Of a DNA stretch of 64,000 nucleotides, positions 1 to 64,000 are shown in pieces (position 1 is the first letter of the stretch; each line of letters starts with the position of its first letter). The DNA comes from Pseudomonadota bacterium (lineage in GTDB: Bacteria; Pseudomonadota; Gammaproteobacteria; Burkholderiales; Thiobacillaceae). Both the position numbers and the translations under genes were made by a program. Location of the stretch: positions 7 through 64,006 of the forward strand of contig JAKADY010000011.1 in NCBI GenBank assembly GCA_021826065.1, written 5' to 3'. The notes below the pieces were generated by a model that saw only the letters and a list, made by a program, of their open reading frames with translations, did no database searches and was not told where the DNA came from.

Positions 1-226
1 GGCAAGGCGCGACGACGCCGCAGGGTGGGCTGCCTGCAAGGAGGAGCAACGCAGCCAGACGGGCGTACAAGACCGAAGGCGGGCGCGGAGCGTGTTCACC
101 CTCTGGGAGCGGATGACCGGAGGCAAAATCTCATGCATCATCGAGCTGTTACGAAGCCATAAGAGCGGTCAACTGCGGTTTTTAGGATTATAGCCGATTC
201 GCATCCGCGCCCCCGCTACTCACCCC

Positions 227-1372
227 ATGTTTTCCAACCGTGCCAGCATCCCCGCCGCACTGCAAAGCTTCAAGCTGGAAGGGCGTATGCTCTGCTACAA
301 CAGCTTCGTGCCCAAGCTCTACAACTGGTGCCTGTCACTGGGCTTCACGCCGGGCAAGATCATGCCCTCCCGCGCCTTCTGTTCGGATGAGAGCCAGGGC
401 TTTCCCATCATCCTGCTAGCCAAGCACTTCGGCGCCTTTCCCTTCAACCACGGCCGCGTGGGCGGCATCGTCTCGGTGGAGCGGCACGCACCCCACGCCG
501 ACCACGGCAAGGACCTGGTCCTGCTCCAGGCCAGCCATGTCGGCTATGACCCCGATACCGGCGAGTTCGGGGTCTATCGCCGGCTGCACACCGAGCACGG
601 CGGCAACACCTGCGCCTGCGGCAAGATCGGCCGCATCGTCGAGCAATACGCCAAGGATTACACCTACGCCTGTGAGAGCGTGCGCCTGCTGCGCCACGAG
701 GGCCAGCCGGCGGTGCTCATCGACTATCTGCTGATCGCCCATCCGCAAAAGCAGGGGCTTTACCTCGTCGCGCAGAACCTGGTTCAGGATGCCGAGCGGG
801 GTCTGCCCCGCCCGCTCGCCACCCGCAGCACCGGCTATGTCTATCGCGCCGCCGATAGCCTGGTCGCCCGCCTGGGCGAGGCGACCTGGCCGGAGACGGG
901 CAGCATCGCCATCGGCCAACACCTCAGTGCGGAGGACTTCTACTTCCAGCGCGAGGGCAGCTGGCCCGACCCCTTCCAGGACCAGCTGGAGCAGAATCTG
1001 CTCGCCCCCATGCCCTGGATCCTGACCTCCAAACACCCGCTGCTCACCGCCGCCTGCGCCAACACCTTAGCCGAGTTCGAACGCACCTACCGCAGTTTGC
1101 TGCAGTCACCGGCCATGCGTGGCAAGAACCTGGTCTTCGTGGGCGGGCTCAACATCGACATCTCGCCGCACCTGGGCGACGACTTCCCGCTGACCAAGTT
1201 CGTGCCCTGGGCCGCCTTCGTGCAGTATGCCGATGGCCGTCAGGAGATCCTGGAGCAGGACGACTTGTACCAATGCCTGAGCGCCATGCCCCGGGACAAC
1301 CCGGCCCAGATCGATCTCGAGCGCTCCATCGCGGCCATGTCGGCAAAGGAAGAGGTGCAGGTGCGGATCTAA
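227..1372 (+). CDS. LCIB/LCIC-like beta-carbonic-anhydrase-fold protein (candidate)
   Basis: 381-aa ORF. Block AFCSDESQGFPIILLAKHFGAFPFNHG holds Cys52; His104 is in QASHVGYD; Cys129/131 are in TCACGK. In this Cys..His..Cys layout His and the second Cys are ~25 aa apart, as I recall for the LCIB family, not the canonical HxxC. No clear SD at the ATG; Met21 is an alternative start. Confidence 0.5.
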   Translation: MFSNRASIPAALQSFKLEGRMLCYNSFVPKLYNWCLSLGFTPGKIMPSRAFCSDESQGFPIILLAKHFGAFPFNHGRVGGIVSVERHAPHADHGKDLVLLQASHVGYDPDTGEFGVYRRLHTEHGGNTCACGKIGRIVEQYAKDYTYACESVRLLRHEGQPAVLIDYLLIAHPQKQGLYLVAQNLVQDAERGLPRPLATRSTGYVYRAADSLVARLGEATWPETGSIAIGQHLSAEDFYFQREGSWPDPFQDQLEQNLLAPMPWILTSKHPLLTAACANTLAEFERTYRSLLQSPAMRGKNLVFVGGLNIDISPHLGDDFPLTKFVPWAAFVQYADGRQEILEQDDLYQCLSAMPRDNPAQIDLERSIAAMSAKEEVQVRI

Positions 1373-1539
1373 GGCAGGCGCGTTCGGCCCGGGGTCGATG
1401 CATCACACCCGTGCCGTGCCAAGTCTGGCGGCGATGCCGCCGCACCCTCACAGCGCCCTGAATCGCCCTCTCCCGCCGCGGCAACGGGTCATTCGCCGTC
1501 CGCAGCGGAGCCATTGCGCCGACCGACGCCGGCCGTGAC

Positions 1540-1761
1540 CTAGCCCCGTTCCCGCCCCGCCGCGACGTCGGCCCCGTCCTCGCCCGCCGGCGCGGTCTTC
1601 CCGCTGGGTTGCCATTCCACCCCATGCCGCTTCAGGTATTCGCGGATGAGCTGACGCACCACCTGCGAGGGCGTCATGTCCTGTTGTGCGCAAAGCTGTT
1701 CGAAGGCCTTCTTCTTGGCGGGGTCCAGCAGCACGGTTAAGCGGGCCGTCTTGCGTTCCAT
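1540..1761 (-). CDS. ribbon-helix-helix (CopG/Arc-type) DNA-binding protein
   Basis: 73-aa ORF. KTARLTVLLDPAKKKAFEQLCAQQDMTPSQVVRQLIREYL fits a beta-strand plus two-helix RHH layout, followed by a Gly/acidic tail. ATG at 1761, directly beside a palindrome cluster. Confidence 0.65.
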   Translation of the reverse strand: MERKTARLTVLLDPAKKKAFEQLCAQQDMTPSQVVRQLIREYLKRHGVEWQPSGKTAPAGEDGADVAAGRERG

Positions 1762-1772
1762 GGTCGTCTGAT

Positions 1773-1815
1773 ATTATCATGCCATGATAATGCTATGCTC
1801 ATAGCATATGCATAT
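1773..1815. promoter_or_regulatory. three abutting perfect palindromes (candidate RHH operator) in a divergent promoter region
   Basis: ATTATCATG-C-CATGATAAT (1773-1791), TGCTATG-CT-CATAGCA (1791-1806), ATATGCATAT (1806-1815). AT-rich island 12 bp from the RHH start codon and ~115 bp upstream of the hyfB-like start. Confidence 0.5.
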
Positions 1816-1929
1816 CCTGTCAATATCCCCTTGGTATCCGCCGGCCGGCGCGCCCCATGTCCAGAATCCCCATCACCCGTCGCAGGCACTCGCAGGTGCG
1901 CCGGGTAGCGCACGTCCCGTCTGCAGGCC

Positions 1930-3942
1930 ATGCCTGAGACCACGCTCCTGGACTGGGCCTGGGCCGTCGTCTTGTATTGGCTCGGGCTGGCCGCTGCAAG
2001 CCTGGCGCTGCAGACGCAGGCCGGCCTCACGCGCTGGGTCGTTTTTCCGCTCGGCATCCTTGGGGCTGCTGCCATGGCGGTCCTGGGGGCGCTGGCCCTG
2101 GCTTCGCCGCCGACCCAGTTCATCCTGCCGATCGGCCTGCCAGAGCTGCCCTTCCACCTGCGCCTGGATGCCCTGTCCGGATTCTTCCTGATCCTGCTGG
2201 GGGTGGCCTCGTCCGGGGTGGGGATCTACGCCATCGGTTATTTCCGGCACATGGCCGCCGGCCCGCTCGCCGTTTTGAGCCTTTGGTACCACCTGTTCCT
2301 CGCCGGCATGGCCCTGGTGCTGCTGGCAGACGACGCCTACGCCTTCATGGTGGCCTGGGAGCTGATGGCGCTGGCGTCCTATTTCCTGGTGACCACAGAC
2401 CACAAGATCCCCGACATCCGCCGCGCCGGTTTCCTCTACCTGCTCATCGCCCATGTCGGGGCGGTCGCCCTGCTGCTCGCCTTCGGCGTGCTGCACGGCA
2501 GCGATCCGGCGCGCATGGCCGCCTACAGCTTCGACGCCATGCGGGAAAACACCCTGAACCCCGCCTGGGCCTCAGTCACCTTCCTGCTCGCCCTGTTCGG
2601 CTTCGGTGCCAAGGCGGGGCTGGTCCCCTTGCACGTCTGGCTGCCGGAGGCCCACCCAGCGGCCCCCTCCCCGGTTTCCGCCCTGATGAGCGGGGTCATG
2701 CTGAAGACCGCGATCTACGGGCTGCTGCGCGTCAGTCTGGACCTCATCGGCGCGCCGCCGGCCTGGTGGGGTACCGTGGCCCTCTCCCTGGGGCTCGTCA
2801 CCGCCCTCTATGGCGTGATCTTCGCCGCCGTGCAGTCGGACATGAAGCGGCTGCTGGCCTGGTCCTCCATCGAGAACATCGGCTTCATCATCGCCGCCTT
2901 CGGCCTCACCCTGATCTTTCACGCCGATGGCAAGGGGGCCCTGGCGGCACTGACCCTGACCGCCCTGCTCTATCACGCCCTCAACCACGCCCTGTTCAAG
3001 AGCCTGTTGTTCGTCGGCACCGGCTCGGTACTGCATGCCACCGGCGAGCGGCGCATGGGGCGCCTGGGGGGGCTGATCCGCTTCATGCCCTGGACGGCCT
3101 GGCTCATGCTGCTGGGGGCCCTGGCCATCGCCGGGTTACCACCACTCAACGGTTTCGTCTCCGAATGGCTGCTGCTGCAGGCCTTCCTGCTCACGCCCGG
3201 CCTCACCCAGCCCTATCTCAACATGGCCATCCCGGTGGCCGCCGCCGTGGTGGTGCTGGCCGCCGCCCTAGCCGCCTATGTCATGGTGAAGTTCTACGGC
3301 GTCATCTTCCTCGGCCAGCCGCGCGATCCTGAACTCAATGAGGCGCACGAGGCCGGCTGGCCGGAGCGGCTGAGTATGCTGGGGCTGGCGGCGGGCTGTG
3401 TGGTCCTGGGGCTCGTACCCTCGCAGATGATCGGCTGGCTCAACCCCGTGGTGGAGGCGCTGCTCCAGCAGACCCTGCCCAACGACGGCAACTGGCTCAT
3501 GGTCGCGCCGCTGTCCGCGCAGCGCGCGAGTTACGCCCCGCTCGTGTTCCTCGCCGTCGTCAGTGCCATCACCCTGCTGGTCTTCTTCGGCGTGAAATAC
3601 GTCTACCACGGCCGGGTGCGCCGCGCCGCCCCCTGGGACTGCGGCTACCCGGAGCTCGACGCGCGCATGCAGGACAGCGCCGAGGGTTTCGGCCAACCCA
3701 TACGTCTGATCTTCAGCGCCTTCATGCGGGTCGAGCGCATCACCCCCGACCCCTTCGATCGCCAACCCCAATACCGTGGCGACAGCCGCGACAAGGTCTG
3801 GCTGTGGCTCTACCAGCCCATCGCCGCCGCGGCGGCCTGGCTCTCGGCGCAGGCGAGCCGGCTGCAGCACGGTCGTATCCAGTGGTATCTGATCTACAGC
3901 TTCGCCACCCTGATCTTCCTGCTCGTCTTCGTCACCCGTTAG
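1930..3942 (+). CDS. HyfB/NuoL-like antiporter-type membrane subunit of a hydrogenase-4-like (Ehr-type) complex
   Basis: 670-aa polytopic ORF of HyfB-like size. Carries the Mrp/NuoL-family core (WELMALASYFLV, GFGAKAGLVPLHVWLPEAHPAAPSPVSALMSGVMLK) and a HyfB-type C-terminal extension. Confidence 0.85.
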   Translation: MPETTLLDWAWAVVLYWLGLAAASLALQTQAGLTRWVVFPLGILGAAAMAVLGALALASPPTQFILPIGLPELPFHLRLDALSGFFLILLGVASSGVGIYAIGYFRHMAAGPLAVLSLWYHLFLAGMALVLLADDAYAFMVAWELMALASYFLVTTDHKIPDIRRAGFLYLLIAHVGAVALLLAFGVLHGSDPARMAAYSFDAMRENTLNPAWASVTFLLALFGFGAKAGLVPLHVWLPEAHPAAPSPVSALMSGVMLKTAIYGLLRVSLDLIGAPPAWWGTVALSLGLVTALYGVIFAAVQSDMKRLLAWSSIENIGFIIAAFGLTLIFHADGKGALAALTLTALLYHALNHALFKSLLFVGTGSVLHATGERRMGRLGGLIRFMPWTAWLMLLGALAIAGLPPLNGFVSEWLLLQAFLLTPGLTQPYLNMAIPVAAAVVVLAAALAAYVMVKFYGVIFLGQPRDPELNEAHEAGWPERLSMLGLAAGCVVLGLVPSQMIGWLNPVVEALLQQTLPNDGNWLMVAPLSAQRASYAPLVFLAVVSAITLLVFFGVKYVYHGRVRRAAPWDCGYPELDARMQDSAEGFGQPIRLIFSAFMRVERITPDPFDRQPQYRGDSRDKVWLWLYQPIAAAAAWLSAQASRLQHGRIQWYLIYSFATLIFLLVFVTR

Positions 3943-3946
3943 CCCC

Positions 3947-4891
3947 ATGACCACCGGTATCGCGCTCCAGATCGGCCAGACCCTGCTGGCCCTCGTGCTC
4001 GCGCCCATGCTGATGGGCTGGGTCAACGTCTGCCGCGCCTGGCTGCAGGGCCGCGTCGCGCCGCCCCTGCTGCAGCCCTACTACAACCTGCGCAAGCTCT
4101 TCCACAAGGACGCCGTGCTGGCGCACGACGCCACCCGCCTGTTCCGCTTCGCCCCCTATATCATCTTCGCCTGCATGGTGCTGGCCGCCGGCATCGTCCC
4201 CACCCTGGCGAACGATCTGCCGTTCTCGCCGGCGGCGGACGTGATCGCCCTGGTCGGCCTGTTCGCCCTGGCCCGGGTCTTCCAGGCCCTGGCGGCGCTG
4301 GACATCGGCACCGCCTTCGGGAGCCTGGGGGCGCGACGCGAGATGCTGATCGCCTTCCTGGCCGAGCCGGCGCTGCTGATGGTCTTCTTCACCGCCAGCC
4401 TCATCTCCCAGTCCACCGAACTGCCCCACATCGTGGACCGCCTGGCCCACCAGGAATTCGCGCTCTATCCCAGCCTCGCCTTCGCGGCGGTGGCCTTTTG
4501 GATGGTCTCCACCGCCGAGAACGCCCGCATCCCGGTGGACAACCCCACCACCCATCTGGAGCTGACCATGATCCACGAGGCGATGGTGCTGGAATACTCC
4601 GCCCGGCACCTGGCCATGATCGAGTGGGCGGTGGCCTTGAAGCTCTTCACCTACTCCACCCTGGGTATCGCGCTCTTCCTGCCATGGGGCATCGCACCGG
4701 CGGGGGACCTCAACGCCCTGCCGCTCGCCCTGCTGGCGCTTGCCCTCAAGCTGGCGATAGGAGGGGCGGCGCTCGCCCTGCTGGAGACGGTCAACGCCAA
4801 GATGCGCCTGTTCCGCGCCCCCGAATTCCTTGGCACCGCCTTCCTGCTGGCGGTGCTTGGGATGCTCACGCACTTCCTGCTGGAGGTCTGA
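3947..4891 (+). CDS. HyfC/HycD/NuoH-like membrane subunit
   Basis: 314-aa polytopic ORF starting 4 nt after the preceding stop. N-terminus LAPMLMGWVNVCRAWLQGRVAPPLLQPYYNLRKLFHKD is typical of formate-hydrogenlyase subunit 4 / NuoH. Confidence 0.85.
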   Translation: MTTGIALQIGQTLLALVLAPMLMGWVNVCRAWLQGRVAPPLLQPYYNLRKLFHKDAVLAHDATRLFRFAPYIIFACMVLAAGIVPTLANDLPFSPAADVIALVGLFALARVFQALAALDIGTAFGSLGARREMLIAFLAEPALLMVFFTASLISQSTELPHIVDRLAHQEFALYPSLAFAAVAFWMVSTAENARIPVDNPTTHLELTMIHEAMVLEYSARHLAMIEWAVALKLFTYSTLGIALFLPWGIAPAGDLNALPLALLALALKLAIGGAALALLETVNAKMRLFRAPEFLGTAFLLAVLGMLTHFLLEV

Positions 4892-4892
4892 G

Positions 4893-5555
4893 GTGAGCCT
4901 GACCTACCACCTGCAAGTCGTCAACCTGCTGGCCGCGCTGCTGCTGCTGATCGCCTTCGCCATGCTGTCGCAGCGCCGCATCGTCGGGTTGATCACCCTG
5001 TTCGCCTGGCAGGGGGCAGCGCTGGCGACCTCGACCGCCATCGTCGCCTGGTCCACCGGTCAGCATCACCTCTACTACTCCGCCGCCCTGACCCTGGGCC
5101 TCAAGGTGGTCCTCGTGCCCTGGTACTTCTTCCGGTTGATCCGCCAGCTCGACGTGGACCGGGAGGTGGAGCCGATGATCAACATCCCCACCACCATGCT
5201 GATCGGCATCATTCTGGTGATCTTCGCCTTCAACCTGGCCCTGCCCATCTCGCAGATGGCCGGCACGGTGACGCGCTCCACCCTGGGGATTGCGCTGGCC
5301 AGCGTGCTGCTCGCCTTCCTCATGATGATCACGCGCAGCAAGGCCATCCCCCAGGTGATCGGCTTCCTGGCCATGGAAAACGGCCTGTTCTTCGCCGCCA
5401 CCAGCGCCACCTACGGCATGCCCCTGGTGGTGGAGCTCGGCGTGGCCCTGGACGTGCTGGTGGCCGTGTTCGTGCTGGGTATCTTCTTCTTCCACATCCG
5501 CGAGACCTTCGACTCGATGGATCTCAAGCACATGGAGCGACTGCGGGAGAAATGA
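4893..5555 (+). CDS. HyfE-like small membrane subunit
   Basis: In-frame GTG at 4893, 1 nt after the hyfC-like stop (the track ORF start at 4830 overlaps the upstream gene). ~220 aa, hydrophobic, ending MENGLFFAA...LDVLVAVFVLGIF as in hydrogenase-4 component E. Confidence 0.8.
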   Translation: MSLTYHLQVVNLLAALLLLIAFAMLSQRRIVGLITLFAWQGAALATSTAIVAWSTGQHHLYYSAALTLGLKVVLVPWYFFRLIRQLDVDREVEPMINIPTTMLIGIILVIFAFNLALPISQMAGTVTRSTLGIALASVLLAFLMMITRSKAIPQVIGFLAMENGLFFAATSATYGMPLVVELGVALDVLVAVFVLGIFFFHIRETFDSMDLKHMERLREK

Positions 5556-5623
5556 GCCCGGTCGGCATCTCCTCTTTGCCGCGCAACGCGCTTGCCAGCG
5601 CCGCACTCGGGAGGACGGCGTAG

Positions 5624-7081
5624 ATGGAAATGTATTGGTTGCTGGGCTTGCCGCTCGCCGGCGGTATCACCCTGGCCTTCTGGGGCCATCGCGCGCATGC
5701 CCCGGAGATCAACGCCGCCTTCAGCCTGGCCACCCTCATCGCCGCCGGGTGGCTGACCGCCCACATCGTGGCGGAAGGCCCGGTGCTGATCGGCGGCGAT
5801 GGCTGGTTCTACATCGATGCCTTCAACGTCTTTCTGGTGGCGCTCACCGCCTTCGTCGCCTTCACCACGGCGCTCTTCTCGCGCCCCTACATGCGCATCG
5901 AACAGGCGCACGGCCGGGTGAACGCAGCACGGCTGCGCCTGTACCACGCCAGCTATCAACTGTTCATCGGCACCATGCTGCTGGCGCTGACCACCAACAA
6001 CATGGGCATCCTCTGGGTGGCCATGGAGGCGGCCACCCTCACCACCGTGCTGCTGGTATCGCTCTACCGCACACCGGCCGCCCTGGAGGCCGCATGGAAA
6101 TACTTCATCCTCTGCGGCGTTGGCATCGCGCTGGCCCTGTTCGGCACCATCCTGCTCTATTTCGCGGCGGAACAGGTGCTGGGCGCTGGCGGCGGGGCAC
6201 TGTCCTGGACGCACCTCAATGCGGTGAAGACCCGGCTGGAACCCGTCGTGCTGCAGCTGGCCTTCGTCTTCCTGCTGGTGGGCTACGGCACCAAGGTGGG
6301 CCTGGTGCCCTTGCACAGCTGGCTGCCCGACGCCCATGGCGAGGGGCCCACCCCCATCTCCGCCGTGCTCTCGGGTCTGTTGCTCAACGTGGCCCTCTAT
6401 GCGGTGATGCGTTCCAAGGTCCTGGTGGACGGGGCGCTGGGCGGCGCCAGCCTGGCCGGTGCCCTGATGATGGGGTTCGGGCTGCTGTCGGTGCTCGTCG
6501 CCGCCCTGCTCATCCGGCGACAGACCGACGTCAAGCGGATGTTCGCCTATTCCTCCATCGAGCACATGGGGTTGATCACCTTTGCCTTCGGCATGGGTGG
6601 GATGGTGGCCTCCTTTGCGGCGCTGTTGCACATGACCGTGCACTCGCTGACCAAGTCGGCCATCTTCTACGCCGTGGGTCATGCCACGCAAAAGGCTGGC
6701 ACGCAGGTGATGGAGGACATCCGTGGCCTGATCAAGACCAATCCCACCATCGGTTGGGGCCTGATCCTCGGCACCATCGCCATCCTGGGCGTGCCACCAT
6801 TCGGCGTGTTCGCCAGCGAGTTCCTCATCATCACCACCACCATGCACCAGCACCCCTGGGCCACCCCGGTGCTGCTCACGGCACTGGGCGTGGCCTTCGC
6901 TGCCATGTTCGGGCGCGTGCAGCCCATGGTCTTCGGCGAGACCACCCTGCCGCGGCTGCCGCATCAGCCGGCCCTGCTGCCGGTGTTCGTCCACCTGGCG
7001 CTGGTGCTGATGTTGGGCCTGTTCATTCCGGGCTATCTCGCCCACTGGTATCGTCAGGCGGCGTGCCTGCTCGGCGGCTGA
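5624..7081 (+). CDS. HyfF/NuoM/N-like antiporter-type membrane subunit
   Basis: 485-aa polytopic ORF with GGGAGGA SD 8 nt upstream. Motifs GILWVAMEAATLTTVLLV and GYGTKVGLVPLHSWLPDAHGEGPTPISAVLSG match the complex-I antiporter-like family. Confidence 0.85.
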   Translation: MEMYWLLGLPLAGGITLAFWGHRAHAPEINAAFSLATLIAAGWLTAHIVAEGPVLIGGDGWFYIDAFNVFLVALTAFVAFTTALFSRPYMRIEQAHGRVNAARLRLYHASYQLFIGTMLLALTTNNMGILWVAMEAATLTTVLLVSLYRTPAALEAAWKYFILCGVGIALALFGTILLYFAAEQVLGAGGGALSWTHLNAVKTRLEPVVLQLAFVFLLVGYGTKVGLVPLHSWLPDAHGEGPTPISAVLSGLLLNVALYAVMRSKVLVDGALGGASLAGALMMGFGLLSVLVAALLIRRQTDVKRMFAYSSIEHMGLITFAFGMGGMVASFAALLHMTVHSLTKSAIFYAVGHATQKAGTQVMEDIRGLIKTNPTIGWGLILGTIAILGVPPFGVFASEFLIITTTMHQHPWATPVLLTALGVAFAAMFGRVQPMVFGETTLPRLPHQPALLPVFVHLALVLMLGLFIPGYLAHWYRQAACLLGG

Positions 7082-7093
7082 GGGTCAGGCGAC

Positions 7094-8644
7094 ATGGACA
7101 CGCACATCGGCGACATCGAACTCACCCTCACCCCGCAGGGCGGCAGCGCCGTCTGGCGCTTCGGCCTCGCACCTGAGCGGCTGCCGGCCTTCGCCCGCGC
7201 CATCCAAGAGGAAGGCGGGCAGTTGTTGGCCCTGTGGGGTAGCGACGACCGCCATCTCGGGCGCGGCTTCGGCCTGCATATGGTATTCCTATCGAGCCAA
7301 GGGCTCGTCTGGACCCAGGCCGATCTGCCCGCCGCAGCCCCGGAGTATCCCGACCTCGCCGCCATCTTCCCCCAGGCCGAGCGCATGCAACGCGCCGCCT
7401 ATGACCTGCTGGGGCTGCGCGCCAGCGGCGCGGTGGATGGCCGCAAATGGCTGCGCCACACCGCCTGGGGGGAAGACGAATACCCCCTGCGCAAGGACGC
7501 CCCGAGTCAGCCCCCTCCCGCCTCACCTACCCAGGCGGACGCCTACCCATTCATCCGCGTGGCCGGCGATGGCGTACACGAGATCCCGGTCGGTCCCATC
7601 CATGCCGGCGTGATCGAACCAGGGCACTTCCGCTTCTCTGTCGTCGGCGACAAGGTGCTTCGGCTGGAGGAACGGCTGGGCTACACCCACAAGGGCATCG
7701 AGAAGCGCTTCGAGGGGATGGATTTGTCGCTGGGCGCGCGGCTGGCCGGGCGCGTGTCCGGTGACAGCCACTCAGCCTACACCTGGGCCTACTGCATGGC
7801 CGTGGAGGCGGCGCTGGGGTTCACGGTGCCCGAGCGGGCGCTGTGGCTGCGGGCCCTGCTCCTGGAGATGGAGCGCGTGGCCAACCACCTGGGCGACCTG
7901 GGCTATCTCGGCAACGACGTGGCCTTAAGCTTCGGTTTCGCCCAGTTCTGGCGGCTCAAGGAGGATTGGCTGCGCCTGGCACAGCGACTGTTCGGCCACC
8001 GCTATGCCTTCGACTGCATCGTCCCCGGCGGCGTAACGACCGACCTCGGCGAGGCGGACGCCCTACTGGACCTGGTGCGGCGGCTGAGGACCGAGGTCGC
8101 GGAGCTCAAGGCGGTCTACGACGAGCATGCCGGTGTGCAGGACCGTTTCGCCCACACCGGCCGGGTCGACCCGGCCATGGCCGCGCGTTTGGGGGTCATC
8201 GGCCTGGCGGGCCGGGCGAGCGCCCAGGCCTGGGACCTGCGCGTGCAATTCCCCCACCCGCCCTACGACCGGCTGGAGGTCAACATGGCCACCGACCGAC
8301 GCGGTGACGTGCTGGCCCGGGTCGAGGTGCGCTTTGCCGAGGTGTTCGAGTCGCTGCGCCTGATCGAGGCCATCGTGCAGCGGCTGCCCGCCGACCCCCT
8401 GCAGGCGGAGGTGCCGCACGCGGACGGCGTGCGCGAGGGCTTGGGCTATGTGGAGGGCTGGCGCGGCCCCGTCCTGGTGGCGGTGCGCATCGGCATGGAT
8501 GGCCGGCTCGACCGCGTACACCCGCATGACCCGTCATGGCAGAACTGGCCGGCGCTGGAGGTCGGTATCCTGGGCAACATCGTCCCGGATTTCCCGCTCA
8601 TCAACAAGTCCTTCAATCTGTCTTACAGCGGTCACGACCTCTAG
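7094..8644 (+). CDS. NuoC-NuoD/HycE-like large subunit lacking all [NiFe] cysteine ligands
   Basis: 516 aa with a NuoC-like N-terminus fused to a HycE/NuoD-like body (PVGPIHAGVIEPGHFRF, LGYTHKGIEKRFE). The expected RxCGxCxxxH site reads GRVSGDSHSAY. The expected C-terminal DPCxxC site reads NLSYSGHDL-stop. The protein has only 2 Cys, neither in a CxxC. Confidence 0.85.
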   Translation: MDTHIGDIELTLTPQGGSAVWRFGLAPERLPAFARAIQEEGGQLLALWGSDDRHLGRGFGLHMVFLSSQGLVWTQADLPAAAPEYPDLAAIFPQAERMQRAAYDLLGLRASGAVDGRKWLRHTAWGEDEYPLRKDAPSQPPPASPTQADAYPFIRVAGDGVHEIPVGPIHAGVIEPGHFRFSVVGDKVLRLEERLGYTHKGIEKRFEGMDLSLGARLAGRVSGDSHSAYTWAYCMAVEAALGFTVPERALWLRALLLEMERVANHLGDLGYLGNDVALSFGFAQFWRLKEDWLRLAQRLFGHRYAFDCIVPGGVTTDLGEADALLDLVRRLRTEVAELKAVYDEHAGVQDRFAHTGRVDPAMAARLGVIGLAGRASAQAWDLRVQFPHPPYDRLEVNMATDRRGDVLARVEVRFAEVFESLRLIEAIVQRLPADPLQAEVPHADGVREGLGYVEGWRGPVLVAVRIGMDGRLDRVHPHDPSWQNWPALEVGILGNIVPDFPLINKSFNLSYSGHDL

Positions 8645-8646
8645 CC

Positions 8647-9180
8647 ATGGCCACGCACCTCATCCTGCGAAAGATCCTCAAGACCGGCCGGGTGACCGAA
8701 CCGGCGCCGCCGGCCAATGCGGCCTACCGCGTGCGCCTGCAGGCGCTGCAGGCAGAGCTGTACGAGGTCTTCGGCCGGGCGCTGACCATCCGCCACGTCG
8801 ATGCCGGCTCATGCAACGGCTGCGAGCTGGAGATCCACGCCCTCAACGGCCCGCACTACAACCTCGAGGGTTTGGGCATCAAGTTCGCCGCCAGCCCGCG
8901 CCACGCCGACGTGCTGCTGGTCACCGGGCCGGTGTCGCGCCACCTGGAGACGGCCCTCAAGCGGACCTACGAGGCCACACCGGAACCGAAATGGGTGGTG
9001 GCGATGGGCGACTGCGCCTGCACGGGTGGCATCTTCGGCGAGAGCTACGCGAGCCGCGGGCGGGTGGCGAATGTCATCCCGGTCGACGTGGAGATCCCGG
9101 GCTGCCCGCCCGACCCGGTGCGCCTGCTCGAAGGCATCCTGGCCGCGGTCAAGATCGACCGCAGCCATGGCGCGTCCTAG
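8647..9180 (+). CDS. NuoB/HycG-like small subunit (single [4Fe-4S] site retained)
   Basis: ATG at 8647, 2 nt after the large-subunit stop (the track ORF start at 8536 overlaps upstream). Cys pattern GSCNGCE ... GDCACTGG ... GCPPDP matches the N2/proximal-cluster ligands. Confidence 0.85.
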   Translation: MATHLILRKILKTGRVTEPAPPANAAYRVRLQALQAELYEVFGRALTIRHVDAGSCNGCELEIHALNGPHYNLEGLGIKFAASPRHADVLLVTGPVSRHLETALKRTYEATPEPKWVVAMGDCACTGGIFGESYASRGRVANVIPVDVEIPGCPPDPVRLLEGILAAVKIDRSHGAS

Positions 9181-9836
9181 CCGGCGAGCAGGGGCAGCAG
9201 TAGACGCGCGGCGACCGGTCCCTCGGCGCCGTGCGGCAGGCGCACCACCCGGGCGTTGATCCAGCGTTTCAGATCGGTGGCATTGTCCAAGAGCGGCTCA
9301 CCCTGTGGGCTGATCTCACTCAGCACGACCCCCGTCAGTTTCAGCCCACGCCGCTCAATCGCCTCGGCGCTGGCCAGCACCTGGTGGATCGCACCCAGGC
9401 GGTCCGCGGCCACCAGCAGCACAGGCAGTCCCAAGGCCAGGGCGAGGTCGGCATTGAGCCCGTCCTGCGCGATCGGCGAGAGGAAGCCGCCCGCCCCCTC
9501 CACGAGCAGGAAGTCCTCGGCGCCGAGGCCAGCGCGGCAATGCGCGACGAGGTCGCTGAGGCGATAGCCCACACCCTCCAGCCGGGCGGCCCGCTCGGGC
9601 GAGAGCGCGGCCATCAGGCGGTAGCGGCAGACGGCCTCGAGTGGCTCGCCGGTGACGGCGGCGTAGGCCAGGGCATCCTGAGGTCGCAGTTCGCCGTTCA
9701 CACGGGGACAACCCGATTCCACTGGCTTGCGCGCCCGCACGCGCCACCCCTGGGCCACGAGTGCCGCCGCCAAGGCGGTGCCGACATGGGTCTTGCCCAC
9801 GCCGGTGTCGGCCCCGGTGATGAACAGTCCGCGCAT
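9177..9836 (-). CDS. bioD: dethiobiotin synthetase
   Basis: 219 aa; N-terminal FITGADTGVGKTHVGTALAAAL P-loop and overall BioD-like sequence; convergent with the hyf-like operon, ends overlapping by 4 nt. Confidence 0.85.
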   Translation of the reverse strand: MRGLFITGADTGVGKTHVGTALAAALVAQGWRVRARKPVESGCPRVNGELRPQDALAYAAVTGEPLEAVCRYRLMAALSPERAARLEGVGYRLSDLVAHCRAGLGAEDFLLVEGAGGFLSPIAQDGLNADLALALGLPVLLVAADRLGAIHQVLASAEAIERRGLKLTGVVLSEISPQGEPLLDNATDLKRWINARVVRLPHGAEGPVAARLLLPLLAG

Positions 9837-9848
9837 GGATCAACGCAC

Positions 9849-10610
9849 TCAAGTTCCTGCGAACGGCGAGGATGGCATGGGTGGAAGCGGTCGCCGTGTC
9901 ATGAGCCAGGCCAGGGCCCAGACGCAGCCCGCAGCAGCGATCAGGTGCTTGAGCGTATGCCCGGAGACGAACCCGGTGGCCTCGAAGATCGGGCGGTCCA
10001 GCCACTCCACCAGCAGGGCCAGGGCATAGCAGGCGTAGACCACGGCCACGGCCATCGAACCGGTGTAACGCGCCGGGCGGCGCCAGACAAGCCAGCCCAC
10101 CAGCAGCACCGGCCAGAACTGCACATAGCCCCAGGGACGCAGATCGCCGCGTCCGGCGAGCTCTGTGGCATACCAGTAGAGCACACTGCCCAGGCCGAGG
10201 ATGAGCAGGACGGGCAGCAGACGCAGGGTGAGGCGCACGTCCAGCCGTTCCGCTAGGTGAATGGCCAACCAGCCCATGAAGGTCACCGCCATCGCCAGCC
10301 GATCCAGCATGAGTCCCCGGTCGTCGGGGGCGAGATGATAATAGGCCGAGGCGGGTCCCAGCAGCGTGAGTCCGGTGAAAAAGACGGCCCAGGGCCAGCG
10401 CTCGCGCTGGTCGTGGAAACGACCCACACGTCCGCGCGCGAGCGCGGCGAGCCCGGCCAGCCCCGTGAGGCTGAAGGGCAGGTTTGAGGCCACATCGGCG
10501 AAGTTGGCCACGCCCAGCCAGGCCCGCCGGTCGGCGAAGTCGTGATACTCCGGCCATTGGGCGACGGGCGGCACGGCCAGCGTCACCGCAGCGGCCACCG
10601 CCAGGCTCAT
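9849..10610 (-). CDS. polytopic membrane protein, alkaline-ceramidase-like family (tentative)
   Basis: ATG at 10610 chosen because the track ORF extends to 11000 through the neighbouring gene. 253 aa, ~7 hydrophobic segments, with YYHLAPDD...LDRL and SGHTLKHL motifs reminiscent of the ceramidase/haemolysin-III superfamily. Confidence 0.45.
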   Translation of the reverse strand: MSLAVAAAVTLAVPPVAQWPEYHDFADRRAWLGVANFADVASNLPFSLTGLAGLAALARGRVGRFHDQRERWPWAVFFTGLTLLGPASAYYHLAPDDRGLMLDRLAMAVTFMGWLAIHLAERLDVRLTLRLLPVLLILGLGSVLYWYATELAGRGDLRPWGYVQFWPVLLVGWLVWRRPARYTGSMAVAVVYACYALALLVEWLDRPIFEATGFVSGHTLKHLIAAAGCVWALAWLMTRRPLPPMPSSPFAGT

Positions 10611-10651
10611 GGCAAGGGCCTCGCGCTCAAGGCGCACGGTGTCCGCGGGGA

Positions 10652-11512
10652 TCACGGATTGCACCAGTCGCAGGCGCCCGGATCGGCCGCGACCGCCGCC
10701 AGCGCTCGCGTCTCGCGCCGGTCGCAGCGGGGGCAGGCCCAGACCTCGGCGCGGGCCTCGCGGGTGGGCGCGCCGCAGTCGGCACAGGGCAGCCCTGGCA
10801 GCCGCTCGACCGGCCAGTAGCCGGGTGCGCCGCAGTCGGGGCAGCGTGACAGCAGTTTGTCGCGCAGGTCCTCCGCCGCCCGGCGGATCAGCCCCCGACG
10901 GGTGGGGTGGGCATGCGCACGCAGGTCGTGTTCGAGGCAGACCAGCCCGTTGTCGGCCTCGGCGCGGGCGTGGGCGAAGGCCCGCTCGAGTGCCGCCCAA
11001 CTGTCGAGCCCCTTGACGATGCGGGGGGCTTCCGGGTGGGCCGGGCGCACCACCAGATGGTGCTCGGGAAATCCCGCCTCGGCGGCGAAGCGCTGCGCCT
11101 CGAGCCAGTCGCCGGTCAGCCTGTGGGCGAAGCGGGTGGGTCCCTGGGCCAGGCCCACCACCTCGATGCCGTGCAGGTCGTCGACCAGCAGGACCATCTC
11201 GGTGTTCCAGGGCGCCGCGCCCAGATAGGGGTCGGCGCCAAAGGCCCCCTCGCTGGCCAGCCCCAGCGGCAGGCCGGCGATCTCCATGCCGATCAGCGCC
11301 TTGCGGCGCGCCGCCTCGCGCTGGCTGCCTGCGCGCGGGATGTCGCGCGTGAAACTACCCAACCGGTCGGTGTCGAAGCCGCCGACGCGCTGCACCCGGC
11401 AGCCCAGCGCGGCATCGAGCACCGCAGCGAGGATCATCTCCTTGCCGTGCTGGGTGAGCAGGGCGATCTCGCGGCCGTGATAGGGGTGGCCGGGGTTGGG
11501 CGGCGGTTTCAT
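10652..11512 (-). CDS. hypothetical protein with C-terminal 4x CxxC zinc-ribbon region
   Basis: 286-aa ORF with protein-like composition. C-terminus has CPDC, CADC, CPRC and CDWC. Family not recognised with certainty. Confidence 0.5.
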   Translation of the reverse strand: MKPPPNPGHPYHGREIALLTQHGKEMILAAVLDAALGCRVQRVGGFDTDRLGSFTRDIPRAGSQREAARRKALIGMEIAGLPLGLASEGAFGADPYLGAAPWNTEMVLLVDDLHGIEVVGLAQGPTRFAHRLTGDWLEAQRFAAEAGFPEHHLVVRPAHPEAPRIVKGLDSWAALERAFAHARAEADNGLVCLEHDLRAHAHPTRRGLIRRAAEDLRDKLLSRCPDCGAPGYWPVERLPGLPCADCGAPTREARAEVWACPRCDRRETRALAAVAADPGACDWCNP

Positions 11513-11561
11513 GCGCTAGGCTCTTGCGGCATGGACAGCGGCGCGGGTAGCTGACCGGGAT

Positions 11562-12140
11562 TCAGCGCATCAGCAGCAGGGCGATGACCACCGCCGCCAC
11601 CACGGCCCAGCCCAGGGTGTCCACATAACGGTGCAAGGCCGCTTCCATGCGCGCCCCGCCCAGCCGCATGAGCCCCGCCACCAGGTAGAAACGGGCACCG
11701 CGGCCGATGACCGAGGCGAGGACGAAGGGCAACAGGGCCATGGACAGCACGCCGGCGGCAATGGTGAAGACCTTGTAGGGGATGGGCGAGAAACCGGCGA
11801 CGAAGACCGCCCAGAAACCATAGCGTTCGAACCAGTCCACCGCCAGCCGGTAACCCTCGGCATAGCGCGGCCGCGCCTCGATCCAGGGGGCGATCAGTTC
11901 GAAAGCGAAGTGGCCGATGGCATAGCCCGCCAGCCCGCCGGCCACCGAGGCCAGGGTGGTGATGAGGGCCAGCCGCCAGGCGCGGTCCGGCCGCGCCAGC
12001 GCCATCGGCGCCAGCATGACGTCCGGCGGGATGGGGAAGAAGGACGACTCGGCGAAGGAGAGCCCACCCAGATACCAGGGCGCACGCGGGTGGCGCGACC
12101 ATTGCATGACACGCCGGTACAGCGGGGAAAAGAGCCTCAC
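11562..12140 (-). CDS. YqaA/DedA-type (SNARE-associated) membrane protein
   Basis: 192 aa; AESSFFPIPPDVMLAPMAL and FSPIPYKVFTIAAGVL motifs typical of the YqaA/DedA family; 4-nt overlap with the upstream gene. Confidence 0.7.
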   Translation of the reverse strand: MRLFSPLYRRVMQWSRHPRAPWYLGGLSFAESSFFPIPPDVMLAPMALARPDRAWRLALITTLASVAGGLAGYAIGHFAFELIAPWIEARPRYAEGYRLAVDWFERYGFWAVFVAGFSPIPYKVFTIAAGVLSMALLPFVLASVIGRGARFYLVAGLMRLGGARMEAALHRYVDTLGWAVVAAVVIALLLMR

Positions 12141-13108
12141 GGTCGGGCACCCTGCACCATGGCCATGACCTTGGCGGCCGTGAGCCCCTGCGCCGTCGAC
12201 TCGATCTGCGGCAGGTAGTTGGCCTGCAGAGACTTGGCGGGCCCGAGCAGGTCCTGGAAGGTCTGTCTCAACAGCGCCGTGCTCATCTGCCGGCCGCCGC
12301 CGTAATAGCGCTTGGCCACCTGGCCCAGGGCGTAGGTGGTGGCGAAGGAGAAGGCCATGCCGGTGGCCACCCCGCCCACCTTGCCGAGGGTCTTGCCACC
12401 CGCGCGGCCCAAGAGCCCCCCGAGCAGCTTGCGGCCGAATTGCTCCAGGTACTGGGAGGTGAGCCCCACCCCGGCGGTGGCCAGGAATTCACGGATGTGG
12501 CCCTGGTCCAGCGTCACCCCGTGCGCCTTGCCGATCTCGTACACCATCTTGATCTGCAGCGGGATGATGGCGAGCGAGGCCCAGGACTGCGGCAGCAGTT
12601 CCAAGGCGCCGGTCAGGATGGCGTAGTTGAGGATGGAACGGTCGAGCTCGGCCTCGGGCACGTGGGGCACCGCCGCGACCACCGGTCCGGGGGCGGCGGC
12701 AGGGGCGGACTCTGGCGCGGCGTGGCTCGCGAGGCTGACGATGTCCTCGACCTCGCGCTCCACCCCCTGCGCCGCGCCCGTCTCCAGACCCAGCGCCGAG
12801 CGCAGCTCGTCGAGAAAGCGTCGTTCGGCAGCGTTGGTGGCGCCGTCGGCATCGCACACGCCGACCGCCATCTCGTAGGCGAGCAGGCGGTGTTCCGGCT
12901 CGCTGAGCCCGGCCACGGCCTGCTGCAGGCTCAGGCGCTTGAGCAGTACGTCCTGATAGAGGCGGGTGAGGTCGGGCGCGCCGGCATCGCCGGCCAGGGA
13001 TTCGGCCATGGCGCGGATGTGTTCGCGTTCGCGCTCGTCCTTGGCGCCGTCAGCGAAGGCGGCGAAGAGGGCGATGGCGAGTAGGCTGCGTTGCTGCTCG
13101 GGGTTCAT
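12137..13108 (-). CDS. TerB-like N-terminal domain protein with uncharacterised C-terminal domain
   Basis: 323 aa. N-terminus ([29 protein letters not shown] ... [28 protein letters not shown]) resembles the TerB/DUF533 co-chaperone-like fold. The ATG overlaps the queA stop (ATGA). Confidence 0.45.
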
Positions 13109-14262
13109 GGGCGTGCTCCTGGGTCGGACATGGGATACCCCTCGGATTCCTGGGCTCGGCTGGCGGTTGGGTCCGCTCCTGCCTGTGACAATGATCGTAC
13201 GCTTACGTTACACGAAAATGCAGGCTCAGGCCGGCCCTGTCGCTCGATCAGCATGGCGTCGCCATAGCTGAAGAAGCGGTAGCGGCTCGCCACGGCGTGG
13301 GCATAGGCCTGGCGCATGAGCGCCACACCGCCGAAGGCATACACCAGCATGAGCAGGGTCGAGCGCGGCAGGTGGAAGTTGGTGATGAGCCGGTCGACCA
13401 CACGGAAGCGGTAGCCGGGGGTGATGAAGAGATCGGTCTCGCCGCTGCCCGGCCGCACGCCGCCATCGTCCAGAGCCGCCGCCTCCAGGGTGCGCAGGCT
13501 GGTCGTGCCCACCGCCAGCACACGGCCGCCGCGTGCGCGCGCCGCCGCGACCGCGGCCGCGGTCTCGGGCGGTACCTCGTACCATTCGCTGTGCATGCGG
13601 TGCGCACGCACGTCTTCCACCCGCACGGGCTGGAAGGTGCCCGCGCCCACGTGCAGGGTGACCCGCGCCATCGCCACGCCCATGGCGCGCAGACGCTCGA
13701 GCATCGCCTGGTCGAAGTGCAGCCCCGCCGTGGGGGCGGCCACCGAACCGGGCGCGCGGGCATAGACGGTCTGATAGCGCTCGGCGTCCGCGTCCTCGGC
13801 CGGACGGTCGATATAGGGCGGCAACGGCACCTCGCCATGGCGCTCCAGCCACTCGAACACCGTCAGTGTCGGATCGAAGCGCAGCCGGAAGAACTCGCCC
13901 TCGCGCCCGAGCACCTCGGCCTCGAAGGCACCGGCCAGACGCAGCCGGCTGCCCGGCTTGGGCTTGTGGCTCACGCGTAGCTGCGCGAGTACCTCGTGTT
14001 CGCCGGTCACCCGTTCGATCAGCACCTCGACCCGGCCGCCGCTCGCCTTCTCACCGTGCAGACGCGCCTTGATCACCCGGCTGTCGTTGAACACCATGAG
14101 GTCCCCCGGCCGCATGAGCTGCGGCAGATCGGCGAACAGGCGGTCGGTGTAGGTCCCCGCCACGGCGTCCACGTGCAGCAGCCGGCTCGCACTGCGCTCC
14201 GGCAGGGGGTGGCGGGCGATGAGGTCCTCCGGCAGGTCGTAGTCGAACTCGTCGATGTGCAT
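13105..14262 (-). CDS. queA: S-adenosylmethionine:tRNA ribosyltransferase-isomerase
   Basis: [19 protein letters not shown] start matches the QueA N-terminus, with conserved body ([31 protein letters not shown]). The first 11 codons of the track ORF (to 14295) lie in a repeat element, so Met12 (14262) or Met7 (14277) is preferred. Unusual ~40-aa C-terminal tail. Confidence 0.85.
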
Positions 14263-14283
14263 GGCCGAGGGCCGCATTACCTT

Positions 14284-14406
14284 GAAAATCGGCATAGCCG
14301 ATCACATCGCCCCCTTCCCCCGCAAGCGGGGGAGGGGGTGGGGGAGAGGGAACCGTTCATGGACGGGGCGAGCGTTTTTTCATGGGCAAGAGCGGCCATG
14401 AACGGT
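14284..14406. repeat. BoxC-like GGGTGAGGG intergenic repeat, copy 1 (subtype with ACCGTTCATG...CATGAACGGT ends)
   Basis: GAAAATCGGCATAGCCGATCAC - CCCCTTCCCCCGCAAGCGGGGGAGGGGGTGGGGGAGAGGGAACCGTTCATG ... CCATGAACGGTCA. Near-identical architecture to 50935-51063. Lies between the queA start and the LysR stop. Confidence 0.8.
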
Positions 14407-15350
14407 CAGCTTGGCTTGTCCGGTCGGGCGGCCGAGCGGCGGTAGGGCGCCAGCAGTTCGTCCGTGAACTGGTGGATGAAGCGGCGGAACTGCCCCACCA
14501 CCGGCATGTCGCCCTTGACGCTCAGGTAGACCAGATACCAGTGGCCGAGGATGGGCAGTGTCTCGACGTCGAGGACGCGGATCTCCTCGCCGAAGTGGAG
14601 GCCCGCCAGCATGGTCCGCGAGACGATGGACACGCCCACGCCGGTGGCGACCGCCTGCTCGATGGCGAAGTTGCTGCCGAGCTCCATGCGCGGGCGGATC
14701 TTGATGCCGTGTTGCGCCAGATGGCGCTCGATGGTGATGCGCGTGCCCGAGCCCGGCTCGCGCATCAGGAAGGGCTGGGCGCAGAACTCGGCCAGGGGGA
14801 TGCGGCGCCGGCGCCGCGCGAGGGGATGCTGACGGGCGGCGATGGCCACCAGCTCGTTGGGCATGAAGGGCTCCACCGTCAGGTCCGGCCCCTCTGGCGG
14901 CACGCTGAAGATGTAGAGGTCGTCGAGGTTGTCGCGCATGCGCTTCAACAGCACGTCGCGCTGGGTCACGCTCAGGGTGGGCTCGATGGCCGGGTGCTGT
15001 TGCAGGAAGTGGCCGAGGATGCGCGGGGCGAAGAACTTGGCCGAGGTCGCCACCCCCAGCCGTAGCCTCCCCCCCTCCAGCCCCTTGAGCGCCTGTAGCC
15101 GCGCCTGCATCTGCTCCAGCCCGTCGAGCATGATGCGCGCGCCGGCCAGCACGATCTCGCCCGCCTCGGTCAGATGCAGCTTCTTGCGGTGGGTGTAGAA
15201 CAGCGGGCTGCCGACGATGTCCTGCAGCTGCGCCATCTGCATGGACACCGTGGGCTGGGTCAGGTGCAGTTCGCGCGCGACCTGGCTGAAGTTGCCGCAG
15301 CGGGCGAGGCGCTCGAAGACCTGCAGTTGGCGCAGTGTGGGGTAGGCCAT
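14406..15350 (-). CDS. LysR-family regulator, CbbR paralog
   Basis: ATG at 15350 (track ORF runs to 15482). 314 aa. Alignable along its length with the cbbR product at 40020 (HLTQPTVSMQM, GRLRLGV..SAKFFAPR, LMREPGSGTR, ELGSNFAIEQAV). Divergent from SulP gene 15473. Confidence 0.8.
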   Translation of the reverse strand: MAYPTLRQLQVFERLARCGNFSQVARELHLTQPTVSMQMAQLQDIVGSPLFYTHRKKLHLTEAGEIVLAGARIMLDGLEQMQARLQALKGLEGGRLRLGVATSAKFFAPRILGHFLQQHPAIEPTLSVTQRDVLLKRMRDNLDDLYIFSVPPEGPDLTVEPFMPNELVAIAARQHPLARRRRRIPLAEFCAQPFLMREPGSGTRITIERHLAQHGIKIRPRMELGSNFAIEQAVATGVGVSIVSRTMLAGLHFGEEIRVLDVETLPILGHWYLVYLSVKGDMPVVGQFRRFIHQFTDELLAPYRRSAARPDKPS

Positions 15351-15354
15351 TAGA

Positions 15355-15372
15355 TATAGGTTTATACCTATA
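15355..15372. promoter_or_regulatory. LysR-type palindromic box
   Basis: TATAGGT-TTAT-ACCTATA, perfect 7-bp arms, 5 bp from the LysR start codon and ~100 bp upstream of the SulP start. Same core pattern as ATAGAT-TTAC-ATCTAT at 39879-39894. Confidence 0.55.
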
Positions 15373-15472
15373 GTCGGTATCGTAACAATTGATTTCAGCT
15401 TATACAAGCCGCGCCCTAAGATGACCCCCATGGCGCGGCATCCGGTCACGCATCGAGAGAGAGGAGCTTTCC

Positions 15473-17554
15473 ATGAACCCAAGCCTGTCGAACTGGCTAC
15501 CGTTTTTACGCTGGTTCCCCATGACCCCCGCCACCCTGCGCGCCGACCTGGTCGCCGGCGTCACCGTGGCCCTGGTGCTGGTGCCGCAGAGCATGGCCTA
15601 TGCCCTGCTCGCCGGCCTGCCGGTGGTCTACGGCCTGTATGCCGCGCTGTTGCCGGTCATCGTCGGTGCGCTGTTCGGCAACTTCAACCTGCTGCATACC
15701 GGCCCGGTGGTGATGCTCTCGCTCATGTCGGCGGCAGCGGTCGCTCCCTTCGCCATCGCCGGCTCGGACGAGTTCATCGCCCTGTCCATCCTGCTCGCCC
15801 TCATGGTCGGCGTGCTGCGGCTGCTGATGGGCGTCTTCAAACTGGGCGGGATCGTCAACCTTGTGTCGCACCCGGTGCTCATCGGCTTCACCAACGCGGC
15901 AGCGCTCATCATCGGCCTGTCGCAACTGCGCTTCATCCTCAACATGCCCAACCCGGGCACCGGCAGTTTCGCCGGCGACGTCACCACCCTGCTCGCCCGT
16001 CTCGACCAGGCCTACTGGCCGGCCGTCGCCTTCGCCGCCGGTGCGGGCCTGATGATGTGGCTGCTCATGCGCTGGCTGCCCAAGCTGCCGGCGGTCCTGC
16101 TCGCGGTCGTGTTCGGCACCGCCCTGAGCGCCGCCATCGGCTATGAGCAGGTGGCCAATCCCGGTGTGGAGCGCATCGCCGACCCGGAGGTGCGCACCAT
16201 GCTCACCACCTTTGCCGAGACGAACCAGACGTTGAAACAGCTCGCAGCCGAGGCCACCCGCCAGCGTGCCGCCCTGCGCGAGGCCGAGGCCGCGGGGGCG
16301 TCGGCCACGACCCTGACGGCCCTGCAGGCGGAGATCGAGGTGCTGGAGGTGCGCATCGAAAACCTCAAGAAGGAAAACAACGCGCGCCGGCTGGACCTGC
16401 ACGCCCAACCCCTGGTCGCGGTCGATACGGCCGACGGGCTGACCTACTACCGCGCTGACCGCCTGCCTGCCGGGGCCACCCCGATTGACGGCACCTGGCG
16501 GTTCCAGGGACTGAAGGACGGCAAGGTCACGCTGGCCGCCGGCGGCGACGTGGTCGGCCAGATCCCGGCGGGGCTGCCCGAGTTCAAAGCGCCCACGCTC
16601 GATTGGAACATCATGCTGACGCTGCTGCCAGCGGCCTTCGTCATGGCCCTGATCGGCTTCATGGAGGCCACCTCGGTGTCCAAGGCCCTGGCCGCCAAGA
16701 CGCATGAGCGCCTCGACACCAACAAGGAGCTGATCGGTCAGGGCTTGGCCAACATCGTCGGTGCCTTCTTCCAGAGCTACACGGTGAGCGGCTCGTTCTC
16801 GCGCTCGGCTGTGGCCGCACGCGCGGGCGCGAAAACCGGTCTGTACGCGGTGGTGAGCGCACTGGTGGTGCTGGTCGTGCTGCTCTTCCTCACGTCCTAC
16901 CTCTACCACCTGCCGCAGGCGGTCCTGGCCACCATCGTCATGATGGCGGTATTCGGCCTGATCCGTGTGGCGCCGCTCAAGCAGGCCTGGCGGGTGCAGC
17001 GCAGCGACGCGGTGGCGGGCCTGATCACCTTCGTCGCCACCCTCGCCTTCGCCCCCGACATCGCCAACGGCATCCTGATCGGTATGGCGCTGACGGCCAC
17101 CTTGTTTCTTTTGCGCACCATGAAGCCGCGTGCGGCGGTGCTCGGGCGCAAGGCCGACGGCAGCCTGGGCGGCACCGACAGCGGGGCGCTTGAGCCGCTC
17201 GGCCAAAACTTCGTCGCCATGCGCTTCGACCGCTCGCTCAACTACCTCAATGTGGCGGCCTTCGAGGACAGCGTGCTGGAGGTGCTGGCGCGACAGCCCC
17301 AGGTGCGCGGCATCCTGGTCATCGGCTCCGGCATCAACGAGCTCGACGCCAGCGGTGCGGACAAGGTGCGCGAGCTGGCCGAGCGCCTGCAACAACAGGG
17401 CGTGGTCCTAATGTTCAGCAGTCTAAAGGCACCGGTGGCCGATGCCTTCGGCCGCGCCGGCCTGATCGAGCTGCTCGGTCCGGACAACGTCTTCCCGAGC
17501 AAGGCCCAGGCCGTGGATGCCGCCCGGCGGCGCTTCGATCTCGCCCCCGCCTGA
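15473..17554 (+). CDS. SulP-family anion transporter with C-terminal STAS domain (candidate DIC/bicarbonate transporter), carrying a ~130-aa insertion
   Basis: 693 aa; GAGGAG SD 8 nt upstream. SulP hallmarks: DLVAGVTVALVLVPQSMAYALLAGLP, GQIPAGLPEF, NKELIGQGLANIVGAFFQSYTVSGSFSRSAV. STAS-like C-terminus. Residues ~225-360 are extra relative to the usual SulP layout. Confidence 0.85.
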   Translation: MNPSLSNWLPFLRWFPMTPATLRADLVAGVTVALVLVPQSMAYALLAGLPVVYGLYAALLPVIVGALFGNFNLLHTGPVVMLSLMSAAAVAPFAIAGSDEFIALSILLALMVGVLRLLMGVFKLGGIVNLVSHPVLIGFTNAAALIIGLSQLRFILNMPNPGTGSFAGDVTTLLARLDQAYWPAVAFAAGAGLMMWLLMRWLPKLPAVLLAVVFGTALSAAIGYEQVANPGVERIADPEVRTMLTTFAETNQTLKQLAAEATRQRAALREAEAAGASATTLTALQAEIEVLEVRIENLKKENNARRLDLHAQPLVAVDTADGLTYYRADRLPAGATPIDGTWRFQGLKDGKVTLAAGGDVVGQIPAGLPEFKAPTLDWNIMLTLLPAAFVMALIGFMEATSVSKALAAKTHERLDTNKELIGQGLANIVGAFFQSYTVSGSFSRSAVAARAGAKTGLYAVVSALVVLVVLLFLTSYLYHLPQAVLATIVMMAVFGLIRVAPLKQAWRVQRSDAVAGLITFVATLAFAPDIANGILIGMALTATLFLLRTMKPRAAVLGRKADGSLGGTDSGALEPLGQNFVAMRFDRSLNYLNVAAFEDSVLEVLARQPQVRGILVIGSGINELDASGADKVRELAERLQQQGVVLMFSSLKAPVADAFGRAGLIELLGPDNVFPSKAQAVDAARRRFDLAPA

Positions 17555-18573
17555 GCCGACCGCTCAGGGCCGGTCCCAGCCGGCCCTGTCGAAGGCCGCC
17601 GCCGCCCGCCTCAGGCGGTCCTGTATCACCAGCCATTCGGCCGTCGCGGGCGGCGCCTCCACCAAGATGACGTCGCAGCCGGCGGCGTCGAGCTCACGCA
17701 AGGCGGCATAGAGCTGCCGGGCGAAGTCCTGGACCTGATCCGGCATTACCCAGCGTTGTACACCGGCGGGCAAGCGCCGGGTCGTCTCGGCAAACCCCAT
17801 TACCGCCACGCGCAGGCCCTGTTCGAGCAGGGCCGTGGCGCGTGCCGGCACGGCCGAGGGCGGCAGTAGCTCGAGCGGTGTGGTGGGCGCGTAGTGCGCC
17901 GCCAGTGTGCCCGGCGCGCGCACGCCACCGCCACGCAGGTCCACGGGCCGGCCGAGGATGGCGGCGATCTGCGCCGGGGTGACGGCGCCGGGCCTGAGCA
18001 GGGTGGGTGTGTCGCTGATGAGGCTGAGGACCGTGGACTCCACCCCCACCGGGCAGGGCCCTCCGTCGAGGATCAAGTCCACGGCATCGCCCAGCTCGGC
18101 GCGCACGTGCTCGGCGGTGGTGGGCGAGACGCGCCCAAAGCGATTGGCCGAGGGGGCGACCAGGGGGCCGGCGGCACGGATCAGGGCCAGCGCGAGCGGA
18201 TGGTCGGGCACGCGTAGGGCCACGCTGTCCTGCCCCCCGGTCACCGCATCGAGCACGTGGGCCGCGCGCTCTAGCACAAGGGTGAGCGGCCCCGGCCAGA
18301 AGGCGCGGGCGAGCCGCCGGGCCGCATCGGGAGCGGCGCGGGCCCAGTCGTCCAGCCATTCGGCCGCGGCCAGGTGCACGATCAGCGGGTGGTCGGCCGG
18401 CCGTCCCTTGATGGCGAAGACGCGGCGCACCGCCGCCTCGTTGCGCGCGTCTGCACCCAGCCCGTACACGGTCTCGGTGGGAAAGGCCACCACGCCGCCG
18501 GAGCGCAGGATCGCGGCAGCCTGTTCGATCTGGCGTGCATCGACGCCGGGCGCGGCGGCGGTGGTCTGCGCGT

Positions 18574-19931
<1,358 letters not shown>

Positions 19932-19935
<4 letters not shown>

Positions 19936-21392
19936 GCGGCCGTGTCCTCCTGACGGGGCAACCAGACGGAAAAGCGGGTGCCGCCCGAGGGCGGGCAGTC
20001 GACCAGGATGCAGCCCTGGTGCTCCGCCACGATCTCCTCGACCAGGTAGAGGCCCAGGCCCGTCCCCTCGCCGGCGGTGCGGGTGGTGAAGAAGGGGTCG
20101 AAGATGTGTGGCAGTATCTCGGGCGGGATGCCCGGGCCGTCGTCCTCGACGGCGATGCGCACGGCGCCGCTGCTTTGCCGCAACACCACCGGATCGCCGG
20201 CCAGGTGCCCGGCCTCGGCCAGGTCGTCGTGCCAGGTGGCCGGCTGCGCGCTCACCGTGATGTGGCGGGCGCCGGCATCGGCGGCGTTCTTGATGAGGTT
20301 GATGAAGACCTGTTGCAGCCGCTCGCGATCCACCCGGACCTCGATGTCGGCGCTACTCCCCACGCAGACCTGCACACCGGCGGGCATTTGCCCGTGCACC
20401 AGGGCGAGCGCCGACTGGACCAGGGCGTCCAGGGGCACGACCTGCAGTTGCAGCTTGGGCTGCCGCACGCTGTCGAGCAGTCGCCGCACGATGCGCCGCG
20501 CCCGTTCGGTCTCGCTGTCGATCTGGGTCAGCCAAAGCCGGCGCAGCTCGACATCCGCCGCATCACCCTCCTCGATCAAAAGCTGCACCGAGGTGGAGAT
20601 GTTCGCCAGTGGGTTGTTGAGCTCGTGCGCCACCCCGGAGACCAACACCCCCAGCGCGGCGGCCTTCTCGTTGCGCTTGACCTGGTCCTGCTGCTGACGC
20701 ATGCGCTTCAACATCGCGTTGAAGGCCTCGACGAAGGCCTGGATCTCCTGGTCCTCAGAGGGCAGGGTGAGGGCGCGCGCGCGGCCCTCGTCGATCGCCA
20801 CCAGCCCACTCTGCAGCGCCTGCAGCGGGCGCACGACGCGGCGCACCAGGAACAGTCCACCCGCCACCCCCAGGGCCACCACGCCGATAAAGGTGAGCAG
20901 CAGGGTCAGGCCCGCGCGGCGGGTGGCCTCAGTGAGCCGCGCACGCTCCCGCCGGGAGAGCGTCTGCGACAGTTCGCTCAACTCGTGCCCCTGGGCGCGC
21001 AGTCCCGGCTGCGCCGCCATCTGGGCCGCAGGGTCGAGCCGGTCATAGCGCTCCAGCGCCTGGCCATAGTCGTCGAGGAGACGCAGCATGCGCTGATAGA
21101 CCGCCGCCCCGCTGACCTCGACCACCACCTCGCGCCCGGCGGCAAGCGCCGCGCGCGCCAGGGCCACCTGCTGCAGCAACTGATCGAGGCTCGTCCGGTC
21201 GCGGTAGAGAAACAGGTTCTTCTCGTCGCGCCGCATCTCCAGGATGGCCTCGCGCACGTCGGTCACGGAGCGGCCGGCCTCGATCTGCCGATCCAGTAGG
21301 TAGAGATCGGCGAACACCACGGCGGCGAAGAACAGCATGACCAGCTTCGAAAAGCCGTAGGCCTTGAGGATCTTGTTGCGCAGACTGGGCAT
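19932..21392 (-). CDS. sensor histidine kinase (two TM segments, HAMP, HisKA, HATPase)
   Basis: ATG at 21392 (MPSLRNKILK; the track ORF extends to 21551 into the AT-rich intergenic region). H-box SGVAHELNNPL, N/G boxes NLIKNAADA and DDGPGI...GTGLGL. The stop overlaps the regulator ATG. Confidence 0.8.
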
Positions 21393-21412
21393 GGCTCGGG
21401 TGGGGCGTGGGT

Positions 21413-21472
21413 TGTTGCATGTTACACCAACTGCAACATGGGGTGTAACGCTTTGCAACAGCGACTGTTGCA
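21413..21472. promoter_or_regulatory. nested palindromes, candidate enhancer (UAS) for the NtrC-type regulator
   Basis: TGTTGCA(21413-19)...TGCAACA(21432-38); GTTACACC(21421-28)...GGTGTAAC(21442-49); perfect TGCAACA-GCGAC-TGTTGCA (21454-72). Located 50-110 bp upstream of the -24/-12 promoter and followed by an AT-rich tract (21482-21522) that could bend DNA. Confidence 0.5.
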
Positions 21473-21522
21473 GATCGCCATCCAATTGTTCTATATATAT
21501 GTTTTTTATGTATTTTATAAGT

Positions 21523-21537
21523 TGGCACACGCATTGC
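21523..21537 (+). promoter_or_regulatory. sigma-54 (-24/-12) promoter
   Basis: TGGCAC-ACGCA-TTGCT matches the TGGCAC-N5-TTGCW consensus with correct GG-N10-GC spacing. Sits 44 bp upstream of ATG 21581 and divergent from the sigma-54 activator operon. Confidence 0.7.
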
Positions 21538-21550
21538 TTGATTGATGACA

Positions 21551-21570
21551 CCTGAACCTGGAACCTGAAA
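21551..21570 (+). repeat. CCTGAAN heptad-like repeats in 5' leader
   Basis: CCTGAA-CCTGGAA-CCTGAAA immediately upstream of AGGA and ATG 21581. Same motif class as 28693-28723 (minus) and 44844-44870. Confidence 0.5.
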
Positions 21571-21580
21571 GGACCTCGCC

Positions 21581-22141
21581 ATGAAACTCACCCAAGACAT
21601 CAAGCGCATGCTCAACGCCCTGGCCTATGCCAACGCCGGCGACTACCTGACGCCCAGTCAGAAATCGCGTGCCCTCTCGGGCACCCGGCCGGCAAAACCC
21701 GCCCCGACCGTCCAAACCAACACCGGGGCGCGTCCCCAGGTCGGGCTCTACCTGGGCAGCGAGCTCACGGCCGAGGCCATGCAGTACGTCGTGCAGACCT
21801 GCGCCCGGCTGCGCTATGGGCTCACCGTCCTGACCTTCCTGAGCGAGACCGAGGCCCAGGCCCTGCTCATGCCGCTCAGGCCCCTGCTCGACGCCGCGGG
21901 GATCGAGCTGCGTCTGGCCGTGCTCTCGGGCGAGCCGCCCACCGCCCTGGCCAGCGCCCTGCGCCGCCGCCCGGAGGTGGCCTTCCTGGTCTGCAACGAG
22001 GCGGGCTATCTCGGGCACGGCCTGATCAGCGGCAATCAGCGGCAGGTGGGCCTGCCAGTGCCGGTGGTCCTCATCGCCGCCCAGGCGTCCGTCGCCGAGG
22101 CCACGCCGACACAACAGGCCGCCCAGGTCCGCGCTGCCTGA
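21581..22141 (+). CDS. hypothetical protein (possible USP-like alpha/beta C-terminal domain), first gene of the sigma-54-driven SulP operon
   Basis: 186-aa ORF with protein-like composition. Conserved-looking N-terminal peptide MLNALAYANAGDYLTPSQK, a Pro/Thr linker, then alternating beta/alpha pattern (VGLYLGSE...LTVLTFLSE...VAFLVCNEAG...PVPVVLI). Family not recognised. Confidence 0.5.
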   Translation: MKLTQDIKRMLNALAYANAGDYLTPSQKSRALSGTRPAKPAPTVQTNTGARPQVGLYLGSELTAEAMQYVVQTCARLRYGLTVLTFLSETEAQALLMPLRPLLDAAGIELRLAVLSGEPPTALASALRRRPEVAFLVCNEAGYLGHGLISGNQRQVGLPVPVVLIAAQASVAEATPTQQAAQVRAA

Positions 22142-22209
22142 GCAAAAGGCCGCGGACGCCCTGGAATAAGATCGTCTGGACAACGCCCCGTGTGCCCGGC
22201 ACGGGGTCC

Positions 22210-24300
22210 ATGCCCATGCTGACCCGCTTTTTTCCCTTCCTGCGTTGGTTTCCCCTGACCCCGGCCAACCTGCGCGGCGACCTGATCGCCGGCATCACCG
22301 TCGCCCTGATCCTGATCCCCCAGTCCATGGCCTACGCCACCCTGGCGGGTCTGCCCGTGGTCTATGGGCTCTATGCCGCATTTCTGCCCGTGATGGTGGC
22401 CTCGATGTGGGGCTCCTCGCGCTTCCTGCATACCGGCCCGGTCGCCCTGCTGTCGCTGATGTCCGCCGCCGCGATCGAACCGCTCGCGAGCCGCGGCAGC
22501 GAGGAATTCATCCAGTTCTCCATGACCCTGGCCCTGCTGGTCGGCATCATGCGGCTGGCCCTGGGGCTCTTTCGCATGGGGGTGCTGATCAACCTGGCCT
22601 CGCACCCGGTGATCAACGGTTTCACCAACGCCGCCGCCCTGATCATCGGCCTGTCGCTCCTCAACACCTTCGTCAACGTGCCCATGCCGCGTTCGGACAT
22701 GTTCCTGCGCGACCTCTGGCACGTCATCGTGCAGCTGCCGCTCGCGCACTGGCCCACGCTCGCCTTCGGCATCGGCACCCTGCTCGTGTTGTGGCTGCTC
22801 AAAAAGCTCTCGCCCAAGCTGCCGGGCGTGCTGATCGTCGTCATCCTCGGCACTGTGGTGAGCGCCGCCATCGGCTTCGAGCGCACCGACCTCGTGCCTC
22901 TGGAACGCATCACCGATGTCCAGGCCCGCGCCGACTATGAGACCTATGCCCGGCTGGACGCCGCCCTGGCGGCGAACAAGAAGGCCCAGGGCGAGGTGCG
23001 CCACCGCATCGCCACCCTGGCCAAGAGTGCGGTGCACGACTACAGCCTCGAGGCCGAGCTGCTGCGTCTGAGCGGCGAGGAGGAGAGCCTCAAGAAACAG
23101 CTCTACGGCCAGCGGGTGGCCGTGCACCGGCATGCCCTGGTGCCCGTCACCGCAGCAGATGGGCAGCCGGTCTACCAGGCCGCCACAGAGGCCGGATTCT
23201 TCGATCCGGTGTGGCGCTTCGCCGGGGTCAAGGACGGCCAGATCCGGCTCTCGGGCGGCGGCCAGGTGGTCGGCCACATCCCGGCCGGCCTGCCCGGCTT
23301 CGCCATCCCCCCGCTCGACCTCGGCCTTATCAGCGGTCTGCTCGGCACCGCCTTCATCATGGCGCTGATCGGCTTCATGGAGGCCACCTCGATCTCGCGG
23401 GCGCTCGCCGCCCAGAGTCGCGAAAAGCTCGACCCCAACCAGGAGCTGATCGGCCAGGGCCTGGCCAACATCGTCGGCGCCTTCTTCCAGTCCTACACCG
23501 TGTCGGGCTCCTTCTCCCGTTCGGCCGTGGCGGCCAAGGCGGGCGCCCGCACCGGCTTCTACGCCATCGTCAGCGCCCTGGGGGTGGTCGCGGTCATGCT
23601 GTTCATGACCGAGTACTTCTACCACCTGCCGCAGCCAGTGCTGGCCGCCATCGTCATGAGCGCGGTGTTCGGCCTGATCGACTTCCGCACCCTGCGCCAC
23701 GCCTGGAATGTGCGCCGGGGCGACGGTGTGGTGGGTCTCATCACCTTCCTCGCCACCCTGTACATGGCGCCCCAGCTCGCCAATGGGGTCCTCGTCGGGG
23801 TGGTGCTCACCATCCTGCTCTTCCTGCATGGGGTGATGCAACCGCGCAGCGAGGTGCTCGGCCGCACCCGCGACGGCACCCTGGCCGGGGCGGCCAGCCA
23901 CGACCTGCCGCCCATCAGCGACAACTACGTGGTCCTGCGCTTCGACGCCTCGCTGGTGTTCATCAACGCCGCCTTCTTCGAGCAGGCGGTGATGCGCGCG
24001 CTCGCCCAATTCCCCAGGGCGCGCGCGGTGCTGGTGATCGGCAACGGCATCAACCAGATCGACGCCTCGGGCGAGGAGAAGCTGCGCACCCTGGTGGCCG
24101 ACCTCAAGGCCGCCGGCGTCACCCTGATGTTCTCGGGCCTCAAGAAGCAGGTGCGCGAGGCCCTGGCGCGGGCCGCCCTGGACGAGGTCATCGGTCGCGA
24201 AAACCTCTTCCCCAACAAGGACCTGGCGCTCAAGACCCTGGCCGAGCGTTACGACCAGGCCGCACCCCCCGCGGCACCGCCGGGCTTGGCGCCGGCATGA
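22210..24300 (+). CDS. SulP-family anion transporter with STAS domain (second paralog, candidate DIC transporter), with ~130-aa insertion
   Basis: Track ORF starts at GTG 22192. ATG 22210 (MPMLTRFFPFLRWFP) aligns with the paralog N-terminus. Same SulP hallmarks (DLIAGITVALILIPQSMAYATLAGLP, GHIPAGLPGF, NQELIGQGLANIVGAFFQSYTVSGSFSRSAV) and the same inserted segment position. Confidence 0.85.
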   Translation: MPMLTRFFPFLRWFPLTPANLRGDLIAGITVALILIPQSMAYATLAGLPVVYGLYAAFLPVMVASMWGSSRFLHTGPVALLSLMSAAAIEPLASRGSEEFIQFSMTLALLVGIMRLALGLFRMGVLINLASHPVINGFTNAAALIIGLSLLNTFVNVPMPRSDMFLRDLWHVIVQLPLAHWPTLAFGIGTLLVLWLLKKLSPKLPGVLIVVILGTVVSAAIGFERTDLVPLERITDVQARADYETYARLDAALAANKKAQGEVRHRIATLAKSAVHDYSLEAELLRLSGEEESLKKQLYGQRVAVHRHALVPVTAADGQPVYQAATEAGFFDPVWRFAGVKDGQIRLSGGGQVVGHIPAGLPGFAIPPLDLGLISGLLGTAFIMALIGFMEATSISRALAAQSREKLDPNQELIGQGLANIVGAFFQSYTVSGSFSRSAVAAKAGARTGFYAIVSALGVVAVMLFMTEYFYHLPQPVLAAIVMSAVFGLIDFRTLRHAWNVRRGDGVVGLITFLATLYMAPQLANGVLVGVVLTILLFLHGVMQPRSEVLGRTRDGTLAGAASHDLPPISDNYVVLRFDASLVFINAAFFEQAVMRALAQFPRARAVLVIGNGINQIDASGEEKLRTLVADLKAAGVTLMFSGLKKQVREALARAALDEVIGRENLFPNKDLALKTLAERYDQAAPPAAPPGLAPA

Positions 24301-24351
24301 GGCCGGCCGTGCCGCGGGTTCGCGCTGGCCCAGCGCCAGGGCTGGGACGCC

Positions 24352-25422
24352 TCAGGGCTGCGCTGCCGACGGGGCCGGGGCCCTGGCCTGCACCTCGGCC
24401 AGCGCCCGTTCGAGCGTCTCCAGACGGCGCTGGAGCGCCGTCATGCGCGCCTGCATGGCACCGACGTTGAAAAAGCTCAAGTTCTCCGCCGGGGCGTCCA
24501 GGGTGTTGCCGTAGGCCAGCCACGAGCCGTCGTAGACCTTGACGTTGGTGAATCCCAGCTCCTTGAGCACCCCGGCGGTCTGCGCGGCGCGCACGCCGCT
24601 CTGGCAATAGACGATCGTCTCCTTGTTGGGGTCGAGCCGCGCGTAGAGCTCACGCAGCTTGCCCGCCGGTTTCAGCGCCATGCCATCCTTGCTGTTGACC
24701 TGCCGGCGGGTGAGCTTGGACGGCGTGTCGGGATCGACCCAGTTCTGCTCATAAGGGATGTTGAGGGCCCCAGGGATGTGGCCGCCGCGTAACGCCCGCA
24801 CGTCCTCTCCCTTGAATTCGGGCAGGGTGCGCACGTCGACGATCTGCACGTCCGGCCGCTTGAGGGCTGCCAGGACGTAATCCGTGCTGACGGCGACCTG
24901 CGGATTGACCGATAGATTGAGGTTCACGGGCGTCGGCTGCGGCGGCTGTGTGGACAGCGCCAGCCCGGCCGCCTTCCAGTCGTCGATGCCGCCGTGATAG
25001 ACGCTCGCCCGCCGGCCGTTGAGATATTCGATGGTGTACAGACCGAAATATGGTACCGCGCTCCCCTTGTCGCCATAGATGACGATCTCACGCGCCGGGT
25101 CCAGGCCGACCGAGCCGAGCAAACGCGCCATCTGCTCGAGCGGGATGAAGTCCTCGTCCACCTCGCGGCGCAGGGTGCGGCTGATGTCGCCAATGTTGAC
25201 CGCGCCGGGGATGTGCCCCTTGCGATAGTCCTCGGCGCTGCGCACGTCCCACAGAAGGGCGCCGCGGGCGATGGCCGCCTGCACGGCGGCGGTGTCGATG
25301 ATGCGGACGCTCGCTGTGGCTTGCGCCGCTGGCCGGGCCTCGGCCAGCCCCGTCAACGGCAGGGCGCCTGCGCTCAGGCCCAGCATCATCACCAACAGGG
25401 TCCTTCTGACGGTATGTCTCAT
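24352..25422 (-). CDS. secreted tandem-rhodanese sulfurtransferase with C-terminal coiled-coil tail
   Basis: AAGGAGG SD then ATG-GAG-ATG; the second ATG (25422) is preferred. Signal-peptide-like MRHTVRRTLLVMMLGLSAGALPLTGLAEA. Two rhodanese modules, active-site loop CQSGVRAAQ in the second. Tail MQARMTALQRRLETLERALAEVQ. Confidence 0.75.
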   Translation of the reverse strand: MRHTVRRTLLVMMLGLSAGALPLTGLAEARPAAQATASVRIIDTAAVQAAIARGALLWDVRSAEDYRKGHIPGAVNIGDISRTLRREVDEDFIPLEQMARLLGSVGLDPAREIVIYGDKGSAVPYFGLYTIEYLNGRRASVYHGGIDDWKAAGLALSTQPPQPTPVNLNLSVNPQVAVSTDYVLAALKRPDVQIVDVRTLPEFKGEDVRALRGGHIPGALNIPYEQNWVDPDTPSKLTRRQVNSKDGMALKPAGKLRELYARLDPNKETIVYCQSGVRAAQTAGVLKELGFTNVKVYDGSWLAYGNTLDAPAENLSFFNVGAMQARMTALQRRLETLERALAEVQARAPAPSAAQP

Positions 25423-25575
25423 CTCCATCCTCCTTGCTCCAGACACAGGGACATCGCCACCACGCGGCCGGCCTGGGTGCCGGCGCGTGGGGCGGGCTCT
25501 AAGACTGCGCTGAACAGCTTTGTTGGGTGAATGATAGACGCCCATGCCGTCGCCTGCACGCAGCAGGACGATAGG

Positions 25576-26205
25576 TCAGGTGGCGCGGGCGCAGCGGTTG
25601 AGCAGGTTGATGGCGCGCACGGCGGCGCGCTGCGCCTCTTCAGCCTCGGCCTCGTTGCCCATCATGGTGAGCCGCCCGAAGTTGCCGAAGGGGCGCACGT
25701 CCACCAGGGTGATGTGGGCGGCCTTCTCCGCCTCGTTGGCGGCATAGACGGCATAGCCCGCCGGCTCGACCTCGAGGATGAACATGCTCTTGCCGGGCAG
25801 GATCATCGAGCCCTTCCGGAGCTGGCGGTTGATGAGCGTGGTGTGGTCGGGCGTCATGCCGCGGATGATCTCGTTCCAGGCGATGCGGCAGGCCATGCGG
25901 TCAGCCTCCTGGGCGCCGATCTGCTTGAGGATGATCTCGCCGGCGGAGAGCACCTCGCTCTGGTTGCGGTAGTGGATCTCCATCGAGCCGAAGGAGCGTT
26001 CCACCACCTGCTCGCCGAGGTGGACGTTGGTCTCTTTGAGCGCGATGTCGGTGAGCCGGTGCACCGCCATGCCGGGGGCCACCTCGATCCACAGACAGGC
26101 ATCGCCCGGCACTGGCAGGAAGCCCTGCGAGGAGGTGCCGAGATAGGAGGCGAGCTGCGGTTGCAGCGCGTCCATGAAGACGAAGGTGCGCAGACTGATG
26201 TGCAT
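25576..26205 (-). CDS. CsoS1D-like tandem (permuted) BMC shell protein
   Basis: ATG at 26205 ([10 protein letters not shown]). [14 protein letters not shown]...[30 protein letters not shown] and [29 protein letters not shown] form two BMC-like halves, as I recall for CsoS1D. Lies at the distal end of the carboxysome locus. Confidence 0.7.
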
Positions 26206-26243
26206 GGTTGTTGCATCACCGCGCGGGGGCGGACGTCGGACCG

Positions 26244-26313
26244 GTAGGAGCGGCGAGAGCCGCGACCTGCGCACGATCGCTCAGGAGGGGGTCGCGGCTT
26301 TCGCCGATCCTAC
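26244..26313. repeat. REP-type long hairpin (GTAGGAGCG family)
   Basis: GTAGGAGCGGCGAGAGCCGCGACC ... GGTCGCGGCTTTCGCCGATCCTAC, 24-nt arms with 21 complementary positions, in the cbbO-CsoS1D intercistronic gap. Confidence 0.7.
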
Positions 26314-26337
26314 AGGACCGGCTGCGCATCGTGACCC

Positions 26338-28692
26338 TCATCGCGTCAGCCCCATATAGAGCATCGGTAACTTCTCCGGCAGCCGCTCCACGTGGTCGAG
26401 CACGGTGAAGTTCTTGACCCCGAAGATGCGCGACACATAGAGGTCGGCATGCGGGTCGAGCGACAGGGCATAGGTGACGATGCCGTCGCGCGTGAGCTCC
26501 TCCACCGCGCGTTTGGCGTCGAAGCGCAGGTATTGCGGGTCGCGCACGTCCTGGTCGGCCGGCTCGCCGTCGGTGATGATGAACAGGATCTTCTTGGCGT
26601 GCGGCTGCTGCTTGAGGAAGCTCCCGGCGTGGCGCAGGGCCGCCCCCATGCGCGTGGAGTAGCTGCCCTGCATGCCGGCCAGCCGTGCCTTGACGACATC
26701 GTTGTAGGGCTGGGCGAAGTCCTTGAAGCGGTAATAGTGCACGTCGTGCCGGCCGTCCGAGCAGAAGCCGTGGATGGCGAAGGGGTCGCCGATGCGGTGA
26801 AGCGCGTCGGCGAGCAGCACGGTGGCGGCGCGCGTGAGATCGAGGATGCTGTAGTCTTGGCCACGCACCTTGTCGTTGGAGGATTCTGACAGGTCGAGCA
26901 GCACCATCACCGCCAGGTCGCGCACGTGGCGCTTGAGCCGCATCATGATGCGCGTGTCGGGTTGTCGCCCCATGCGGATGTCGATCATGGCCCGCACGGC
27001 GGCGTTGATGTCCAGCTCGTCGCCGTCCTCCACCCGGCGGATGCGCTGCATGCCCTGCGGGATCATGGACTCGATCAAGAACTTGAGCCGCGAGATGACC
27101 GGTTTGTTGTCTTCGATGAGCTTCTCGATCACCGCCAGGTCGCCCAGGCGCGGCCGCCGCTCCAGCACGGTCACCCAGCTGGGGCGCTCCAGCTGGATCT
27201 GGTAGTCCCACTCGTGATAGTGCACCGGGTCGGCCACCGGCTCCTTGCCTTCCAGGGCGTTGATGGTCACCCCCTCCTGATCGAGGTAGAACTCAGTGGG
27301 CAGCACCCAGATCTCCTGGGCGTCGTCGCCGGCGAACTCGACGTCCACCTCGTTGACCATCTCCATGACGTTGACCTTCTTGCGCACCTGCTTGGGTGCC
27401 CAGGTCGCCTCCAAGGCCACTTCCTCGCTGTATTCCTCCGATTCCCAGACGGTGCGGTTGTCGTCGCGGTAGATGGCGCGCAGGCCATCGGTGCGCGGGT
27501 TGTACTCCGGCAGGGGGATCTGGCCTAGGTGATGGGCGAGTTCCACCCCGATGTTCCAGCTCAGCTGATTGCTCGTGAGGTCGGTCTCGGCGCGGAACAG
27601 CTCGACCCCCTTGCGCACCCAGGGGTGCGGGTCGGCGTCGTCCTGGGCGAGCAGGGCGCGCGCCAGGCGGTTGATGAGGTCGCCGACGGTCTTCGGCTCG
27701 CCATAGTCGGGCTGCGGGTGGAAGGCAAGCCACGCTGCACGCATGTTGGGGAACTGCCGGCAGGCGAGCTCCTCCACGCGGGCGTCCTCGATCGCCTCGA
27801 TGATCGCCATCTGCGTGGTGTTGAGTTCCTGCATGGACAGCGGCGCATGGGTGAAGACCAGGTGGGCGGCGCAGTGGTTGGCCGCGGCGCGGTAGATCTC
27901 CAGGCCCGGGATCACCAGCTCGGGCGGCGTGGCCTCGCCAAAGGGGCGATAGTCGTCGTAGGCGTCGGCGATGTGGATCACATAGCGTTCGATGTAGGGC
28001 TTCAGTCCCTCGCGCGTCTCGTAGTCGCCGGCGGTCGGGCGCAGAAAGAAGTCGCGCCCCCACATGGCGCGCAGATAGATGTTGAGCCGGCGCTGCACAT
28101 CGACGAAGAGGGTGCCCTTGCGCTCGGCCTGCAGCACCGACAGGGCGTCCGGGCTCTGCAGGGAGAAGTAGCGCACCTGGCCGTCGAAGTCGGTCTTGTA
28201 GGCCTGCGCCCCCCACTGCACCCAGCGGCGCAGGCCCCCCAGGGTGAGCTGGGTAAGCAGCCGGTCCAGGTTCTCCAACATGGGCCGCAAGCCGCGCGGG
28301 GCCTGCGCCAGCATGATGGACAGCACGTTGAGATAGTTGCGGAAGAGGTCGGGGTCGCCCAGGCGCTCGGCGGCGAGCGGGGCGGTCGCGGCGATCAGGG
28401 TCAGCACCTGGCCCGAGGTCTTCGAGGCCATGCTGAGCAGGAAGTTGACCAGGTCCGGCAGCACGTCCTCGCCGATCGCCCGCGCCACCTCCGGCATGGT
28501 CTGCAGGTAGGTGACCACGAGCTCCTCGCCGCGGCCCAGGCTGTGCAGGGCGACCGCCCCCTTGAGGTAGTTGTCCAGCCCGCGCGAGGAGAAGGCGCGC
28601 GCCGCCTCGTTCCAGGCCCCACGCAGCACCTCCAGGGCGCCGTGCGGTAGCTCAGCGGTGAGCGCCTGATAGTCCTCGAGTTTGATGGCCAT
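26338..28692 (-). CDS. cbbO: RuBisCO activase adaptor subunit CbbO (vWA domain)
   Basis: 784 aa directly downstream of cbbQ. C-terminal vWA/MIDAS-type region (VMVLLDLSESSND...IFIITDGEPAD). Size and position typical of CbbO. Confidence 0.85.
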   Translation of the reverse strand: MAIKLEDYQALTAELPHGALEVLRGAWNEAARAFSSRGLDNYLKGAVALHSLGRGEELVVTYLQTMPEVARAIGEDVLPDLVNFLLSMASKTSGQVLTLIAATAPLAAERLGDPDLFRNYLNVLSIMLAQAPRGLRPMLENLDRLLTQLTLGGLRRWVQWGAQAYKTDFDGQVRYFSLQSPDALSVLQAERKGTLFVDVQRRLNIYLRAMWGRDFFLRPTAGDYETREGLKPYIERYVIHIADAYDDYRPFGEATPPELVIPGLEIYRAAANHCAAHLVFTHAPLSMQELNTTQMAIIEAIEDARVEELACRQFPNMRAAWLAFHPQPDYGEPKTVGDLINRLARALLAQDDADPHPWVRKGVELFRAETDLTSNQLSWNIGVELAHHLGQIPLPEYNPRTDGLRAIYRDDNRTVWESEEYSEEVALEATWAPKQVRKKVNVMEMVNEVDVEFAGDDAQEIWVLPTEFYLDQEGVTINALEGKEPVADPVHYHEWDYQIQLERPSWVTVLERRPRLGDLAVIEKLIEDNKPVISRLKFLIESMIPQGMQRIRRVEDGDELDINAAVRAMIDIRMGRQPDTRIMMRLKRHVRDLAVMVLLDLSESSNDKVRGQDYSILDLTRAATVLLADALHRIGDPFAIHGFCSDGRHDVHYYRFKDFAQPYNDVVKARLAGMQGSYSTRMGAALRHAGSFLKQQPHAKKILFIITDGEPADQDVRDPQYLRFDAKRAVEELTRDGIVTYALSLDPHADLYVSRIFGVKNFTVLDHVERLPEKLPMLYMGLTR

Positions 28693-28723
28693 CCGGGTTC
28701 AGGGTCCGGGTTTCAGGTTTCAG
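28693..28723 (-). repeat. CTGAAAC-type heptad repeats abutting the cbbO start codon
   Basis: Read on the minus strand: CTGAAAC-CTGAAAC-CCGGACC-CTGAACC-CGG-ATG. No GGAGG-type SD visible. Confidence 0.5.
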
Positions 28724-28790
28724 TCAATCCTCGCTGCGGTGCAGCGCGGCAAAACGACTGCATCCTGTAACCCGCAGCCCGTATCCTGAA

Positions 28791-29705
28791 TCAAAAGTAG
28801 GTGGTCACGGCCGAGTCCAGCGCGTCGCGCATGTCGGGGTCGTCGGTGATCGGCCGCACCAGGGCCACGCGGCAGGCGGCCAGCGGGGCCACGCCCTTGG
28901 CGATGAGACTGCCGGCGTAGATCAGCATGCGCGTGGAAATGCCTTCGTCGAGGCCATGGCCCTTGAGGTTGCGGGCGCGTTCGCCGATGTGCACCAGCTT
29001 CTTCGCCGTCTCCAGGTCCACGCCGGACTCGTGCGCGACGATCTCCGCCTCTATCTCGAACTCCGGGTAGTTGAAGTCGAGGGCGCCAAAGCGCTGCTTG
29101 GTGGACTGCTTCAGGTCCTTCATCAGCGACTGATAGCCGGGGTTGTAGGAGATGACGAGCTGAAAGTCCGGATGTGCCTCCACGACCTCACCCTTCTTCT
29201 CCAGCGGCAGCATGCGCCGCGCGTCGGTGAGCGGGTGGATCACCACGGTGGTGTCCTGGCGCGCCTCGACCACCTCGTCGAGGTAGCAGATGGCGCCATG
29301 CCGGGCGGCGAGCGTGAGCGGTCCGTCCTGCCAGCGGGTGCCCTGGGCGTCGAGGAGAAAGCGCCCGACCAGATCGCTCGCGGTCATGTCCTCGTTGCAG
29401 GCCACGGTGATCAGCGGCTTGTTGAGGCGCCAGGCCATGTATTCGACGAAGCGGGTCTTGCCGCAGCCGGTGGGCCCCTTGAGCATGATGGGCATGCGCA
29501 CCGAGTAGGCCGCCTCATAGAGCTGGACCTCATCCGCCACGGGGCGGTAATAGGGCTCGGTCTTGACCCGGTATTGTGCGAGCACGTCGGCACCGCCGCC
29601 GTCCGCGGCCGGACGTTGCTGCGCCGCCGCCTGACGCTGGGCGGCGGCGCGCGCCAGGGCCTCCTGGCGGGGGGAATAGGTCCGCATGTAGAAGTCGTTG
29701 CGCAT
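28791..29705 (-). CDS. cbbQ: RuBisCO activase AAA+ subunit CbbQ
   Basis: [18 protein letters not shown]...[19 protein letters not shown]...[20 protein letters not shown] is canonical CbbQ. The track start (29705) adds a ~40-aa Ala/Gln-rich N-extension; in-frame GTG at 29585 would give the usual ~264 aa. Confidence 0.88.
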
Positions 29706-29720
29706 GGTTCTGATCCTCGA

Positions 29721-30005
29721 TCAATCCGGCCAGACGCGTGCCGGGAAGAGTGTGCTGCCGCTCTCCTCGACGAAGTTGGCCGAGCGCGCCGGGGCCTTGG
29801 GCTGCGTCTGCTGCGCCGCCGGCTTTGCCGTGGCGGGGGCCTTGCGGGTGCGCGTGCGGGCGACGGCCGGCTTGGCCGCAGTGGTTCGTCCCGCAGGCTG
29901 CTTGGCGGCGGCGGGCGGCTCAGCCGCCGGCTGGTCTGCGGCGGGCGCCTGGGTGGCCTTGGCGCGACGCACGTTGGCGGAGAGTTTGTCCTTGAGATTG
30001 CTCAT
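29721..30005 (-). CDS. McdB-like intrinsically disordered carboxysome-positioning partner (candidate)
   Basis: 94-aa reading frame whose ATG overlaps the ParA stop (ATGA). Extremely Ala/Pro/Lys/Thr/Gln-rich and basic. Ends ...FPARVWPD, with a Trp in the last four residues as reported for McdB proteins. Hidden inside the longer track ORF 29721..30497. Confidence 0.55.
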
Positions 30006-30637
30006 GGTGCGATCACCTCTGTAATGATGGCTTCGATCTCGGCGGCCGCCTCGGCGCCCCGCCGGCCCATTTGATAGACAGACAGCCCTTCCAGCGCGGC
30101 GCCCCGGTAGGCAGCGCGGCGGCGGATGGCGGCCTTCAGCACGGGGATGCCGAATTCCGCCAGGGCCTCGTGCATGGCCGCCGACAGGGCGCTCTTGGGC
30201 TCGAGCTGGTTGAGCACCAGATAGGCGCGCAGCCGGGCGTTTTCCCGGCGCGCCTCGGCGATCTCCTGCGGCAGGCGCAGGCTCGCCCACAGGTCCACCG
30301 GCGAGGGCAGCACGGGGATCAACGCCAGGTCGCAGGCGCGCAGGGCCTGCAGCGTGGCGTGGCTCTCCAGCGAGGGCGGGCAGTCGAGCACCATGTGCCG
30401 GTAGTTCCGGTAGTTCTGGTGCAGGCTGCGCGCGTCCCACCGGCCCGTGATCCGCTTGACCGTGGCCGGAAAGGGCTCGGCCCCCAGGCTGGCCCATTGC
30501 AGCGAGGAGCCTTGCGGATCGAGGTCGATCACCACCGTCTCGCCCCGCCGGGCAAGTCCGGCCGCCAGGTTCATGGCCAGGGTGGTCTTGCCGGCCCCGC
30601 CCTTCTGGTTGACGATCGCGGTGACCTGGGTGGCCAT
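30002..30637 (-). CDS. mcdA: ParA-family ATPase in the carboxysome operon (McdA-type)
   Basis: ATG at 30637 ([25 protein letters not shown]), deviant Walker A KGGAGKT, ~211 aa, located between the PCD-like gene and cbbQ as in other alpha-carboxysome loci. Confidence 0.75.
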
Positions 30638-30720
30638 TTCAGTACGCGCCGGGCCGCCCGAAGCGGACTGACAGCCCCCTCGTGGGGCGGCGAGCATCGC
30701 GAGCCGGGGGTCGTATCATC

Positions 30721-31008
30721 TTAGGACTCGCCGTCGCGCGCCGGCACGAACAGGGCGTTGATGCGCAACGCGAAGCGATGCTCCACCTCGGTGAGCGCCC
30801 CGCCCTCGACGGCCTCCAGCGTGACGTTGACGTAGGTCGTGCCGAAGTTGATGTTCTGCGGGTGTAGCCCCGTCTCCTCGGCCAGCGCGGCCAGGGCGTC
30901 GAGGAAGCGGCGCGTGTCGGCGTAGCGGGCGAACTCGAAGCGGCGAAACAGCGTCGGCGGTTTGCCGCGCGCCTCCCAGCCTTCGGGCAGATCGAGGGGC
31001 GCGGTCAT
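30721..31008 (-). CDS. pterin-4a-carbinolamine-dehydratase-like protein (acRAF-type RuBisCO assembly factor)
   Basis: ATG at 31008 (MTAPLDLPEGW). 95 aa. FEFARYADTRRFLDALAALAEETGLHPQNINFGTTYVNVTL matches the PCD fold pattern with a degenerate active-site HHP. Position typical of alpha-carboxysome operons. Confidence 0.7.
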   Translation of the reverse strand: MTAPLDLPEGWEARGKPPTLFRRFEFARYADTRRFLDALAALAEETGLHPQNINFGTTYVNVTLEAVEGGALTEVEHRFALRINALFVPARDGES

Positions 31009-31060
31009 GTCCCACCGCTCCCCGGCATTCGCACGACAGTCGCGCAAGCCGACTCTCGCT

Positions 31061-31156
31061 GCTCCCTTCCCCCGCAAACGGGGGAGGGGTTGGGGGTGAG
31101 GGGGACTGGCATGACTTTCATGCTTGGGGGTCTTTGCTCAAAGTCATGCCAGTCAG
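31061..31156. repeat. BoxC-like GGGTGAGGG repeat, copy 2 (subtype with ...CTCAAAGTCATG tail)
   Basis: GCTCCCTTCCCCCGCAAACGGGGGAGGGGTTGGGGGTGAGGGGGACTGGCATGACTTT...AAAGTCATGCCAGTC. Overlaps the last ~13 codons of the ferritin-like gene. Confidence 0.8.
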
Positions 31157-31564
31157 CCCCTCGAGCGCCTGCACGTGCGACTGCTCCTCGCGCAGGATGG
31201 ACTCGAGCAGCGCCGCGCTGTCGGCATCGCGCATGCGCCGGGCATGCGCCAGCGCTTCCTGGTACAGGCGCACCGCATTGAGCTCGAGCTGGCGGTCGGC
31301 CTCGATGAGCGCCTCGGGGCTGCGGCCGAGCCGGGCCGGGGTCAGGTTGCCGGCCGAGGGTGCGACACCCAAAAGGATCAGCCGCTCCATCAGGCGTTCA
31401 GCGTGTTCCAGCTCCTCGATCGCCTCATGCCTGAACTTGGCCGCCAGGGCCGCGTCGCCCCACAGCCGCGCCAGAACACTTTGGGCGAGGTACTGCTGCA
31501 CGGCGCCCATCTCGTGGTTGAGCGCGCGTGCCAGCCACCCCAGTGTGCGCGGGTCGACACTCAT
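31118..31564 (-). CDS. ferritin/bacterioferritin-like carboxysome-associated protein
   Basis: 148 aa. Four-helix-bundle di-iron pattern (NHEMGAVQQY...EAIEELEHAERL...ELNAVRLYQEAL...REEQSHVQAL). Directly follows the csoS1 genes. Confidence 0.7.
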   Translation of the reverse strand: MSVDPRTLGWLARALNHEMGAVQQYLAQSVLARLWGDAALAAKFRHEAIEELEHAERLMERLILLGVAPSAGNLTPARLGRSPEALIEADRQLELNAVRLYQEALAHARRMRDADSAALLESILREEQSHVQALEGLTGMTLSKDPQA

Positions 31565-31579
31565 GCGCCGCTATGAGGC

Positions 31580-31918
31580 TCAGCTGCGCGTCGAGGTGAT
31601 CTCGGCGTCGCGGCCGCCGCCGCCGGCATCGGGCGCGGTCGGCAGGATGCCCTCGACCTCGCTGTGCACGCGGGCGATGATGTGCGCGGCCACCAGGCCG
31701 TCGCCCACGCGTTCGCAGGCGTCGGCGCCGGCGCGCACCGCGGCGTTGACCGCCCCGGTCTCGCCGCGCACCAGCACGGTCACATAACCGCCGCCGACGA
31801 ACTGACGGCCGATCAGACGCACCTCGGCCGCCTTGCACATGGCGTCGGCCGCCTCGATCGCGGGCACCAGGCCGCGCGTCTCGATCATGCCCAAGGCAAT
31901 GCCTGTCACGTTAGCCAT
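31580..31918 (-). CDS. csoS1: carboxysome shell hexamer protein CsoS1 (copy with C-terminal extension, CsoS1B-like)
   Basis: MANVTGIALGMIETRGLVPAIEAADAMCKAAEVRLIG... BMC-H domain, plus a 14-aa Gly-rich tail (DAGGGGRDAEITSTRS). Confidence 0.9.
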   Translation of the reverse strand: MANVTGIALGMIETRGLVPAIEAADAMCKAAEVRLIGRQFVGGGYVTVLVRGETGAVNAAVRAGADACERVGDGLVAAHIIARVHSEVEGILPTAPDAGGGGRDAEITSTRS

Positions 31919-31953
31919 TATGGTTCTCCATCAGAGGGTTGGGCCACGCCCGT

Positions 31954-32247
31954 TCAGGCGGTGGGGGCGGTGGGCAGGATGCCTTCCACCTCGCTGTGCA
32001 CACGGGCGATGATGTGCGCCGCCACCAGACCGTCACCCACGCGCTCGCAGGCGTCGGCACCGGCGCGCACGGCGGCGTTGACCGCCCCGGTCTCGCCGCG
32101 CACCAGCACGGTCACATAGCCGCCGCCGACGAACTGACGGCCGATCAGACGTACTTCGGCCGCCTTGCACATGGCGTCGGCCGCCTCGATCGCGGGCACC
32201 AGGCCGCGGGTTTCGATCATGCCCAGGGCAATACCACTCGTTGCCAT
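31954..32247 (-). CDS. csoS1: carboxysome shell hexamer protein CsoS1
   Basis: 97-aa BMC-H protein. Residues 6-95 (from GIALGMIETRG to GILPTAP) are identical to the neighbouring copy 31580..31918. Confidence 0.9.
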   Translation of the reverse strand: MATSGIALGMIETRGLVPAIEAADAMCKAAEVRLIGRQFVGGGYVTVLVRGETGAVNAAVRAGADACERVGDGLVAAHIIARVHSEVEGILPTAPTA

Positions 32248-32291
32248 CTTCTGTTCTCCTATCTCAGGTTGAGGAAATTACGTACCGCCTT

Positions 32292-32379
32292 TCAAGAAAC
32301 TCGCCTGGCTGTCCCAAGAGTTTCTTGGCCTCCGTGGGGGGCGATTCTACGCGCAGCGTGGAATCGGGGGCCGTGCTCA
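32292..32379 (-). repeat. 88-nt structured intercistronic element, copy A (between two csoS1 genes)
   Basis: Alignable end to end with 53657-53745 (89 nt). Contains a perfect 10-bp stem CAAGAAACTC/GAGTTTCTTG (32293-32327) and a second stem CGATTC/GAATCG (32342-32366). Its end includes the csoS1 stop codon (TGA at 32379-32377). Confidence 0.75.
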
Positions 32380-32673
32380 GACAGTCGGGGCGGTCGGCAG
32401 GATGCCTTCCACCTCGCTGTGCACACGGGCGATGATGTGCGCGGCCACCAGACCGTCACCCACGCGCTCGCAGGCGTCGGCACCGGCGCGCACGGCAGCG
32501 TTGACCGCGCCGGTCTCGCCGCGCACCAGCACGGTCACATAGCCGCCGCCGACGAACTGACGGCCGATCAGACGCACCTCGGCGGCCTTGGTCATGGCGT
32601 CGGCCGCCTCGATCGCGGGGACCAGCCCCCGGGTCTCGATCATGCCCAGCGCAATACCCATACGTTCTGCCAT
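32377..32673 (-). CDS. csoS1: carboxysome shell hexamer protein CsoS1
   Basis: ATG at 32673 preceded by AAGGAG (track ORF runs to 32766). 98-aa BMC-H protein differing from the other two copies at only a few positions (e.g. AMTKAA versus AMCKAA). Confidence 0.9.
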   Translation of the reverse strand: MAERMGIALGMIETRGLVPAIEAADAMTKAAEVRLIGRQFVGGGYVTVLVRGETGAVNAAVRAGADACERVGDGLVAAHIIARVHSEVEGILPTAPTV

Positions 32674-32793
32674 TTCATGACTCCTTCTAGGAACAACGTT
32701 AATAACAAGTTCACGACCACTTGCATCGCCGGGGGATCGTGTCCCGAACTGCGTAAATCCGTCCATCAGGTCTGCGACACCGCTGCAAACGCG

Positions 32794-32833
32794 TGTAGGA
32801 GCGACGACAGTCGCGACTCGCGTCGCTCCTACA
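32794..32833. repeat. REP-type hairpin (TGTAGGAGCGACG family)
   Basis: TGTAGGAGCGACG - 14-nt loop containing palindrome AGTCGCGACT - CGTCGCTCCTACA. Perfect 13-bp arms, in the csoS4B-csoS1 gap. Confidence 0.75.
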
Positions 32834-32856
32834 GGGGCTTGTCATGGGTCGTGGCT

Positions 32857-33102
32857 TCATTCTTCCCAATTGTCGATGATGCCGCAGATGGTCAGGTCGG
32901 TCGTGACCTTCGCATCGCGCATCGCCAGCCGCGCGGCGCTACCGCTGACGGTGAACACCCACTTGCCCGGCGGCACGCCCACCGGGTCGGTGGCCACCGA
33001 CAAGGCGCCCTTCTGGTCCTCCAGCACCCGCAGCGACTCCACGCCCAGGCCCGGCACCCGCCGCGTGCAGACCAACTCGTCGATCACCCGCATGATCTCC
33101 AT
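32857..33102 (-). CDS. csoS4B: carboxysome vertex pentamer protein CsoS4B
   Basis: ATG at 33102 (MEIMRVIDELVCTRR...), 81 aa, EutN/CcmL-like. The start overlaps the csoS4A stop by 1 nt (TGATG). Confidence 0.82.
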   Translation of the reverse strand: MEIMRVIDELVCTRRVPGLGVESLRVLEDQKGALSVATDPVGVPPGKWVFTVSGSAARLAMRDAKVTTDLTICGIIDNWEE

Positions 33103-33419
33103 CAGGCCTTCTCTCCGCTGGCGGCGCCCGCTTCGCTGGCCGCCGGCTTGGTGGCCGGCGCGGCGGGGGCGTCGGGCTCCCAATGGTCGATGATGCCGAC
33201 GATGGTCAGATCGGACGGGAAGTCCTTGCTGCCGGCGGCATCGCGCGCAGCACTCGAACCGACGCAGATCACCCAGTCACCCGGGATACAACCCACGGCA
33301 TCGATCGCCACGCTGCGGGTACCGCCGATCTTCTCCTGCACGACCAGGAGGGGACGGTGCCCGAGCTGTTCGATGCGGTTGGTCGAAACCAGGGTCTTTT
33401 CCACGCGCATGATCTTCAT
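33102..33419 (-). CDS. csoS4A: carboxysome vertex pentamer protein CsoS4A with Ala/Pro-rich C-terminal tail
   Basis: MKIMRVEKTLVSTNRIEQLG... EutN/CcmL-like core of ~83 aa, followed by EPDAPAAPATKPAASEAGAASGEKA. Confidence 0.82.
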   Translation of the reverse strand: MKIMRVEKTLVSTNRIEQLGHRPLLVVQEKIGGTRSVAIDAVGCIPGDWVICVGSSAARDAAGSKDFPSDLTIVGIIDHWEPDAPAAPATKPAASEAGAASGEKA

Positions 33420-33459
33420 GAGCTCACACCCGTTGCCGTTCGATTACCCTCAGGTCTAT

Positions 33460-34986
33460 TCAATGCGCCGCCTCCACGGTTTCCGCTTCGATGAAGGCGC
33501 AGCGCTCACCGCCCGCGCGGTCGCTCACCGCCATCTGGCAGTGCAGCAGGCCGCGCGCGTACAAATCCGCATAACGCGCCTCGATCGCTGCCTTGACGCG
33601 ACGGCAGCGGGCCACTGCCCGCTCACGCCCGCCCGGCACGCGCGAGGAGTAATGAAAGTGCACCAGCACCGGCACGGCCAGCCCGCGGCGGACGTTGAGC
33701 CCCGTGAAGATCTTGATGCCCACGTCCATGTCGGCCGCACCCTCCTCGACGGTGTCCAGGTGGGCGAAGTAGTACTGGTTGCGCAACTGCACCTCGCCCG
33801 GCGCCTCGCCCGCGCAGATGAACTCCTCATCGTGGCCGATCACGGCATAGCGGCCGGCGTGGTGCTGGATGACGTATTCGATCTGCGAGAGGTTGGCCTC
33901 CAGGAGCCTCAAGACCAGGGCACGCATGCCCGGCGCCATCTCGCCCTCGCCCTGCGCCCAGCCGTCGGCGCGCTCGGTCCGCGCCACAACCTGCGCGATG
34001 TGTTCACGCGCCGCTGCAGCGTCGAGACCCAGCGTCTCGCGGTAGAGCGCGGCGGTGTCGACGTAACGGTAGGGGTTGACCTCGCCGTTGGCATCGGGCA
34101 GATGCACGCGGATCGCATCCAGGTCGGTGTCGACGCCGATCAGCAGGATATCCGGGGCGGCCCCGCGCCCGAAGGTGTTGTCGATCGCCGCGCGCAATTC
34201 GTTGAGCCGCGCGAGCGCTGCCTCCACCGCGCGGTTGTCGTTGCTGCCATGCGCGGCGCAACCCTGATGGCCGGGGTCGGAGGTGCTGTAGTGGTAGACC
34301 GCCACCTTGAGATAGTTGGCCGTCTCGCCGTCGGGGATGCCGCCAGTCAGGCGGTCCAGCTCGCGCTGCGCCCAGTCGGCCACGTCGCCCTCGACATCGA
34401 ACATCACGCCGGCATAGGCCTTGACGTACACATCCGGGTTGGGGGCGATGCGCAGGATGAAGGGCAGCAGCCCCTGCAGGCGCCCGTCCGCGCAGGGACT
34501 GACGTCCACCGTGTGGTAGCCGCAGGCGCGGATGAACTCGGGCGTGAGCACCATACGCTCGCGCCAGGGAGCCTGTTCGATCTCGGCCTGATCCACGCTC
34601 GCCTTGAAGGTGCGGAAGATGCAGTGGGCGTGCAAGGCCCGCATGTCCAGGCCGGTCACCCAGGCGTCCTCCAGCAGCGCCGTGGGCAGCTCGAAGCCCA
34701 GGCACTCGCGCGCCACATGCTGGGCGCGCTCGACGAAGTCGCGCTCGTGCTGCAGCGCCGAGACGACCTTGAGCGCATCGACGATGGTCGCGTATCGGCC
34801 GCGGATCTGCTGCTCGTAGGCGTACAGCCGCTGATTAAGCGCCTGGTCCACCAGGGCGTGCTCGCAGCGCTGCCCCGGCCCGATGACGCAGGCCGGGTTG
34901 GCCGGCAGCACCTCCGCCGCCGGCTGGAGGCCGGCGGCGCGCGCCGTGGCGCGTTGCAGGGCGGCGAGTCGCTTGCGGGTGTTCAT
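33460..34986 (-). CDS. csoS3: carboxysomal carbonic anhydrase CsoSCA
   Basis: 508 aa. Characteristic VDVSPCADGRLQGL and GHQGCAAHGSNDN zinc-site motifs. Located between csoS2 and csoS4A. Confidence 0.92.
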   Translation of the reverse strand: MNTRKRLAALQRATARAAGLQPAAEVLPANPACVIGPGQRCEHALVDQALNQRLYAYEQQIRGRYATIVDALKVVSALQHERDFVERAQHVARECLGFELPTALLEDAWVTGLDMRALHAHCIFRTFKASVDQAEIEQAPWRERMVLTPEFIRACGYHTVDVSPCADGRLQGLLPFILRIAPNPDVYVKAYAGVMFDVEGDVADWAQRELDRLTGGIPDGETANYLKVAVYHYSTSDPGHQGCAAHGSNDNRAVEAALARLNELRAAIDNTFGRGAAPDILLIGVDTDLDAIRVHLPDANGEVNPYRYVDTAALYRETLGLDAAAAREHIAQVVARTERADGWAQGEGEMAPGMRALVLRLLEANLSQIEYVIQHHAGRYAVIGHDEEFICAGEAPGEVQLRNQYYFAHLDTVEEGAADMDVGIKIFTGLNVRRGLAVPVLVHFHYSSRVPGGRERAVARCRRVKAAIEARYADLYARGLLHCQMAVSDRAGGERCAFIEAETVEAAH

Positions 34987-34996
34987 GCCTCAGCCC

Positions 34997-37714
34997 TCAG
35001 CCGCGCGCCCCGCCCGAGTAGGTGACGATGGCGCCCTTGCTGGTGTTGCCGGAGGAGCCGGTGATGCGGCTCTCGGGCACCGGCGGGTGCTCGATCTCGC
35101 GCCACTCGCGGGCATTCACCCCTTCCCCGCGCGGGTGGCCACGCAGCGACGGGTTGCGCGCCAGGGCCGAGGCGCCCTCGGTGCCGGTGACCCGGCTTCG
35201 CGGATGCCAGGCGTCGCCGGTGATGCGCGGACCATCCTGGCGGCCCTCGCCAGTGACACGCCAGGCGGCGGCGATGCGCTCCTGCTCGGCCGCCTGCTGG
35301 CCCAGGGCCCCGATGTGGCGGAACTCGGGCGTACCGGTCACCAGGCCGGCGGCTTTGTTGACCGGGCCGGTGATGCGCTCGCTGGTGTAAGCGGTGCCGG
35401 TGACCTCGGCATAGCGGCGCTCCCAGGCCTCACGGGCAGGCGACTTGATGCTGAAGTCCATCGGCGCCGGCGGCCGCGGCGGCTCCTCCCAGGTGCGCGC
35501 CCGCGGCACGAAGCGGCCGCTCACGGGCGTGGTGGCGCACTGTGCGGGCAGGTTGTCGGCCCCGACATAGGGCGTGCCGGTCACCGGCTCGCAGGCGCCA
35601 CGCTCGTCGCCGGTCATCCTACTGCCACCGGCACCGGGGCGGTCGCCGGTGACCACCGCCGCGGGTATGGTCGCCTTGCTCGGCAGGTGGGCGAGCTGGG
35701 CCTCGACTTCGGGCGTGGCGCAGAAGTTGGCGTACTGGCTGCGGCCGATGTAGGGCGTGCCCGAGATGGGGGCGCAGCCGCCGTATTCGTCGCCGGTGAC
35801 CTTGCTGGAGCGGCCGACATGGCTGCCGGTGATCGGCTGGCCACGCCAGGTCTGATCGACCTGGACCTTGGCGATCGACTGGACCGGGGTGCTCACGGCG
35901 CAGACCTCAGGGTCGGCCACCGTGTAATCAATACCGGTGACGGGCTTGCACCCCCCTGGCTCGTCACCGGTCACCTTTGGGCTGCGCCCGACCTCCGTAC
36001 CGGTCACGGTCTGACCGGCCAGCGTCTGCGCCGCACCCACCTTGCGCGGACCGCCCACCGTGCACAGGGGGCCGAAGTCGCGCGCGTTGAAGTATTGCGT
36101 GCCCGTGATGTTGCGGCAGGCACCCGGCTCGTCGCCGGTGACCTTGGCGGAACGGCCCACCTCGGTGCCGGTGACCGGCAGGTCCTTGCGCGAGGACATC
36201 ACGCTCACCTTGCGCGGCACCGGCGGCGGCGCGGTGTGGCAGATCTCCTCGAACTGCTCGGTGGCCAGGTATTGGGTGCCGGTGATGCCGCGGCAGGCGC
36301 CCGGCTCGTCGCCGGTGATCTTGACGGTGTGGCCCACCGCCGTGCCGGTGACCGGCTTGCCGCCGGCCGTGTGGGTGACGATCACCTTGTCCGGGCCGGT
36401 GTCGGGCGCGGCCTGGGTGTAGCGGGTGCCAGTGATGGGACGATCGGCGCCCGGCTCGTCGCCCGTGACCTTGGGCGAGCGCCCCACCAGGGTGCCGGTC
36501 ACGACCTTGCCCTTGTCGGTCTGGGTCACACCGATCTTGGGCGGCATCAGCGGCTGCGGCCGGGTGGCGCAGAACTCCTCGAAGCGCTCGGCGGAGAGGT
36601 ATTCGGTGCCGGTGATGTTGCGGCAGCTGCCCGGCTCGTCGCCGGTGACCTTGGCGGAGCGGCCCACCTCGGTGCCGGTGACCTTGTGGCTACGCAGCGT
36701 CGTGCTCACCCCCACCTTCGCCGGCCCCGGCTCGGGGCGGGTCTTGCAGATCGTCTCGTATTGCTCGGCGCCGATGTATTCGGTGCCGGTGATGACGCGG
36801 CAGGAGCCCGGTTCGTTACCCGTGACCTTGGGGCTGCGCTCCACCATGGTGCCGGTCACCGTGTGGCCGGATAGCGTGTGGCCCTCCTCGACCTTGGGCG
36901 GCGCCGGGACCTCCAAGCGGGCGCGCACGCGGCCGGTGGGGCGCGTTCCGGTCTGGCTCACGCCGGTGCGGCCGGCCAGTGACTGCACCAGCCGCCGCTG
37001 CATGGCGATCTGGCGGCCGGTCGCCCCCTTGGCGATGGCCGCCTGCCAGTCCTGGCCCGGCAGGGTGGCGGCGATCTTGGTGGCCTGTGCCACGCGCTTG
37101 AGGCCGGCCTTGCCGTCCTGGGCCAGGGCGGCGCGGCGCGCGCGCGCGAGGGCCCGGCCGGTGGGGGCCTCGCTGGTGATGCGGGTATAGCCCGGTTGTT
37201 CGGTGTCCGCAGCCGTCCGCAGGCCGGTCTCGCTCGCCGTTGCGGTCTGGGCGCCGCCGCAACCGCCGGGGGCGCCGTTGCAACCACAGCCGCAGCCCTT
37301 GGCGGCAGCCGGCATCGCCTGCGCCGTGTCGGCCGCGACCGGGCTCTGACGGGTCGGGCGCACCCGTCCGGTCGGGCGGCTGGCAGCACTCTGCAAGGCC
37401 GCCTTGCCGGCGAGACTCAAGGCCTCACGCCGGGCCCGGCCCGGCTTGGCGCCGAGCGCGGCCCTGAGCTGGGCGACGAGGGCGGCATCGTTATGGCTGG
37501 CCGCCGGCTCGACTGCATAACTAGGGGCCGTCGCCTCGCGCGGGGCCTCCGCCACCGCCGGGGCGTTGTACATGGCCGGCGCCGGCCGGGCGACCGTGGT
37601 CTTGAAGACCCCGGTCTTGCCATGCCGGGCCATGGCCTGCCGGCGCCTCAGGGCCAGCTCGCGCCCGGACAGCGTGGCGCTGGCGGGTGCCGTGCTATCT
37701 GCGGCTTGTGTCAT
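34997..37714 (-). CDS. csoS2: carboxysome scaffold protein CsoS2
   Basis: Repetitive disordered protein with many VTG[TD]E.G...(V/I)TG repeats (e.g. KVTGDEPGSCRNITGTEY) and a basic N-terminal R/K repeat region. ATG 37714 with GAGG upstream is preferred over the track GTG at 37750. Confidence 0.92.
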   Translation of the reverse strand: MTQAADSTAPASATLSGRELALRRRQAMARHGKTGVFKTTVARPAPAMYNAPAVAEAPREATAPSYAVEPAASHNDAALVAQLRAALGAKPGRARREALSLAGKAALQSAASRPTGRVRPTRQSPVAADTAQAMPAAAKGCGCGCNGAPGGCGGAQTATASETGLRTAADTEQPGYTRITSEAPTGRALARARRAALAQDGKAGLKRVAQATKIAATLPGQDWQAAIAKGATGRQIAMQRRLVQSLAGRTGVSQTGTRPTGRVRARLEVPAPPKVEEGHTLSGHTVTGTMVERSPKVTGNEPGSCRVITGTEYIGAEQYETICKTRPEPGPAKVGVSTTLRSHKVTGTEVGRSAKVTGDEPGSCRNITGTEYLSAERFEEFCATRPQPLMPPKIGVTQTDKGKVVTGTLVGRSPKVTGDEPGADRPITGTRYTQAAPDTGPDKVIVTHTAGGKPVTGTAVGHTVKITGDEPGACRGITGTQYLATEQFEEICHTAPPPVPRKVSVMSSRKDLPVTGTEVGRSAKVTGDEPGACRNITGTQYFNARDFGPLCTVGGPRKVGAAQTLAGQTVTGTEVGRSPKVTGDEPGGCKPVTGIDYTVADPEVCAVSTPVQSIAKVQVDQTWRGQPITGSHVGRSSKVTGDEYGGCAPISGTPYIGRSQYANFCATPEVEAQLAHLPSKATIPAAVVTGDRPGAGGSRMTGDERGACEPVTGTPYVGADNLPAQCATTPVSGRFVPRARTWEEPPRPPAPMDFSIKSPAREAWERRYAEVTGTAYTSERITGPVNKAAGLVTGTPEFRHIGALGQQAAEQERIAAAWRVTGEGRQDGPRITGDAWHPRSRVTGTEGASALARNPSLRGHPRGEGVNAREWREIEHPPVPESRITGSSGNTSKGAIVTYSGGARG

Positions 37715-37792
37715 ACCTACCTCGAACGTTGGGTGCGTGACTGCGGACACGGGGCCAAGGCCCGCGCATCCCGTGGGTTAACCTGACGCGGT

Positions 37793-37817
37793 GGGCGGCG
37801 GTGTTCATGCGCCGCCC
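37793..37817 (-). promoter_or_regulatory. GC hairpin in the cbbS-csoS2 intercistronic gap
   Basis: GGGCGGCG-GTGTTCATG-CGCCGCCC, 8-bp perfect stem, no U-run. Candidate mRNA processing/stability or partial attenuation structure. Confidence 0.4.
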
Positions 37818-37826
37818 GCACGGCGT

Positions 37827-38156
37827 TCAGCGATAGACCACGAAGGCCATGCCCTGGCTTTGTGCGTAGTTGTCGTAGGCGACGAAACGCACCATGTGGT
37901 CGGGGAATTCCCGGTGGCAGGCCTCGATTTCGGCCAGCACGGCGTCGACCGACTGCTCGCCGAACATGGGCAGCTTCCACATGTACCAGAAGCTGACACG
38001 GGCCGGGGTGCCACGCTCGGTGTGCTCGACCGCCGGGTTCCAGCCCTGGGCGATAGCGTAGGCGATCTGCTTGCGCACCTGCTCGGGGGTCATCTGCGGC
38101 AGGTAGGAGAAGGTCTCGTATTTCTTACCGGAACGATAGGCTTGCACGTTGGCCAT
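37827..38156 (-). CDS. cbbS: RuBisCO small subunit (form IA)
   Basis: 109 aa; [34 protein letters not shown] and [19 protein letters not shown] are typical CbbS. Confidence 0.93.
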
Positions 38157-38197
38157 TTGGGTTTCCTTTCAATTCGTTGGGTCGGTGCCATTCTGGA

Positions 38198-38255
38198 CCC
38201 CGGACCAGGCCTGCGGCCTGTCCGGGGTGACCCGGTGCCTGCGGCGCCGGGTCAC
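38198..38255 (-). promoter_or_regulatory. two adjacent GC-rich hairpins between cbbL and cbbS
   Basis: CCCCGGACCAGGCC-TGC-GGCCTGTCCGGGG (38198-38227, one bulge) and GTGACCCGG-N11-CCGGGTCAC (38227-38255). The second includes the cbbL stop codon. Confidence 0.45.
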
Positions 38256-39673
38256 TTGTGGGCGACGTCCAGCTTGTCCACCACGTCGAACTCGAACTTG
38301 ATCTCTTTCCAGGTCTCCATGGCGATCTTCAGTTCGGGCGAGTGCTGCGCGGCGGCGGTGAGGATCTCCTTGCCTTCCTTCTCCAGCTGACGGCCCTCGT
38401 TGCGCGCCTGCACGCAGGCCTCGAGCGCCACGCGGTTGGCATGGGCGCCGGCCGCGTTGCCCCAGGGGTGGCCCAGGGTGCCGCCGCCAAACTGCAACAC
38501 GGAGTCGTCACCGAAGATGGTGACCAGGGCGGGCATGTGCCAGACGTGGATACCGCCGGAGGCGACGGCGAAGGCGCCGGGCATGGAGCCCCAGTCCTGG
38601 TCGAAGAAGATGCCGCGCGAGCGGTCTTCCGGCACGAAGGATTCGCGCAGCAGGTCGATCCAGCCGAGGGTGGCCTGGCGGTCACCCTCCAGCTTGCCCA
38701 CCACGGTACCGGTGTGCAGGTGGTCGCCGCCGGACAGGCGCAGGATCTTGGTCAGCACGCGGAAGTGGATGCCGTGGTGCGGGTTGCGGTCGAGCACGGC
38801 GTGCATGGCGCGGTGGATGTGCAGCAGCAGGCCGTTCTCACGGCACCAGTTGGCCAGGCCCGTGTTGGCGCAGAAGCCGCCGGTGATGTAGTCGTGCATG
38901 ATGATGGGCGCACCGATCTCCTTGGCGTACTCGGCGCGCTTGTACATCTCCTCAGGCGTCGGGGCGGTCACGTTCAGGTAGTGGCCCTTGCGCTCGCCGG
39001 TCTCCTGCTCGGCCTTGAGGATGGCCTCCATGACGAAGTCGAAGCGCTCGCGCCAGCGCATGAAGGGCTGGCTGTTGACGTTCTCGTCGTCCTTGGTGAA
39101 GTCCAGACCACCGCGCAGGCACTCGTACACGGCGCGGCCGTAGTTCTTGGCCGACAAACCCAGCTTGGGCTTGATGGTGCAGCCGAGCAGCGGACGGCCA
39201 TACTTGTTCAGCTTGTCGCGCTCGACCTGGATGCCGTGCGGCGGGCCGCCGCAGGTCTTCACATAGGCGATGGGGAAGCGCACGTCCTCCAGGCGCAGCG
39301 CCCGGATGGCCTTGAAGCCGAAGACGTTGCCCACCAGGGAGGTGAACACGTTGACCACCGAGCCTTCCTCGAACAGGTCGATGGGGTAGGCGATGAAGGC
39401 GTAGAAGCAGCTGTCGTCGCCGGGCACGTCCTCGATGCGATAGGCGCGGCCCTTGTAGTAGTCGAGGTCGGTCAGCAGGTCGGTCCACACCGTGGTCCAG
39501 GTGCCGGTGGACGACTCGGCGGCCACCGCCGCAGCCGCCTCTTCGCGATCCACGCCCGGCTGCGGGGTGATCTTGAAGCACGCCAGGAGGTCGGTGTCCA
39601 ACGGCTGGTAGTCGGGCATCCAGTAGGTCTGGCGATACTCCTTCACGCCAGCGCTGTAGGTTTTCACTGCCAT
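38252..39673 (-). CDS. cbbL: RuBisCO large subunit (form IA)
   Basis: 473 aa; [63 protein letters not shown] and other invariant form-I motifs. Confidence 0.97.
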
Positions 39674-39867
39674 GTGTTCACTCCTTCATGAGGATTGTGG
39701 TTAAACCCCTCGACGGGCACTCGCCCCCGGCTCGCATGCAACACCGAAGCCGCCCCATTGGGGGCCAAACGCGCTTGGGGCGTCCCGGCGAACAACCTGT
39801 GAGACTGACGATCTCGAGGTACGCGGGATGATGCGCAAAGGAAACCATTTATAACAGTCACGATTTT

Positions 39868-39894
39868 CTATCGATGTGATAGATTTACATCTAT
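39868..39894. promoter_or_regulatory. candidate CbbR operator in the cbbR-cbbL intergenic region
   Basis: Overlapping inverted repeats CTATC-GATGT-GATAG (39868-39882) and ATAGAT-TTAC-ATCTAT (39879-39894) in the only AT-rich patch of the intergenic region, ~200 nt upstream of the cbbL ATG. Confidence 0.5.
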
Positions 39895-39951
39895 TGATAA
39901 GCACACCACCCATAAGAACCGCCCCGCCCTAGCGTTCCCCTGCGAACCATA

Positions 39952-40018
39952 CAGTCCTCTGTCCTCAGCCTTCAGTCCTCCGGCACGCAGTCCTCTGTCT
40001 TCCGTCCCCAGTCCTCAG
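39952..40018 (+). repeat. CWGTCCT heptad tandem repeats abutting the cbbR start codon
   Basis: CAGTCCT-CTGTCCT-CAGCCTT-CAGTCCT-CCGGCACG-CAGTCCT-CTGTCTT-CCGTCCC-CAGTCCT-CAGA-ATG. No SD-like purine run before ATG 40020. Confidence 0.7.
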
Positions 40019-40019
40019 A

Positions 40020-40928
40020 ATGCGCCACACCACCTTCCGCCAGCTCGAGATCTTCGAGGCCATCGCCCGCCTGGGCAGCTTCACGCGTGCCGCCGAGGAG
40101 CTGCACCTGACCCAGCCCACCGTGTCCATGCAGATGAAAAAGCTCACCGACGCGGTGAACGTCCCGCTCTGTGAGCAGGTGGGCAAGAAGATCTACCTCA
40201 CCGAGGCCGGCCGGGCGCTCGCCCAGGCGGCGCGCGAGGTCTTCGCCATCCTCGACCGCTTCGAGATGTCGGTGGCCGAGCAGCAGGGTCTCAAGAAGGG
40301 GCGGCTCAAGCTCATGGTCATCACCACCGCGTCGTATTTCGCGCCGCGCCTGCTCGGCGAGTTCGCCAAGCGGTATCCCGGCATCGAGGTGGCGCTGTCG
40401 GTGACCAACCGCGAACGGGTGCTCGCCGCCATCGCCGACAACCTGCAGGATCTCTACTTTCTCGGGCAGCCCCCCGAAGGGATCGATGTGGTCGCCCAAC
40501 CCTTCATGGAAAACCCACTGGTGGTGGTGGCCCCGCCGGAACACCCGCTCGCGGGCCAGCGCGCCATCCCGCTCGAGCGGCTGGTGGGCGAGCCCTGGCT
40601 CATGCGCGAGGCCGGCTCGGGCACGCGCAAGGCGGTCGAGCGGCGCTTCGCCGAGCTGGGCCTGCAACCCCAGGTGCGCATGGAATTGGGTGCTAACGAG
40701 GCGATCAAACAGGCCATCCTGGCCGGCCTGGGCATCTCGGTGTTGTCGCGCCACTCGCTGGCGCTGCACCCGCCCGGACAGTTTGCGATCCTCGACGTGC
40801 AGGGCTTCCCCATCCAGCGCCAGTGGTACGCCGTCTATCCGGCCGGCCGCCAACTCACGCCGGTCACCCGCACCTTCCTCGACTTCCTGCTCGCCTACGG
40901 GCGCAACTATGACGCCGGGCCTCGTTGA
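40020..40928 (+). CDS. cbbR: LysR-family transcriptional activator CbbR
   Basis: 302 aa, divergent from cbbL. wHTH FTRAAEELHLTQPTVSMQMKKL and LysR substrate-binding body. Confidence 0.88.
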   Translation: MRHTTFRQLEIFEAIARLGSFTRAAEELHLTQPTVSMQMKKLTDAVNVPLCEQVGKKIYLTEAGRALAQAAREVFAILDRFEMSVAEQQGLKKGRLKLMVITTASYFAPRLLGEFAKRYPGIEVALSVTNRERVLAAIADNLQDLYFLGQPPEGIDVVAQPFMENPLVVVAPPEHPLAGQRAIPLERLVGEPWLMREAGSGTRKAVERRFAELGLQPQVRMELGANEAIKQAILAGLGISVLSRHSLALHPPGQFAILDVQGFPIQRQWYAVYPAGRQLTPVTRTFLDFLLAYGRNYDAGPR

Positions 40929-42153
40929 CGCGGCCGCGGGCGCGCTCGCGCAGCTGCTGCCGCTTACCCAGCCGGCCGACGCCGCCCTGTCGCGCTTCTT
41001 CTCCAGCCGCCCCAAGCTGGGCAGCCGCGACCGCGCCTTCGTCGCCGAGGCCGTCTTCGGCGTCCTGCGCCACCTGCGCAGTCTCGAACACCTGGCCGCA
41101 GGGCGTGATGCGCGACGGCTGCTGCTCGCCTGGCTGGCCCGCCACGGCGGACACAACCTGCGCGAATTCGAGCCGCTGGGCGACGCCGAGGAACTCGCCT
41201 GGCTGCGGGGCGTGAAGGCCACCGACCTCACCGCGCTGCCGGCGCCCGTGCGGCTGGACCTGCCGGACTGGCTCTACACGCGCCTCGCCGAGCGCTATGG
41301 CGATGACCTGGCCGCCCTTGCCACCGCGCTCAACCGGCCCGCCCCGCTCGACCTGCGGGTGAACACGCTCAAGGCCGACCGCGCGGCGGCCATGGCGCGG
41401 CTGGCCGCCGACGGCATCCGTGTCGAACCCACGCCCTGGTCGCCGTGGGGGCTGCGCGTGCAGGGCAAGCCGGCCATCAACCGCCACCCCCTCTTCCTAG
41501 ACGGCACCATCGAGGTCCAGGACGAGGGCAGCCAGCTGCTCGCCCTCATCACCGGGGCGCGGCGTGGCGAGAGGGTGTGCGACTTCTGCGCTGGGGCGGG
41601 CGGCAAGACCCTGGCCCTCGGGGCGATGATGAAGAACACCGGGCGACTGTACGCCTTCGATGTCTCGGAAAAACGCCTGGCCCGACTCAAGCCGCGGCTG
41701 GCCCGTTCCGGGCTGTCCAACGTGCACCCCGTCCACATCAGCGGTGAGACCGACGCGCGGGTGAAGCGCCTCAGCGCCAAGTTCGACCGCGTGCTGGTGG
41801 ACGCGCCCTGCTCGGGGCTGGGCACGCTCCGGCGCAACCCCGACCTCAAATGGCGGCAGACCCCGCAGACGGTGGCCGAACTCACGGCCAAACAGGCCGC
41901 CATCCTCACCGCCGCCGCCGGCCTGGTGAAACCGGGCGGGCGGCTCGTCTACGCCACCTGCAGCCTGCTGCCGGAGGAAAACGAGGCCATCGTCGCCGCC
42001 TTTCTGGACGCACACTTCGAATATCGCCTACAGCCGGTCGGCCCCATCCTGGCCAGCCAGCACATCGACCTGGCGATGGCGGAGGTCCTGCGGCTGGACC
42101 CCGCCCGGCATGGCACGGACGCCTTCTATGCCGCGGTGCTGGAACGGACGTGA
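40909..42153 (+). CDS. RsmB/RsmF-family rRNA (cytosine-C5)-methyltransferase
   Basis: ATG at 40909 (track ORF start 40486 runs through cbbR in another frame). FCAGAGGKTLAL SAM motif and DAPCSGLGTLRRNPDLKW / ATCSLLPEENE catalytic motifs. 20-nt overlap with the cbbR end. Confidence 0.78.
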   Translation: MTPGLVDAAAGALAQLLPLTQPADAALSRFFSSRPKLGSRDRAFVAEAVFGVLRHLRSLEHLAAGRDARRLLLAWLARHGGHNLREFEPLGDAEELAWLRGVKATDLTALPAPVRLDLPDWLYTRLAERYGDDLAALATALNRPAPLDLRVNTLKADRAAAMARLAADGIRVEPTPWSPWGLRVQGKPAINRHPLFLDGTIEVQDEGSQLLALITGARRGERVCDFCAGAGGKTLALGAMMKNTGRLYAFDVSEKRLARLKPRLARSGLSNVHPVHISGETDARVKRLSAKFDRVLVDAPCSGLGTLRRNPDLKWRQTPQTVAELTAKQAAILTAAAGLVKPGGRLVYATCSLLPEENEAIVAAFLDAHFEYRLQPVGPILASQHIDLAMAEVLRLDPARHGTDAFYAAVLERT

Positions 42154-42264
42154 CCCCTTGCTGCATCCGCGACGCGGACGCAGCGCCCATCGGCCAGCCG
42201 CGCAAAGGGCGGTAAACTCTCGACTCAGGCACTGCCGCATCCTGTCGGTCTGATCCCCATCGCC

Positions 42265-44862
42265 GTGTCCGCCGCCTCCCCCCTCACCGCCGAGCCGTCT
42301 CTGGACAGCCACACCCCCATGATGCAGCAGTATCTGCGCATCAAGGCGCAGTACCCGCACATGCTGCTGTTCTACCGCATGGGGGACTTCTACGAGCTGT
42401 TCTACGACGACGCCGAGCGGGCGGCGGCGCTGCTCGACATCACGCTGACCACGCGCGGGGCCTCGGCCGGCGAGCCGATCCGCATGGCGGGTGTGCCCTA
42501 TCACGCGGTCGAGCAATACCTGGCGCGGCTGGTGCGGCTGGGTGAGTCGGTGGCCATCTGCGAGCAGATCGGCGACCCGAAGACCAGTAAGGGGCCGGTG
42601 GAGCGCCGCGTGGTGCGCATCGTCACGCCGGGGACGCTGACCGAGGAGGGCTTGCTGGAGGACCGGCGCGATGCCGTGCTGCTGGCCATCGCGCCGGTGC
42701 GGTCGGCGCTGGCGCTGGCCTGGCTCACCCTGGCGAGCGGCGACTTCCGCGCCGCCGAGATCGCCCCCGATCGGCTGGCGGCCGAGCTGGCACGGCTTGC
42801 CCCGGCCGAGGTGCTGCTGCCCGAGGACTGGCAGCACCCGGCCCTCGAAGGTTGCCGGGCCGCCTTCACCCGGCGGCCGGCCTGGCAGTTCGACGCCGAG
42901 CGCGGCCGCCGGCTGCTCAACGAACACTTCGGCACGCGCGCGCTCGACGCCTTCGGTGTGGAGGATCGTCCCGGTGTGCTGGCCGCGGCGGGGCTACTCA
43001 TCGACTACGCCCGCCAGACCCAGCAGCAGGCCCTGCCGCACGTCGCCGGCCTGCGCCTGGAGCGCGACGACACCTATGTCGGCCTGGACGCCGCCGCCCG
43101 CCGCACCCTGGAGCTCACCGAGACCCTGCGCGGCGAGGCGGCGCCCACCCTGTTCTCCGAACTCGACCAGGCGGTGACCGCCATGGGCAGCCGGCTGCTG
43201 CGGCACTGGCTGCACCACCCGTTGCGCGACCGGCAGGTCTTGCGCGAGCGGCTGGCGGTGACCGGCGCCCTGCTGGAGGACGCCCGCCTGCGTGAGCAGG
43301 TGCGGGCCGCGCTCAAGGGCATGGCCGACATCGAGCGCATCACCGCCCGCATCGCCTTGAAGAGCGCGCGGCCGCGCGACCTCTCGGGCCTGCGCGATAC
43401 GCTCGCGCGCCTGCCGGCCTTGAGCCGGGCGCTCGCCGAGGCCGGCGAGCCCCTGACCGGCTTCGCACCCCGGCTGCAGCCGCCGGAGGGGGTCTTCGAG
43501 CAGATCAGTCGCGCCCTGCTGCCCGAACCGGCCGCCCAGTTGCGCGAGGGCGGCGTCATCAACGATGGTTATGATGCCGAGCTGGACGAGCTGCGCCGGC
43601 TACAGTCGGGCTGCGGCGACTTCCTCCTGCAGCTGGAGGCGCGCGAGCGCGAACGCACTGGCATCGCCAACCTGCGCGTCGAGTACAACAAGGTCTCCGG
43701 CTTCTACATCGAGGTCACCCGCGCCCAGGCCGGCCGCGTGCCGGCCGACTACCATCGGCGGCAGACGCTCAAGAACGTCGAGCGTTATCTGACGCCGGAG
43801 CTCAAAGACTTCGAGAGCCGCTATCTCTCCGCCGCCGAACGGGCCCTGGCGCGCGAGCGCCTGCTCTACGAGGCCCTGCTCGACGCCCTCGCCCCGGCCA
43901 TCCCACCGCTGCAGCGCCTGGCCGCGGCCGTGGCGGAACTCGACGTCCTCGCCGGCCAGGCGGCGCTCGCGCAGGCGCGGTCCTATGTGGCCCCGACCTA
44001 CAGCGACGACTGGGGCATCCGCATCACGGCCGGGCGGCATCCCGTCGTCGAGACCCGCGTCGAGGCCTACATCCCCAACGACGTGGCGCTCACGCCCGGC
44101 CGGCGCATGCTCGTCATCACCGGCCCCAACATGGGCGGCAAGTCCACCTACATGCGCGCCACCGCTCTGATCGTGCTAATGGCCTGCTGCGGGCTCTACG
44201 TGCCGGCGCAGACCGCGGTGATCGGCCCCATCGACCAGATCTTCACCCGCATCGGCTCCTCCGACGACCTCGCCGGCGGGCGCTCCACCTTCATGGTGGA
44301 GATGACCGAGACGGCCAGCATCCTCAACCACGCCACCGAGCAAAGCCTGGTCCTGCTCGACGAGATCGGCCGCGGCACCTCCACCTTCGACGGCATCTCC
44401 ATCGCCTGGGCGGTCGCGCGGCACCTCGCCGAGAAGACCCGCTGCCCCACCCTGTTCGCCACCCACTATTTCGAGCTCACCCAGCTCGCCCAGGAATACA
44501 AGACCATCGCCAACGTGCACCTGGACGCGGTGGAGGCCGCCGGCCAGCTCACCTTCCTGCACGCCGTACAGGACGGTCCCGCCAGCCAGAGCTATGGGCT
44601 GCAGGTTGCCCGCCTGGCCGGCGTGCCGGCCGCGGTGGTCAACGCCGCCCGGCGCAAGCTCGTCGAGCTGGAAAACCAGCAGGTGGCGGTGTCCGGCCAG
44701 GGCGACCTGTTCGCCGGGTTGCCTGCGCCCCCTGAGCCCACGACTCACCCCGTCCTGGAACGGCTGTCACACCTGGACCCGGACAGCCTCACCCCCCGCC
44801 AGGCGCTGGACCTCCTCTACGAACTCAAGCGCCTGTCCTCCCCCCTGATCCCTGATCCCTGA
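42265..44862 (+). CDS. mutS: DNA mismatch repair protein MutS
   Basis: 865 aa, GTG start. [31 protein letters not shown] and Walker [14 protein letters not shown]. The last codons lie in the heptad repeat CCTGATC. Confidence 0.93.
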
Positions 44863-44870
44863 TTCCTGAA
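44844..44870 (+). repeat. CCTGATN heptad tandem repeat spanning the mutS stop and the next start codon
   Basis: CCTGATC-CCTGATC-CCTGATT-CCTGAA(A)TG. The mutS TGA (44860-62) is inside repeat 3 and the repeat runs straight into ATG 44871. Confidence 0.75.
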
Positions 44871-45143
44871 ATGCAGACCCTGCACCTCGACGCCAGCGAA
44901 CTTAACCTCGACTTCGACGCCCGCCTCAAGCTGGCCAACGCCATCGCCCGGCAGCTGCTCGGCGAGGCCATGCTGCTGTCCTTCTACGACCGCGACCGCA
45001 ATCTGGAGTCGCCCGCCGGCGTGTCCGAATGCCATGTCGGCTGCGCCACCCCGGGCTGGCAGGACTATGCCGAGAACCGCGGCGGCACGCTGATGGTGAA
45101 CTTCGAGCACGGTCGCCATGTGTTCTGCTACCGGCCCATCTGA
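44871..45143 (+). CDS. hypothetical small protein (90 aa)
   Basis: ORF 8 nt after mutS with protein-like composition (ECHVGCATPGWQDYAENRGG). Family not recognised. Confidence 0.4.
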   Translation: MQTLHLDASELNLDFDARLKLANAIARQLLGEAMLLSFYDRDRNLESPAGVSECHVGCATPGWQDYAENRGGTLMVNFEHGRHVFCYRPI

Positions 45144-45147
45144 ACGG

Positions 45148-45570
45148 ATGGCAGCACCCGATTTCGCCGAATACCGTGAGCAGCTCGCCCGCCTGCCGGG
45201 CGGGACGGCGGCAGCCCTCAGGGATTTCCTCGGCCCCTGCCTGGCCGGGCCGGAGCAGTGCGACGGGCAGGGGCTGCCCCGCTGGCCCCTCAACGAGGGC
45301 GGCTGGCTGGGCCTGCAAACGGCGCCCGAAGGCGGGGTCCTCCGGCTGGTGCACGAGGACGCCGGGCAGGCGACGGAGATCGCCCGTTTCAGCGAGGACC
45401 TGTTGACGGCGGCCCAGGGCGACCCGGCCGTCTCGCCCCTGGTGCTGGCCCTGCTCGCCATCGCCGCCGGCGACGTGGACGACGGCCGCCGGCTCAAGCG
45501 GTGGCTGCCGCGGCTGGATGCGGCTGCGCGCGACCTCATGCTGATGACCCTCTGCCGGCTCTGTGGCTGA
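45148..45570 (+). CDS. hypothetical protein (140 aa)
   Basis: ATG 45148, 4 nt after the previous stop (track start 45118 overlaps it). No recognised motifs. The end overlaps the next gene by 8 nt. Confidence 0.35.
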   Translation: MAAPDFAEYREQLARLPGGTAAALRDFLGPCLAGPEQCDGQGLPRWPLNEGGWLGLQTAPEGGVLRLVHEDAGQATEIARFSEDLLTAAQGDPAVSPLVLALLAIAAGDVDDGRRLKRWLPRLDAAARDLMLMTLCRLCG

Positions 45571-46801
45571 GGCCCCGGTCATCCTCTTCGGCGCCTGCGA
45601 CCGCCACAACCTGGGCGACCTGCTCTTCCCGCACATCGCCGCCGCCCTGCTGGCGCCGCGCCCGGTCGTGGTCGCCGGACTGGCCGAGCGTGACCTGACC
45701 GCCTTCGGCGGCCACCGGGTCGCCGCGCTGGCCCGTCTGGCCGCACAGTGGGACAACTTATGTCCGGACGCCCCGGCCGAGCTGGTGCATGTGGGCGGCG
45801 AGCTCCTCACCTGCAGCCTCTACGAGGCGGCGGTGATGACCCTGCCGCCCGAGGCGGCGCCGGCGGCCATCGCCCGCTACGACCGTGACGCAACCGCGCG
45901 CCAGGCCTGGGCCGAGGCCCTGCTGGGGCTGCGCCAGCAGGTGGCCTATCTGGTACCCAAGGCCCTGTTCCGCCAGCCCGGCCGCTTCCTGCATTGCGCC
46001 CTGGGCGGCGTCGAGCTGCCGCGTCTGCCCGCGGCCATGCGCGCCGAGGTGCTGGACCGGCTGCGCGAGTCAGACGCTCTCACGGTGCGCGACCGTAACA
46101 CCCAGGCCGCCCTGGCCGAGGCCGGCATCCAGGCCGAACTCATGCCCGACCCGGCCGTGCTCACGGCCGAGCTCTATGGCCCGCGCGTCGCCCGTCACGC
46201 CGAGGCTGGCGAAGCGGCGCAGGTGCGCGCGCGTTTCGCCCAAGGCTATGTCGCCGTGCAGTTCGCCGCCGAGTTTGGCGACGACGCCACACTTGCGCAG
46301 CTCGCCGACCAGCTCGACCGCATCGCCGCCACCACCGGCCTGGGTCTCGTCCTGTTCCGCGCCGGCGCGGCGCCCTGGCACGACGACCTTGCGGCCTACC
46401 GGCGGCTGCTCAGCCGCCTGCCGCAGCGGGAGGTCTGGCTGTTCGAGTCCCTTGACATCTGGGACGTCTGCGCCCTGCTCGCCCGGGCGCGGGCCTACGT
46501 CGGCAGCAGCCTGCACGGCCGCATCGTCGCCGCCTGCTACGGCGTGCCCGGCGTCACCCTCGTCAGAACGCTGGACCAGCCGTGCAAACAGGCCGCCTAT
46601 CTGGCCACCTGGCATGCCACCGAGGACGCTGGCGTGGTCGGGCCCACCGGGCTCGCCGCCGCCCTCGCCCGGGCCATCGCGCTGCCTGCCGAAGCGCGCC
46701 TGACCGAGCAAAGGACTCGGCTCGAACAGTGCCGGCGCCAGATGCAGCGCCTGTATGCCCCCCGCCTGGTGTCCCCGCCTCAGGGCGTCCTGCACGGGTG
46801 A
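45563..46801 (+). CDS. polysaccharide pyruvyl-transferase-family protein (tentative)
   Basis: 412 aa, GTG start. N-terminal ILFGACDRHNLGDLLFPHI resembles the NxGD motif of PS_pyruv_trans enzymes. C-terminal GSSLHGRIVAACYGVPG resembles their conserved SxRLHG block. Confidence 0.5.
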   Translation: MAEAPVILFGACDRHNLGDLLFPHIAAALLAPRPVVVAGLAERDLTAFGGHRVAALARLAAQWDNLCPDAPAELVHVGGELLTCSLYEAAVMTLPPEAAPAAIARYDRDATARQAWAEALLGLRQQVAYLVPKALFRQPGRFLHCALGGVELPRLPAAMRAEVLDRLRESDALTVRDRNTQAALAEAGIQAELMPDPAVLTAELYGPRVARHAEAGEAAQVRARFAQGYVAVQFAAEFGDDATLAQLADQLDRIAATTGLGLVLFRAGAAPWHDDLAAYRRLLSRLPQREVWLFESLDIWDVCALLARARAYVGSSLHGRIVAACYGVPGVTLVRTLDQPCKQAAYLATWHATEDAGVVGPTGLAAALARAIALPAEARLTEQRTRLEQCRRQMQRLYAPRLVSPPQGVLHG

Positions 46802-46892
46802 ACCGCGTCACAGGCTGGCAACGCCCCGGGGGCTACAATCACAGTTGCGGCCTCACACGAGGCCGCTGCCAACTTCAATCGAGGAGACCGCC

Positions 46893-47615
46893 ATGCGCAC
46901 CCTAGCACTACTCAGCGCCGGCCTGCTGGCCACCCTGCCCGCCTGGGCCGAAGTCGAGACCTATCGCATCGATCCCGAGCACAGCTTCGCCAACTGGGAG
47001 GTGCGCCACATCGTCGCGCGGGTGAGCGGTAGCTTCTCCACGGTGAACGGCACCGTCGTGCTCGACCGCGACAACCTCGCGCGCAGCCGTGTCGAGGCCA
47101 CCATCGACGTGGCCAGCCTCAACTCCGGCCATCGCAAGCGCGACGTCCACCTGTGGAGCGACGAATTCCTCGATGCACGCCGCTACCCCGAGATGCGCTT
47201 CGAGTCCACCTCGGTGCAGCCGAGCGGCCCCGACAAGGGGGTGATCAACGGTAACCTGACCCTGCGCGGTGTGACGCGGCCGGTGAAGCTCGCCTACCAG
47301 ATCCTGGGCTTTGGCAACGACCCATGGGACGGCTACCGTGCCGGTCTCCTGGCCGTGACCCGTATCAACCGGTTGGAGTTCGGCGTGAGCAAGTTCCCGG
47401 AACCAGGCCCAATCGGCAACGATGTCGAGATCACCCTGCTGGTCGAGGGCATCAAGCTGGGCCCGGACGGCAAGCCCTTCAGCGTGAAAAAGGCGGCCGA
47501 GGAGAAGGCCGCGGCCGAGAAGGCCAAGGCGGCCACGCAGCCGCCCGCGCCGGCCAAGGAGGAGAGCCTGGAGGATCAGCTCAAGCGCCAGCTGCTGCGC
47601 GGCATCTTCAAGTAG
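46893..47615 (+). CDS. YceI-family periplasmic protein with Lys/Ala/Glu-rich tail
   Basis: ATG 46893 with GAGGAG SD. Signal peptide MRTLALLSAGLLATLPAWA. YRIDPEHSFANWEVRHIVARVSGSF...LTLRGVTRPV is typical YceI. Confidence 0.72.
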   Translation: MRTLALLSAGLLATLPAWAEVETYRIDPEHSFANWEVRHIVARVSGSFSTVNGTVVLDRDNLARSRVEATIDVASLNSGHRKRDVHLWSDEFLDARRYPEMRFESTSVQPSGPDKGVINGNLTLRGVTRPVKLAYQILGFGNDPWDGYRAGLLAVTRINRLEFGVSKFPEPGPIGNDVEITLLVEGIKLGPDGKPFSVKKAAEEKAAAEKAKAATQPPAPAKEESLEDQLKRQLLRGIFK

Positions 47616-47629
47616 GACGACGGCCCGCG

Positions 47630-48880
47630 TCATTCCGACGCCGGCCGATGCACCGGCAGGCGGGCGATCCGCCCCTCGATCTCCTCGATCATCCGGTTAT
47701 AACCCGCCCCGCCCACGCCGCCATAGCGGCGCTCGAACTCGTACAAGGGCAAAAACTCCGGCAGATCGCCGATCTCCGGGATGTAGAGCGCACTGTCGCG
47801 GCTGTGGGCGAGGAGGTCCTGCACCCGCCGGGCCGCCTGCGCCGAGGCGGTGGCGCGCATGCCGAAGTGGCTGCCAGCCCGGTCGGCGGCCAGGTCGCTG
47901 AAGCTGAAGCCGCTGCCGCCACGGGTGTCGCGCACCTCCTTGTAGAGGCCGGCCTGGTCTGCCAGGGCCTCGCCCAGCACCGCTGCCAGGGCGGCGGAGA
48001 GGGTGAAGTGCTGGACATAGTCGCCGCGGCCCTCGAGGCTGAGCCCCGGCAGCCGCGCCGTGGTCCCGTCCGGCAGCCCCAGCCGGCGACCGTTCGCCGC
48101 CTCGGCCAGGGCGAGAAGCAGGGCGCGGTTCTCCGCCACCGGGTCACCCGCCCGCGAACGCGCCCGGGCCAGGGCGAAGAGCTCGCCCATGACGCGGGCG
48201 AAGTCGGGTGCGGGCCGTGTATGCGCCAATTCGCCGAGCCGTGCCCGGTAGGCTGCCATCTGGTCGGGATCGACCCCGGCCAACTGCCGGCCGGCGGTGT
48301 CGATGAGGGCGTGCACGCTCGCCGCGTCCCAGGCCAGGGTGAGCTGCAGCTCGCCCGCCGCAAGCCTCACCTCGCGCACCACCTCATCGATCAGCCGCAG
48401 TTGGGCAGCCAGGGGGCTCACCGCCAGCAGGCCCTCGACGAGGGGGCGGGCCAACAGGCCGGGCAGCGGCAGCACCCCCAGCAGCAACTGGTCGATCTCG
48501 AGGCGATCGGCCGCCGGGACCAGGCGCAGGCGCAGGTTGAGATAACGCCCCGCCGGCCTGGGACGTAGGGAGAGGTCCAGCACCAGGGCCTGGTCGCTCA
48601 GATGCACGCGGCCAAAGCCCAGCTGGCGGCTCACGAGCAGGTAGTTGAGACCCAGGTCGAGGTCCTGCGCCCTCAGGCGCAGGCGTCGCACGGGTTGCGC
48701 GGTGGGCCAGGCCGGGAAGAGCTGGCGATAGATGCGGCGGCCGCGTTCCAGATCAGCCGCGGTGGGCACGCCCGCGTGGGTGACGCGGGGTGCCTCGGTG
48801 AAGGCCGATCGCCAGACGGCATGGCCGCCGGCGACGAGCAGGCCCGTGAGGATTAAGGCCCAGGCCAGGCGCCGCAACAT
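47630..48880 (-). CDS. hypothetical membrane-anchored protein (416 aa)
   Basis: N-terminal TM (LAWALILTGLLVAGG), otherwise soluble-looking. Likely co-transcribed with 48948..50813. No recognised family. Confidence 0.4.
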   Translation of the reverse strand: MLRRLAWALILTGLLVAGGHAVWRSAFTEAPRVTHAGVPTAADLERGRRIYRQLFPAWPTAQPVRRLRLRAQDLDLGLNYLLVSRQLGFGRVHLSDQALVLDLSLRPRPAGRYLNLRLRLVPAADRLEIDQLLLGVLPLPGLLARPLVEGLLAVSPLAAQLRLIDEVVREVRLAAGELQLTLAWDAASVHALIDTAGRQLAGVDPDQMAAYRARLGELAHTRPAPDFARVMGELFALARARSRAGDPVAENRALLLALAEAANGRRLGLPDGTTARLPGLSLEGRGDYVQHFTLSAALAAVLGEALADQAGLYKEVRDTRGGSGFSFSDLAADRAGSHFGMRATASAQAARRVQDLLAHSRDSALYIPEIGDLPEFLPLYEFERRYGGVGGAGYNRMIEEIEGRIARLPVHRPASE

Positions 48881-48906
48881 CTGCCTGATTGAGCGTCTAT
48901 GCCTGG

Positions 48907-48940
48907 CCCCTCCCCCGCGGGGGAGGGAGAGGGGGAGCGG
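48907..48940. repeat. BoxC-like repeat, partial copy 3 (hairpin core only)
   Basis: CCCCTCCCCCGCGGGGGAGGGAGAGGGGGAGCGGG, between two minus-strand hypothetical genes. Confidence 0.6.
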
Positions 48941-48947
48941 GTCGCGC

Positions 48948-50813
48948 TCAGTGCGGCTGCACGCCGGGACCGAAGAAGCGATAGCCCAGGCGCAGCTCGC
49001 GGCTCAGCTCGAAGCGTTTGCGCTCCGGGCCGCTGGCGAAGTCCTTCTCGATGCGGGCATAGGCCTGTTGTGTCCAGGCCTTGTCCTGCAGCAGGTCGGC
49101 CACGCCCTCCGCCCAGGCGAGCTTGTCGGCGGGGTTCTTGAGCAGTTCGCCACAGCGGTCCATGACCGGCACGATTTCCGAGGCGGGCAGCTCATAGACC
49201 TTCATGCGGCGGGCGAGCTGCAGACACTGGTCGGCGCTGGCGCAGCGCTCGACGGCGCGGGTGAACAAGGCCTGGGCGCGGGCCTCGTCGCCCATGTCGC
49301 GATAGAGCTTGCCCACGTGCGCCAGGGCGAAGTGGTCGCGTGCCCGCTTGGCCGCCTCGTCCAGCAGCCGGGCGGCCCACTCGCGGTCATCCAGCGCCTC
49401 CAGCACGGTCTCGGCCAGCTTGGTCCAGTCGTAGGGGTTGTCGCCCGCCTGGGCGGCACGCGCCTCCAGATAGGTGCGCGCCTGGGCGCGGCCGAACTCG
49501 GCGTCCTTGAGCTCGCGCGCGCACGTGAGCACGATCTCGCGGAACCAGACGAAATCGGCGGCCGAGGCGACGCTTTCCTCCAGGAGTTTGCCCAGCCACT
49601 GTTTGTCACCCAGGCGGTCCACGGCGAGGATCAGCGGTTTGAAGCGGCTGAAGTGGAAGCCGTCGGCGCGCATCAGCGCCTCGGCCGAGGCGAGCAGCTT
49701 GGCGGCGTAGGCGGCGTCCTCCAGCTCGGCCATCACCCGGTCGGCCAGGGCGATGAACTGCTTGACCGTGCTGGCCTTGGCCTCCTCGTTCTGGATCTCG
49801 ACATACTTGGCCTGGTTGGCCTCGCGCTTGGCCAGGCGGTCCTTCAGCCGCGTCAGACGCTCGGTATCGCCGGCGGCGTGTTTCTCCGCCGCGGCGACGA
49901 TCTTGCGCATGTCGTCCAGGTTGTTCACCACCTCCTCGGCACGGGTGAGCATGGCCGCCACACCGGCCGCGTCGCCGAGCGCGGCATAGGCGTCGGCGAG
50001 CTGCAGGAACTCGCCGGTGCTAGAGGCCACCGCGTTGCCCTTGGCGAGCACCTGGCGGGTGAATTCGGCGTTGCCCTTGGCCGACTCCAGCACCTGCATG
50101 AGCGCAGTGAAGTCGCGTGCCGACTCCAGCGCCTTGGCGTAGAGGCTGCCGGCGGCGGCCGGGTCGATCTCGGCCATGGCGCCGGACAGGGCGATCAAGT
50201 CGGCAGGGCTGCCATATTTTTCCGCCCCCTCGGCGATGATGGCCGCGGCGCGCGCCTTGTCGCCCAGGTCGGTGGCGATCGTCTTGGCCAGGCGGGCGTA
50301 ATCGGCGGCGCGTCCGGCCTTGGCTTTGATCTTGTCGAAGATCTGGCCGGCCAGCTCGGCGGCCGCGTCCTTGAGCTCGCCGGTGACCACGCGGGCCAGG
50401 TCGTAGAGCGCCTCGGTGGCGGAGATCTCCTTGAGCGCGCCGGTCAAGGCCTTGACCGAGGCGGCGGCATCACCGGTGATAAGCCAGGTGCCGATGCCGG
50501 CGGCGACCTTTTCCTCGCCGCTCATGGCAAAGTCCTGCCCCTGGGTGAGCATCTCGGCCGCCTTGGCGTCGTCGCCCAGGGCCTTGTAGCCCAGGGCCAG
50601 GGCGATGAAATCGGCGGTGAACATCGCCCCGCTGGCGGTGTCGTCGAGAAACTTCTTCGCCCCGGCATCGCCCTTGAACTCGGGCCGGGACAGCAGTTCC
50701 TTGGCATAGCCGATGTCGGCCGGGGCATCGAAGGCCTCGCGGGCCAGGGCATATAGGTCTTCGGCGCCTTTGCACTGGGCGGCGCGCGGTTCCAGGGTGT
50801 CGCGGGTGGCCAT
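48948..50813 (-). CDS. all-helical repeat (TPR-like) protein, function unknown
   Basis: 621-aa Ala/Leu/Glu/Asp-rich ORF with recurring ~35-40-aa units of the form xFxxLAxxxxxLGDxxxAxxLL (e.g. DFIALALGYKALGDDAKAAEML, EFLQLADAYAALGDAAGVAAML). Confidence 0.45.
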   Translation of the reverse strand: MATRDTLEPRAAQCKGAEDLYALAREAFDAPADIGYAKELLSRPEFKGDAGAKKFLDDTASGAMFTADFIALALGYKALGDDAKAAEMLTQGQDFAMSGEEKVAAGIGTWLITGDAAASVKALTGALKEISATEALYDLARVVTGELKDAAAELAGQIFDKIKAKAGRAADYARLAKTIATDLGDKARAAAIIAEGAEKYGSPADLIALSGAMAEIDPAAAGSLYAKALESARDFTALMQVLESAKGNAEFTRQVLAKGNAVASSTGEFLQLADAYAALGDAAGVAAMLTRAEEVVNNLDDMRKIVAAAEKHAAGDTERLTRLKDRLAKREANQAKYVEIQNEEAKASTVKQFIALADRVMAELEDAAYAAKLLASAEALMRADGFHFSRFKPLILAVDRLGDKQWLGKLLEESVASAADFVWFREIVLTCARELKDAEFGRAQARTYLEARAAQAGDNPYDWTKLAETVLEALDDREWAARLLDEAAKRARDHFALAHVGKLYRDMGDEARAQALFTRAVERCASADQCLQLARRMKVYELPASEIVPVMDRCGELLKNPADKLAWAEGVADLLQDKAWTQQAYARIEKDFASGPERKRFELSRELRLGYRFFGPGVQPH

Positions 50814-50934
50814 GTCGATTCTCCTGCTCGATCGGGGAAAACCGGGATTTTAACGGCCCGCCCCGACCCGGGCGGTCAGCGATTTTTATCGCTGGATAAA
50901 AAAACCTGCGAGTCCTGTCTGCCCCGTCGTACCG

Positions 50935-51063
50935 TGAAAATCGGCGTAGCCGATCACGAAGCTCCCCTCTGCCGCAAGCGGGAGAGGGTTGGGGGTGAGG
51001 GACCGTTCATGACCGGCACAGCCGTATTCATCGGCAGGGGCGGCCGATCGGCCATGAACGGTT
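50935..51063. repeat. BoxC-like GGGTGAGGG repeat, copy 4 (full-length, same subtype as copy 1)
   Basis: GAAAATCGGCGTAGCCGATCAC-GAAGCTCCCCTCTGCCGCAAGCGGGAGAGGGTTGGGGGTGAGGGACCGTTCATG...GCCATGAACGGT. Lies immediately 3' of the hslU stop. Confidence 0.85.
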
Positions 51064-51067
51064 AGGC

Positions 51068-52405
51068 TCACAAGACATAGCGCGCCAGGTCCTCGCTCGC
51101 GGCCAGGCTGGCAAGGCGCTGGTCGACATAGGCCGCATCGATGACGATGGTCTCGCCGGAGCGCCGGTCGGCCTCGAAGGACAGATCGTCGAGCAGCCGC
51201 TCCATCACCGTGTACAACCGGCGTGCGCCGATGTTCTCGGTGCGCTCGTTGACCTGCCAGGCGATCTCGGCGATGCGGCGGATGGCCTCGGGGGTGAATT
51301 CCAGCCTGACCCCCTCGGTCGCGAGCAGCGCCTGGTACTGGTGCGTGAGGCAGGCGTCGGTCTGGGTCAGGATGCGCTCGAAGTCGGCCACGGTCAGACT
51401 CTGCAACTCCACCCGGATGGGGAAACGGCCCTGCAGCTCGGGGATGAGGTCCGAAGGTTTCGAGAGATGGAAGGCGCCGCTGGCGATGAACAGGATGTGG
51501 TCGGTCTTGACCATGCCGTACTTGGTGGACACCGTCGCCCCCTCCACCAGGGGCAGCAGGTCGCGCTGCACCCCCTGGCGCGACACGTCGGGCCCGTGGG
51601 TGTCGCCGCGCGCGGCGATCTTGTCGATCTCGTCGAGGAAGACGATGCCGTTTTGCTCCAGGTTGCGCATGGCCTCGGCCTTCAGCTCCTCCTCGTTGAC
51701 GAGCTTGCCCGCCTCCTCGTCGGTGAGGATCTGCATCGCCTCGCGGATCTTGAGCTTCTTGCGGCGCGTGCGCCGCCCGCCCAGGTTCTGGAACACCCCC
51801 TGTAGCTGGGTGGTGAGCTCCTCCATGCCGGGCGGGGCGAAGATCTCCATGGTGGGGGCCGGGGCGGCGAGGTCCAGCTCGATCTCCTTGTCGTCGAGGC
51901 TGCCCTCGCGCAGCATCTTGCGGAATCGCTGCCGCGTGGCGCTGTCCTCGCGCGGCTTCTCCGCCTCGCCCCAGGCCTCGCGCGCCGGCGGCAGCAGGGC
52001 GTCGAGGATGCGCTCCTCGGCGGCCTCCTCGGCGCGGGTGCGCACCCGGCGGGTGGCGGCCTCGCGCGCCTGCTTGACGGCGATCTCCGCGAGATCGCGG
52101 ATGATGCTGTCCACGTCTTTGCCGACATAGCCCACCTCGGTGAACTTGGTCGCCTCCACCTTGATGAAGGGGGCGCCGGCCAGCTTGGCCAGCCGCCGGG
52201 CGATCTCGGTCTTGCCCACGCCGGTCGGCCCGATCATCAGGATGTTCTTGGGCGTGATCTCCTGGCGCAGGTGCTCGGGCACACGGCTGCGGCGCCAGCG
52301 GTTGCGGAGCGCGATGGCGCAGGCGCGCTTGGCCTCGTCCTGGCCGACGATATACTTGTCCAACTCGTGGACGATCTCCTGGGGGGTCATCTGGGTCATG
52401 CTCAT
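51068..52405 (-). CDS. hslU: ATP-dependent protease ATPase subunit HslU
   Basis: 445 aa; [33 protein letters not shown], Walker [32 protein letters not shown]. No hslV in the usual upstream position. Confidence 0.93.
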
Positions 52406-52530
52406 GCCGGCGAGATCGAGAGGTGATGGTGGTGACGACGGTCACCCGATTGGCGTAAAGTGACCGCGATCGCAAGTGTACGCCGAAAGCCCCGGCCATG
52501 CCGCTCAGGGCTCGGATCATGGAGGCTCCC

Positions 52531-52959
52531 ATGCAACGCGCATTGTTGATCGGCCTGCTCACCGCCTTGGTGGCCGCGCCGACCTGGGCCCAGAGGCAAA
52601 GCGCCGCCGGCAACCTCGAACTGCACGCCGAGGCCGTCCCGAGCCGCACCCTCACGCCGGAGGCAGCCGCCAGCTACCGGGTCGAACCGGCGCCGGATCG
52701 CGGCGTGCTGCTCGTCACCGTGGTCAAGCGCGAGCGTGGCGGCACCGCCACGGTCCCCGCCCAGGTCTATGCCGGGGCCATGAGCCGCCGCAACCACGTC
52801 ATCAGCATCCCGTTGCGCGAGGTGCGCGAGGACAAATCGGTGTTCTACGTGGGCGAATTCCGGCTGACCCCGCCGGACGAGCTGCGTTTCCTGATCAACG
52901 CCAATGTCCTCGGCACGCCGCTCAAGGCCGAGTTCAACCGGGCCTTCCCGGTGGATTAG
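52531..52959 (+). CDS. periplasmic DUF4426-like protein
   Basis: ATG 52531 with GGAGG SD. Signal peptide MQRALLIGLLTALVAAPTWA. Beta-rich 142-aa body resembling the DUF4426 family from memory. Confidence 0.5.
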   Translation: MQRALLIGLLTALVAAPTWAQRQSAAGNLELHAEAVPSRTLTPEAAASYRVEPAPDRGVLLVTVVKRERGGTATVPAQVYAGAMSRRNHVISIPLREVREDKSVFYVGEFRLTPPDELRFLINANVLGTPLKAEFNRAFPVD

Positions 52960-53630
52960 ACGGCCGGCCGCCAGAGCAGCTGGACGAGCCCCCAGACGCC
53001 GAAGGCGGCGACCAGAAGCCCCGCCGCGCGGCGCAGGCGCCGGTCGGCAGCGATCGAGCGCAGACGGTCGGCGGCCCAGCCCATGGCCAGCAGATTGGGC
53101 AGCGTGCCCAGCCCGAAGGCCAACATGAGGCCGGCGCCATCGACCGGGCCGCCGCTCGCCAGGGCCGAGACCAGCACGCTGTAGACCAGGCCGCAGGGCA
53201 GCCAGCCCCACAGCGCCCCGGCGACCACGGCCTGGCCGGCACTGCGCACCGGCAGAAGCCGCCCGAGTCGTGGCTGCAAGCGCGCCCAGAGCGCCCCACC
53301 GGCCCGCTCGATGACCAGGATGGCCCGGTTCAGCCCGGCCAGATAGAGCCCCAGCAGGATCAGCACCACCTGGGCCAGGAGGTAGAGGGCTTGTTGAAGC
53401 GGCAGTAGATGCTCTGACAGGAAGGCGGCCGAACCGACCAGGCCGGCCAGGACGCCTGCCAGGGTGTAGCTCAGGATGCGGCCCAGGTTGTAGCCCAGGT
53501 GCAGTCCGAAGGGCAGGCGCACCCCGCCGTGCCAGGACATGGCGGCGACGATGCCACCACACATGCCCACACAGTGGGCGCCGCCCAGGAAACCGACCAG
53601 GAAGGCCGCGACCAGAGAGAGCTCAGGCAA
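52956..53630 (-). CDS. TauE/SafE- or DsbD_2-like polytopic membrane protein (HCxxMCG motif)
   Basis: Hydrophobic ORF with GGAHCVGMCGGIV near the N-terminus and WGWLPCGLVY later. There is no in-frame ATG before that motif; TTG at 53630 (giving MPELSLVAAFLVGF) is proposed and uncertain. The track ORF extends to 53807 through a repeat element. Confidence 0.55.
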   Translation of the reverse strand: MPELSLVAAFLVGFLGGAHCVGMCGGIVAAMSWHGGVRLPFGLHLGYNLGRILSYTLAGVLAGLVGSAAFLSEHLLPLQQALYLLAQVVLILLGLYLAGLNRAILVIERAGGALWARLQPRLGRLLPVRSAGQAVVAGALWGWLPCGLVYSVLVSALASGGPVDGAGLMLAFGLGTLPNLLAMGWAADRLRSIAADRRLRRAAGLLVAAFGVWGLVQLLWRPAV

Positions 53631-53656
53631 GGTGCGAAGGCAGCGGTGCCATGCCC

Positions 53657-53745
53657 TCAAGAGACTCGCCGGGCCATCCCGAGCGTTTCTTGGCCCCCGT
53701 GGGGGGGCGATTCGACGCGACGCGGCGAATCGGGGGCGGTGCTCA
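53657..53745 (-). repeat. 89-nt structured intercistronic element, copy B
   Basis: Aligns end to end with 32292-32379. The second stem shows a compensatory change (CGATTCG/CGAATCG versus CGATTCT/GGAATCG). As in copy A, it starts at the stop codon of the upstream minus-strand gene (TGA 53745-53743). Confidence 0.75.
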
Positions 53746-54240
53746 TTCGCAGCGCATCCCGCTGGCCAGCCAGGCCTGGACCTCGCGGTGCCAGGCCGGC
53801 GAGCCACCCTCCGGCGTGGGGCGGGAACCGCCGGGGGTCATCCCCGAATCCAGGGCCCAGTGGATACGGCCGTCGTGCAGCAGGTGCTCGCGCAGCCGCC
53901 GCCCCCCATCGGTTGCTCCGGCGTTGCGCTTGATGAGCTCGCAGGTCTCGCGCGGTGGGAGCCCCGTCCAGTCCAGCCTCGCGAGGGTGGCCTGCCATTC
54001 GCCGCCCTTGAGGCCGGTGAGCTGCGGGTGGTGGCAGGTGTCGCACAGATAGCGGTTGCGGTGGGTGGAGTAGGACAGCCCCTGGCTGCGCGCGCTGTTG
54101 AACTGGTGGCAGGTCAGGCAGCGCGGGTGCTGAAACAGAGGATAGAGGGTCTCGGCGAAGCTCCCCCCCGGCGCCACTTTGGACGCCCACGACGCCGGCA
54201 GGATCACGGCGAGTATGGGCAACAGCAAGAACCGCCTCAT
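53743..54240 (-). CDS. secreted protein with two CxxCH haem-c motifs (dihaem cytochrome-like)
   Basis: ATG 54240 (MRRFLLLPILAVILPASWA signal peptide). 165 aa with CLTCH and CDTCH. Hidden in the 3' part of the 434-aa track ORF 53743..55047. Starts 2 nt after the upstream stop. Confidence 0.55.
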   Translation of the reverse strand: MRRFLLLPILAVILPASWASKVAPGGSFAETLYPLFQHPRCLTCHQFNSARSQGLSYSTHRNRYLCDTCHHPQLTGLKGGEWQATLARLDWTGLPPRETCELIKRNAGATDGGRRLREHLLHDGRIHWALDSGMTPGGSRPTPEGGSPAWHREVQAWLASGMRCE

Positions 54241-54242
54241 AT

Positions 54243-54983
54243 TCACTCCCTGGGTACGAATTGCGTGCGGTAGGCCGCATAGGTCGAGGTCATCGCCAGC
54301 GGCAGGAAGAGCAGCAGGCCCAACCCCAGCGGGATGATCAGGGCCAGCATCGCCAGCAGCGACAAGATCAGGCCGTAGAGCAGCATGGGCCGCCAGTTGA
54401 CCAGACAGGCCCAGAGGCTCCAGTACAGGGCCTTGCCGGCCGGGAAGGCGTCGAACAGGGCCAAGGCCGGGGCGAACCAGGTCGCCATCAGCAGCGGGGT
54501 GAACAGCACCGCCCCGGTCAACAGGGCCGGCAGTGCCTGGTCGAGCACGGCCTGGGCCTCGGCGGGGTCCATCTCCTGCGGTCGGGCGGCGAGCTGCATC
54601 AGCCGCTCGATGGCGTCGCCGCCGACCAGGACCATCGCCTGGCCGACCAGGACGTGCGCGACCATGTAGACCACGCCGATCGCCAGCAGGGCCTGGCGGC
54701 CGCGGTGCCAGCCGGCGGCGACATGGATGAGGCCGGTCGGCTCGCCCCGCTCCACGGCACGGGCCGCGGCCATGTAGGCGGCGACCAGGAAGGGCGAGGC
54801 GAGCTCCAGCAGCAGCGGACCGGCCATGGGGATCAGGCTCAAGCCATAGGCGGCCAGGAAGAAGGCGGCGCTCATCCCCATCCAGGGGATGACGGCCGGG
54901 GTGAACAGGCGAAGACCGGTGCGCAGCCACTCCGTGGCCGCCATCGCCGGCGGCCGGCTGAGGCCCAGGGCATTCATGCCCAC
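54243..54983 (-). CDS. polytopic membrane protein, function unknown
   Basis: 246-aa ORF with ~6 hydrophobic segments; resembles the BPSS1780/DUF2189-type membrane proteins from memory only. Confidence 0.45.
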   Translation of the reverse strand: MGMNALGLSRPPAMAATEWLRTGLRLFTPAVIPWMGMSAAFFLAAYGLSLIPMAGPLLLELASPFLVAAYMAAARAVERGEPTGLIHVAAGWHRGRQALLAIGVVYMVAHVLVGQAMVLVGGDAIERLMQLAARPQEMDPAEAQAVLDQALPALLTGAVLFTPLLMATWFAPALALFDAFPAGKALYWSLWACLVNWRPMLLYGLILSLLAMLALIIPLGLGLLLFLPLAMTSTYAAYRTQFVPRE

Positions 54984-55056
54984 CCCCCTGCGCGGGGGAC
55001 GCCGCCGCCGACAAACAAACGCCGCCCGTGGGCGGCGTCTGGCGCACGAGCGCCCA

Positions 55057-55392
55057 TCAGAAGGAGAAGATCACCCACAGCGGCACCATGAAGTTGGGCG
55101 AGAGGTCGTCGTGGCGCACGAGCTGGCCGTCGCCGCGAACGTCGACGAGGTAGTAGGGCCGGCCGTGCGGCGGCGTCACCTTGATGGCGTAGAGGCGGCC
55201 GCGGATGCGGTACTCCTCGACCTTGTCCTCGCCGCGCGTGGTGATGGTGACCTGCGGCTCCAGGTCGGCCTCCGGCATGCCCGGCGGCGGCGGGATCTCG
55301 GGCAGCGGCTGCAGCGGCGGGCGGTCCTGGGACAGGGCGGGACCTGCGGCAAGGGCGGCCGCCAGCAGCAGGGGCAGGGTGCGCATGGCCAT
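55057..55392 (-). CDS. secreted DUF2782-like protein
   Basis: 111 aa; signal peptide MAMRTLPLLLAAALAAGPALS; ITTRGEDKVEEYRIRGRLYAIKVTPPHGRPYYLVD matches the DUF2782 pattern often found near polA. Confidence 0.5.
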   Translation of the reverse strand: MAMRTLPLLLAAALAAGPALSQDRPPLQPLPEIPPPPGMPEADLEPQVTITTRGEDKVEEYRIRGRLYAIKVTPPHGRPYYLVDVRGDGQLVRHDDLSPNFMVPLWVIFSF

Positions 55393-55467
55393 TCCTTAGC
55401 GGTTTCTAATGTTCTTATTGTAGCAGCCGATGCCCGTGCACCCCCTGCGGGAAACTGGCCGGATGGC

Positions 55468-56193
55468 TCAGAGGTTGAGCAGGATCTCGCGCTCCTGCAA
55501 CGACGGCTCGAAGCCGCGCCGCTCGTAGTGCTGGAAGATGGCCTCCACCACCTGGTCCGGCTCGTCGATCACCTGGATCAGGTGCATGTCGTCGGCGTCG
55601 ATCATGCCCTCGGTTACCAGGGTGTCGCGGAACCAGTCCGTGAGTCCCTTCCAGTAGCGGCTTTGCACCAGGATGATGGGGATACGCCGGGTCTTGCCGG
55701 TCTGCACCAGGGTCAGCACCTCCATCAGCTCGTCCAGGGTGCCGAAGCCGCCGGGCATGATCACATAGGCCGCGGCGAACTTGACGAACATCACCTTGCG
55801 CGCGAAGAAGTGGCGGAAGGTCTGGCTGATGTCCTGGTAGGGGTTGGCGTGCTGCTCGTGCGGCAGTTGGATGTTGAGCCCCACGCTGGGCGAGCGGCCG
55901 AAGAAGGCCCCCTTGTTGGCCGCCTCCATCACCCCCGGCCCCCCGCCGGAGACCACGGCGAAACCGGCGTCCGAGAGCTTGCGGGCGATCACCTCGGTGA
56001 GCAGGTAGTAGGCGTGGTCCGGGGCGATGCGCGCCGAGCCGAAGATGGACACGGCCGGGCGGATGGGGGCCAGCCGCTCGGTGGCCTCGACGAATTCGGC
56101 CATAATCTCGAACATCCGCCAGGACTCCCGCGCCGAGGTCACCGCCTCGTGGCTGTGGCCGGGGTCGATGAGGGGGGGGATCTTCTTTTTCAT
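55468..56193 (-). CDS. LOG-family (TIGR00730) nucleotide phosphoribohydrolase
   Basis: SGGGPGVMEAANKGA and PGGFGTLDELMEVLTLVQTGK motifs. ATG 56193 preferred (the track TTG start is at 56214). A C8 run on the coding strand encodes IPPL near the N-terminus. Confidence 0.72.
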   Translation of the reverse strand: MKKKIPPLIDPGHSHEAVTSARESWRMFEIMAEFVEATERLAPIRPAVSIFGSARIAPDHAYYLLTEVIARKLSDAGFAVVSGGGPGVMEAANKGAFFGRSPSVGLNIQLPHEQHANPYQDISQTFRHFFARKVMFVKFAAAYVIMPGGFGTLDELMEVLTLVQTGKTRRIPIILVQSRYWKGLTDWFRDTLVTEGMIDADDMHLIQVIDEPDQVVEAIFQHYERRGFEPSLQEREILLNL

Positions 56194-56206
56194 CGGGGAA
56201 ACTCGC

Positions 56207-58936
56207 TTGTCCAAAGTGCTCCTGCTGGTCGACGGCTCCAGCTACCTCTACCGTGCCTTCCATGCCCTGCCCGAGCTCAAGAACCGCGCGGGCGAGCCCA
56301 CCGGCGCCCTCTACGGCGTCATCAACATGCTGCGCCGCTTGCGCCGTGAGGTGCCGGCCGACTACGCCGCCTGCGTGTTCGACGCCAAGGGCAAGACCTT
56401 CCGCGATGCATTGTATCCGGAATACAAGGCGCACCGCCCGCCCATGCCGGAGGAACTGGCCGCGCAGATCGAACCGCTGCACGAGACGATCCAGGCCTTG
56501 GGCTGGCCGCTGCTGGTCATCGACGGGGTGGAGGCGGACGACGTCATCGGCACCCTGGCGCGCCAGGCCGAGCGGCATGGGCTCTCCACCCTGATCTCCA
56601 GCGGCGACAAGGACCTCTGCCAGTTGGTGAGCCCTCACATCACGGTCGTCGACACCATGGCCAACAAGACCTACGACCCGGCGGGCGTGATGGAAAAGTT
56701 CGGCGTGCCGCCCGAGCGGGTACTAGACTGGCTCACCCTGGTGGGTGACGCCATCGACAACGTCCCCGGTGTGGACAAGGTCGGTCCCAAGACCGCGGCC
56801 AAGTGGCTGAGCGAGTACGGCAGCCTGGAGGCCCTCATGGCGCACGCCCACGAGATCAGGGGGGTGGCGGGGGAGAACCTGCGCGCGGCGCTCGACTGGC
56901 TGCCCAAGGCGCGTGAACTGCTCGCGGTGAGGACCGACGTGGCCCTGCCGGTGGGCCCCGCGGACCTCGCCTGGCGCCCCGAGGACCGCGCGCGGCTGAT
57001 CGAGCTGTTCACCCGCTACGGCTTCCGCTCATGGCTCAACGAACTGGCCGCCCCTCCCGCCGCCTCCGCAGGGGCGGGCGGCGGCGCAGCCGCCGGTTCA
57101 GATGACCACGGCGAGGCGGCCGGGCGCGCCGATCGCCGCTACGAGACCGTGCTCGACGCGGCCGCCCTCGACCGCTGGCTGGACAGGATCGCCCACGCCG
57201 AGCTGGTCTGCCTGGACACCGAGACCACCGCTCTCGAGCCCATGCAGGCGCGCCTGGTGGGCATCGCCCTCGCCGTCGAGACCGGTGAGGCCGCCTACAT
57301 CCCCCTTGCCCACCGCTACGCCGGCGCCCCGCCGCAACTACCCCTGGCGCGCGTGCTCGAACGCCTGCGCCCCTGGCTGGAGGACCCGGCGCGGCCCAAG
57401 CTCGGCCAGAACCTCAAGTACGACTGGCACGTGCTGATGAACCACGGCATCACCCTGCAGGGCATCGCCCACGACACCCTGCTCCAGAGCTATGTCCTGG
57501 AGGCGCACGAACGCCACGACATGGACAGCCTGGCCGAGCGCCATCTCAACGAGACCACCATCCGTTACGAGGAGGTCTGCGGCAAGGGCGCCAACCAGAT
57601 CGGCTTCGACCAGGTCGAGCTCGCGCGGGCCACCGAATACGCCGCCGAGGACGCCGACATCACCCTGCGCCTGCACCATGCCCTGCATCCGCGCATCAGG
57701 GCCGAGCCGGGGCTCGACTTCGTCTATCACGCCATCGAGATGCCCCTGCTGCCCGTGCTCGCGCGCATGGAGCGCACCGGGGTGCTCATCGACACCGCGC
57801 GCCTCAAGCAGCACTCCGACTTCCTCGCCGGCGAGCTGCGCGCGCTGGAGGCGAAGGCCCAAGCCGCCGCCGGCCAGCCCTTCAACCTCGCCTCGCCGAA
57901 ACAACTGGCCGAGCTGCTCTTCGGCCAACTGGGCCTGCCGGTGCTGAAGAAGACGCCCAAGGGCGCCCCCTCCACCGACGAGGAGGTCTTGGAAAAGCTG
58001 GCCCTGGACTACCCCCTGCCGCGCATGATCCTGGACTGGCGCGCGCTCGCCAAGCTCAAGTCCACCTACACCGACAAGCTGCCGCAGATGGTGGACCCCG
58101 CCACCGGCCGCGTGCACACCACCTACGCCCAGGCCACGGCGGTCACCGGGCGGCTCGCCAGCGTCGAGCCCAACCTGCAGAACATCCCGGTGCGCACGCC
58201 GGAGGGCCGCAAGATCCGCGAGGCCTTCATCGCCGCGCCCGGTTTCGTGATCGTCTCGGCCGACTACTCGCAGATCGAGCTGCGCATCATGGCCCACCTC
58301 TCCGGCGACGAGCGGCTGCTCAAGGCCTTCCGCGAGGACGCCGACATCCACCGCGCCACCGCCGCCGAGGTGCTGGGCCTGGCCCCCGAGCAGGTGACCC
58401 CCGAGCAGCGACGCATGGCCAAGGCGGTCAACTTTGGCCTCATCTACGGCATGTCGGCCTTCGGGCTGGCCGCCCAGCTCGGGATTGAACGTGCCGCCGC
58501 GCAGAACTACATCGACCGCTATTTCGCCCGCTATCCCGGTGTGGCGCGCTACATGGAACGCACACGCGAGAAGGCCCGGCAACAGGGCTATGTCGAGACC
58601 CTGTTCGGCCGACGGCTCTACCTGCCGGAGATCGGCAGCGGCAACCCCGCCCGCCGCAACGGCGCCGAACGCGCCGCCATCAACGCCCCCATGCAGGGCA
58701 CCGCCGCCGACCTGATCAAGCTGGCCATGATCGCCGTGCAGGGTTGGCTGGACGCCGAGCGCATGATGAGCCGGCTGATCATGCAGGTGCACGACGAGCT
58801 GGTGCTGGAGGTGGCGGAAGGAGAGCTCGAGCGGGTCAAGCAGCGGCTACCCGAGCTGATGTGCGGGGTGGCCCAGCTCACGGTGCCGCTAAAGGTCGAC
58901 GTGGGGGTGGGGCCGAACTGGGAGGCGGCGCATTGA
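56207..58936 (+). CDS. polA: DNA polymerase I
   Basis: VLLLVDGSSYLYRAFHALPEL 5'-nuclease start, 3'-5' exonuclease and polymerase motifs (DYSQIELRIMAHLS, QVHDELV). The true start is TTG 56207 or GTG 56216. The track ORF start 56027 overlaps the divergent LOG gene. Confidence 0.92.
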   Translation: MSKVLLLVDGSSYLYRAFHALPELKNRAGEPTGALYGVINMLRRLRREVPADYAACVFDAKGKTFRDALYPEYKAHRPPMPEELAAQIEPLHETIQALGWPLLVIDGVEADDVIGTLARQAERHGLSTLISSGDKDLCQLVSPHITVVDTMANKTYDPAGVMEKFGVPPERVLDWLTLVGDAIDNVPGVDKVGPKTAAKWLSEYGSLEALMAHAHEIRGVAGENLRAALDWLPKARELLAVRTDVALPVGPADLAWRPEDRARLIELFTRYGFRSWLNELAAPPAASAGAGGGAAAGSDDHGEAAGRADRRYETVLDAAALDRWLDRIAHAELVCLDTETTALEPMQARLVGIALAVETGEAAYIPLAHRYAGAPPQLPLARVLERLRPWLEDPARPKLGQNLKYDWHVLMNHGITLQGIAHDTLLQSYVLEAHERHDMDSLAERHLNETTIRYEEVCGKGANQIGFDQVELARATEYAAEDADITLRLHHALHPRIRAEPGLDFVYHAIEMPLLPVLARMERTGVLIDTARLKQHSDFLAGELRALEAKAQAAAGQPFNLASPKQLAELLFGQLGLPVLKKTPKGAPSTDEEVLEKLALDYPLPRMILDWRALAKLKSTYTDKLPQMVDPATGRVHTTYAQATAVTGRLASVEPNLQNIPVRTPEGRKIREAFIAAPGFVIVSADYSQIELRIMAHLSGDERLLKAFREDADIHRATAAEVLGLAPEQVTPEQRRMAKAVNFGLIYGMSAFGLAAQLGIERAAAQNYIDRYFARYPGVARYMERTREKARQQGYVETLFGRRLYLPEIGSGNPARRNGAERAAINAPMQGTAADLIKLAMIAVQGWLDAERMMSRLIMQVHDELVLEVAEGELERVKQRLPELMCGVAQLTVPLKVDVGVGPNWEAAH

Positions 58937-59099
58937 CAGAGGACTGAGGACTGTTTTCAAGGCTTGCCGGCGCCAAGCGCCGGCGTGTTCTCAGTCTTCT
59001 GTCCTCAGTCTTCAGTCCTCAGAAACGTATCGCCCGCGGGTGCGCCGCACCCGCGCAAGCCTGACTGTCCTCTGTCCTCTGTCCTCAGTCCTCTGTCAC
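58937..59099. repeat. heptad (TCWGTCY) repeat blocks in both orientations plus two GC hairpins between convergent genes
   Basis: CAGAGGACTGAGGACTG (58937-53) is the reverse complement of the CAGTCCTCAGTCCTCTG-type repeats at 58990-59021 and 59061-59099. Hairpins GCCGGCGC-CAA-GCGCCGGC (58966-58984) and CGCGGGTGC-GCC-GCACCCGCG (59035-59055). Confidence 0.7.
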
Positions 59100-59401
59100 A
59101 TACAGACCGGTTGCAGATCGACCGGCAGGAAGCGGTTGCTCTCGATCACCCCACGCGCCATCAGCTCCCTCAGGGTGGCGAAGGGTCCCACACCGCCGTC
59201 GATGTGGTTGAGCTGCATGCAGGGGGTGGTGAACAGCACCGTCGCCTTTGCGCCCGGCTGCATGACGAGCTGGACGGGGCCGGCGCCGAGACGGGTGACA
59301 CCGGGCCGGTTCGGCGCGGCGGGCTCCGCGGCGCGGGCCAGTCCCAGGAGATTCCCCAACCAGACGATCAGCAGACAGATCAGACAGCGCTTGGCGATCA
59401 T
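59096..59401 (-). CDS. small secreted hypothetical protein
   Basis: 101-aa ORF with signal-peptide-like MIAKRCLICLLIVWLGNLLGLARA. No recognised family. Confidence 0.4.
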   Translation of the reverse strand: MIAKRCLICLLIVWLGNLLGLARAAEPAAPNRPGVTRLGAGPVQLVMQPGAKATVLFTTPCMQLNHIDGGVGPFATLRELMARGVIESNRFLPVDLQPVCM

Positions 59402-59530
59402 AGGCGACTCCTCATGTGACCGATGCCCGCAAACCGCATGCGGCTACCGAATATTTGTTTCGTTTATAGCCCCATAACAATGATCAATTCATACCAGGTC
59501 AGGGGCCTCTGCCGCGAGGAGTCGCCCGGC

Positions 59531-59908
59531 CTAGACGCCCCGCAATAGGGCCTGGATATCGCGCTGCAGCAGGGCCGGGTCACCCAGGTTGAGCTCCACC
59601 AGCCGGCGCAGGTCGGTGGCGCTGTCGAGGTCGATGTCCACGCACTGGAAGCCGGCATAGCGGCCGTTTTGGTAGACCGGGCGCGCATCCATGGCGATCT
59701 CGACGTCGCGCGCGATCCAGATGGAGATGCGATAGACCTGGCCGGGCTCGAGCTGCCAGTCGTCCCGCGCCTCCAGCAGGCAGCCCTTGAGTGAGACGTC
59801 GTGGAGCTGGCAGGGCCAGTCCCGGCCGGGGGTAAAGACGGTGGCACGGGCGTCGTGCAACACCCGGTGGAAGTTCCGCCGCTCCCGGGGGTCATCCGCG
59901 ACTTTCAT
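59531..59908 (-). CDS. PilZ-domain (c-di-GMP-binding) protein
   Basis: ATG 59908 (track ORF extends to 60064 through a repeat element). 125 aa. RRNFHR (RxxxR) and DVSLKGC (DxSxxG) motifs at the expected spacing. Confidence 0.62.
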   Translation of the reverse strand: MKVADDPRERRNFHRVLHDARATVFTPGRDWPCQLHDVSLKGCLLEARDDWQLEPGQVYRISIWIARDVEIAMDARPVYQNGRYAGFQCVDIDLDSATDLRRLVELNLGDPALLQRDIQALLRGV

Positions 59909-59970
59909 ACCGTTATGGATATCGGCAGGGTCGCCGCGAGACTGAATGGCTTTAGCGTGAAAGTCGCTTG

Positions 59971-60110
59971 AGCGACTTCTCGAAGCTCCCCTCTCCCCCC
60001 GGGAGAGCGACTTCTCGAAGCTCCCCTCTCCCCCCGGGATAGGGGTTGGGGGTGAGGGAAACAAACATGGCTTATTTCGGGGCGTCTTCTCAAAGTCATG
60101 TCCGTTAGCG
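59971..60110. repeat. BoxC-like GGGTGAGGG repeat, copy 5, with internal 35-nt tandem duplication
   Basis: AGCGACTTCTCGAAGCTCCCCTCTCCCCCCGGGAG (59971-60005) is repeated at 60006-60040 with its last base changed to T. Then AGGGGTTGGGGGTGAGGGAA ... CTCAAAGTCATGTCCGTTAGCGAC, the same tail type as copy 2. Confidence 0.8.
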
Positions 60111-60116
60111 ACACGC

Positions 60117-60773
60117 TCAGGCGGTCAGGGTCTGCACGCCCTGCGGGGTGCCGATCAGGCAGACGTCCGCCCCGCGCCGGGCGAACAACCCGTTGGTCAC
60201 CACCCCGACGATCTGGTTGATCTCGCCCTCCAGGGCGACGGGGTCAAGGATGTTCAGGTTGTGCACGTCGAGGATCACGTTGCCGTTGTCGGTGGTGAAC
60301 CCGGCGCGCAGCACCGGGCTGCCACCCAGTTTGACGAGCTGACGCGCGACATAGGAGCGGGCCATGGGGATTACCTCCACCGGCAGCGGAAAGCGGCCCA
60401 GCACGTCCACCAGCTTGGTCTGGTCGACGATGCAGACGAACTTCTTGGCGCAGGCGGCGACGATCTTCTCGCGCGTGAGCGCCCCGCCGCCGCCCTTGAT
60501 CATGGCCAGGTGGCGGGTGATCTCGTCGGCGCCGTCGACATAGACCTCCAGCTCGCCGACCTCGTTCAGATCCAGCACGCGGATGCCGTGTTTCTTGAGC
60601 CGCTCGGCGGTGGCCACGGAGCTGGCCACGGCGCCGTCGATGCGCCCCTTGATCCTGGCCAGCTCGTCGATGAAGTAATTGGCGGTGGAGCCGGTGCCCA
60701 CGCCGATCACACCGGCGGGCACGTAGTCGATGGCGGCGCGGGCGACGGCCTGTTTCATCTCGTCCTGATTCAT
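60117..60773 (-). CDS. rpiA: ribose-5-phosphate isomerase A
   Basis: ATG 60773 ([11 protein letters not shown]...). [35 protein letters not shown] motifs. Confidence 0.9.
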
Positions 60774-60847
60774 GGTCGTTTCTCTATGAACTTGTCGGGA
60801 AAAACCCGAGAATAGCGCCAATCCCGACCGATTCCTAGCAACCCCGC

Positions 60848-62356
60848 ATGACCGACTATCTCGAACGCATCCTGCTCGCCCGCGTCTATGACGTGGCCAT
60901 CGAATCGCCCCTGGAGGCGGCGGACAACCTCTCGCGCCGCCTCGACAATCCGGTCTGGCTCAAGCGAGAGGACCTGCAGCCGGTCTTCTCCTTCAAACTG
61001 CGCGGCGCCTACAACAAGATGGCGGGGCTCACGCCCGAGCAGCTCGCCCGCGGCGTGGTGGCGGCGAGCGCCGGCAACCATGCCCAGGGGGTGGCGCTGG
61101 CCGCCCAGGTCCTCGGCTGCGCCGCCACCATCGTCATGCCGGCCACCACGCCGCAGATCAAGGTCGACGCCGTGGCCAAGCGCGGCGCGCGGGTGGTCCT
61201 GCACGGCGACTCCTATGACGAGGCCTACGCCCAGGCGCGCGCCATTGCCGAGGCCGAGGGCAAGACCTTCGTCCACCCCTATGACGACCCCGACGTCATC
61301 GCCGGCCAGGGCACCATCGGCATGGAGCTGCTTAGGCAGATGCGCCACCCCATCCACGCCGTGTTCGTGCCGGTCGGCGGCGGCGGGCTGATTGCCGGCA
61401 TCGCCGTCTATCTCAAGCGGCTCAAACCCGAGATCAAGGTGATCGGCGTGGAGCCCGAGGATGCCGACGCCATGGCCCGCTCGCTGTGCAAGAAGGAACG
61501 CGTCGTGCTGCCCCAGGTGGGGATCTTCGCCGACGGGGTGGCGGTGAAACAGGTCGGCGAGGAGACCTTCCGGCTCGCCCAGCGCTATGTCGACGAGGTC
61601 ATCCGCGTCGACAACGACGCCATCTGCGCCGCCATCAAGGACGTCTTCGAGGACACGCGTTCCATCCTCGAGCCGGCCGGCGCCCTGGGCGTAGCCGGGC
61701 TCAAGGCCTGGGTGGCGCGTGAGAAGGTGCACGGCCGGCACCTCATCGCCATCGCCAGCGGCGCCAACATGAACTTCGACCGCCTGCGCTTCGTCGCCGA
61801 ACGGGCGGAGCTCGGCGAGCAGCGCGAGGCCCTGCTGGCGGTGGACATCCCCGAGCGGCCGGGCAGCTTCAAGGCCTTCTGCGCCCTGATCGGCGGGCGC
61901 GTGATCACCGAGTTCAACTACCGCTACGCTGACCCCAGGGTGGCGCACGTCTTCGTCGGCATCCAGGTGCGCGACCGCGCCGAGGTGGCGGCGCTGGTCG
62001 ACACGCTGCGCGCGCACGACCTGCCGGTGCTGGACCTGACCGACAACGAGATGGCCAAGCTGCACATCCGCCACATGGTGGGCGGCCGCGCGCCGCAGGT
62101 CGAGCACGAGGTGATCTATCGCTTCGAATTCCCCGAGCGGCCGGGCGCGCTCATGAAATTCCTCAACAGCATGAGCCACGACTGGAACATCAGCCTGTTC
62201 CACTACCGCAACCACGGCGCCGACTACGGGCGCGTGCTGGCCGGCATCCAGGTGCCGCCGGCCGAGCGCGAGGCCTTCCAGGCCTTCCTCGACGGCCTGG
62301 GCTACCGCTACTGGAACGAGACGCGCAACCCCGCCTACAAGCTCTTCCTGGCCTGA
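60848..62356 (+). CDS. ilvA: biosynthetic threonine dehydratase
   Basis: 502 aa. PLP site [23 protein letters not shown], and two C-terminal ACT-like regulatory repeats. Confidence 0.92.
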
Positions 62357-62382
62357 GGACTCACGCTCTCCCGACAAACCGC

Positions 62383-62413
62383 AAAAATACCTTGACCTAC
62401 GTCAAGGCTTTTT
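62383..62413 (+). terminator. intrinsic terminator after ilvA (A-tract upstream, so possibly bidirectional)
   Basis: AAAAATA-CCTTGAC-CTAC-GTCAAGG-CTTTTTG, 27 nt after the ilvA stop. Confidence 0.7.
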
Positions 62414-62491
62414 GCGATCGCCGCGCGCGGACAGGCCTTTTTCGTCATACTCCGGTCGGCATCGATCGTGTAACGATGGATGGAGGAGACC

Positions 62492-62812
62492 ATGACAAAA
62501 GCGATGCGCGCCCTCGCAGCCCTGATCGTGGCGGCGTTCCTGTCCGGCAGTGCCCACGCCGTGCCCCCTGGCATGTCCGTGGAGTTCACCAAGAGCCCCA
62601 TGGGCAAGGTGGTCTTCGATGGCAAGCTGCACGCCGACAAGGGCCAGACCTGCGACAAGTGCCACACCGCCATCTTCCAGATGAAGAAGGGCACCGCCCA
62701 GATCAAGATGGCCGATCACATGGCGGGCAAGGACAACTGCTTCGCCTGCCACAACGGCACGGTGTCGTTCAAGTCCGACGGCAACTGCGCACGCTGCCAC
62801 AGCAACAAGTGA
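62492..62812 (+). CDS. small secreted trihaem c-type cytochrome (c3/c7-like)
   Basis: ATG 62492 after GGAGGAG (the track start is 62480). Signal peptide MTKAMRALAALIVAAFLSGSAHA. Three CxxCH motifs (CDKCH, CFACH, CARCH) within ~85 mature residues. Confidence 0.68.
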   Translation: MTKAMRALAALIVAAFLSGSAHAVPPGMSVEFTKSPMGKVVFDGKLHADKGQTCDKCHTAIFQMKKGTAQIKMADHMAGKDNCFACHNGTVSFKSDGNCARCHSNK

Positions 62813-62847
62813 CCGGCGTCCCGCCTGCGGGCGGGCCTGTAGCGATC

Positions 62848-62873
62848 ACGGAGGGCATGCCCTCCGTTTTTTT
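62848..62873 (+). terminator. intrinsic terminator after the cytochrome gene
   Basis: ACGGAGGGC-AT-GCCCTCCGT followed by a T7 run; 9-bp perfect stem. Confidence 0.8.
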
Positions 62874-62967
62874 CGAGCGCCCGCAGGGCGCGACCGGTGC
62901 GCGATGATGCGCGGACGCGGCCTGGCCCGGATATCATAGGCGAGCGCCACCGGTTACCCTGGGTGTC

Positions 62968-63876
62968 ATGCTCACCACCTGCCCCGAGTGTCACACCACT
63001 TTCCGCATCAGCCAGGCCCAGCTCGACTGCCGGCGCGGACTGGTCCGCTGTGGCCGCTGCAGCGCAGTGTTCAACGCCTATGACACCCTGCTGCCCGAGC
63101 TGCAGACCCCGGCCCAGGCCGATGCCGCTGCGGGTTCGCCGACCGAATCAGGATTCGGCCCTGGCGCACCCCTCCCGGCTGACCGCACCGAAACTGCCGC
63201 ACCGGAACTCCCCGCACCGCCCGACGCCCCCTCTGTCGATAGCACAGAAGACCAAGCCGAAGTCGACCCCGCCCAACCACAGGCCGGCGAGCCCGCCCCT
63301 CCACAGCCTGACGCCGGTGTAACCGCACCGCCGCAGGGCCAGGAGACCCCCGAATCCATCCTGCTCGCCGAGCTGCCGGTGCAACGCCCCACGCGCTGGG
63401 TGCCCACGGTGCTCTGGGGCTTCGCCAGCGCGGTCCTGGCCGTCGCCTTCGGGCTTCAGCTTATGTATTACCTGCGTGCCGAGATCGTCCAAGCCTGGCC
63501 GCAGTCTCGGCCGCTGCTGATACAGGCCTGCGCCCGCCTGGGCTGCGACCTGCCCCTGCCGCAGGACACCGCCGCCGTACACATCGACGCCTCCGCCCTG
63601 GAGACCGACCCCGAGGACGGTGCCCGCGCCGTGCTGAGCCTCACCCTCAGCAACCGCGGCACACAGACGGTGGCCTGGCCGCATCTGGTGCTCACCCTCA
63701 CCGACAGCCGTGACGCCCCCATCGCCCAGCGGCCTTTCACACCGGCCGAATACCTCGCCGGCAAGGTGGAGGTGGCACGTGGCATGCCCCCCGGCCTGGA
63801 ACACGAGGTCCACCTCGAGCTCGAGCTCGACGGTTTGCCCGCCTATGGCTACAAGCTGGACAAACGCTACCCCTGA
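62968..63876 (+). CDS. zinc-ribbon (MJ0042-type) plus DUF3426-like membrane protein
   Basis: N-terminus TCPECHTTFRISQAQLDCRRGLVRCGRCSAVFNAY, then a Pro-rich linker, one TM (VLWGFASAVLAVAFGLQLMYYL) and a C-terminal beta-rich domain. Confidence 0.62.
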   Translation: MLTTCPECHTTFRISQAQLDCRRGLVRCGRCSAVFNAYDTLLPELQTPAQADAAAGSPTESGFGPGAPLPADRTETAAPELPAPPDAPSVDSTEDQAEVDPAQPQAGEPAPPQPDAGVTAPPQGQETPESILLAELPVQRPTRWVPTVLWGFASAVLAVAFGLQLMYYLRAEIVQAWPQSRPLLIQACARLGCDLPLPQDTAAVHIDASALETDPEDGARAVLSLTLSNRGTQTVAWPHLVLTLTDSRDAPIAQRPFTPAEYLAGKVEVARGMPPGLEHEVHLELELDGLPAYGYKLDKRYP

Positions 63877-63916
63877 CCCCCCGGGCGCTGTGCTTCGATG
63901 TTGGGTTTTTGTAGGA

Positions 63917-64000
63917 TTACGTGTCAGGTCCCGCCTGATTGTAAACACGTTTTTTGAACAGATCGGGGCGTTTAGCGTACCAGTTTTTGAGGGCCTCTTG
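63917..64000 (-). CDS. 3' end of an unidentified gene running off the window (partial)
   Basis: Minus-strand frame open from the window edge: ...QEALKNWYAKRPDLFKKRVYNQAGPDT-stop (TAA at 63919-63917). The local sequence is visibly AT-richer than the rest of the window. Confidence 0.35.
   Translation of the reverse strand, partial: QEALKNWYAKRPDLFKKRVYNQAGPDT

Follow-up and report, generated by a model that had tools for sequence, protein, structure and literature searches.

A gene for a putative long-form LCIB-like zinc carbonic anhydrase in a bacterial inorganic-carbon island

The closest described relatives of the protein analysed here are LCIB/LCIC and PtLCIB3/4 (Pfam PF18599; structures 5b5y, 5k5w, 5b5x and 6kfs), which have in common with it the fold, a Cys-His-Cys set of residues, an Asp after the first Cys, and His-rich and Arg loops, as well as an association with CO2-concentrating systems. 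The two differ in size, the LCIB/LCIC domain having ~230–260 aa and our protein ~380 aa, and in setting, as LCIB/LCIC act around the pyrenoid whilst our protein comes from a bacterium, where its gene lies in an island of transporter and carboxysome genes. The gene lies in a 64,000-nucleotide stretch of DNA, analysed as a whole and referred to here as the window, together with the genes of a six-subunit complex of the Ehr type (Table 1).

Two further systems are similar in concept rather than by descent of the carbonic anhydrase (CA) component. DabA/DabB likewise combines a CA-like zinc protein with a nearby PF00361 antiporter-like gene in carboxysome-linked loci; however, DabA (PF10070) has no homology to the LCIB-like protein and is encoded in one operon with its membrane subunit, whereas the LCIB-like gene is separate from Ehr, and DabB is a single antiporter subunit whilst Ehr is a complex-I-like assembly with an Fe-S subunit. 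CupA/CupB on NDH-1MS/MS' would offer, by analogy, the same concept of a complex-I-type membrane arm serving a zinc CO2-hydrating protein, and Ehr does resemble complex I in its NuoH-, NuoL/M/N-, NuoB- and NuoCD-like subunits, yet CupA has no sequence or fold relation to the LCIB-like protein. The cluster in the window shares its hyfB, C, E, F, G and I-like gene set with other Ehr complexes and with E. coli Hyf (hydrogenase 4), but unlike the described Ehr complexes, those of this clade lie in an inorganic-carbon island with CA-like or SulP neighbours. The gamma-CA carried on plant and algal mitochondrial complex I is echoed by clade members with a Cam/CcmM-like gene directly upstream of Ehr.

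A long LCIB-like protein and its predicted zinc site

The open-reading frame encodes a soluble 381 aa protein of 42.5 kDa and is a real gene, as seen from its codon bias (GC3 0.88 vs. GC2 0.43), its range of homologues from 99% down to ~26% identity (~2,500 proteins, and 350 representatives in a search of clusters at 50% identity) and its conserved N-terminus, which also indicates that the start codon at 227 is right. Sequence analysis found no signal peptide or transmembrane segment, the latter in line with a maximum hydropathy of 0.84. A preliminary description of this DNA had proposed an LCIB-like beta-CA from the motifs AFCSDESQGFPIILLAKHFGAFPFNHG (Cys52, Asp54), QASHVGYD (His104) and TCACGK (Cys129, Cys131), and both the reading frame and the motifs are as it gave them.

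Sequence matches to LCIB proteins in the PDB were weak (E 0.003–0.05), those of a single-sequence search being on a par with unrelated lactonases, and an NCBIfam search returned no match, so the assignment called for comparisons of profile and fold. The Pfam model PF18599 (LCIB_C_CA) matched at 27.9 bits against a gathering cut-off of 25 (E 1.8e-6), over residues 25–145 in the N-terminal half only (profile positions 5–126 of 223), and a precomputed match to the same model is present in many of the homologues. In Foldseek searches with an AlphaFold model (pLDDT 85, pTM 0.86), all matches at E ≤ 1e-3 were to the LCIB family, namely seven chains from 5b5y, 6kfs, 5b5z, 5k5w, 5b60 and 5b5x, including PtLCIB4, CrLCIB and CrLCIC (E 5e-8 to 6e-5, probability 1.00, TM-score by target length 0.68–0.78); a second CrLCIB chain followed at E 1.4e-3 and the next unrelated match at E 0.04. 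Identity in the structural alignments was 12–16%. Profile, predicted fold and site alignment together support the proposed assignment as an LCIB-type, beta-CA-fold zinc protein. With 381 aa the protein exceeds the canonical LCIB domain (~220–260 aa) by ~140 residues, located in its C-terminal half, and we therefore treat it as belonging to a distinct long subfamily of ~380 aa.

Alignments of 26 diverse sequences (down to 26% identity) and 58 closer ones showed Cys52, His104 and Cys131 to be invariant and Asp54 near-invariant, thus the loss of these residues among homologues that would have undermined the assignment was not seen. Of the two cysteines named in TCACGK, only Cys131 stands; Cys129 is not conserved and is a local feature. 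Among the 58 sequences, His87, His93 and Arg118/119 never vary and His90 hardly does; Gln57 is also strictly conserved in the family. In the profile alignment Cys52 and Asp54 fall on the LCIB motif LC(S/R)DE, with CSDE as in PtLCIB4 where CrLCIB and LCIC have CRDE, His104 falls on sHVG/PHIA of the LCIB structures, and Cys131 on the Cys-Gly of CCGS/CACGA; these three residues, being in register, presumably correspond to the LCIB zinc ligands. The His-rich loop aligns with His88 of PtLCIB4 and Arg118/119 with the LCIB Arg loop, and conserved His and Arg residues are important in the CrLCIB active site (PMC5876011). As the conserved Arg118/119 loop aligns in this way, we dropped an earlier concern that the catalytic dyad had failed (Arg is absent at Cys+6, which is Gly58).

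The long subfamily is spread over several phyla of bacteria and extends to some algae, where Paulinella, dinoflagellates and one cryptophyte carry homologues with N-terminal extensions; the paper on CO2 delivery in Paulinella makes no mention of LCIB. Members are also found in probable heterotrophs (Verrucomicrobiae DG1235, Puniceicoccaceae) and some sit in unrelated gene contexts, hence a carbon-concentrating role is not universal in the family. Distant genes of Gammaproteobacteria (46–50% identity) have variable, unrelated neighbours, and distant family members mostly have no membrane partner nearby. Elsewhere, DabA adjoins the LCIB-like gene in two Nitrospirae loci (L042, L044), in Desulfofustis (L065) and in a gammaproteobacterium (L077), whilst SulP, NhaD or LysR/CbbO/CbbQ genes adjoin it in further lineages, such that carbon-uptake and Calvin-cycle genes are recurrent neighbours in at least four phyla.

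The Ehr cluster and its neighbours in the window

The neighbours of the gene are as the preliminary description had them: a small ribbon-helix-helix (RHH) gene, a Cys-less hyf-like cluster, two SulP genes and a carboxysome locus. The RHH gene is transcribed towards the LCIB-like gene and away from Ehr; an alternative open-reading frame, 1448..1780 (−), was rejected as the wrong frame, with an Arg/Gly-rich product. Between RHH and Ehr, AT-rich palindromes that include a perfect 9-1-9 inverted repeat (ATTATCATG/CATGATAAT) are a candidate operator.

Table 1 Features of the window
Feature	Position	Strand	Basis
LCIB-like (theta/beta-fold) putative zinc carbonic anhydrase gene, long-form	227..1372	+	translation, Pfam, AlphaFold, Foldseek
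Cys52-Ser53-Asp54 codons (Cys52 first predicted zinc ligand, Asp54 predicted catalytic Asp)	380..388	+	conservation, profile alignment
His104 codon, second predicted zinc ligand, motif SHVG	536..538	+	conservation, profile alignment
Cys131 codon, third predicted zinc ligand, motif CGK	617..619	+	conservation, profile alignment
RHH regulator gene, 73 aa	1540..1761	−	homologues carry PF19839 RHH_9
AT-rich palindromes, RHH-Ehr intergenic, candidate operator	1770..1827		inverted repeats
Ehr cluster, six genes, hyfBCEFGI-like	1930..9180		
Ehr HyfB/NuoL-like antiporter-type membrane subunit, 670 aa	1930..3942	+	PF00361; NCBIfam hydrogenase 4 subunit B, 875 bits
Ehr HyfC/NuoH-like membrane subunit, 314 aa	3947..4891	+	PF00146
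Ehr HyfE-like membrane subunit	4830..5555 (ORF as listed)	+	NCBIfam hydrogenase 4 membrane subunit, below cut-off
Ehr HyfF/NuoM/N-like antiporter-type membrane subunit, 485 aa	5624..7081	+	PF00361
Ehr large subunit, NuoC-NuoD fusion, 516 aa, without Ni-Fe ligands	7094..8644	+	PF00329, PF00346
Ehr small subunit, NuoB-like, ~177 aa	8647..9180	+	PF01058
LysR regulator gene	14406..15482	−	Pfam
First SulP/STAS transporter gene, divergent from LysR	15473..17554	+	Pfam
Second SulP/STAS transporter gene	22192..24300	+	Pfam
Complete alpha-carboxysome/RuBisCO locus	25576..39673	−	Pfam

The cluster has the subunit set of a group-4 hydrogenase with the Ni-Fe cysteines gone and the Fe-S cysteines kept, which identifies it as Ehr. 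In the large subunit the Ni-Fe Cys motifs are replaced by RVSGDSHS and a C-terminal SYSGHDL, placing Ser/Ser and Ser/Gly at the four cysteine positions, and in all 91 large-subunit homologues examined the same positions carry S/A, S/T/A, S and G. A close counterpart of this large subunit is present in a cultured relative, Parasulfuritortus cantonensis. The small subunit keeps four Cys for a [4Fe-4S] cluster (CNGC...GDCAC...GCPP); its start was placed from the lengths of homologues (170–179 aa), and as HyfE-like homologues have 220–222 aa, the true start of that gene is probably near 4893. Ehr complexes are common, and roughly every second Nitrospirales genome encodes one. Their function is still described as unknown in a 2025 paper (PMC12342949).

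Further along the window, the carboxysome locus contains cbbL, cbbS, csoS2, csoSCA, shell genes, a ParA-like gene, cbbQ, cbbO and a CsoS1D-like gene. Neither SulP transporter is assigned to BicA by NCBIfam, the SulP proteins all scoring far below its cut-off, and sulfate export is a possible alternative to carbon uptake for them. No Cam/CcmM-like gamma-CA gene is present in the window; an open-reading frame of matching length (21581..22141, 186 aa) was considered and rejected, having no similarity to the 186 aa gamma-CA linked to Ehr elsewhere.

An island with a swappable cassette

Comparison of 39 betaproteobacterial loci (the beta-clade, window included) revealed a conserved gene order with a swappable cassette. 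In the Thiobacillus-like order, SbtA/P-II genes, a gene for a 100 aa protein, a Trypsin_2-like gene and often a SulP gene (706 aa) precede the LCIB-like gene, which is followed by the convergent RHH gene and then by a variable cassette, either SulP (571 aa), DabB-DabA or, as in the window, the Cys-less Ehr. The RHH gene directly follows the LCIB-like gene in ~27 loci (65–91% identity) whatever cassette comes next, and the slot behind it holds Ehr in five loci, DabBA in seven and SulP in ~15, the RHH cassette being absent in nine. The window's own SulP genes belong to the same pattern: the LysR-SulP pair directly follows the LCIB-like gene in L024, L030 and L031, and orthologues of the second SulP gene (75–82% identity) lie ~3.4 kb upstream of it in many Thiobacillus loci. 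The LCIB-like gene thus has a constant place in an inorganic-carbon island that adjoins the alpha-carboxysome operon of Thiobacillus-like sulfur oxidisers, and its SulP, DabBA, SbtA and carboxysome neighbours bear out the initial suggestion that the locus concerns inorganic carbon.

Seen from Ehr, the association extends to other carbonic anhydrases. In each of the 17 clade Ehr loci for which the upstream sequence was long enough, a CA-like or SulP gene lies no more than ~7 kb upstream, the neighbouring inorganic-carbon gene being LCIB-like, a Cam/CcmM-type gamma-CA or SulP. In L087, L088 and L102 a gamma-CA with all three His ligands is encoded directly upstream of Ehr, and in L089 and L094 a CsoSCA-like protein is encoded near it. 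Distant Ehr clusters (55–62% identity) have mostly housekeeping neighbours (DnaE, MetG, acylphosphatase, DsrE-like and UbiA/UbiD genes) and no carbon-related ones were found beside them, therefore the link between Ehr and carbon is so far specific to the clade.

Possible roles of the LCIB-like protein

On balance we favour a soluble cytoplasmic, CO2-hydrating zinc enzyme of the LCIB family (theta-CA, beta-CA fold) encoded in a carbon-concentrating island, in which Ehr is a candidate for ion-coupled uptake, a reading that we hold to be probable but by no means secure. In such an enzyme, Cys52, His104 and Cys131 would bind the zinc, with the CO2-hydration site completed by Asp54, the His87/90/93 loop and Arg118/119. 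The protein may hydrate CO2 entering by diffusion or escaping from carboxysomes, trapping it as bicarbonate in the manner proposed for algal LCIB, whilst the membrane cassette would provide ion translocation or proton removal and so keep the bicarbonate pool high. The LCIB-like protein may form a stable complex with Ehr, but we consider separate action under common regulation to be more likely. A cytoplasmic CA that works freely in both directions would be expected to drain the bicarbonate pool built by SbtA, SulP or DAB, thus the enzyme must be under some regulation, be coupled, or be produced at other times, and a simple soluble trap leaves this conflict between CA and bicarbonate pool unexplained.

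That conflict, in which an uncoupled cytoplasmic CA would be harmful beside bicarbonate pumps, speaks for tighter coupling, and the preliminary description had indeed paired the protein with Ehr. In its strongest form, the LCIB-like protein would dock on the HyfB/HyfF-like subunits of Ehr as a vectorial, ion- or redox-driven CO2 hydratase in the manner of CupA/NDH-1MS and DabA/DabB. Judged from its residues, the protein does offer a CA-like subunit with an apparently intact metal site, and the gene adjoins Ehr in the window and in L001, L085, L025 and L024. Independent proximity within ~2 kb is found in two other phyla, in Nitrospirales L047 (~1.5 kb downstream of Ehr, same strand) and deltaproteobacterial L049 (~2 kb, convergent), and the gamma-CA and CsoSCA-like genes near Ehr, like the 17 clade loci as a whole, point the same way. 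However, the antisense RHH gene separates the two in the window, so they are not co-operonic, and gaps between LCIB-like genes and membrane partners range from 0.5 to 6.8 kb where a shared operon with the PF00361 partner would be expected. Nor is the partner a constant one, as it may be Ehr, DabBA, SulP or none: behind the LCIB-like/RHH pair, SulP or DabBA (with a CA subunit of its own) is found more often than Ehr, and L027 keeps the same backbone and the LCIB-like gene with RHH-Ehr absent. There is also no Ehr-specific LCIB-like clade, the window protein sharing 77–79% identity with DAB/SulP-linked copies but 69–70% with the Ehr-linked L024 and L025, and Ehr clusters outside the clade keep mostly housekeeping company. 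The proposed pairing is therefore partly supported, by adjacency and by the clade-wide association of Ehr with CA-like or SulP genes, whilst the loci do not bear out a dedicated pair, and we regard direct docking as unlikely. Our literature search found no published description of such a pairing.

It is less likely still that the protein is non-catalytic, acting as a CO2/bicarbonate sensor or structural factor as has been argued for Chlamydomonas LCIB/LCIC, in which the same zinc site is present and CA activity in vitro is absent (review PMC5876011). Such a role would suit the pairing with a small RHH regulator gene across the beta-clade, the ~140 extra residues, which could carry a non-catalytic function, and Nitrospirales L047, where long and short LCIB genes stand in tandem like an LCIB/LCIC pair. 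It is at odds with the retention of the zinc ligands, Asp54, Gln57, the His loop and Arg118/119 over wide divergence, which fits a working site, and with the Ser that follows the first Cys, as in PtLCIB4, in place of the Arg of CrLCIB/LCIC. PtLCIB4 is reportedly catalytically active.

Beta-CA-fold hydrolases of COS and CS2 exist in sulfur oxidisers, for example the COSase of Thiobacillus thioparus, and family members occur in non-autotrophs and unrelated contexts, but a hydrolase for another small linear molecule (carbonyl sulfide, CS2), or a housekeeping CA incidentally beside Ehr, is the least probable of these readings, as it is genes of carbon uptake and the Calvin cycle, not those for sulfur compounds, that recur beside the family, and the algal homologues belong to phototrophs.

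Returning to the favoured CO2-hydrating enzyme, the finding that Ehr takes the place of DabBA or SulP at one fixed position, with CA-like genes of differing fold on its flank, leads to the specific hypothesis of ion-coupled inorganic-carbon uptake. In a wider and more speculative version, to which we give only tentative credence, the Cys-less Ehr found in sulfur-oxidising Betaproteobacteria, and perhaps also that of certain Nitrospirales and Desulfobacterota, would be a third class of membrane-energised inorganic-carbon uptake after NDH-1MS/CupA and DAB, with interchangeable CA modules that are unrelated in fold (long LCIB-like, Cam/CcmM-type gamma-CA, CsoSCA-like) and a dedicated RHH repressor, the LCIB-like protein of the window being the CO2-hydrating partner. 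Its confirmation would provide a new building block for engineered carbon-concentrating mechanisms. LCIB is central to the algal CO2-concentrating mechanism yet little understood, and a bacterial sister family in carboxysome/transporter loci may offer a tractable system for LCIB-type function, in which the coexistence of a cytoplasmic CA with bicarbonate accumulation could also be addressed.

The LCIB-like protein and its family

The LCIB-like reading frame translates to the protein and motifs quoted in the preliminary description, and its codon statistics (GC3 0.88, GC2 0.43) mark it as a real gene for this 68% GC sequence; a 19-residue Kyte-Doolittle scan detected no hydrophobic segment in the product (maximum 0.84). 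A search of 5.8 billion proteins gave a family of ~2,500 members at E ≤ 1e-3, with 350 cluster representatives at 50% identity, annotated as "hypothetical" only. Cys52, His104 and Cys131 are among the invariant columns in an alignment of 26 sequences (26–81% identity), in which Asp54, Glu55 and Gln57 are near-invariant, whilst in 58 closer sequences Ser53, His87, His93 and Arg118/119 are additionally invariant and His90 nearly so. From the earlier proposed Cys129/131, only Cys131 therefore stands, Cys129 being unconserved.

Membership of the LCIB family, previously proposed from motifs, was borne out by Pfam LCIB_C_CA (PF18599, 27.9 bits against a gathering score of 25), the match being limited to residues 25–145 and profile positions 5–126 of 223. 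No NCBIfam model matched the protein and single-sequence comparison with PDB chains was marginal. The family profile aligned with CrLCIB, PtLCIB4, CrLCIC and 6kfs at E 0.003–0.05, placing the family motifs C-S-D-E, S-H-V-G and C-G-K onto LC(S/R)DE, sHVG/PHIA and CCGS/CACGA of LCIB. An AlphaFold2 model built from the 58-sequence alignment (pLDDT 85, pTM 0.86) matched LCIB-family structures alone in the PDB at E ≤ 1e-3 by Foldseek: seven chains, from 5b5y, 6kfs, 5b5z, 5k5w, 5b60 and 5b5x (E 5e-8 to 6e-5, probability 1.00, target-length TM-score 0.68–0.78), followed by a second CrLCIB chain at E 1.4e-3 and the first unrelated structure at E 0.04. These alignments cover ~340 query columns against targets of ~230 residues, therefore the LCIB fold would span the whole protein, with ~140 residues inserted. 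We conclude that the protein is, on its predicted structure, a long-form member of the LCIB superfamily (theta-CA, beta-CA fold), and that by alignment it appears to retain all known LCIB active-site positions; its placement in the LCIB family has good support. What is new is the long bacterial subfamily, a variant of an already known family.

The first Cys is followed by Ser, as in PtLCIB4 but unlike CrLCIB/LCIC, which have Arg. Chlamydomonas LCIB/LCIC show no CA activity in vitro (reviewed in PMC5876011). Members of the long subfamily that share 37–45% identity with the bacterial protein and carry N-terminal extensions also occur in photosynthetic eukaryotes, for instance in Paulinella micropora, in two dinoflagellates (Polarella glacialis and Togula jolla) and in the cryptophyte Hemiselmis tepida (proteins P0128, P0137, P0139 and P0142), a distribution suggestive of transfer between bacterial and algal lineages.

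Gene order around the LCIB-like gene

We fetched 80 loci with LCIB-like relatives, mapped the window proteins onto them, clustered the neighbours and annotated representatives. The beta-clade comprises 39 betaproteobacterial loci, window counted, at ≥62% identity (Thiobacillus, Hydrogenophilales and relatives). Its gene order is highly conserved and starts with SbtA(-P-II), followed by a gene for a 100-aa protein, a Trypsin_2-like gene and, often, a SulP transporter of 706 aa; next come the LCIB-like gene, the small regulator RHH and a variable cassette. The SulP and RHH each lie on the strand opposite to the LCIB-like gene, and many loci continue into CsoS1D-like, CbbO and CbbQ genes together with the carboxysome. 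Cassettes are listed in the table; nine further loci lack an RHH cassette, the LCIB-like gene being followed there by CbbO, by LysR with SulP or by other genes, and the L035 contig is too short downstream to be classed. The Trypsin_2-like (274 aa) and family-less 100-aa proteins are encoded as a conserved pair which, in almost every beta-clade locus, sits between the LCIB-like gene and the transporter genes; equivalents occur in about 25 loci, and in the window genome the pair lies just upstream of position 1.

Features and neighbouring genes in the window and in related loci (L numbers)
Feature	Location	Strand	Description
LCIB-like gene	227..1372	+	381 aa, 42.5 kDa
RHH (ribbon-helix-helix) gene	1540..1761	-	73 aa; convergent with LCIB-like gene, divergent from Ehr
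AT-rich palindromes	1770-1827		promoter region shared by RHH and first Ehr gene; include perfect ATTATCATG/CATGATAAT
Ehr, six genes	1930..9180		HyfB-, HyfC/NuoH-, HyfE-, HyfF-, NuoCD-, NuoB-like
Block after Ehr	9177-12140	opposite to Ehr	BioD-like ATPase, 268-aa protein (by homology to L085), DUF6671, VTT-domain protein; syntenic in L085, L001, L027
186-aa ORF	21581-22141		no Pfam or NCBIfam match; conserved directly upstream of SulP2-type transporter in several relatives
Trypsin_2-like/100-aa pair	L013:6597-7758		
NhaD-type Na+/H+ antiporter	L042:8347-9897; L039:1112-2539		directly upstream of LCIB-like gene
Cassette after RHH: 571-aa SulP	about 15 loci		
Cassette after RHH: DabB-DabA	L003, L004, L005, L011, L020, L023, L063		7 loci; PF00361 + PF10070
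Cassette after RHH: Ehr	window, L001, L085, L025, L024		5 loci; inserted DNA in L025 and L024
Upstream of Ehr: LCIB-like gene	window, L001, L085, L025, L024		
Upstream of Ehr: 186-aa gamma-CA	L087:4202-4762; L088:3956-4516; L102:1829-2386; L086		directly upstream, no LCIB-like neighbour (first three); at about 4.5 kb in L086
Upstream of Ehr: 706-aa-type SulP	L089, L090, L094, L099, L106, L107, L131	often same	82 bp gap, same strand, in L089
Upstream of Ehr: another SulP	L098	opposite	
CsoSCA_cat-like gene	L089:14716-15780; L094:12328-13371		350 aa, just downstream of Ehr
Long LCIB-like, then short LCIB	L047:6712-8685		short form directly follows; 239 aa, PF18599 108 bits, motif C-R-E-E

Outside the beta-clade, the gene has DabA as a neighbour in two Nitrospirae, one Desulfofustis and one gammaproteobacterium, and others show SulP, NhaD or LysR/FBA/CbbO/CbbQ beside it, whilst many gammaproteobacterial and verrucomicrobial copies are solitary, in unrelated contexts. 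The NhaD-bearing loci tabulated are from two Nitrospirae, one of which (L042) has SulP upstream and DabA and Mrp-like genes downstream. Beyond Ehr, the window itself carries LysR paired with SulP, another SulP gene and a complete alpha-carboxysome/RuBisCO/CbbQO locus, the two SulP transporters and the carboxysome being as first described. With carbon-uptake genes recurring in the beta-clade and beyond, the carbon-concentrating context is well supported, and it can be securely inferred that the LCIB-like gene is part of an inorganic-carbon acquisition system in these autotrophs and has no requirement for Ehr.

Role of the LCIB-like protein

The reading we favour, with some reserve, is a cytoplasmic zinc CO2 hydratase, which would turn CO2 that enters or has leaked into bicarbonate to feed the carboxysome. 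Its gene lies alongside those of membrane uptake modules and is probably co-regulated with them; in the window genome Ehr would be the ion-translocating module, under RHH control. An uncoupled cytoplasmic CA should, however, dissipate an actively accumulated bicarbonate pool, which keeps two other readings alive. Coupling of the protein to Ehr, as originally proposed, would avoid this loss, but we consider it unlikely. The LCIB-like gene and Ehr are neighbours across RHH in the window, L001 and L085, yet Ehr occupies the slot in just 5 of 39 beta-clade loci. Locus L027 (8160-11667, compared with window 227-11512) shares the window backbone (SbtA, 100-aa gene, Trypsin_2-like, LCIB-like, BioD-like, DUF6671, LysR) without RHH-Ehr, so that RHH-Ehr (~7.8 kb) is a presence/absence cassette. 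The window protein shares 77–79% identity with SulP- or DAB-adjacent copies against 69–70% with the Ehr-linked L024 and L025, no partner-specific clade is evident from the identities of SulP-, DAB- and Ehr-linked copies, and the LCIB-like gene and Ehr are not co-operonic in the window. A dedicated pair is thus disfavoured; the specific pairing is a minority arrangement and itself putative. A regulated or non-catalytic role, which would likewise spare the pool, seems improbable. Least likely of all is that the protein acts on another substrate or that its position is incidental.

Ehr beside inorganic-carbon genes

The six-gene cluster is, judged by its sequence, an Ehr-type complex. Its large subunit has RVSGDSHS and a terminal SYSGHDL at the sites of the two Ni-Fe hydrogenase Cys pairs, and the four ligand positions are S/A, S/T/A, S and G in all 91 fetched homologues (91/91), in agreement with its description as a Cys-less hydrogenase-like neighbour; the small subunit retains four Cys. 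The palindromes ahead of it, amid an otherwise GC-rich region, are a likely operator candidate.

With the Ehr large subunit as query, a carbon-related gene (SulP counted, putatively) lay within ~7 kb upstream in 17/17 clade loci (≥66% identity) with enough upstream sequence, although shared flanking synteny reduces these arrangements to perhaps six to eight independent events; all lay within 3 kb except in L024 (6.8 kb) and L086. Ehr clusters at 55–62% identity have housekeeping neighbours. The Ehr-linked gamma-CA best matches the CcmM gamma-CA domain (129 bits) and Cam-type carbonic anhydrase (122 bits) and keeps all three His ligands; the window's 186-aa ORF was rejected as a relative, being unrelated. 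The stand-alone 350-aa proteins match CsoSCA_cat (carboxysomal CA catalytic domain) only, at ~29 bits against a cut-off of 21.5. In L094 this gene lies between Ehr and cbbL, with cbbL about 4 kb beyond it, and could be the terminal gene of a cbbLS-cbbQ-cbbO operon, in which CbbO and CbbQ are recognised by ORF size only. The Nitrospirales locus L047 runs from Ehr through a pair of small genes, long LCIB-like and short canonical LCIB to SulP, and the deltaproteobacterial L049 from LCIB-like through a CBS-domain gene and a hexapeptide-repeat gene (473 aa) to a convergent Ehr. The L047 tandem resembles the algal LCIB/LCIC pair.

Mainly among open-access papers and preprints, we found none that connects Ehr with carbonic anhydrases or with the uptake of carbon, or that puts LCIB relatives in chemolithoautotroph loci, and a 2025 comparative study describes the function of Ehr as still unknown (PMC12342949). 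Since Ehr stands where DabBA or SulP lie in other loci, and is adjoined by CA-like genes whose three folds are unrelated, its involvement in inorganic-carbon uptake is a reasonable and testable hypothesis. This link between Ehr and carbon, broader than the LCIB pairing, is a new lead, and Ehr could prove to be a carbon pump of a new type.

Follow-up and report, generated by a model that had tools for sequence, protein, structure and literature searches.

A six-gene Ehr-type membrane complex without Ni-Fe ligands adjoins inorganic-carbon genes

The window (the whole stretch of DNA analysed here, 64,000 nucleotides) carries six genes that are predicted to encode a membrane-bound, complex-I-like assembly. 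The cluster belongs to the already known Ehr (energy-converting-hydrogenase-related) family, a term reportedly coined in Marreiros et al. 2013. In the window, as in many relatives, the cluster adjoins CO2- and bicarbonate-uptake genes, so that an energy-driven pump for inorganic carbon, not yet described, is a possible function. We give about an even chance to the reading, suggested by gene context, that the complex is an ion-gradient-coupled engine for inorganic-carbon (DIC) uptake. The new element is the genomic context, the Ehr family itself being known: no mention of Ehr genes in a SulP, gamma-carbonic anhydrase (gamma-CA), LCIB-like, RuBisCO, carboxysome or ribbon-helix-helix (RHH) context was found in the searchable literature.

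The cluster and its remodelled large subunit

The six open reading frames (ORFs) are tightly packed on the plus strand at 1930-9180, with intergenic gaps of -2 to 68 nt. Together with Pfam and NCBIfam matches, they bear out the Hyf-like six-gene membrane complex described in an earlier, sequence-only reading of this DNA.

1930-3942, plus strand: HyfB/HycC-like antiporter-type membrane subunit (670 aa; PF00361; NF005086 'hydrogenase 4 subunit B', 875 bits)
3947-4891, plus strand: HyfC/HycD/NuoH-like membrane subunit (314 aa; PF00146, 115 bits)
4893-5555, plus strand: HyfE-like small membrane subunit (220 aa; NF008556, 89 bits, below the cutoff of 136)
5624-7081, plus strand: HyfF-like antiporter-type membrane subunit (485 aa; PF00361; NF005045 'hydrogenase 4 subunit F', 838 bits)
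7094-8644, plus strand: EhrL, fused NuoC+NuoD/HycE-like large subunit (516 aa; PF00329+PF00346)
7748-7780, plus strand: GRVSGDSHSAY within EhrL, at the site of the hydrogenase RxCGxCxxxH (alignment to HycE)
8615-8641, plus strand: NLSYSGHDL, followed by the stop codon, at the site of DPCxxCxxH (alignment to HycE)
8647-9180, plus strand: EhrS, NuoB/HycG-like small subunit (177 aa; PF01058, 114 bits)

The HyfE-like gene starts with a GTG at 4893 (the ORF as listed spans 4830-5555), and its product has the same length, 220 aa, as the orthologues in two related loci (L090 and L092). For EhrL, no NCBIfam model scored above its own cutoff, and the best solved relative was HycE of the E. coli Hyc complex (PDB 7Z0S; 7z0s_E, 238 bits). 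In the alignment of the two proteins, the HycE segment 'drvCgiCgfaH' is matched by 'grvSgdShsaY' (aa 219-229) and 'sldpCysC' by 'sfnlSysG'; EhrL stops 3 residues further on, and the C-terminal extension past the old DPCxxC site is absent. None of the four Ni-Fe cysteines remains (their places are taken by S222, S225, S510 and G513), and the only two cysteines of the protein, C234 and C308, do not form a CxxC.

We assessed the conservation of EhrL among 84 homologues from independent assemblies, reaching down to 44% identity. R220, G223 and D224 were kept in 84/84, S222 in 74/84 and S225 in 75/84. At the C-terminus N504, K505 and S506 were invariant, while N508, Y511, G513 and D515 were near-invariant (81-83/84). 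Since the replaced motifs are near-invariant over this range, the cysteine substitutions are not a sequencing artefact. The sequence-only reading had named intact ligands, for example hidden by a frameshift, as a finding that would refute it; the ORF is intact and the ligand loss is family-wide. The former Ni-Fe site instead holds a polar pocket that is new and invariant in the EhrL family, with R220, D224 and E175 unchanged in all 84 homologues. It was also noted that EhrL lacks the quinone ligands of complex I, as H38 and Y87 of Nqo4 align with I174 and G223. The complex cannot produce or use H2 at any Ni-Fe centre. The earlier statement that it is not a hydrogenase is supported by the ligand loss, the missing C-terminal extension and the lack of maturation genes in the window.

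Membrane arm, Fe-S cluster and electron input

Both antiporter-like subunits conserve a TM5 Glu, a TM7 Lys, a TM11 His/His/Lys set and a TM12 Glu. In the HyfB-like subunit, E144, K228, K259, H349, H353, K357 and E412 were kept in 59-62 of 62 homologues, and E135, K224, H336, H340, K344 and E399 of the HyfF-like subunit were invariant in 75/75. Many acidic residues of the HyfC/NuoH-like subunit were invariant as well (e.g. E140, E191, D198, E205, E211 and E216), and E163 and E182 of the HyfE-like subunit were conserved. The two antiporter-type subunits and the NuoH-like/HyfE-like connecting pair are predicted to form an intact ion path. EhrS retains the four cysteines that had been assigned to one [4Fe-4S] cluster (C56, C59, C123 and C153; conserved in 78-80 of 80 homologues) and carries an additional one, C125. 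The NuoCD-like/NuoB-like cap thereby appears to keep a single [4Fe-4S] cluster, but it has neither a Ni-Fe site nor a quinone site and lacks a subunit for ferredoxin docking.

Both in the order of its genes and in the kinds of subunit they encode, the cluster corresponds to HyfB, C, E, F, G and I of hydrogenase-4 (Hyf, FHL-2). Unlike Hyc and Hyf, the cluster is without the four Ni-Fe cysteines, HyfA/HycB, HyfH/HycF and HyfD, and none of the window's likely genes encodes Hyp, HycI, formate dehydrogenase, HyfA or HyfH, as had been observed before. A HycF/HyfH-type ferredoxin subunit was found within the cluster neither here nor in 167 related loci, and at those loci neither a NuoI/HycF-like gene nor a conserved downstream partner was detected. 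A CxxCxxCxxxCP ferredoxin motif occurred near the cluster in 5/167 loci and inside it in 0. The conserved ion-path residues and the missing NuoI/HycF-like gene agree with the proposal of an ion-translocating module that has no electron-input part.

Ehr complexes have been described as hydrogenase-related, with their function stated to be unknown (PMC6349859, PMC10284858). Like the cluster, they comprise group-4 large and small subunit homologues with NuoH-like and antiporter-like subunits, and they lack the CxxC Ni-Fe motifs. No structural difference was seen; what differs is the SulP, gamma-CA, LCIB-like, RuBisCO and carboxysome neighbours and the shared RHH gene documented here.

Inorganic-carbon genes in the window and in relatives

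The DIC-acquisition neighbourhood noted earlier is real, with two SulP+STAS transporters, an alpha-carboxysome/RuBisCO operon and an LCIB-family gene.

227-1372, plus strand: LCIB-family (beta-carbonic-anhydrase-like) protein (381 aa; PF18599, 27.9 bits, cutoff 25)
1540-1761, minus strand: small RHH_9 protein, divergent from the Ehr operon (PF19839, 78 bits)
1773-1791: perfect palindrome ATTATCATGcCATGATAAT, within an AT-rich island that separates the RHH gene from hyfB
14406-15482: LysR gene, divergent from the first SulP gene
15473-17554, plus strand: SulP+STAS transporter (context; PF00916+PF01740)
18574-21551, minus strand: sigma54-type two-component pair before the second SulP gene
21581-22141: conserved 186-aa ORF preceding the second SulP gene
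22192-24300, plus strand: second SulP+STAS transporter (context)
about 25576-39673, minus strand: alpha-carboxysome/RuBisCO operon (context; Pfam matches)

The carboxysome operon has Pfam matches to a BMC-domain gene, CbbO-like, CbbQ, ParA-like, CsoSCA, CsoS2 and CbbL, and is separated from the Ehr cluster by 16 kb of unrelated genes. No DabA homologue was found in the window. In the LCIB-like protein, the motifs fCSDE, HVGyD and CaCG align with the LCIB Zn-site motifs, and C52, D54, H104 and C131 were invariant across 30 homologues. The top 7 Foldseek matches of its AF2 model (pLDDT 76.8, with low confidence around the putative Zn site) were LCIB/LCIC crystal structures. Its gene shares the DIC island with the Ehr cluster, but the protein is not established as a subunit of the complex.

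The RHH_9 protein is probably a regulator. Its gene adjoins hyfB-like genes in about 29 loci, in 24 of them at less than 400 nt from the hyfB start, and copies 82-86% identical stand before SulP or DabA clusters in sister genomes. The palindrome ATTATCATGcCATGATAAT, a candidate operator, occurs once in the window (chance expectation 0 matches), and related AT-rich palindromes occupy the equivalent place in L084, L088, L005 and L007.

We compared these surroundings across related loci. Within the clade of the window, defined by an EhrL identity of at least 66%, a DIC-type gene stood directly upstream in 13/13 scorable loci, that is, non-redundant loci with at least 1.5 kb of upstream sequence (7 SulP, 3 gamma-CA and 3 LCIB-like). 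Among distant relatives, SulP, gamma-CA or LCIB-like genes were directly upstream in 11/72 scorable loci, and the upstream neighbour was uninformative in 61/72. The conserved synteny that the sequence-only reading had suggested looking for is thus present. In SulP-linked relatives the SulP gene lies on the same strand as hyfB, 40-140 nt upstream, so that co-transcription is likely; it is the orthologue (59-69% identity) of a 709-aa SulP from carboxysome islands. Another 10 EhrL clusters, defined at 70% identity, likewise have a SulP gene next to the Ehr genes, on the upstream or the downstream side, and two SulP subtypes are involved.

Sister genomes share a layout of LCIB-like gene, RHH_9 gene and a variable slot, and the carboxysome operon directly follows this slot wherever the fetched sequence extends so far (L084-L089, L182, L183). 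The slot holds SulP in L084/85 and L182/183, a DabA cluster with several PF00361 genes in L088/89, L173-175 and L180/181, and the six Ehr genes in the window, L090 and L092, with a few unrelated minus-strand genes before the carboxysome operon. Because the LCIB-like gene also adjoins DabA or SulP where no Ehr cluster is seen, it is tied to the carboxysome island and not to Ehr.

In L001, L005, L007/L111 and L113, the gene immediately upstream of the Ehr cluster encodes a genuine Cam/CcmM-type gamma-CA, with 3/3 His ligands present. RuBisCO genes adjoin the cluster in L007/L111, L103 and L044, and by locus-tag order the cluster AFE2149-54 adjoins cbbM-Q-O (AFE_2155-57) in A. ferrooxidans (PMC2621215, PMC6458275). 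The suggested CO2/HCO3- link stands as far as the conserved synteny and the adjoining RuBisCO or carboxysome genes at several loci are concerned, but not for gene 227-1372 as part of the Ehr system. Heterotrophs and methanotrophs carry members of the family too, among them Paraburkholderia, Burkholderia, Acidobacteriaceae and Methylobacter.

Proposed role and alternatives

In the window's organism, the Ehr complex would be a working part of a CO2-concentrating mechanism (CCM), in which downhill flow of protons (or Na+) through the membrane arm would yield net cytoplasmic bicarbonate for the carboxysome. The intact pump residues and the absence of any encoded redox partner were counted in favour. 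As a sub-mechanism we tentatively prefer vectorial CO2 hydration, by analogy with DabAB and cyanobacterial NDH-1MS. CO2 would be hydrated by an associated carbonic anhydrase (the LCIB-like protein here, gamma-CA in other genomes) or by the remodelled pocket itself, and removal of the proton through the pump would block the back-reaction. Somewhat less likely, the complex would instead energise a co-encoded SulP-type HCO3- transporter. The divergent RHH protein may set expression by acting at the palindrome between the rhh and hyfB genes.

A precedent is DAB2 of Halothiobacillus neapolitanus, where PF00361 subunits power CO2 hydration and the gene for the proton-conducting subunit likewise lies beside carboxysome genes (PMC13144422). 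The sister-genome DabA cluster fills the exact slot of the Ehr genes; unlike DabAB, Ehr is built of six subunits, some of which form a NuoB/NuoCD-type cap that carries an Fe-S cluster, and its carbonic anhydrase partner is putative. Cyanobacterial NDH-1MS/MS' (CupA/CupB) is also a complex-I-type machine for CO2-to-HCO3- conversion in a carboxysome-based CCM, but it has a functional ferredoxin-to-plastoquinone redox path, whereas Ehr is without quinone ligands and a NuoI-type subunit. In plant and protist mitochondrial complex I, gamma-CA is associated with the complex-I-type membrane arm; for Ehr such a contact is a guess, and the window's neighbour is LCIB-like.

Several observations count against DIC uptake. 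Conservation of the four [4Fe-4S] cysteines speaks for some redox role, which a purely ion-gradient-driven pump does not need. The A. ferrooxidans cbbM adjacent to Ehr responds to CO2 in the reverse sense of a classical CCM component, as high rather than low CO2 induces it. The uninformative distant loci, the non-autotroph hosts, an LCIB-like gene that is not Ehr-specific and the 16 kb carboxysome gap were also noted. SulP and TauE neighbours could in principle transport sulfur oxyanions.

The foremost alternative, possible but on balance improbable, is a redox enzyme: a separately encoded soluble donor such as ferredoxin would dock on the NuoB-like subunit, and the [4Fe-4S] cluster and pocket would turn over a small molecule coupled to ion translocation, as with polysulfide in Pyrococcus MBS, with the DIC-gene linkage being indirect (e.g. 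regulation shared with autotrophy). The kept cluster cysteines, the invariant pocket and the many non-autotroph carriers fit such an enzyme, and the literature suggests redox roles for Ehr, e.g. FDH-Ehr (PMC6349859). The top PDB match of the HyfF-like subunit is MbsH (6u8y_H, 139 bits) of P. furiosus MBS/MBX (PDB 6U8Y), likewise a hydrogenase-derived respiratory complex that has lost H2 production. However, the roughly 13 subunits of MBS include a NuoI-like one that binds ferredoxin and a Mrp-type Na+ module, and the cluster has neither. A NuoI/HycF-like protein, flavoprotein or molybdoenzyme stood beside the cluster in 0/167 loci, the downstream neighbour is not conserved, the quinone ligands are missing, and it is anion transporters and carbonic anhydrases, rather than redox proteins, that are enriched among the neighbours.

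A general Mrp-like cation/proton antiporter for pH or Na+ homeostasis, with the cap as a structural relic and SulP co-location reflecting a shared need for ion balance, appears quite unlikely. The two PF00361 subunits with intact Lys/Glu pathways, the lack of an encoded energy input and an RHH_9 homologue beside a Na+/H+ exchanger in Azohydromonas would suit it. Yet 0/6 proteins match the Mrp-specific small-subunit families MrpE/F/G/B (Pfam, NCBIfam), a relic cap is not expected to be near-invariant down to 44% identity, and homeostasis leaves the gamma-CA, LCIB-like and RuBisCO neighbours unexplained.

A true group-4 [NiFe] hydrogenase (Hyf/FHL-2 type) with error-hidden or non-cysteine ligands is contradicted by the sequence and has a negligible chance: the antiporter-type subunits exceed the cutoffs of the NCBIfam equivalogs 'hydrogenase 4 subunit B/F' and some database entries are named 'Ni,Fe-hydrogenase III large subunit', but hyp and hycI were not found in the window, a HycF-/HycB-type subunit is absent, and the intact ORF carries Ser/Ser/Ser/Gly replacements that are conserved in 84 independent assemblies.

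Subunits of the cluster and the remodelled EhrL site

Six genes, all on the plus strand and spaced -2 to 68 nt apart, make up the Ehr (energy-converting-hydrogenase-related) cluster of the window, in which the G+C content is approximately 68%:

1930-3942, plus strand: HyfB-like antiporter-type subunit (PF00361; NF005086, 875 bits)
3947-4891, plus strand: NuoH/HyfC-like subunit (PF00146)
4893-5555, plus strand: HyfE-like subunit (NF008556, 89 bits, under the model cutoff)
5624-7081, plus strand: HyfF-like antiporter-type subunit (PF00361; NF005045, 838 bits)
7094-8644, plus strand: EhrL, the large subunit, a fused NuoC+NuoD (PF00329 and PF00346; NCBIfam models all under cutoff)
8647-9180, plus strand: EhrS, the NuoB-type small subunit (PF01058)

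The Pfam matches of the six proteins were limited to PF00361, PF00146, PF00329, PF00346, and PF01058. It was noted that essentially all of the 167 related loci carried six genes per cluster, and that the PF00146 gene and the two PF00361 genes were colinear in nearly all of them. Two of the subunits passed the NCBI hydrogenase 4 "equivalog" thresholds, so that automatic annotation will name the cluster a hydrogenase; homologues likewise have hydrogenase-type names in the database. By its predicted subunits, the window complex is an Ehr complex in the published sense, combining group-4-type large and small subunits devoid of the Ni-Fe motifs with NuoH-like and antiporter-like subunits. It shares with the group 4 [NiFe]-hydrogenases (Hyf/FHL) a HycE/HyfG-type large subunit and a HycG/HyfI-type small subunit with one [4Fe-4S] cluster. 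The small subunits MrpB/C/E/F/G, which are features of Mrp antiporters, were unmatched among the six proteins in Pfam and NCBIfam, and the Mrp-type A and D models of NCBIfam matched only the two PF00361 proteins, all far under cutoff. A search of the window with Rfam at gathering thresholds returned no RNA families.

The nearest solved relative of EhrL was E. coli HycE (7z0s_E; 238 bits). In this alignment, HycE "RVCGICGFAH" corresponded to "RVSGDSHSAY" in EhrL and "DPCYSC" to "NLSYSG", with the four Ni-Fe ligand cysteines replaced by S222, S225, S510, and G513; the only cysteines of EhrL are C234 and C308. [NiFe]-hydrogenases dependent on a HycI-type protease carry an extension after the DPCxxC position that is cleaved off. 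EhrL stops three residues past "NLSYSG" and therefore has no extension beyond this point. In an ungapped block shared with T. thermophilus Nqo4 (2fug_4), the complex I quinone ligands His38 and Tyr87 aligned with I174 and G223, both of which are invariant in the EhrL family. With the Ni-Fe cysteines replaced and the quinone ligands absent, EhrL has neither a Ni-Fe site nor the quinone site of complex I.

In a set of 84 homologues with identities as low as 44%, the residues R220, G223, D224, E175, H170, H178, H199, H265, and D479 were invariant, as were N504, K505, and S506 of the C-terminal motif NKSFNLSYSGxDL. Four further residues (N508, Y511, G513, and D515) were conserved in 81-83 of the 84, and S222 and S225 were kept in 74-75. 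The sequence-only reading had allowed that a frameshift might hide intact ligands; since the same replacements are conserved across 84 assemblies, such a frameshift or sequencing error was ruled out. As far as sequence speaks, the replacement of the Ni-Fe site is not decay, and the complex is neither a Ni-Fe hydrogenase nor a complex I-type quinone reductase.

The four NuoB-type [4Fe-4S] cysteines were conserved in 78-80 of 80 EhrS sequences. The HyfB-like subunit kept E144, K228, H349, H353, K357, and E412 and the HyfF-like subunit E135, K224, H336, H340, K344, and E399, which we take, from a motif comparison with NuoL/M/N, to be the antiporter-type TM5 Glu, TM7 Lys, TM11 His/His/Lys, and TM12 Glu. 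A series of acidic residues was invariant in the NuoH-like subunit, and two glutamates were conserved in the HyfE-like subunit. Judged by these residues, the ion-translocating apparatus of the complex looks functional.

The electron-input side was also assessed. The ferredoxin motif CxxCxxCxxxCP was found inside the cluster in 0/167 loci and within -9/+4 kb in 5/167. The gene 3' of EhrS was not conserved among the related loci, and a conserved downstream partner oxidoreductase was sought there without a hit. Consisting of six genes only, the cluster lacks the HycF/HyfH and HycB/HyfA electron-input subunits and the formate dehydrogenase partner, and it differs from respiratory complex I (NDH-1) in having neither its quinone ligands nor NuoI and the NADH/ferredoxin input module. 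Pfam scans of the likely genes in the 64-kb window detected no Hyp, HycI, formate dehydrogenase, HyfA, or HyfH gene. By these results, no redox partner is encoded with the Ehr cluster. The sequence-only reading is thereby upheld in its main structural claims, namely a six-gene Hyf/Ehr-type complex (by Pfam, NCBIfam, and coordinates), a large subunit with two cysteines and no Ni-Fe ligands, a small subunit retaining its four cluster cysteines, an ion-translocating module with intact pump residues, and no electron-input or maturation genes among the likely genes of the window.

Inorganic-carbon genes beside Ehr clusters

Loci were sampled around EhrL homologues, with 80 from species-representative genomes and 80 from metagenomes, together with context loci for single proteins, and were collapsed at EhrL identities of at least 97% into 160 groups. 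Those with EhrL at least 66% identical to that of the window were treated as its clade, and a group counted as scorable when its upstream sequence extended for 1.5 kb or more. A gene of dissolved inorganic carbon (DIC) type, meaning a SulP, Cam/CcmM-type gamma-carbonic anhydrase (gamma-CA), or LCIB-like gene, lay directly upstream in 13/13 scorable groups of this clade (SulP 7, gamma-CA 3, LCIB-like 3). The gamma-CA aligned with Methanosarcina Cam at 113-122 bits and with CcmM at 94 bits, and all three zinc histidines were kept. The SulP gene was located 40-140 nt from hyfB on the same strand, which makes a seven-gene operon likely, and its product was orthologous (59-69% identity) to the 709-aa SulP flanking the LCIB-like gene in carboxysome islands. 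For distant EhrL, SulP was upstream in 11/72 scorable groups and immediately downstream in 2/95; for most of the distant relatives, the neighbours were uninformative. Clustering of EhrL at 70% identity gave 58 clusters, 11 of which had DIC-type neighbours, so that the association is not one inherited arrangement. In the comparison loci L001 (2195-4762), L005, L007, L111, and L113, the genes ahead of the Ehr cluster encode a TauE-family anion permease and a Cam/CcmM-type gamma-CA, with an additional Usp gene in L001; the permease may be another candidate anion/DIC transporter.

RuBisCO genes adjoined the Ehr cluster in L007/L111 and L103 (cbbL-Q-O) and in L044, where form II-like cbbM-Q-O follows directly downstream. 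This last locus, from a Thiomonas MAG, has the order Ehr-cbbM-cbbQ-cbbO at 6374-10899. Including the window and L092, carboxysome/RuBisCO linkage was found in the window, L092, L007/L111, L103, and L044. In A. ferrooxidans, the same six-gene cluster (AFE2149-54) was called a "group 4 hydrogenase" (PMC2621215) and is numbered right beside the cbbM-cbbQ-cbbO-cbbR operon AFE_2155-58, an adjacency passed over in both papers describing these clusters (PMC2621215, PMC6458275). Two points call for caution over a DIC role: the cbbM gene next to this Ehr cluster rises at high CO2, and the Ehr family was also encountered in heterotrophs and methanotrophs. These gene neighbourhoods link the Ehr complex genomically with DIC transporters, carbonic anhydrases, and RuBisCO, and the synteny with DIC genes proposed earlier is conserved.

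Around the Ehr cluster, the window contained the following features:

227-1372, upstream of the Ehr cluster: LCIB-family (LCIB_C_CA) gene, 381 aa (PF18599, 27.9 bits against a cutoff of 25)
1540-1761, minus strand: RHH_9 protein, 73 aa, between the LCIB-like gene and hyfB
1773-1791: perfect palindrome ATTATCATGcCATGATAAT, a candidate operator, in an AT-rich island and unique in the window
18574-21551, minus strand: sigma54-type two-component pair (response regulator and histidine kinase)
Further downstream of the Ehr cluster: two SulP+STAS genes (Pfam)
Further downstream of the Ehr cluster: alpha-carboxysome/RuBisCO operon (Pfam)

The product of gene 227-1372 carries the LCIB-type motifs CSDE, HVGxD, and CxCG. 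Its C52, H104, and C131, candidate Cys-His-Cys zinc ligands, and D54 aligned to the LCIB motifs and were invariant in 30 homologues, with a pairwise E-value of only 0.04 and a low-confidence model in this region. The predicted structure (pLDDT 76.8) had significant Foldseek matches solely to LCIB/LCIC crystal structures, which made up the seven best matches (TM 0.57-0.68 on target). Orthologues numbered 2541 database matches, and the gene (~381 aa) was a constant component of the DIC islands that adjoin carboxysome genes in Thiobacillus-type genomes (window; L084-L092, L173-L175, L180-L183), with SulP, SbtA+PII, DabA, or Ehr as its varying neighbours. The island layout was SulP709 or SbtA+PII, Trypsin_2 with a 100-aa gene, the LCIB-like gene, RHH_9, and a final slot X; no divergent SulP start, as in the sister islands, was recognisable in window positions 1-226. 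Slot X was occupied by a SulP gene in L084/85 and L182/183, by DabA with several PF00361 genes in L088/89, L173-175, and L180/181, and by the six Ehr genes in the window, L090, and L092. The position of the Ehr cluster therefore holds known or candidate DIC-uptake systems in sister genomes, beside a common RHH gene.

The carboxysome operon came directly after X where the fetched sequence extends that far (L084-L089, L182, L183), and in the islands with Ehr genes (window, L090, L092) a few unrelated minus-strand genes (BioD-like, QueA, Sua5, and others) stood in between; the distance is ~16 kb for the window and ~4 kb for L092. L086/87 had neither RHH_9 nor X, and the carboxysome operon lay directly 3' of the LCIB-like gene. 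The DAB-like cluster of L088 (11489-20614; also in L089, L173, and L180) comprised a DabA of 1048-1079 aa and up to four PF00361 genes and is thus larger than the two-gene DabAB. The island RHH proteins were 82-86% identical to the window RHH_9 and were divergent before X, with related AT-rich palindromes alongside. RHH of the window type accompanied ~29 Ehr loci in all, and in another lineage it preceded an operon containing SulP. Being divergent before SulP, DabA, and Ehr operons, this family is a candidate regulator of DIC-uptake genes.

A dedicated partnership of gene 227-1372 with the Ehr complex was considered and rejected. Its orthologues adjoin DabA and SulP systems where no Ehr cluster was seen, and it is missing from every Ehr locus other than the window, L090, and L092; it belongs to the island. 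A cytoplasmic carbonic anhydrase normally short-circuits a carboxysome-based CO2-concentrating mechanism (CCM). For this reason, the bacterial LCIB-like protein may be a gated or CO2-recapture enzyme, of which algal LCIB is an example.

Candidate roles of the complex

The complex itself is a member of the known orphan family Ehr, the function of which is stated to be unknown and for which the proposals to date are redox, such as FDH-Ehr (PMC10284858, PMC6349859). We regard it as an even question whether the Ehr complex is an ion-gradient-coupled component of DIC uptake. For the CO2/HCO3- role suggested earlier, the gene linkage is conserved, and the function itself is read from this context.

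The mechanism that we favour, by analogy and as a doubtful proposal in itself, is vectorial CO2 hydration on the DAB/NDH-1MS model, because PF00361 subunits power CO2 hydration in DAB2 (PMC13144422) and two unrelated carbonic anhydrase classes occupy one operon position. Hydration of CO2 would be gated by ion flow through the HyfB/HyfF/HyfC/HyfE arm. The hydration site would be either an attached carbonic anhydrase, the class of which could vary (LCIB-like, gamma-CA), or the invariant Arg-Ser-Asp-Ser/Glu pocket replacing the Ni-Fe site, with the old gas and proton channels retained. A PF00361 subunit with conserved charged residues and the carboxysome/RuBisCO linkage are shared with DAB, whereas its catalytic subunit DabA (PF10070) had no homologue in the window or any Ehr locus (tblastn, L088 DabA query). 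Likewise, the scanned window genes had no Pfam match of the CupA/CupB (ChpY/ChpX) type, a feature of NDH-1MS. Nearly as likely as vectorial hydration is that the Ehr complex energises the co-encoded SulP transporter. Tentatively, inorganic-carbon pumps derived from complex I could include Ehr of this type as a third class that evolved independently, after NDH-1MS and DAB.

The main rival, which we hold to be unlikely, is some redox reaction with its donor encoded elsewhere; the conserved Fe-S cluster of EhrS is a hint of redox chemistry. Should the DIC hypothesis fail, this cluster and the conserved pocket would point to an undiscovered redox reaction tied to autotrophy. A sulfur-oxyanion role, suggested by SulP, TauE, and rhodanese neighbours, was judged less likely on two grounds: the SulP has its orthologue in carboxysome islands with SbtA/PII, DabA, and LCIB-like genes, and the family extends to organisms that do not oxidise sulfur.

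Ehr is widespread: for this subfamily alone, database entries number at least 8000 proteins, and species-representative genomes contribute at least ~600 loci. Its occurrence in Nitrospira and Acidithiobacillus is on record, and routine annotation still names the subunits hydrogenase-4 or formate hydrogenlyase, as with the same six-gene cluster of Nitrospira (HyfBCEFGI; PMC6131200). A 2024 minireview (PMC10880623) noted that carbonic anhydrase genes stand next to "formate hydrogenlyase" genes in other autotrophs, an arrangement left unexplained. In the searchable literature, we found no paper tying CCMs to Ehr or Hyf-like clusters and none that treats LCIB homologues in chemolithoautotrophs; nor did it yield the systematic Ehr-DIC gene link, the DAB/SulP slot equivalence, the common RHH gene, or the bacterial LCIB homologues. 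The gene-context pattern turns an Ehr of "function unknown" into a specific and directly testable hypothesis. If true, chemolithoautotrophs would have a new energy-coupled DIC-uptake system, the complex I scaffold would have been repurposed a third way, and CCM engineering would gain another compact candidate module. The long-orphan Ehr would also acquire a function, explaining its spread in autotrophs and bicarbonate-needing heterotrophs.

Further genes near the clusters

A 186-aa ORF without a Pfam match (21581-22141, plus strand) lies directly 5' of SulP and adjoins the sigma54-type pair on the minus strand. The same arrangement was noted in L084, L088, and L090, and L003 (Parasulfuritortus cantonensis, SJZB01000002) has a smaller 129-aa gene in this position before its SulP-Ehr operon (2752-12045). 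A double-rhodanese gene (24352-25545, minus strand) is flanked by the second SulP gene on one side and, on the other, by the BMC-domain gene with which the carboxysome operon ends. A BioD-like (AAA_26) gene (9177-9836, minus strand) converges on the EhrS gene with a 4-nt overlap at its end, an arrangement shared with L090 and L092. CO2 is a substrate of dethiobiotin synthetase, a link that is probably a coincidence. A spermine-synthase-like gene recurred beside Ehr clusters (e.g., L033), with 4 upstream and 3 downstream cases in the census, and in L178 (3081-6186) it was found in an operon by an RHH_9 gene, with SulP and HiPIP genes.

Follow-up and report, generated by a model that had tools for sequence, protein, structure and literature searches.

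A predicted periplasmic hairpin domain between TM7 and TM8 in a clade of SulP transporters

The 64,000-nucleotide stretch of DNA analysed here (the window) encodes two paralogous SulP transporters, SulP1 and SulP2, in which additional residues precede the TM7-TM8 linker. An earlier note placed this segment at positions 16145-16552, which correspond to aa 225-360 of the 693-aa SulP1 reading frame and do encode the peptides quoted there, and read it as a periplasmic coiled-coil hairpin plus barrel-like module. Is the segment a genuine insertion, what does it fold into, and what may it do for its transporter?

The insertion site in SulP1 and SulP2

Both proteins are members of the SulP/SLC26 family. 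SulP1 and SulP2 score 307.6 and 330.7 bits against PF00916 (gathering score 23.2) and 33.0 and 41.8 bits against the STAS family PF01740 (cut-off 22.6), and the 14-TM, 7+7 fold is present. In the AlphaFold2 model of SulP1, 14 TM helices follow one another in SLC26 order, 7 of them ahead of the insert, and aa 553-688 show the alpha/beta STAS fold. The full model matches 7LHV, prestin, SLC26A6, SLC26Dg and BicA in Foldseek (E 3e-25 to 1e-9). The two genes are laid out as follows.

15473-17554, + strand: SulP1, a 693-aa SulP/SLC26 transporter with C-terminal STAS (Pfam, Foldseek)
15527-16138, + strand: TM1-TM7 (aa 19-222), first half of the 7+7 fold (AlphaFold2 DSSP; first Pfam/PDB alignment block)
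16151-16540, + strand: SulP1 insert (aa 227-356), clade-specific predicted periplasmic domain (canonical SulP L011, Pfam profile, AlphaFold2)
16148-16183, + strand: pre-hairpin segment (aa 226-237), short strands, I235 and D237 conserved (AlphaFold2, alignment)
16184-16291, + strand: predicted hairpin helix 1 (aa 238-273), heptad a/d positions hydrophobic, outer face polar and variable (AlphaFold2, alignment)
16292-16303, + strand: predicted hairpin tip (aa 274-277), most variable part of the insert, small indels beside it (entropy, gaps)
16304-16402, + strand: predicted hairpin helix 2 (aa 278-310), conserved base residues and an outer stripe (AlphaFold2, alignment)
16403-16540, + strand: predicted beta module (aa 311-356), four strands, W342-R343-[FIW]344 motif (AlphaFold2, alignment)
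16541-16594, + strand: TM7-TM8 linker GGxVVGxIPxGLPxxxxP (aa 357-374), intact after the insert (invariant columns)
16604-17110, + strand: TM8-TM14 (aa 378-546), E398 in TM8 and GSFSRS in TM10 (AlphaFold2 DSSP, PDB alignments)
17129-17536, + strand: STAS domain (aa 553-688; Pfam, AlphaFold2)
22192-24300, + strand: SulP2, a 702-aa paralog with the same insert (Pfam)
22885-23253, + strand: SulP2 insert (aa 232-354, 123 aa; paralog alignment)

Between TM7 and the GGxVVGxIPxGLP linker SulP1 has about 130 extra residues, where an ordinary SulP has about 3. At this site a canonical 580-aa SulP (L011) reads ...LEAY-GVKVVGKVPSDLP, compared with ...GYEQ-[131 aa]-GGDVVGQIPAGLP in SulP1. The Pfam Sulfate_transp profile splits into two blocks on both paralogs with about 130 residues unaligned between them; for example, profile positions 1-210 correspond to SulP2 aa 27-227 and positions 216-379 to SulP1 aa 356-518. 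Likewise, the NCBIfam sulP, DauA and BicA models and 22 out of 22 full-length or TM-domain SLC26/SulP PDB chains align to SulP1 in at least two separate blocks. The first block ends at aa 166-222 in three printed PDB/NCBIfam alignments, alignment restarts at about aa 351-375 among the NCBIfam and PDB blocks listed, and none of three printed PDB alignments covers the insert. The linker motif of SulP1 aligns with its counterpart in AtSULTR4;1, prestin and SLC26A6.

The earlier note had proposed a TM7-TM8 insertion, to be delimited against BicA, DauA and SLC26Dg. The Pfam, NCBIfam and PDB alignments all break around aa 227-356 and flank it, and the canonical SulP lacks it. Judged from these alignments, the segment is a real insertion at the outer end of TM7, before an unbroken canonical TM7-TM8 linker.

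Several candidate explanations were discarded. An assembly or frameshift artefact is ruled out by the uninterrupted ORF found in about 100 independent assemblies. A mobile or intein-like insertion is ruled out by the conserved position and length and by the lack of any Pfam/NCBIfam match, nuclease and intein families included. The insert is hydrophilic and without a hydrophobic segment, and its maximum 19-residue hydropathy of 0.9 rules out an extra TM or re-entrant segment.

The nearest solved structures are those of AtSULTR4;1, SLC26Dg and the mammalian prestin, SLC26A6 and SLC26A9. SulP1 shares with them the 7+7 inverted-repeat elevator fold and STAS domain, as well as the linker motif, the Glu in TM8 and the GSFSRS of TM10. 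Its best PDB sequence match is 7LHV (E = 4.7e-81). BicA (PDB 6KI1) has the same fold and the same proposed substrate (TM domain E = 1.2e-27, Foldseek E = 7e-10) but itself lacks the insert, and BicA profile positions 222-400 correspond to SulP1 aa 361-541. SulP1 is not a BicA ortholog, because it reaches 129.4 bits (SulP2 134.4) against the 880 cut-off of the BicA equivalog NF050096; scores against the DauA equivalog NF008660 (177.2 and 188.7 bits) are likewise below its cut-off of 614. The TM8 residue of SulP1 is a Glu (E398), as in H+-coupled SULTR, at a position where BicA presumably has its Na+-site Asp.

Predicted fold and conservation of the insert

AlphaFold2 models the insert with a pLDDT of 92.7 and a pTM of 0.81 when it is modelled alone, and with block-mean pLDDT values of 85-92 in the full-length protein. 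The predicted fold starts with 1-2 short strands and continues into an antiparallel two-helix coiled-coil hairpin (36 + 33 residues, about 50 Å). In the insert-only model about 46 residues of beta structure follow, with four strands (aa 314-319, 322-327, 338-348 and 351-355) that complete a small sheet at the base of the hairpin. The order of coiled-coil hairpin and beta segment described earlier is therefore seen in the models, and the "barrel-like" module is replaced by a base sheet of four to five strands overall. Seven TM helices precede the insert and the loops obey the positive-inside rule (15 K+R per 115 residues in "in" loops vs 3 per 95 in "out" loops), so that the insert is predicted to be periplasmic, consistent with the side proposed in the earlier note. 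Taken jointly, the existence of the domain, its fold and its periplasmic side are very probable.

With the insert as query, phmmer returned 16 matches from a set of 1.84 billion representative proteins. Ten of these were scanned: seven carry a SulP Pfam domain, one is a short fragment without Pfam match, and no occurrence outside SulP proteins was accepted among the ten. Two matches (P0133 and P0135) are unrelated proteins and were taken as spurious. An insert profile found at most weak generic coiled-coil matches among PDB sequences (E at least 0.006), and Pfam and NCBIfam yielded nothing beyond weak coiled-coil matches. Our literature search for a periplasmic, coiled-coil or hairpin insertion in SulP/SLC26 found nothing relevant. 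A SulP hairpin domain of about 130 residues thus appears to be undescribed, in a family that has been studied intensively (prestin, pendrin, BicA, plant SULTR) and whose solved structures all lack an outward-facing folded domain between TM7 and VGxIPxGLP.

The earlier note also found the module loosely reminiscent of membrane-fusion proteins. In a Foldseek search with the insert-only model, AcrA, MacA, MexA and TMexC account for many of the highest-ranked matches, the best being 2f1m_D (E = 0.014, probability 0.99, TM-score 0.46). In these proteins (AcrA, MacA, MexA) an alpha-hairpin is inserted into a lipoyl domain, and the order of strand, long hairpin and strands in the insert recalls this arrangement; the common trait is a long periplasmic antiparallel hairpin with strands. 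However, the AcrA/MacA/MexA matches have E = 0.014-0.5, TM-scores of 0.27-0.46 and rmsd of 17-19 Å, and none is below E = 0.001. For E. coli AcrA, hhalign reports a probability of 4% and places the alignment in a different region, and for 36 insert sequences no membrane-fusion-protein Pfam family (HlyD, Biotin_lipoyl_2, HlyD_D23 etc.) is listed at E <= 10. Unlike these proteins, the insert has no beta-barrel, membrane-proximal domain or conserved tip, and its host is dimeric. The likeness is weak and architectural only, an analogy and not membership.

Next, we considered how widely the insert occurs. All of the ~215 relatives inspected, the most distant of which share 43% identity, carry it, at lengths of 123-162 aa. 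These relatives are the best 120 database relatives and ~95 aligned proteins from genome and metagenome loci, with a 40-sequence subset aligned separately; in the ~95 loci proteins the length is 123-142 aa, with one exception at 162 aa. On this evidence and that of the models, the insert is an independently folding domain that defines a large SulP/SLC26 clade of beta- and gammaproteobacteria. Within the clade, four sub-clades that are LysR-linked, histidine kinase/sigma-54/orf186-linked, carboxysome-linked and Ehr-complex-linked all keep the insert. The earlier argument that presence in both paralogs speaks for function gains from this wider retention: the insert is probably functional because it is kept in both paralogs and throughout the clade.

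The insert is under purifying selection, with a dN/dS of 0.20-0.45 vs 0.08-0.15 for the TM region and 0.10-0.37 for STAS. SulP1 and SulP2 are 54% identical overall (insert 33%, remainder 59%). Conserved insert residues gather at the membrane-proximal base (E225, D237, K299, R305/R306, H310 and W342-R343), where the conserved helix 2 positions are L298, K299, N302, R305, R306 and H310. Within the insert only W342 and R343 are near-invariant (W 98% and R 94% in 103 non-redundant sequences; W-R at these positions in 91 of 99 loci proteins), and the basic base residues K299, R305, R306 and H310 are just 63-71% conserved clade-wide. The hairpin surface and tip drift (tip entropy 2.8; gap fraction up to 0.12 at aa 275-278) while hairpin length is maintained. 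The outer hairpin faces are polar and variable, except for a semi-hydrophobic stripe on the outer face of helix 2 that points away from helix 1 (78% hydrophobic at position 282, 84% at 286 and 61% at 293, with V290 adjoining); the back face of helix 1 averages 28% hydrophobic. Such polar, variable outer faces also fit a solvent-exposed strut.

Gene neighbourhoods and the transported anion

The window contains an alpha-carboxysome operon at 26.3-39.7 kb, and about 2 kb separate SulP2 from the end of this carboxysome/cbbQO operon. The genes closer to the two transporters are listed below.

14406-15350, - strand: LysR-type regulator, divergent from SulP1 (Pfam HTH_1, LysR_substrate)
18574-21551, - strand: histidine kinase and sigma-54 NtrC-type response regulator, conserved neighbours of the SulP clade (Pfam)
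21523-21538, + strand: sigma-54 promoter consensus TGGCACACGCATTGCT, upstream of orf186 and SulP2 (consensus match)
21581-22141, + strand: orf186, a conserved 186-aa ORF directly upstream of SulP2 (homologous copies in loci)

Copies of orf186 (39-62% identical) occur in 20 loci, most of them directly upstream of the SulP gene; orf186 has no match in a Pfam search and belongs to no known family. Carboxysome genes lie within 7 kb of the homolog in six of nine annotated neighbourhoods, three of which also hold DabAB or SbtA/SbtB. Carbon-fixation genes are absent from the other three of the nine. Homologs directly follow carboxysome, DabAB or SbtAB genes in L017, L019, L021 and L022, and carboxysome, RuBisCO, Sbt or Dab genes occur on 18 of 80 metagenome contigs, most of them short. 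Other linked genes encode CsoS1D and an LCIB-like carbonic anhydrase, and the linkage recurs in many independent genomes. Because these neighbourhoods hold alpha-carboxysome operons, DabAB, SbtAB and the LCIB-like carbonic anhydrase, gene context suggests that the host transporters probably are bicarbonate importers of the CO2-concentrating mechanism.

This assignment agrees with published work on similar loci. A carboxysome-adjacent SulP of Thiomicrospira pelophila has been shown to accumulate DIC and to rescue E. coli that lacks carbonic anhydrase (PMC12628692). The PMC10880623 supplement describes a SulP "clade C" of likely bicarbonate transporters, several of them beside carboxysome loci. 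By gene context our transporters resemble this clade C/SulP-CS of T. pelophila, in which SulP/STAS genes lie beside alpha-carboxysome, DAC/Dab and Sbt genes: SulP2 and its homologs show the same adjacency to carboxysome and DIC genes, and the order carboxysome-SbtA-SbtB-SulP-LysR in L019 matches the T. pelophila description. The passages considered from PMC12628692 and the PMC10880623 supplement make no mention of a periplasmic insert for clade C or SulP-CS, and no named Thiomicrospira or Hydrogenovibrio relative is among the best 120 matches of the Thiohalophilus ortholog used as query.

The transporters might instead carry another anion, for instance exporting sulfate made in the cytoplasm of sulfur oxidisers, with the insert serving that task. 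The clade is concentrated in sulfur-oxidising bacteria, the TM8 Glu and TM10 GSFSRS match the plant sulfate transporter AtSULTR4;1, and some homologs are without carbon-fixation neighbours; the rhodanese-domain gene that adjoins SulP2 would also fit. Nonetheless this alternative is improbable, given the linkage to carboxysome operons, DabAB, SbtA/SbtB, CsoS1D and the LCIB-like carbonic anhydrase, the occurrence of the TM10 motif in bicarbonate-carrying SLC26 members such as SLC26A6, and the DIC accumulation by a carboxysome-adjacent SulP.

With bicarbonate as the probable substrate, the W-R motif and the hairpin insert of about 130 aa would mark a probable DIC-transporter clade in a Pfam family whose substrates are otherwise unreadable from sequence. 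Judged by match counts that also include ordinary SulPs, the clade seems to be very common among environmental sulfur oxidisers and symbionts. Chemoautotroph bicarbonate transporters are candidates for CO2-concentrating mechanisms in crops and industrial microbes, and once such a transporter is moved to another host, its periplasm-specific domain may be important for folding or function.

Possible roles of the domain

The best explanation overall, which we put forward tentatively, is that the insert is a clade-defining periplasmic domain on bicarbonate importers that braces the dimer or shapes the vestibule; the bracing or vestibule mechanism as such is more doubtful. In the elevator fold, TM7 is part of the gate (scaffold) domain, which stays static. 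The insert would then be an intrinsic, fixed extension of the gate domain and not a moving part of translocation. It may brace the two protomers in the periplasm through hairpin-hairpin or helix-2 contacts and may build a vestibule over the outward-facing entrance. We favour a fixed brace because TM7 lies in the gate domain, the SLC26 dimer interface is weak and the insert is kept despite differing gene partners. SLC26Dg, for example, has a small membrane interface with gate-domain TM14 at its centre; although the protein is a monomer in detergent, its dimerisation is important for function (PMC6497670). The retention of the insert by four sub-clades in different contexts suggests a role that is intrinsic rather than partner-specific. 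If the domain does stabilise the dimer or shape access, it offers a natural experiment on the role of the weak SLC26 dimer and of the gate domain in elevator transport.

Comparable elaborations exist in other carriers. In NhaA, an outer beta-hairpin of the scaffold domain clamps the dimer. AE1 is a 7+7-fold bicarbonate carrier with partner binding at the TM7-TM8 loop; this loop of the SLC4 exchanger, EL4, reportedly binds carbonic anhydrase IV. The NhaA and SLC4/AE1 elaborations are short, sequence-unrelated loops or hairpins, whereas the SulP insert is a 130-residue coiled-coil domain.

The conserved base could also capture the substrate. W342-R343, H310, R305/R306, K299 and D237 would form a bicarbonate-binding or electropositive site above the outward-facing cavity, raising the local substrate concentration like a built-in substrate-binding protein, with the hairpin as scaffold only. 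The conserved insert residues are indeed mostly basic or aromatic and clustered near the membrane, the W-R dyad stands out in an otherwise fast-evolving domain, and the host is an anion transporter in CO2-concentrating loci. We nonetheless regard capture as unlikely. In the sub-clade at 43-48% identity most basic residues have been replaced or lost, W342 and F344 probably point into the hydrophobic core, which would make them structural, a hairpin serving purely as scaffold would have no need of a conserved length, and PDB profile, Foldseek and Pfam searches gave no similarity to known oxyanion-binding folds.

Distinctly unlikely, too, is a docking platform for a periplasmic partner. Such a partner could be the co-encoded histidine kinase, bound through its periplasmic sensor domain to form a transporter-sensor complex, or a periplasmic carbonic anhydrase, giving a transport metabolon. 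Relatives of the histidine kinase and/or response regulator adjoin the SulP gene in 21 loci, and the pair stands beside SulP2 in the window. The SulP2 operon is preceded by TGGCACACGCATTGCT, the sole match to the sigma-54 consensus in the window (0.04 expected by chance). Coiled-coil hairpins are common protein-binding elements, and the stripe on helix 2 is exposed. However, the LysR-, carboxysome- and Ehr-linked sub-clades lack the kinase/regulator pair and retain the insert equally, transcriptional control alone explains the conserved regulator linkage, and the hairpin surface is poorly conserved. The LCIB-like carbonic anhydrase of the window, its sequence read by eye, has no obvious N-terminal signal peptide.

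A broader reading, also improbable, makes the hairpin a periplasmic coupling element rather than a passive brace, via the all-helical periplasmic sensor of the neighbouring kinase or as a built-in bicarbonate-capturing domain. In the first case transporter and kinase would sense bicarbonate together; in the second the capture domain would lend a secondary carrier the high affinity of a binding-protein-dependent system. Either option, if true, would reveal a principle new to SLC26-type transporters and to CO2-concentrating mechanisms.

The outer-membrane contact suggested in the earlier note is disfavoured. In membrane-fusion proteins the hairpin tip bears a conserved motif that contacts the outer-membrane factor, and a sealed tube needs six hairpins; SLC26 proteins are dimers. 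An adaptor whose hairpin reaches an outer-membrane channel (TolC-like or porin) to form an envelope-spanning conduit is thus very improbable despite the Foldseek matches, since the tip shows the least conservation within the insert, a tube cannot be sealed by two hairpins, a hairpin of about 50 Å with a small base is short for the distance to the outer membrane, and no gene with an outer-membrane-factor or pump Pfam domain occurs in nine Pfam-annotated neighbourhoods (where some neighbours have no Pfam match) or among the annotated window genes within about 15 kb.

Finally, the regulator divergent from SulP1 has its likely start at the ATG at 15350, and the intergenic region between the two genes (15351-15472) contains an ATAGGT-TTAT-ACCTAT box. 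A relative of this LysR-type regulator accompanies the SulP gene in many loci.

A predicted folded domain inserted between TM7 and TM8

The two paralogous SulP transporters encoded in the window, SulP1 and SulP2, carry about 130 residues between TM7 and the canonical linker motif. Based on the sequence alone, an earlier note had described in SulP1 a coiled coil followed by a beta segment (16145-16552, corresponding to aa 225-360, where the quoted peptides are found), had placed it in the periplasm and had assigned it to both paralogs. The large extra segment is confirmed for both proteins. The Pfam Sulfate_transp match is split into two blocks, with about 130 residues opposite some five profile positions (profile positions 1-210 at aa 27-227 of SulP2 for the first block; 216-379 at aa 356-518 of SulP1 for the second). 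The same two-block match is found with the NCBIfam sulP, DauA and BicA models and with all 22 full-length or TM-domain SLC26/SulP PDB chains, whose listed blocks resume at about aa 351-375. A canonical SulP without the insert (580 aa, locus L011, Saprospiraceae genome) reads ...LEAY-GVKVVGKVPSDLP where SulP1 reads ...GYEQ-(131 aa)-GGDVVGQIPAGLP; this comparison therefore sets the limits of the insert. The segment is hydrophilic over its whole length, and SulP1 and SulP2 are 33% identical within it compared to 59% outside.

SulP genes and predicted parts of the insert (residues of SulP1 unless SulP2 is named; parts from the AlphaFold2 insert model)
15473-17554, + strand: SulP1 ORF, 693 aa, Sulfate_transp membrane domain (307.6 bits) and C-terminal STAS domain
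16151-16540, + strand: SulP1 insert, aa 227-356
22192-24300, + strand: SulP2 gene, 702 aa, 54% identical to SulP1 overall
SulP2 aa 232-354: equivalent insert
aa 226-235: short strands
aa 238-273: hairpin helix 1, 36 residues
between the helices: hairpin tip, four residues
aa 278-310: hairpin helix 2, 33 residues
aa 314-319, 322-327, 338-348, 351-355: beta strands

The AlphaFold2 model of full SulP1 has 14 TM helices in the SLC26 order, seven of them before the insert, and block-mean pLDDT over the insert is 85-92. Modelled alone from a 36-sequence alignment, the insert reaches a pLDDT of 92.7 and a pTM of 0.81. The predicted hairpin is about 50 Å long with hydrophobic residues in an a/d heptad pattern, and the strands follow it as the earlier note had proposed. 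SLC26 proteins have their N terminus and STAS domain in the cytoplasm, so that a segment preceded by seven TM helices should lie outside the cytoplasm, in the periplasm. The positive-inside count agrees with this placement (K+R of 15 in 'in' loops vs 3 in 'out' loops, insert left out). Both the fold, a confidently predicted hairpin-plus-sheet domain, and its periplasmic location are well supported.

Pfam, NCBIfam and PDB sequences contained no family matching the insert, only generic coiled-coil noise, and among 1.84 billion representative proteins credible matches were found solely within SulP proteins. A profile search of the insert alignment against a 5.8-billion-protein set gave 0 matches although family members must match, making negatives by that route unreliable for short, fast-evolving domains. 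Foldseek with the isolated domain against the PDB found nothing below E = 0.001; the top ranks were membrane fusion proteins (MFPs), with AcrA best (2f1m_D, E = 0.014, TM-score 0.46), then MacA, MexA and TMexC, at an rmsd of 17-19 Å. In its predicted order of strands, long hairpin and strands again the insert recalls AcrA, MacA and MexA, but it is without the MFP beta-barrel and membrane-proximal domains, and comparison of its profile with E. coli AcrA gave a probability of 4%. The loose MFP resemblance that had been suggested accordingly holds as an analogy and fails as family membership. A targeted literature search for such a SulP insert domain found nothing, and the domain is apparently undescribed so far.

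Distribution and conservation of the insert

All 120 best database relatives, which are 54-96% identical and 633-793 aa long (mostly 684-727 aa), contain the insert. They belong to Thiobacillaceae, Hydrogenophilales, Sulfuritalea, Sulfuriferula, Thioalkalivibrio, Thiohalophilus, Thiohalocapsa, Thiohalorhabdus, Ectothiorhodospiraceae, Azospira and Pelomicrobium, and a second database search added Candidatus Thiodiazotropha. We fetched 80 loci from metagenomes and 11 full-length ones from genomes, and every fetched locus examined has the insert, down to 43% identity. Its length is 123-142 aa, apart from 162 aa in one distant relative (L104 6001-8115, 43% identity). The nearest SulPs without the insert are only about 30-40% identical. 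Some of these ordinary SulPs stand in tandem with an insert-bearing gene (L076, L083, L093, L095, where the protein has 585 aa, and L096), providing a natural comparator for the contribution of the insert.

Compared to close orthologs, dN/dS is 0.20-0.45 for the insert, 0.10-0.37 for the STAS domain and 0.08-0.15 for the TM region. The insert is under purifying selection comparable with that on the STAS domain and looser than that on the TM region. That it is a clade-wide feature under selection, defining a large environmental SulP clade, is well supported.

Conserved positions are found at the membrane-proximal base (E225, I235, D237, L298, K299, N302, R305, R306, H310, L314, W342, R343 and F344). 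The hairpin surface and tip are variable, the tip being the least conserved part of the insert, and hairpin length is constant within a few residues. On its face away from helix 1, helix 2 has a second stripe of semi-conserved small-hydrophobic positions (282, 286, 293); helix 1 has a polar outer face.

Separately, a low-GC SulP homolog of an uncultured bacterium (L012 1738-3462) has many in-frame TGA codons read through; the genetic code of that genome is probably recoded, with TGA as a sense codon.

Possible roles of the insert

The canonical TM7-TM8 linker motif is wholly intact downstream of the insert, which makes the new domain an addition to the end of TM7, a helix that is part of the static gate domain in SLC26 elevator transporters. 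By their neighbours, the insert-keeping transporters form four sub-clades: LysR-linked (like SulP1), linked to a histidine kinase, sigma-54 and orf186 (like SulP2), carboxysome-linked and Ehr-complex-linked. Retention across such different neighbourhoods speaks for a role within the transporter itself and against a docking site for one particular partner.

We tentatively propose that the insert extends the gate domain into the periplasm as a fixed part. It might stabilise the dimer by hairpin-hairpin or helix-2 contacts and create a vestibule above the outward-facing entrance. The membrane dimer interface of SLC26Dg is small, centred on gate-domain TM14, lost in detergent and functionally important (PMC6497670).

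A more doubtful reading is a tethered anion-capture site formed by W342-R343 and the basic base of the insert (W-R is found at these positions in 91 of 99 loci proteins). Docking of the neighbouring kinase's periplasmic sensor, or of a periplasmic carbonic anhydrase, is unlikely given the four sub-clades with different neighbours. Outer-membrane contact through an MFP-like link, which the earlier note had raised, is very improbable: the least conserved part of the insert is the hairpin tip, the SLC26 host type is a dimer (PMC6497670), and the nine Pfam-annotated SulP neighbourhoods contain no outer-membrane-factor hits.

Gene context, substrate and regulation

Features around SulP2
21523-21538: perfect sigma-54 promoter, TGGCACACGCATTGCT, sole match within the window
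21581-22141: orf186, a 186-aa ORF of no known family, between this promoter and SulP2
24352-25545, - strand: two-rhodanese-domain protein gene, between SulP2 and the carboxysome operon
26338-39673 (26.3-39.7 kb), - strand: complete alpha-carboxysome operon (cbbL, cbbS, csoS2, csoSCA, csoS4A/B, three csoS1, ferritin-like, pterin-dehydratase-like, cbbQ, cbbO)

Some 2 kb separate the end of the carboxysome operon from SulP2. Insert-bearing SulPs are also found directly after carboxysome genes and DabB/DabA in Thiohalorhabdus, after carboxysome, SbtA and SbtB genes in Thiohalophilus (with LysR next), behind carboxysome genes in two other assemblies, at most 4 kb from them in Pelomicrobium, and adjoining csoS1D in Sulfuritalea. 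Carboxysome, RuBisCO, Sbt or Dab genes are present on 18 of the 80 metagenome contigs, which are mostly short. According to the literature, SulPs encoded beside carboxysome genes ('clade C') are likely to transport bicarbonate (PMC10880623 supplement), and one of them, from Thiomicrospira pelophila, can rescue carbonic-anhydrase-less E. coli and gives accumulation of dissolved inorganic carbon (PMC12628692); the parts of both sources used here mention no insert-like domain for these proteins. From gene context, the insert-bearing SulPs are probably bicarbonate transporters. Three annotated homolog neighbourhoods are without a carbon-fixation link and would favour another anion, which we consider rather improbable.

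Orthology of SulP1 or SulP2 to BicA or DauA was rejected on NCBIfam model matches, and SulP1 shares with AtSULTR4;1 a glutamate in TM8 (E398) and GSFSRS in TM10. The sequence is therefore no guide to the coupling ion or the substrate.

A conserved unit (18574-22141 in the window; related loci number about 21, among them L002, L003, L044, L061, L064, L067 and L073) has the order sigma-54 NtrC-type response regulator and histidine kinase (both - strand), sigma-54 promoter and orf186, with SulP2 next. An all-helical segment lies between two TM helices of the kinase, which may thus be a periplasmic sensor of an anion, possibly bicarbonate. The short intergenic region 15351-15472, between SulP1 and a divergent LysR-type (CbbR-like) regulator gene, contains the inverted repeat ATAGGT-TTAT-ACCTAT. 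This repeat matches the T-N11-A pattern of a LysR box, and each paralog thus seems to be under a regulator of its own.

Hyf/complex-I-like region including carbonic anhydrase (227-8644, + strand)
227-1372, + strand: LCIB-like (theta-type) carbonic anhydrase gene, upstream of the membrane module
1930-3942, + strand: HyfB/NuoL-like gene
3947-4891, + strand: HyfC/NuoH-like gene
5624-7081, + strand: HyfF/NuoN-like gene
7094-8644, + strand: HyfG/NuoCD-like gene

The HyfG-like protein is excluded as a hydrogenase because other residues stand in place of the NiFe-binding cysteines (RVSGDSHS; C-terminus NLSYSGHDL). At least seven metagenome loci have the module directly downstream of an insert-bearing SulP (50-72% identity on contigs of sufficient length), and in L009 it adjoins the SulP1 ortholog; the loci recorded with it are L076, L082, L095, L081, L084, L085, L100 and L009. 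The module could add a new, energy-coupled part to the CO2-concentrating mechanism.
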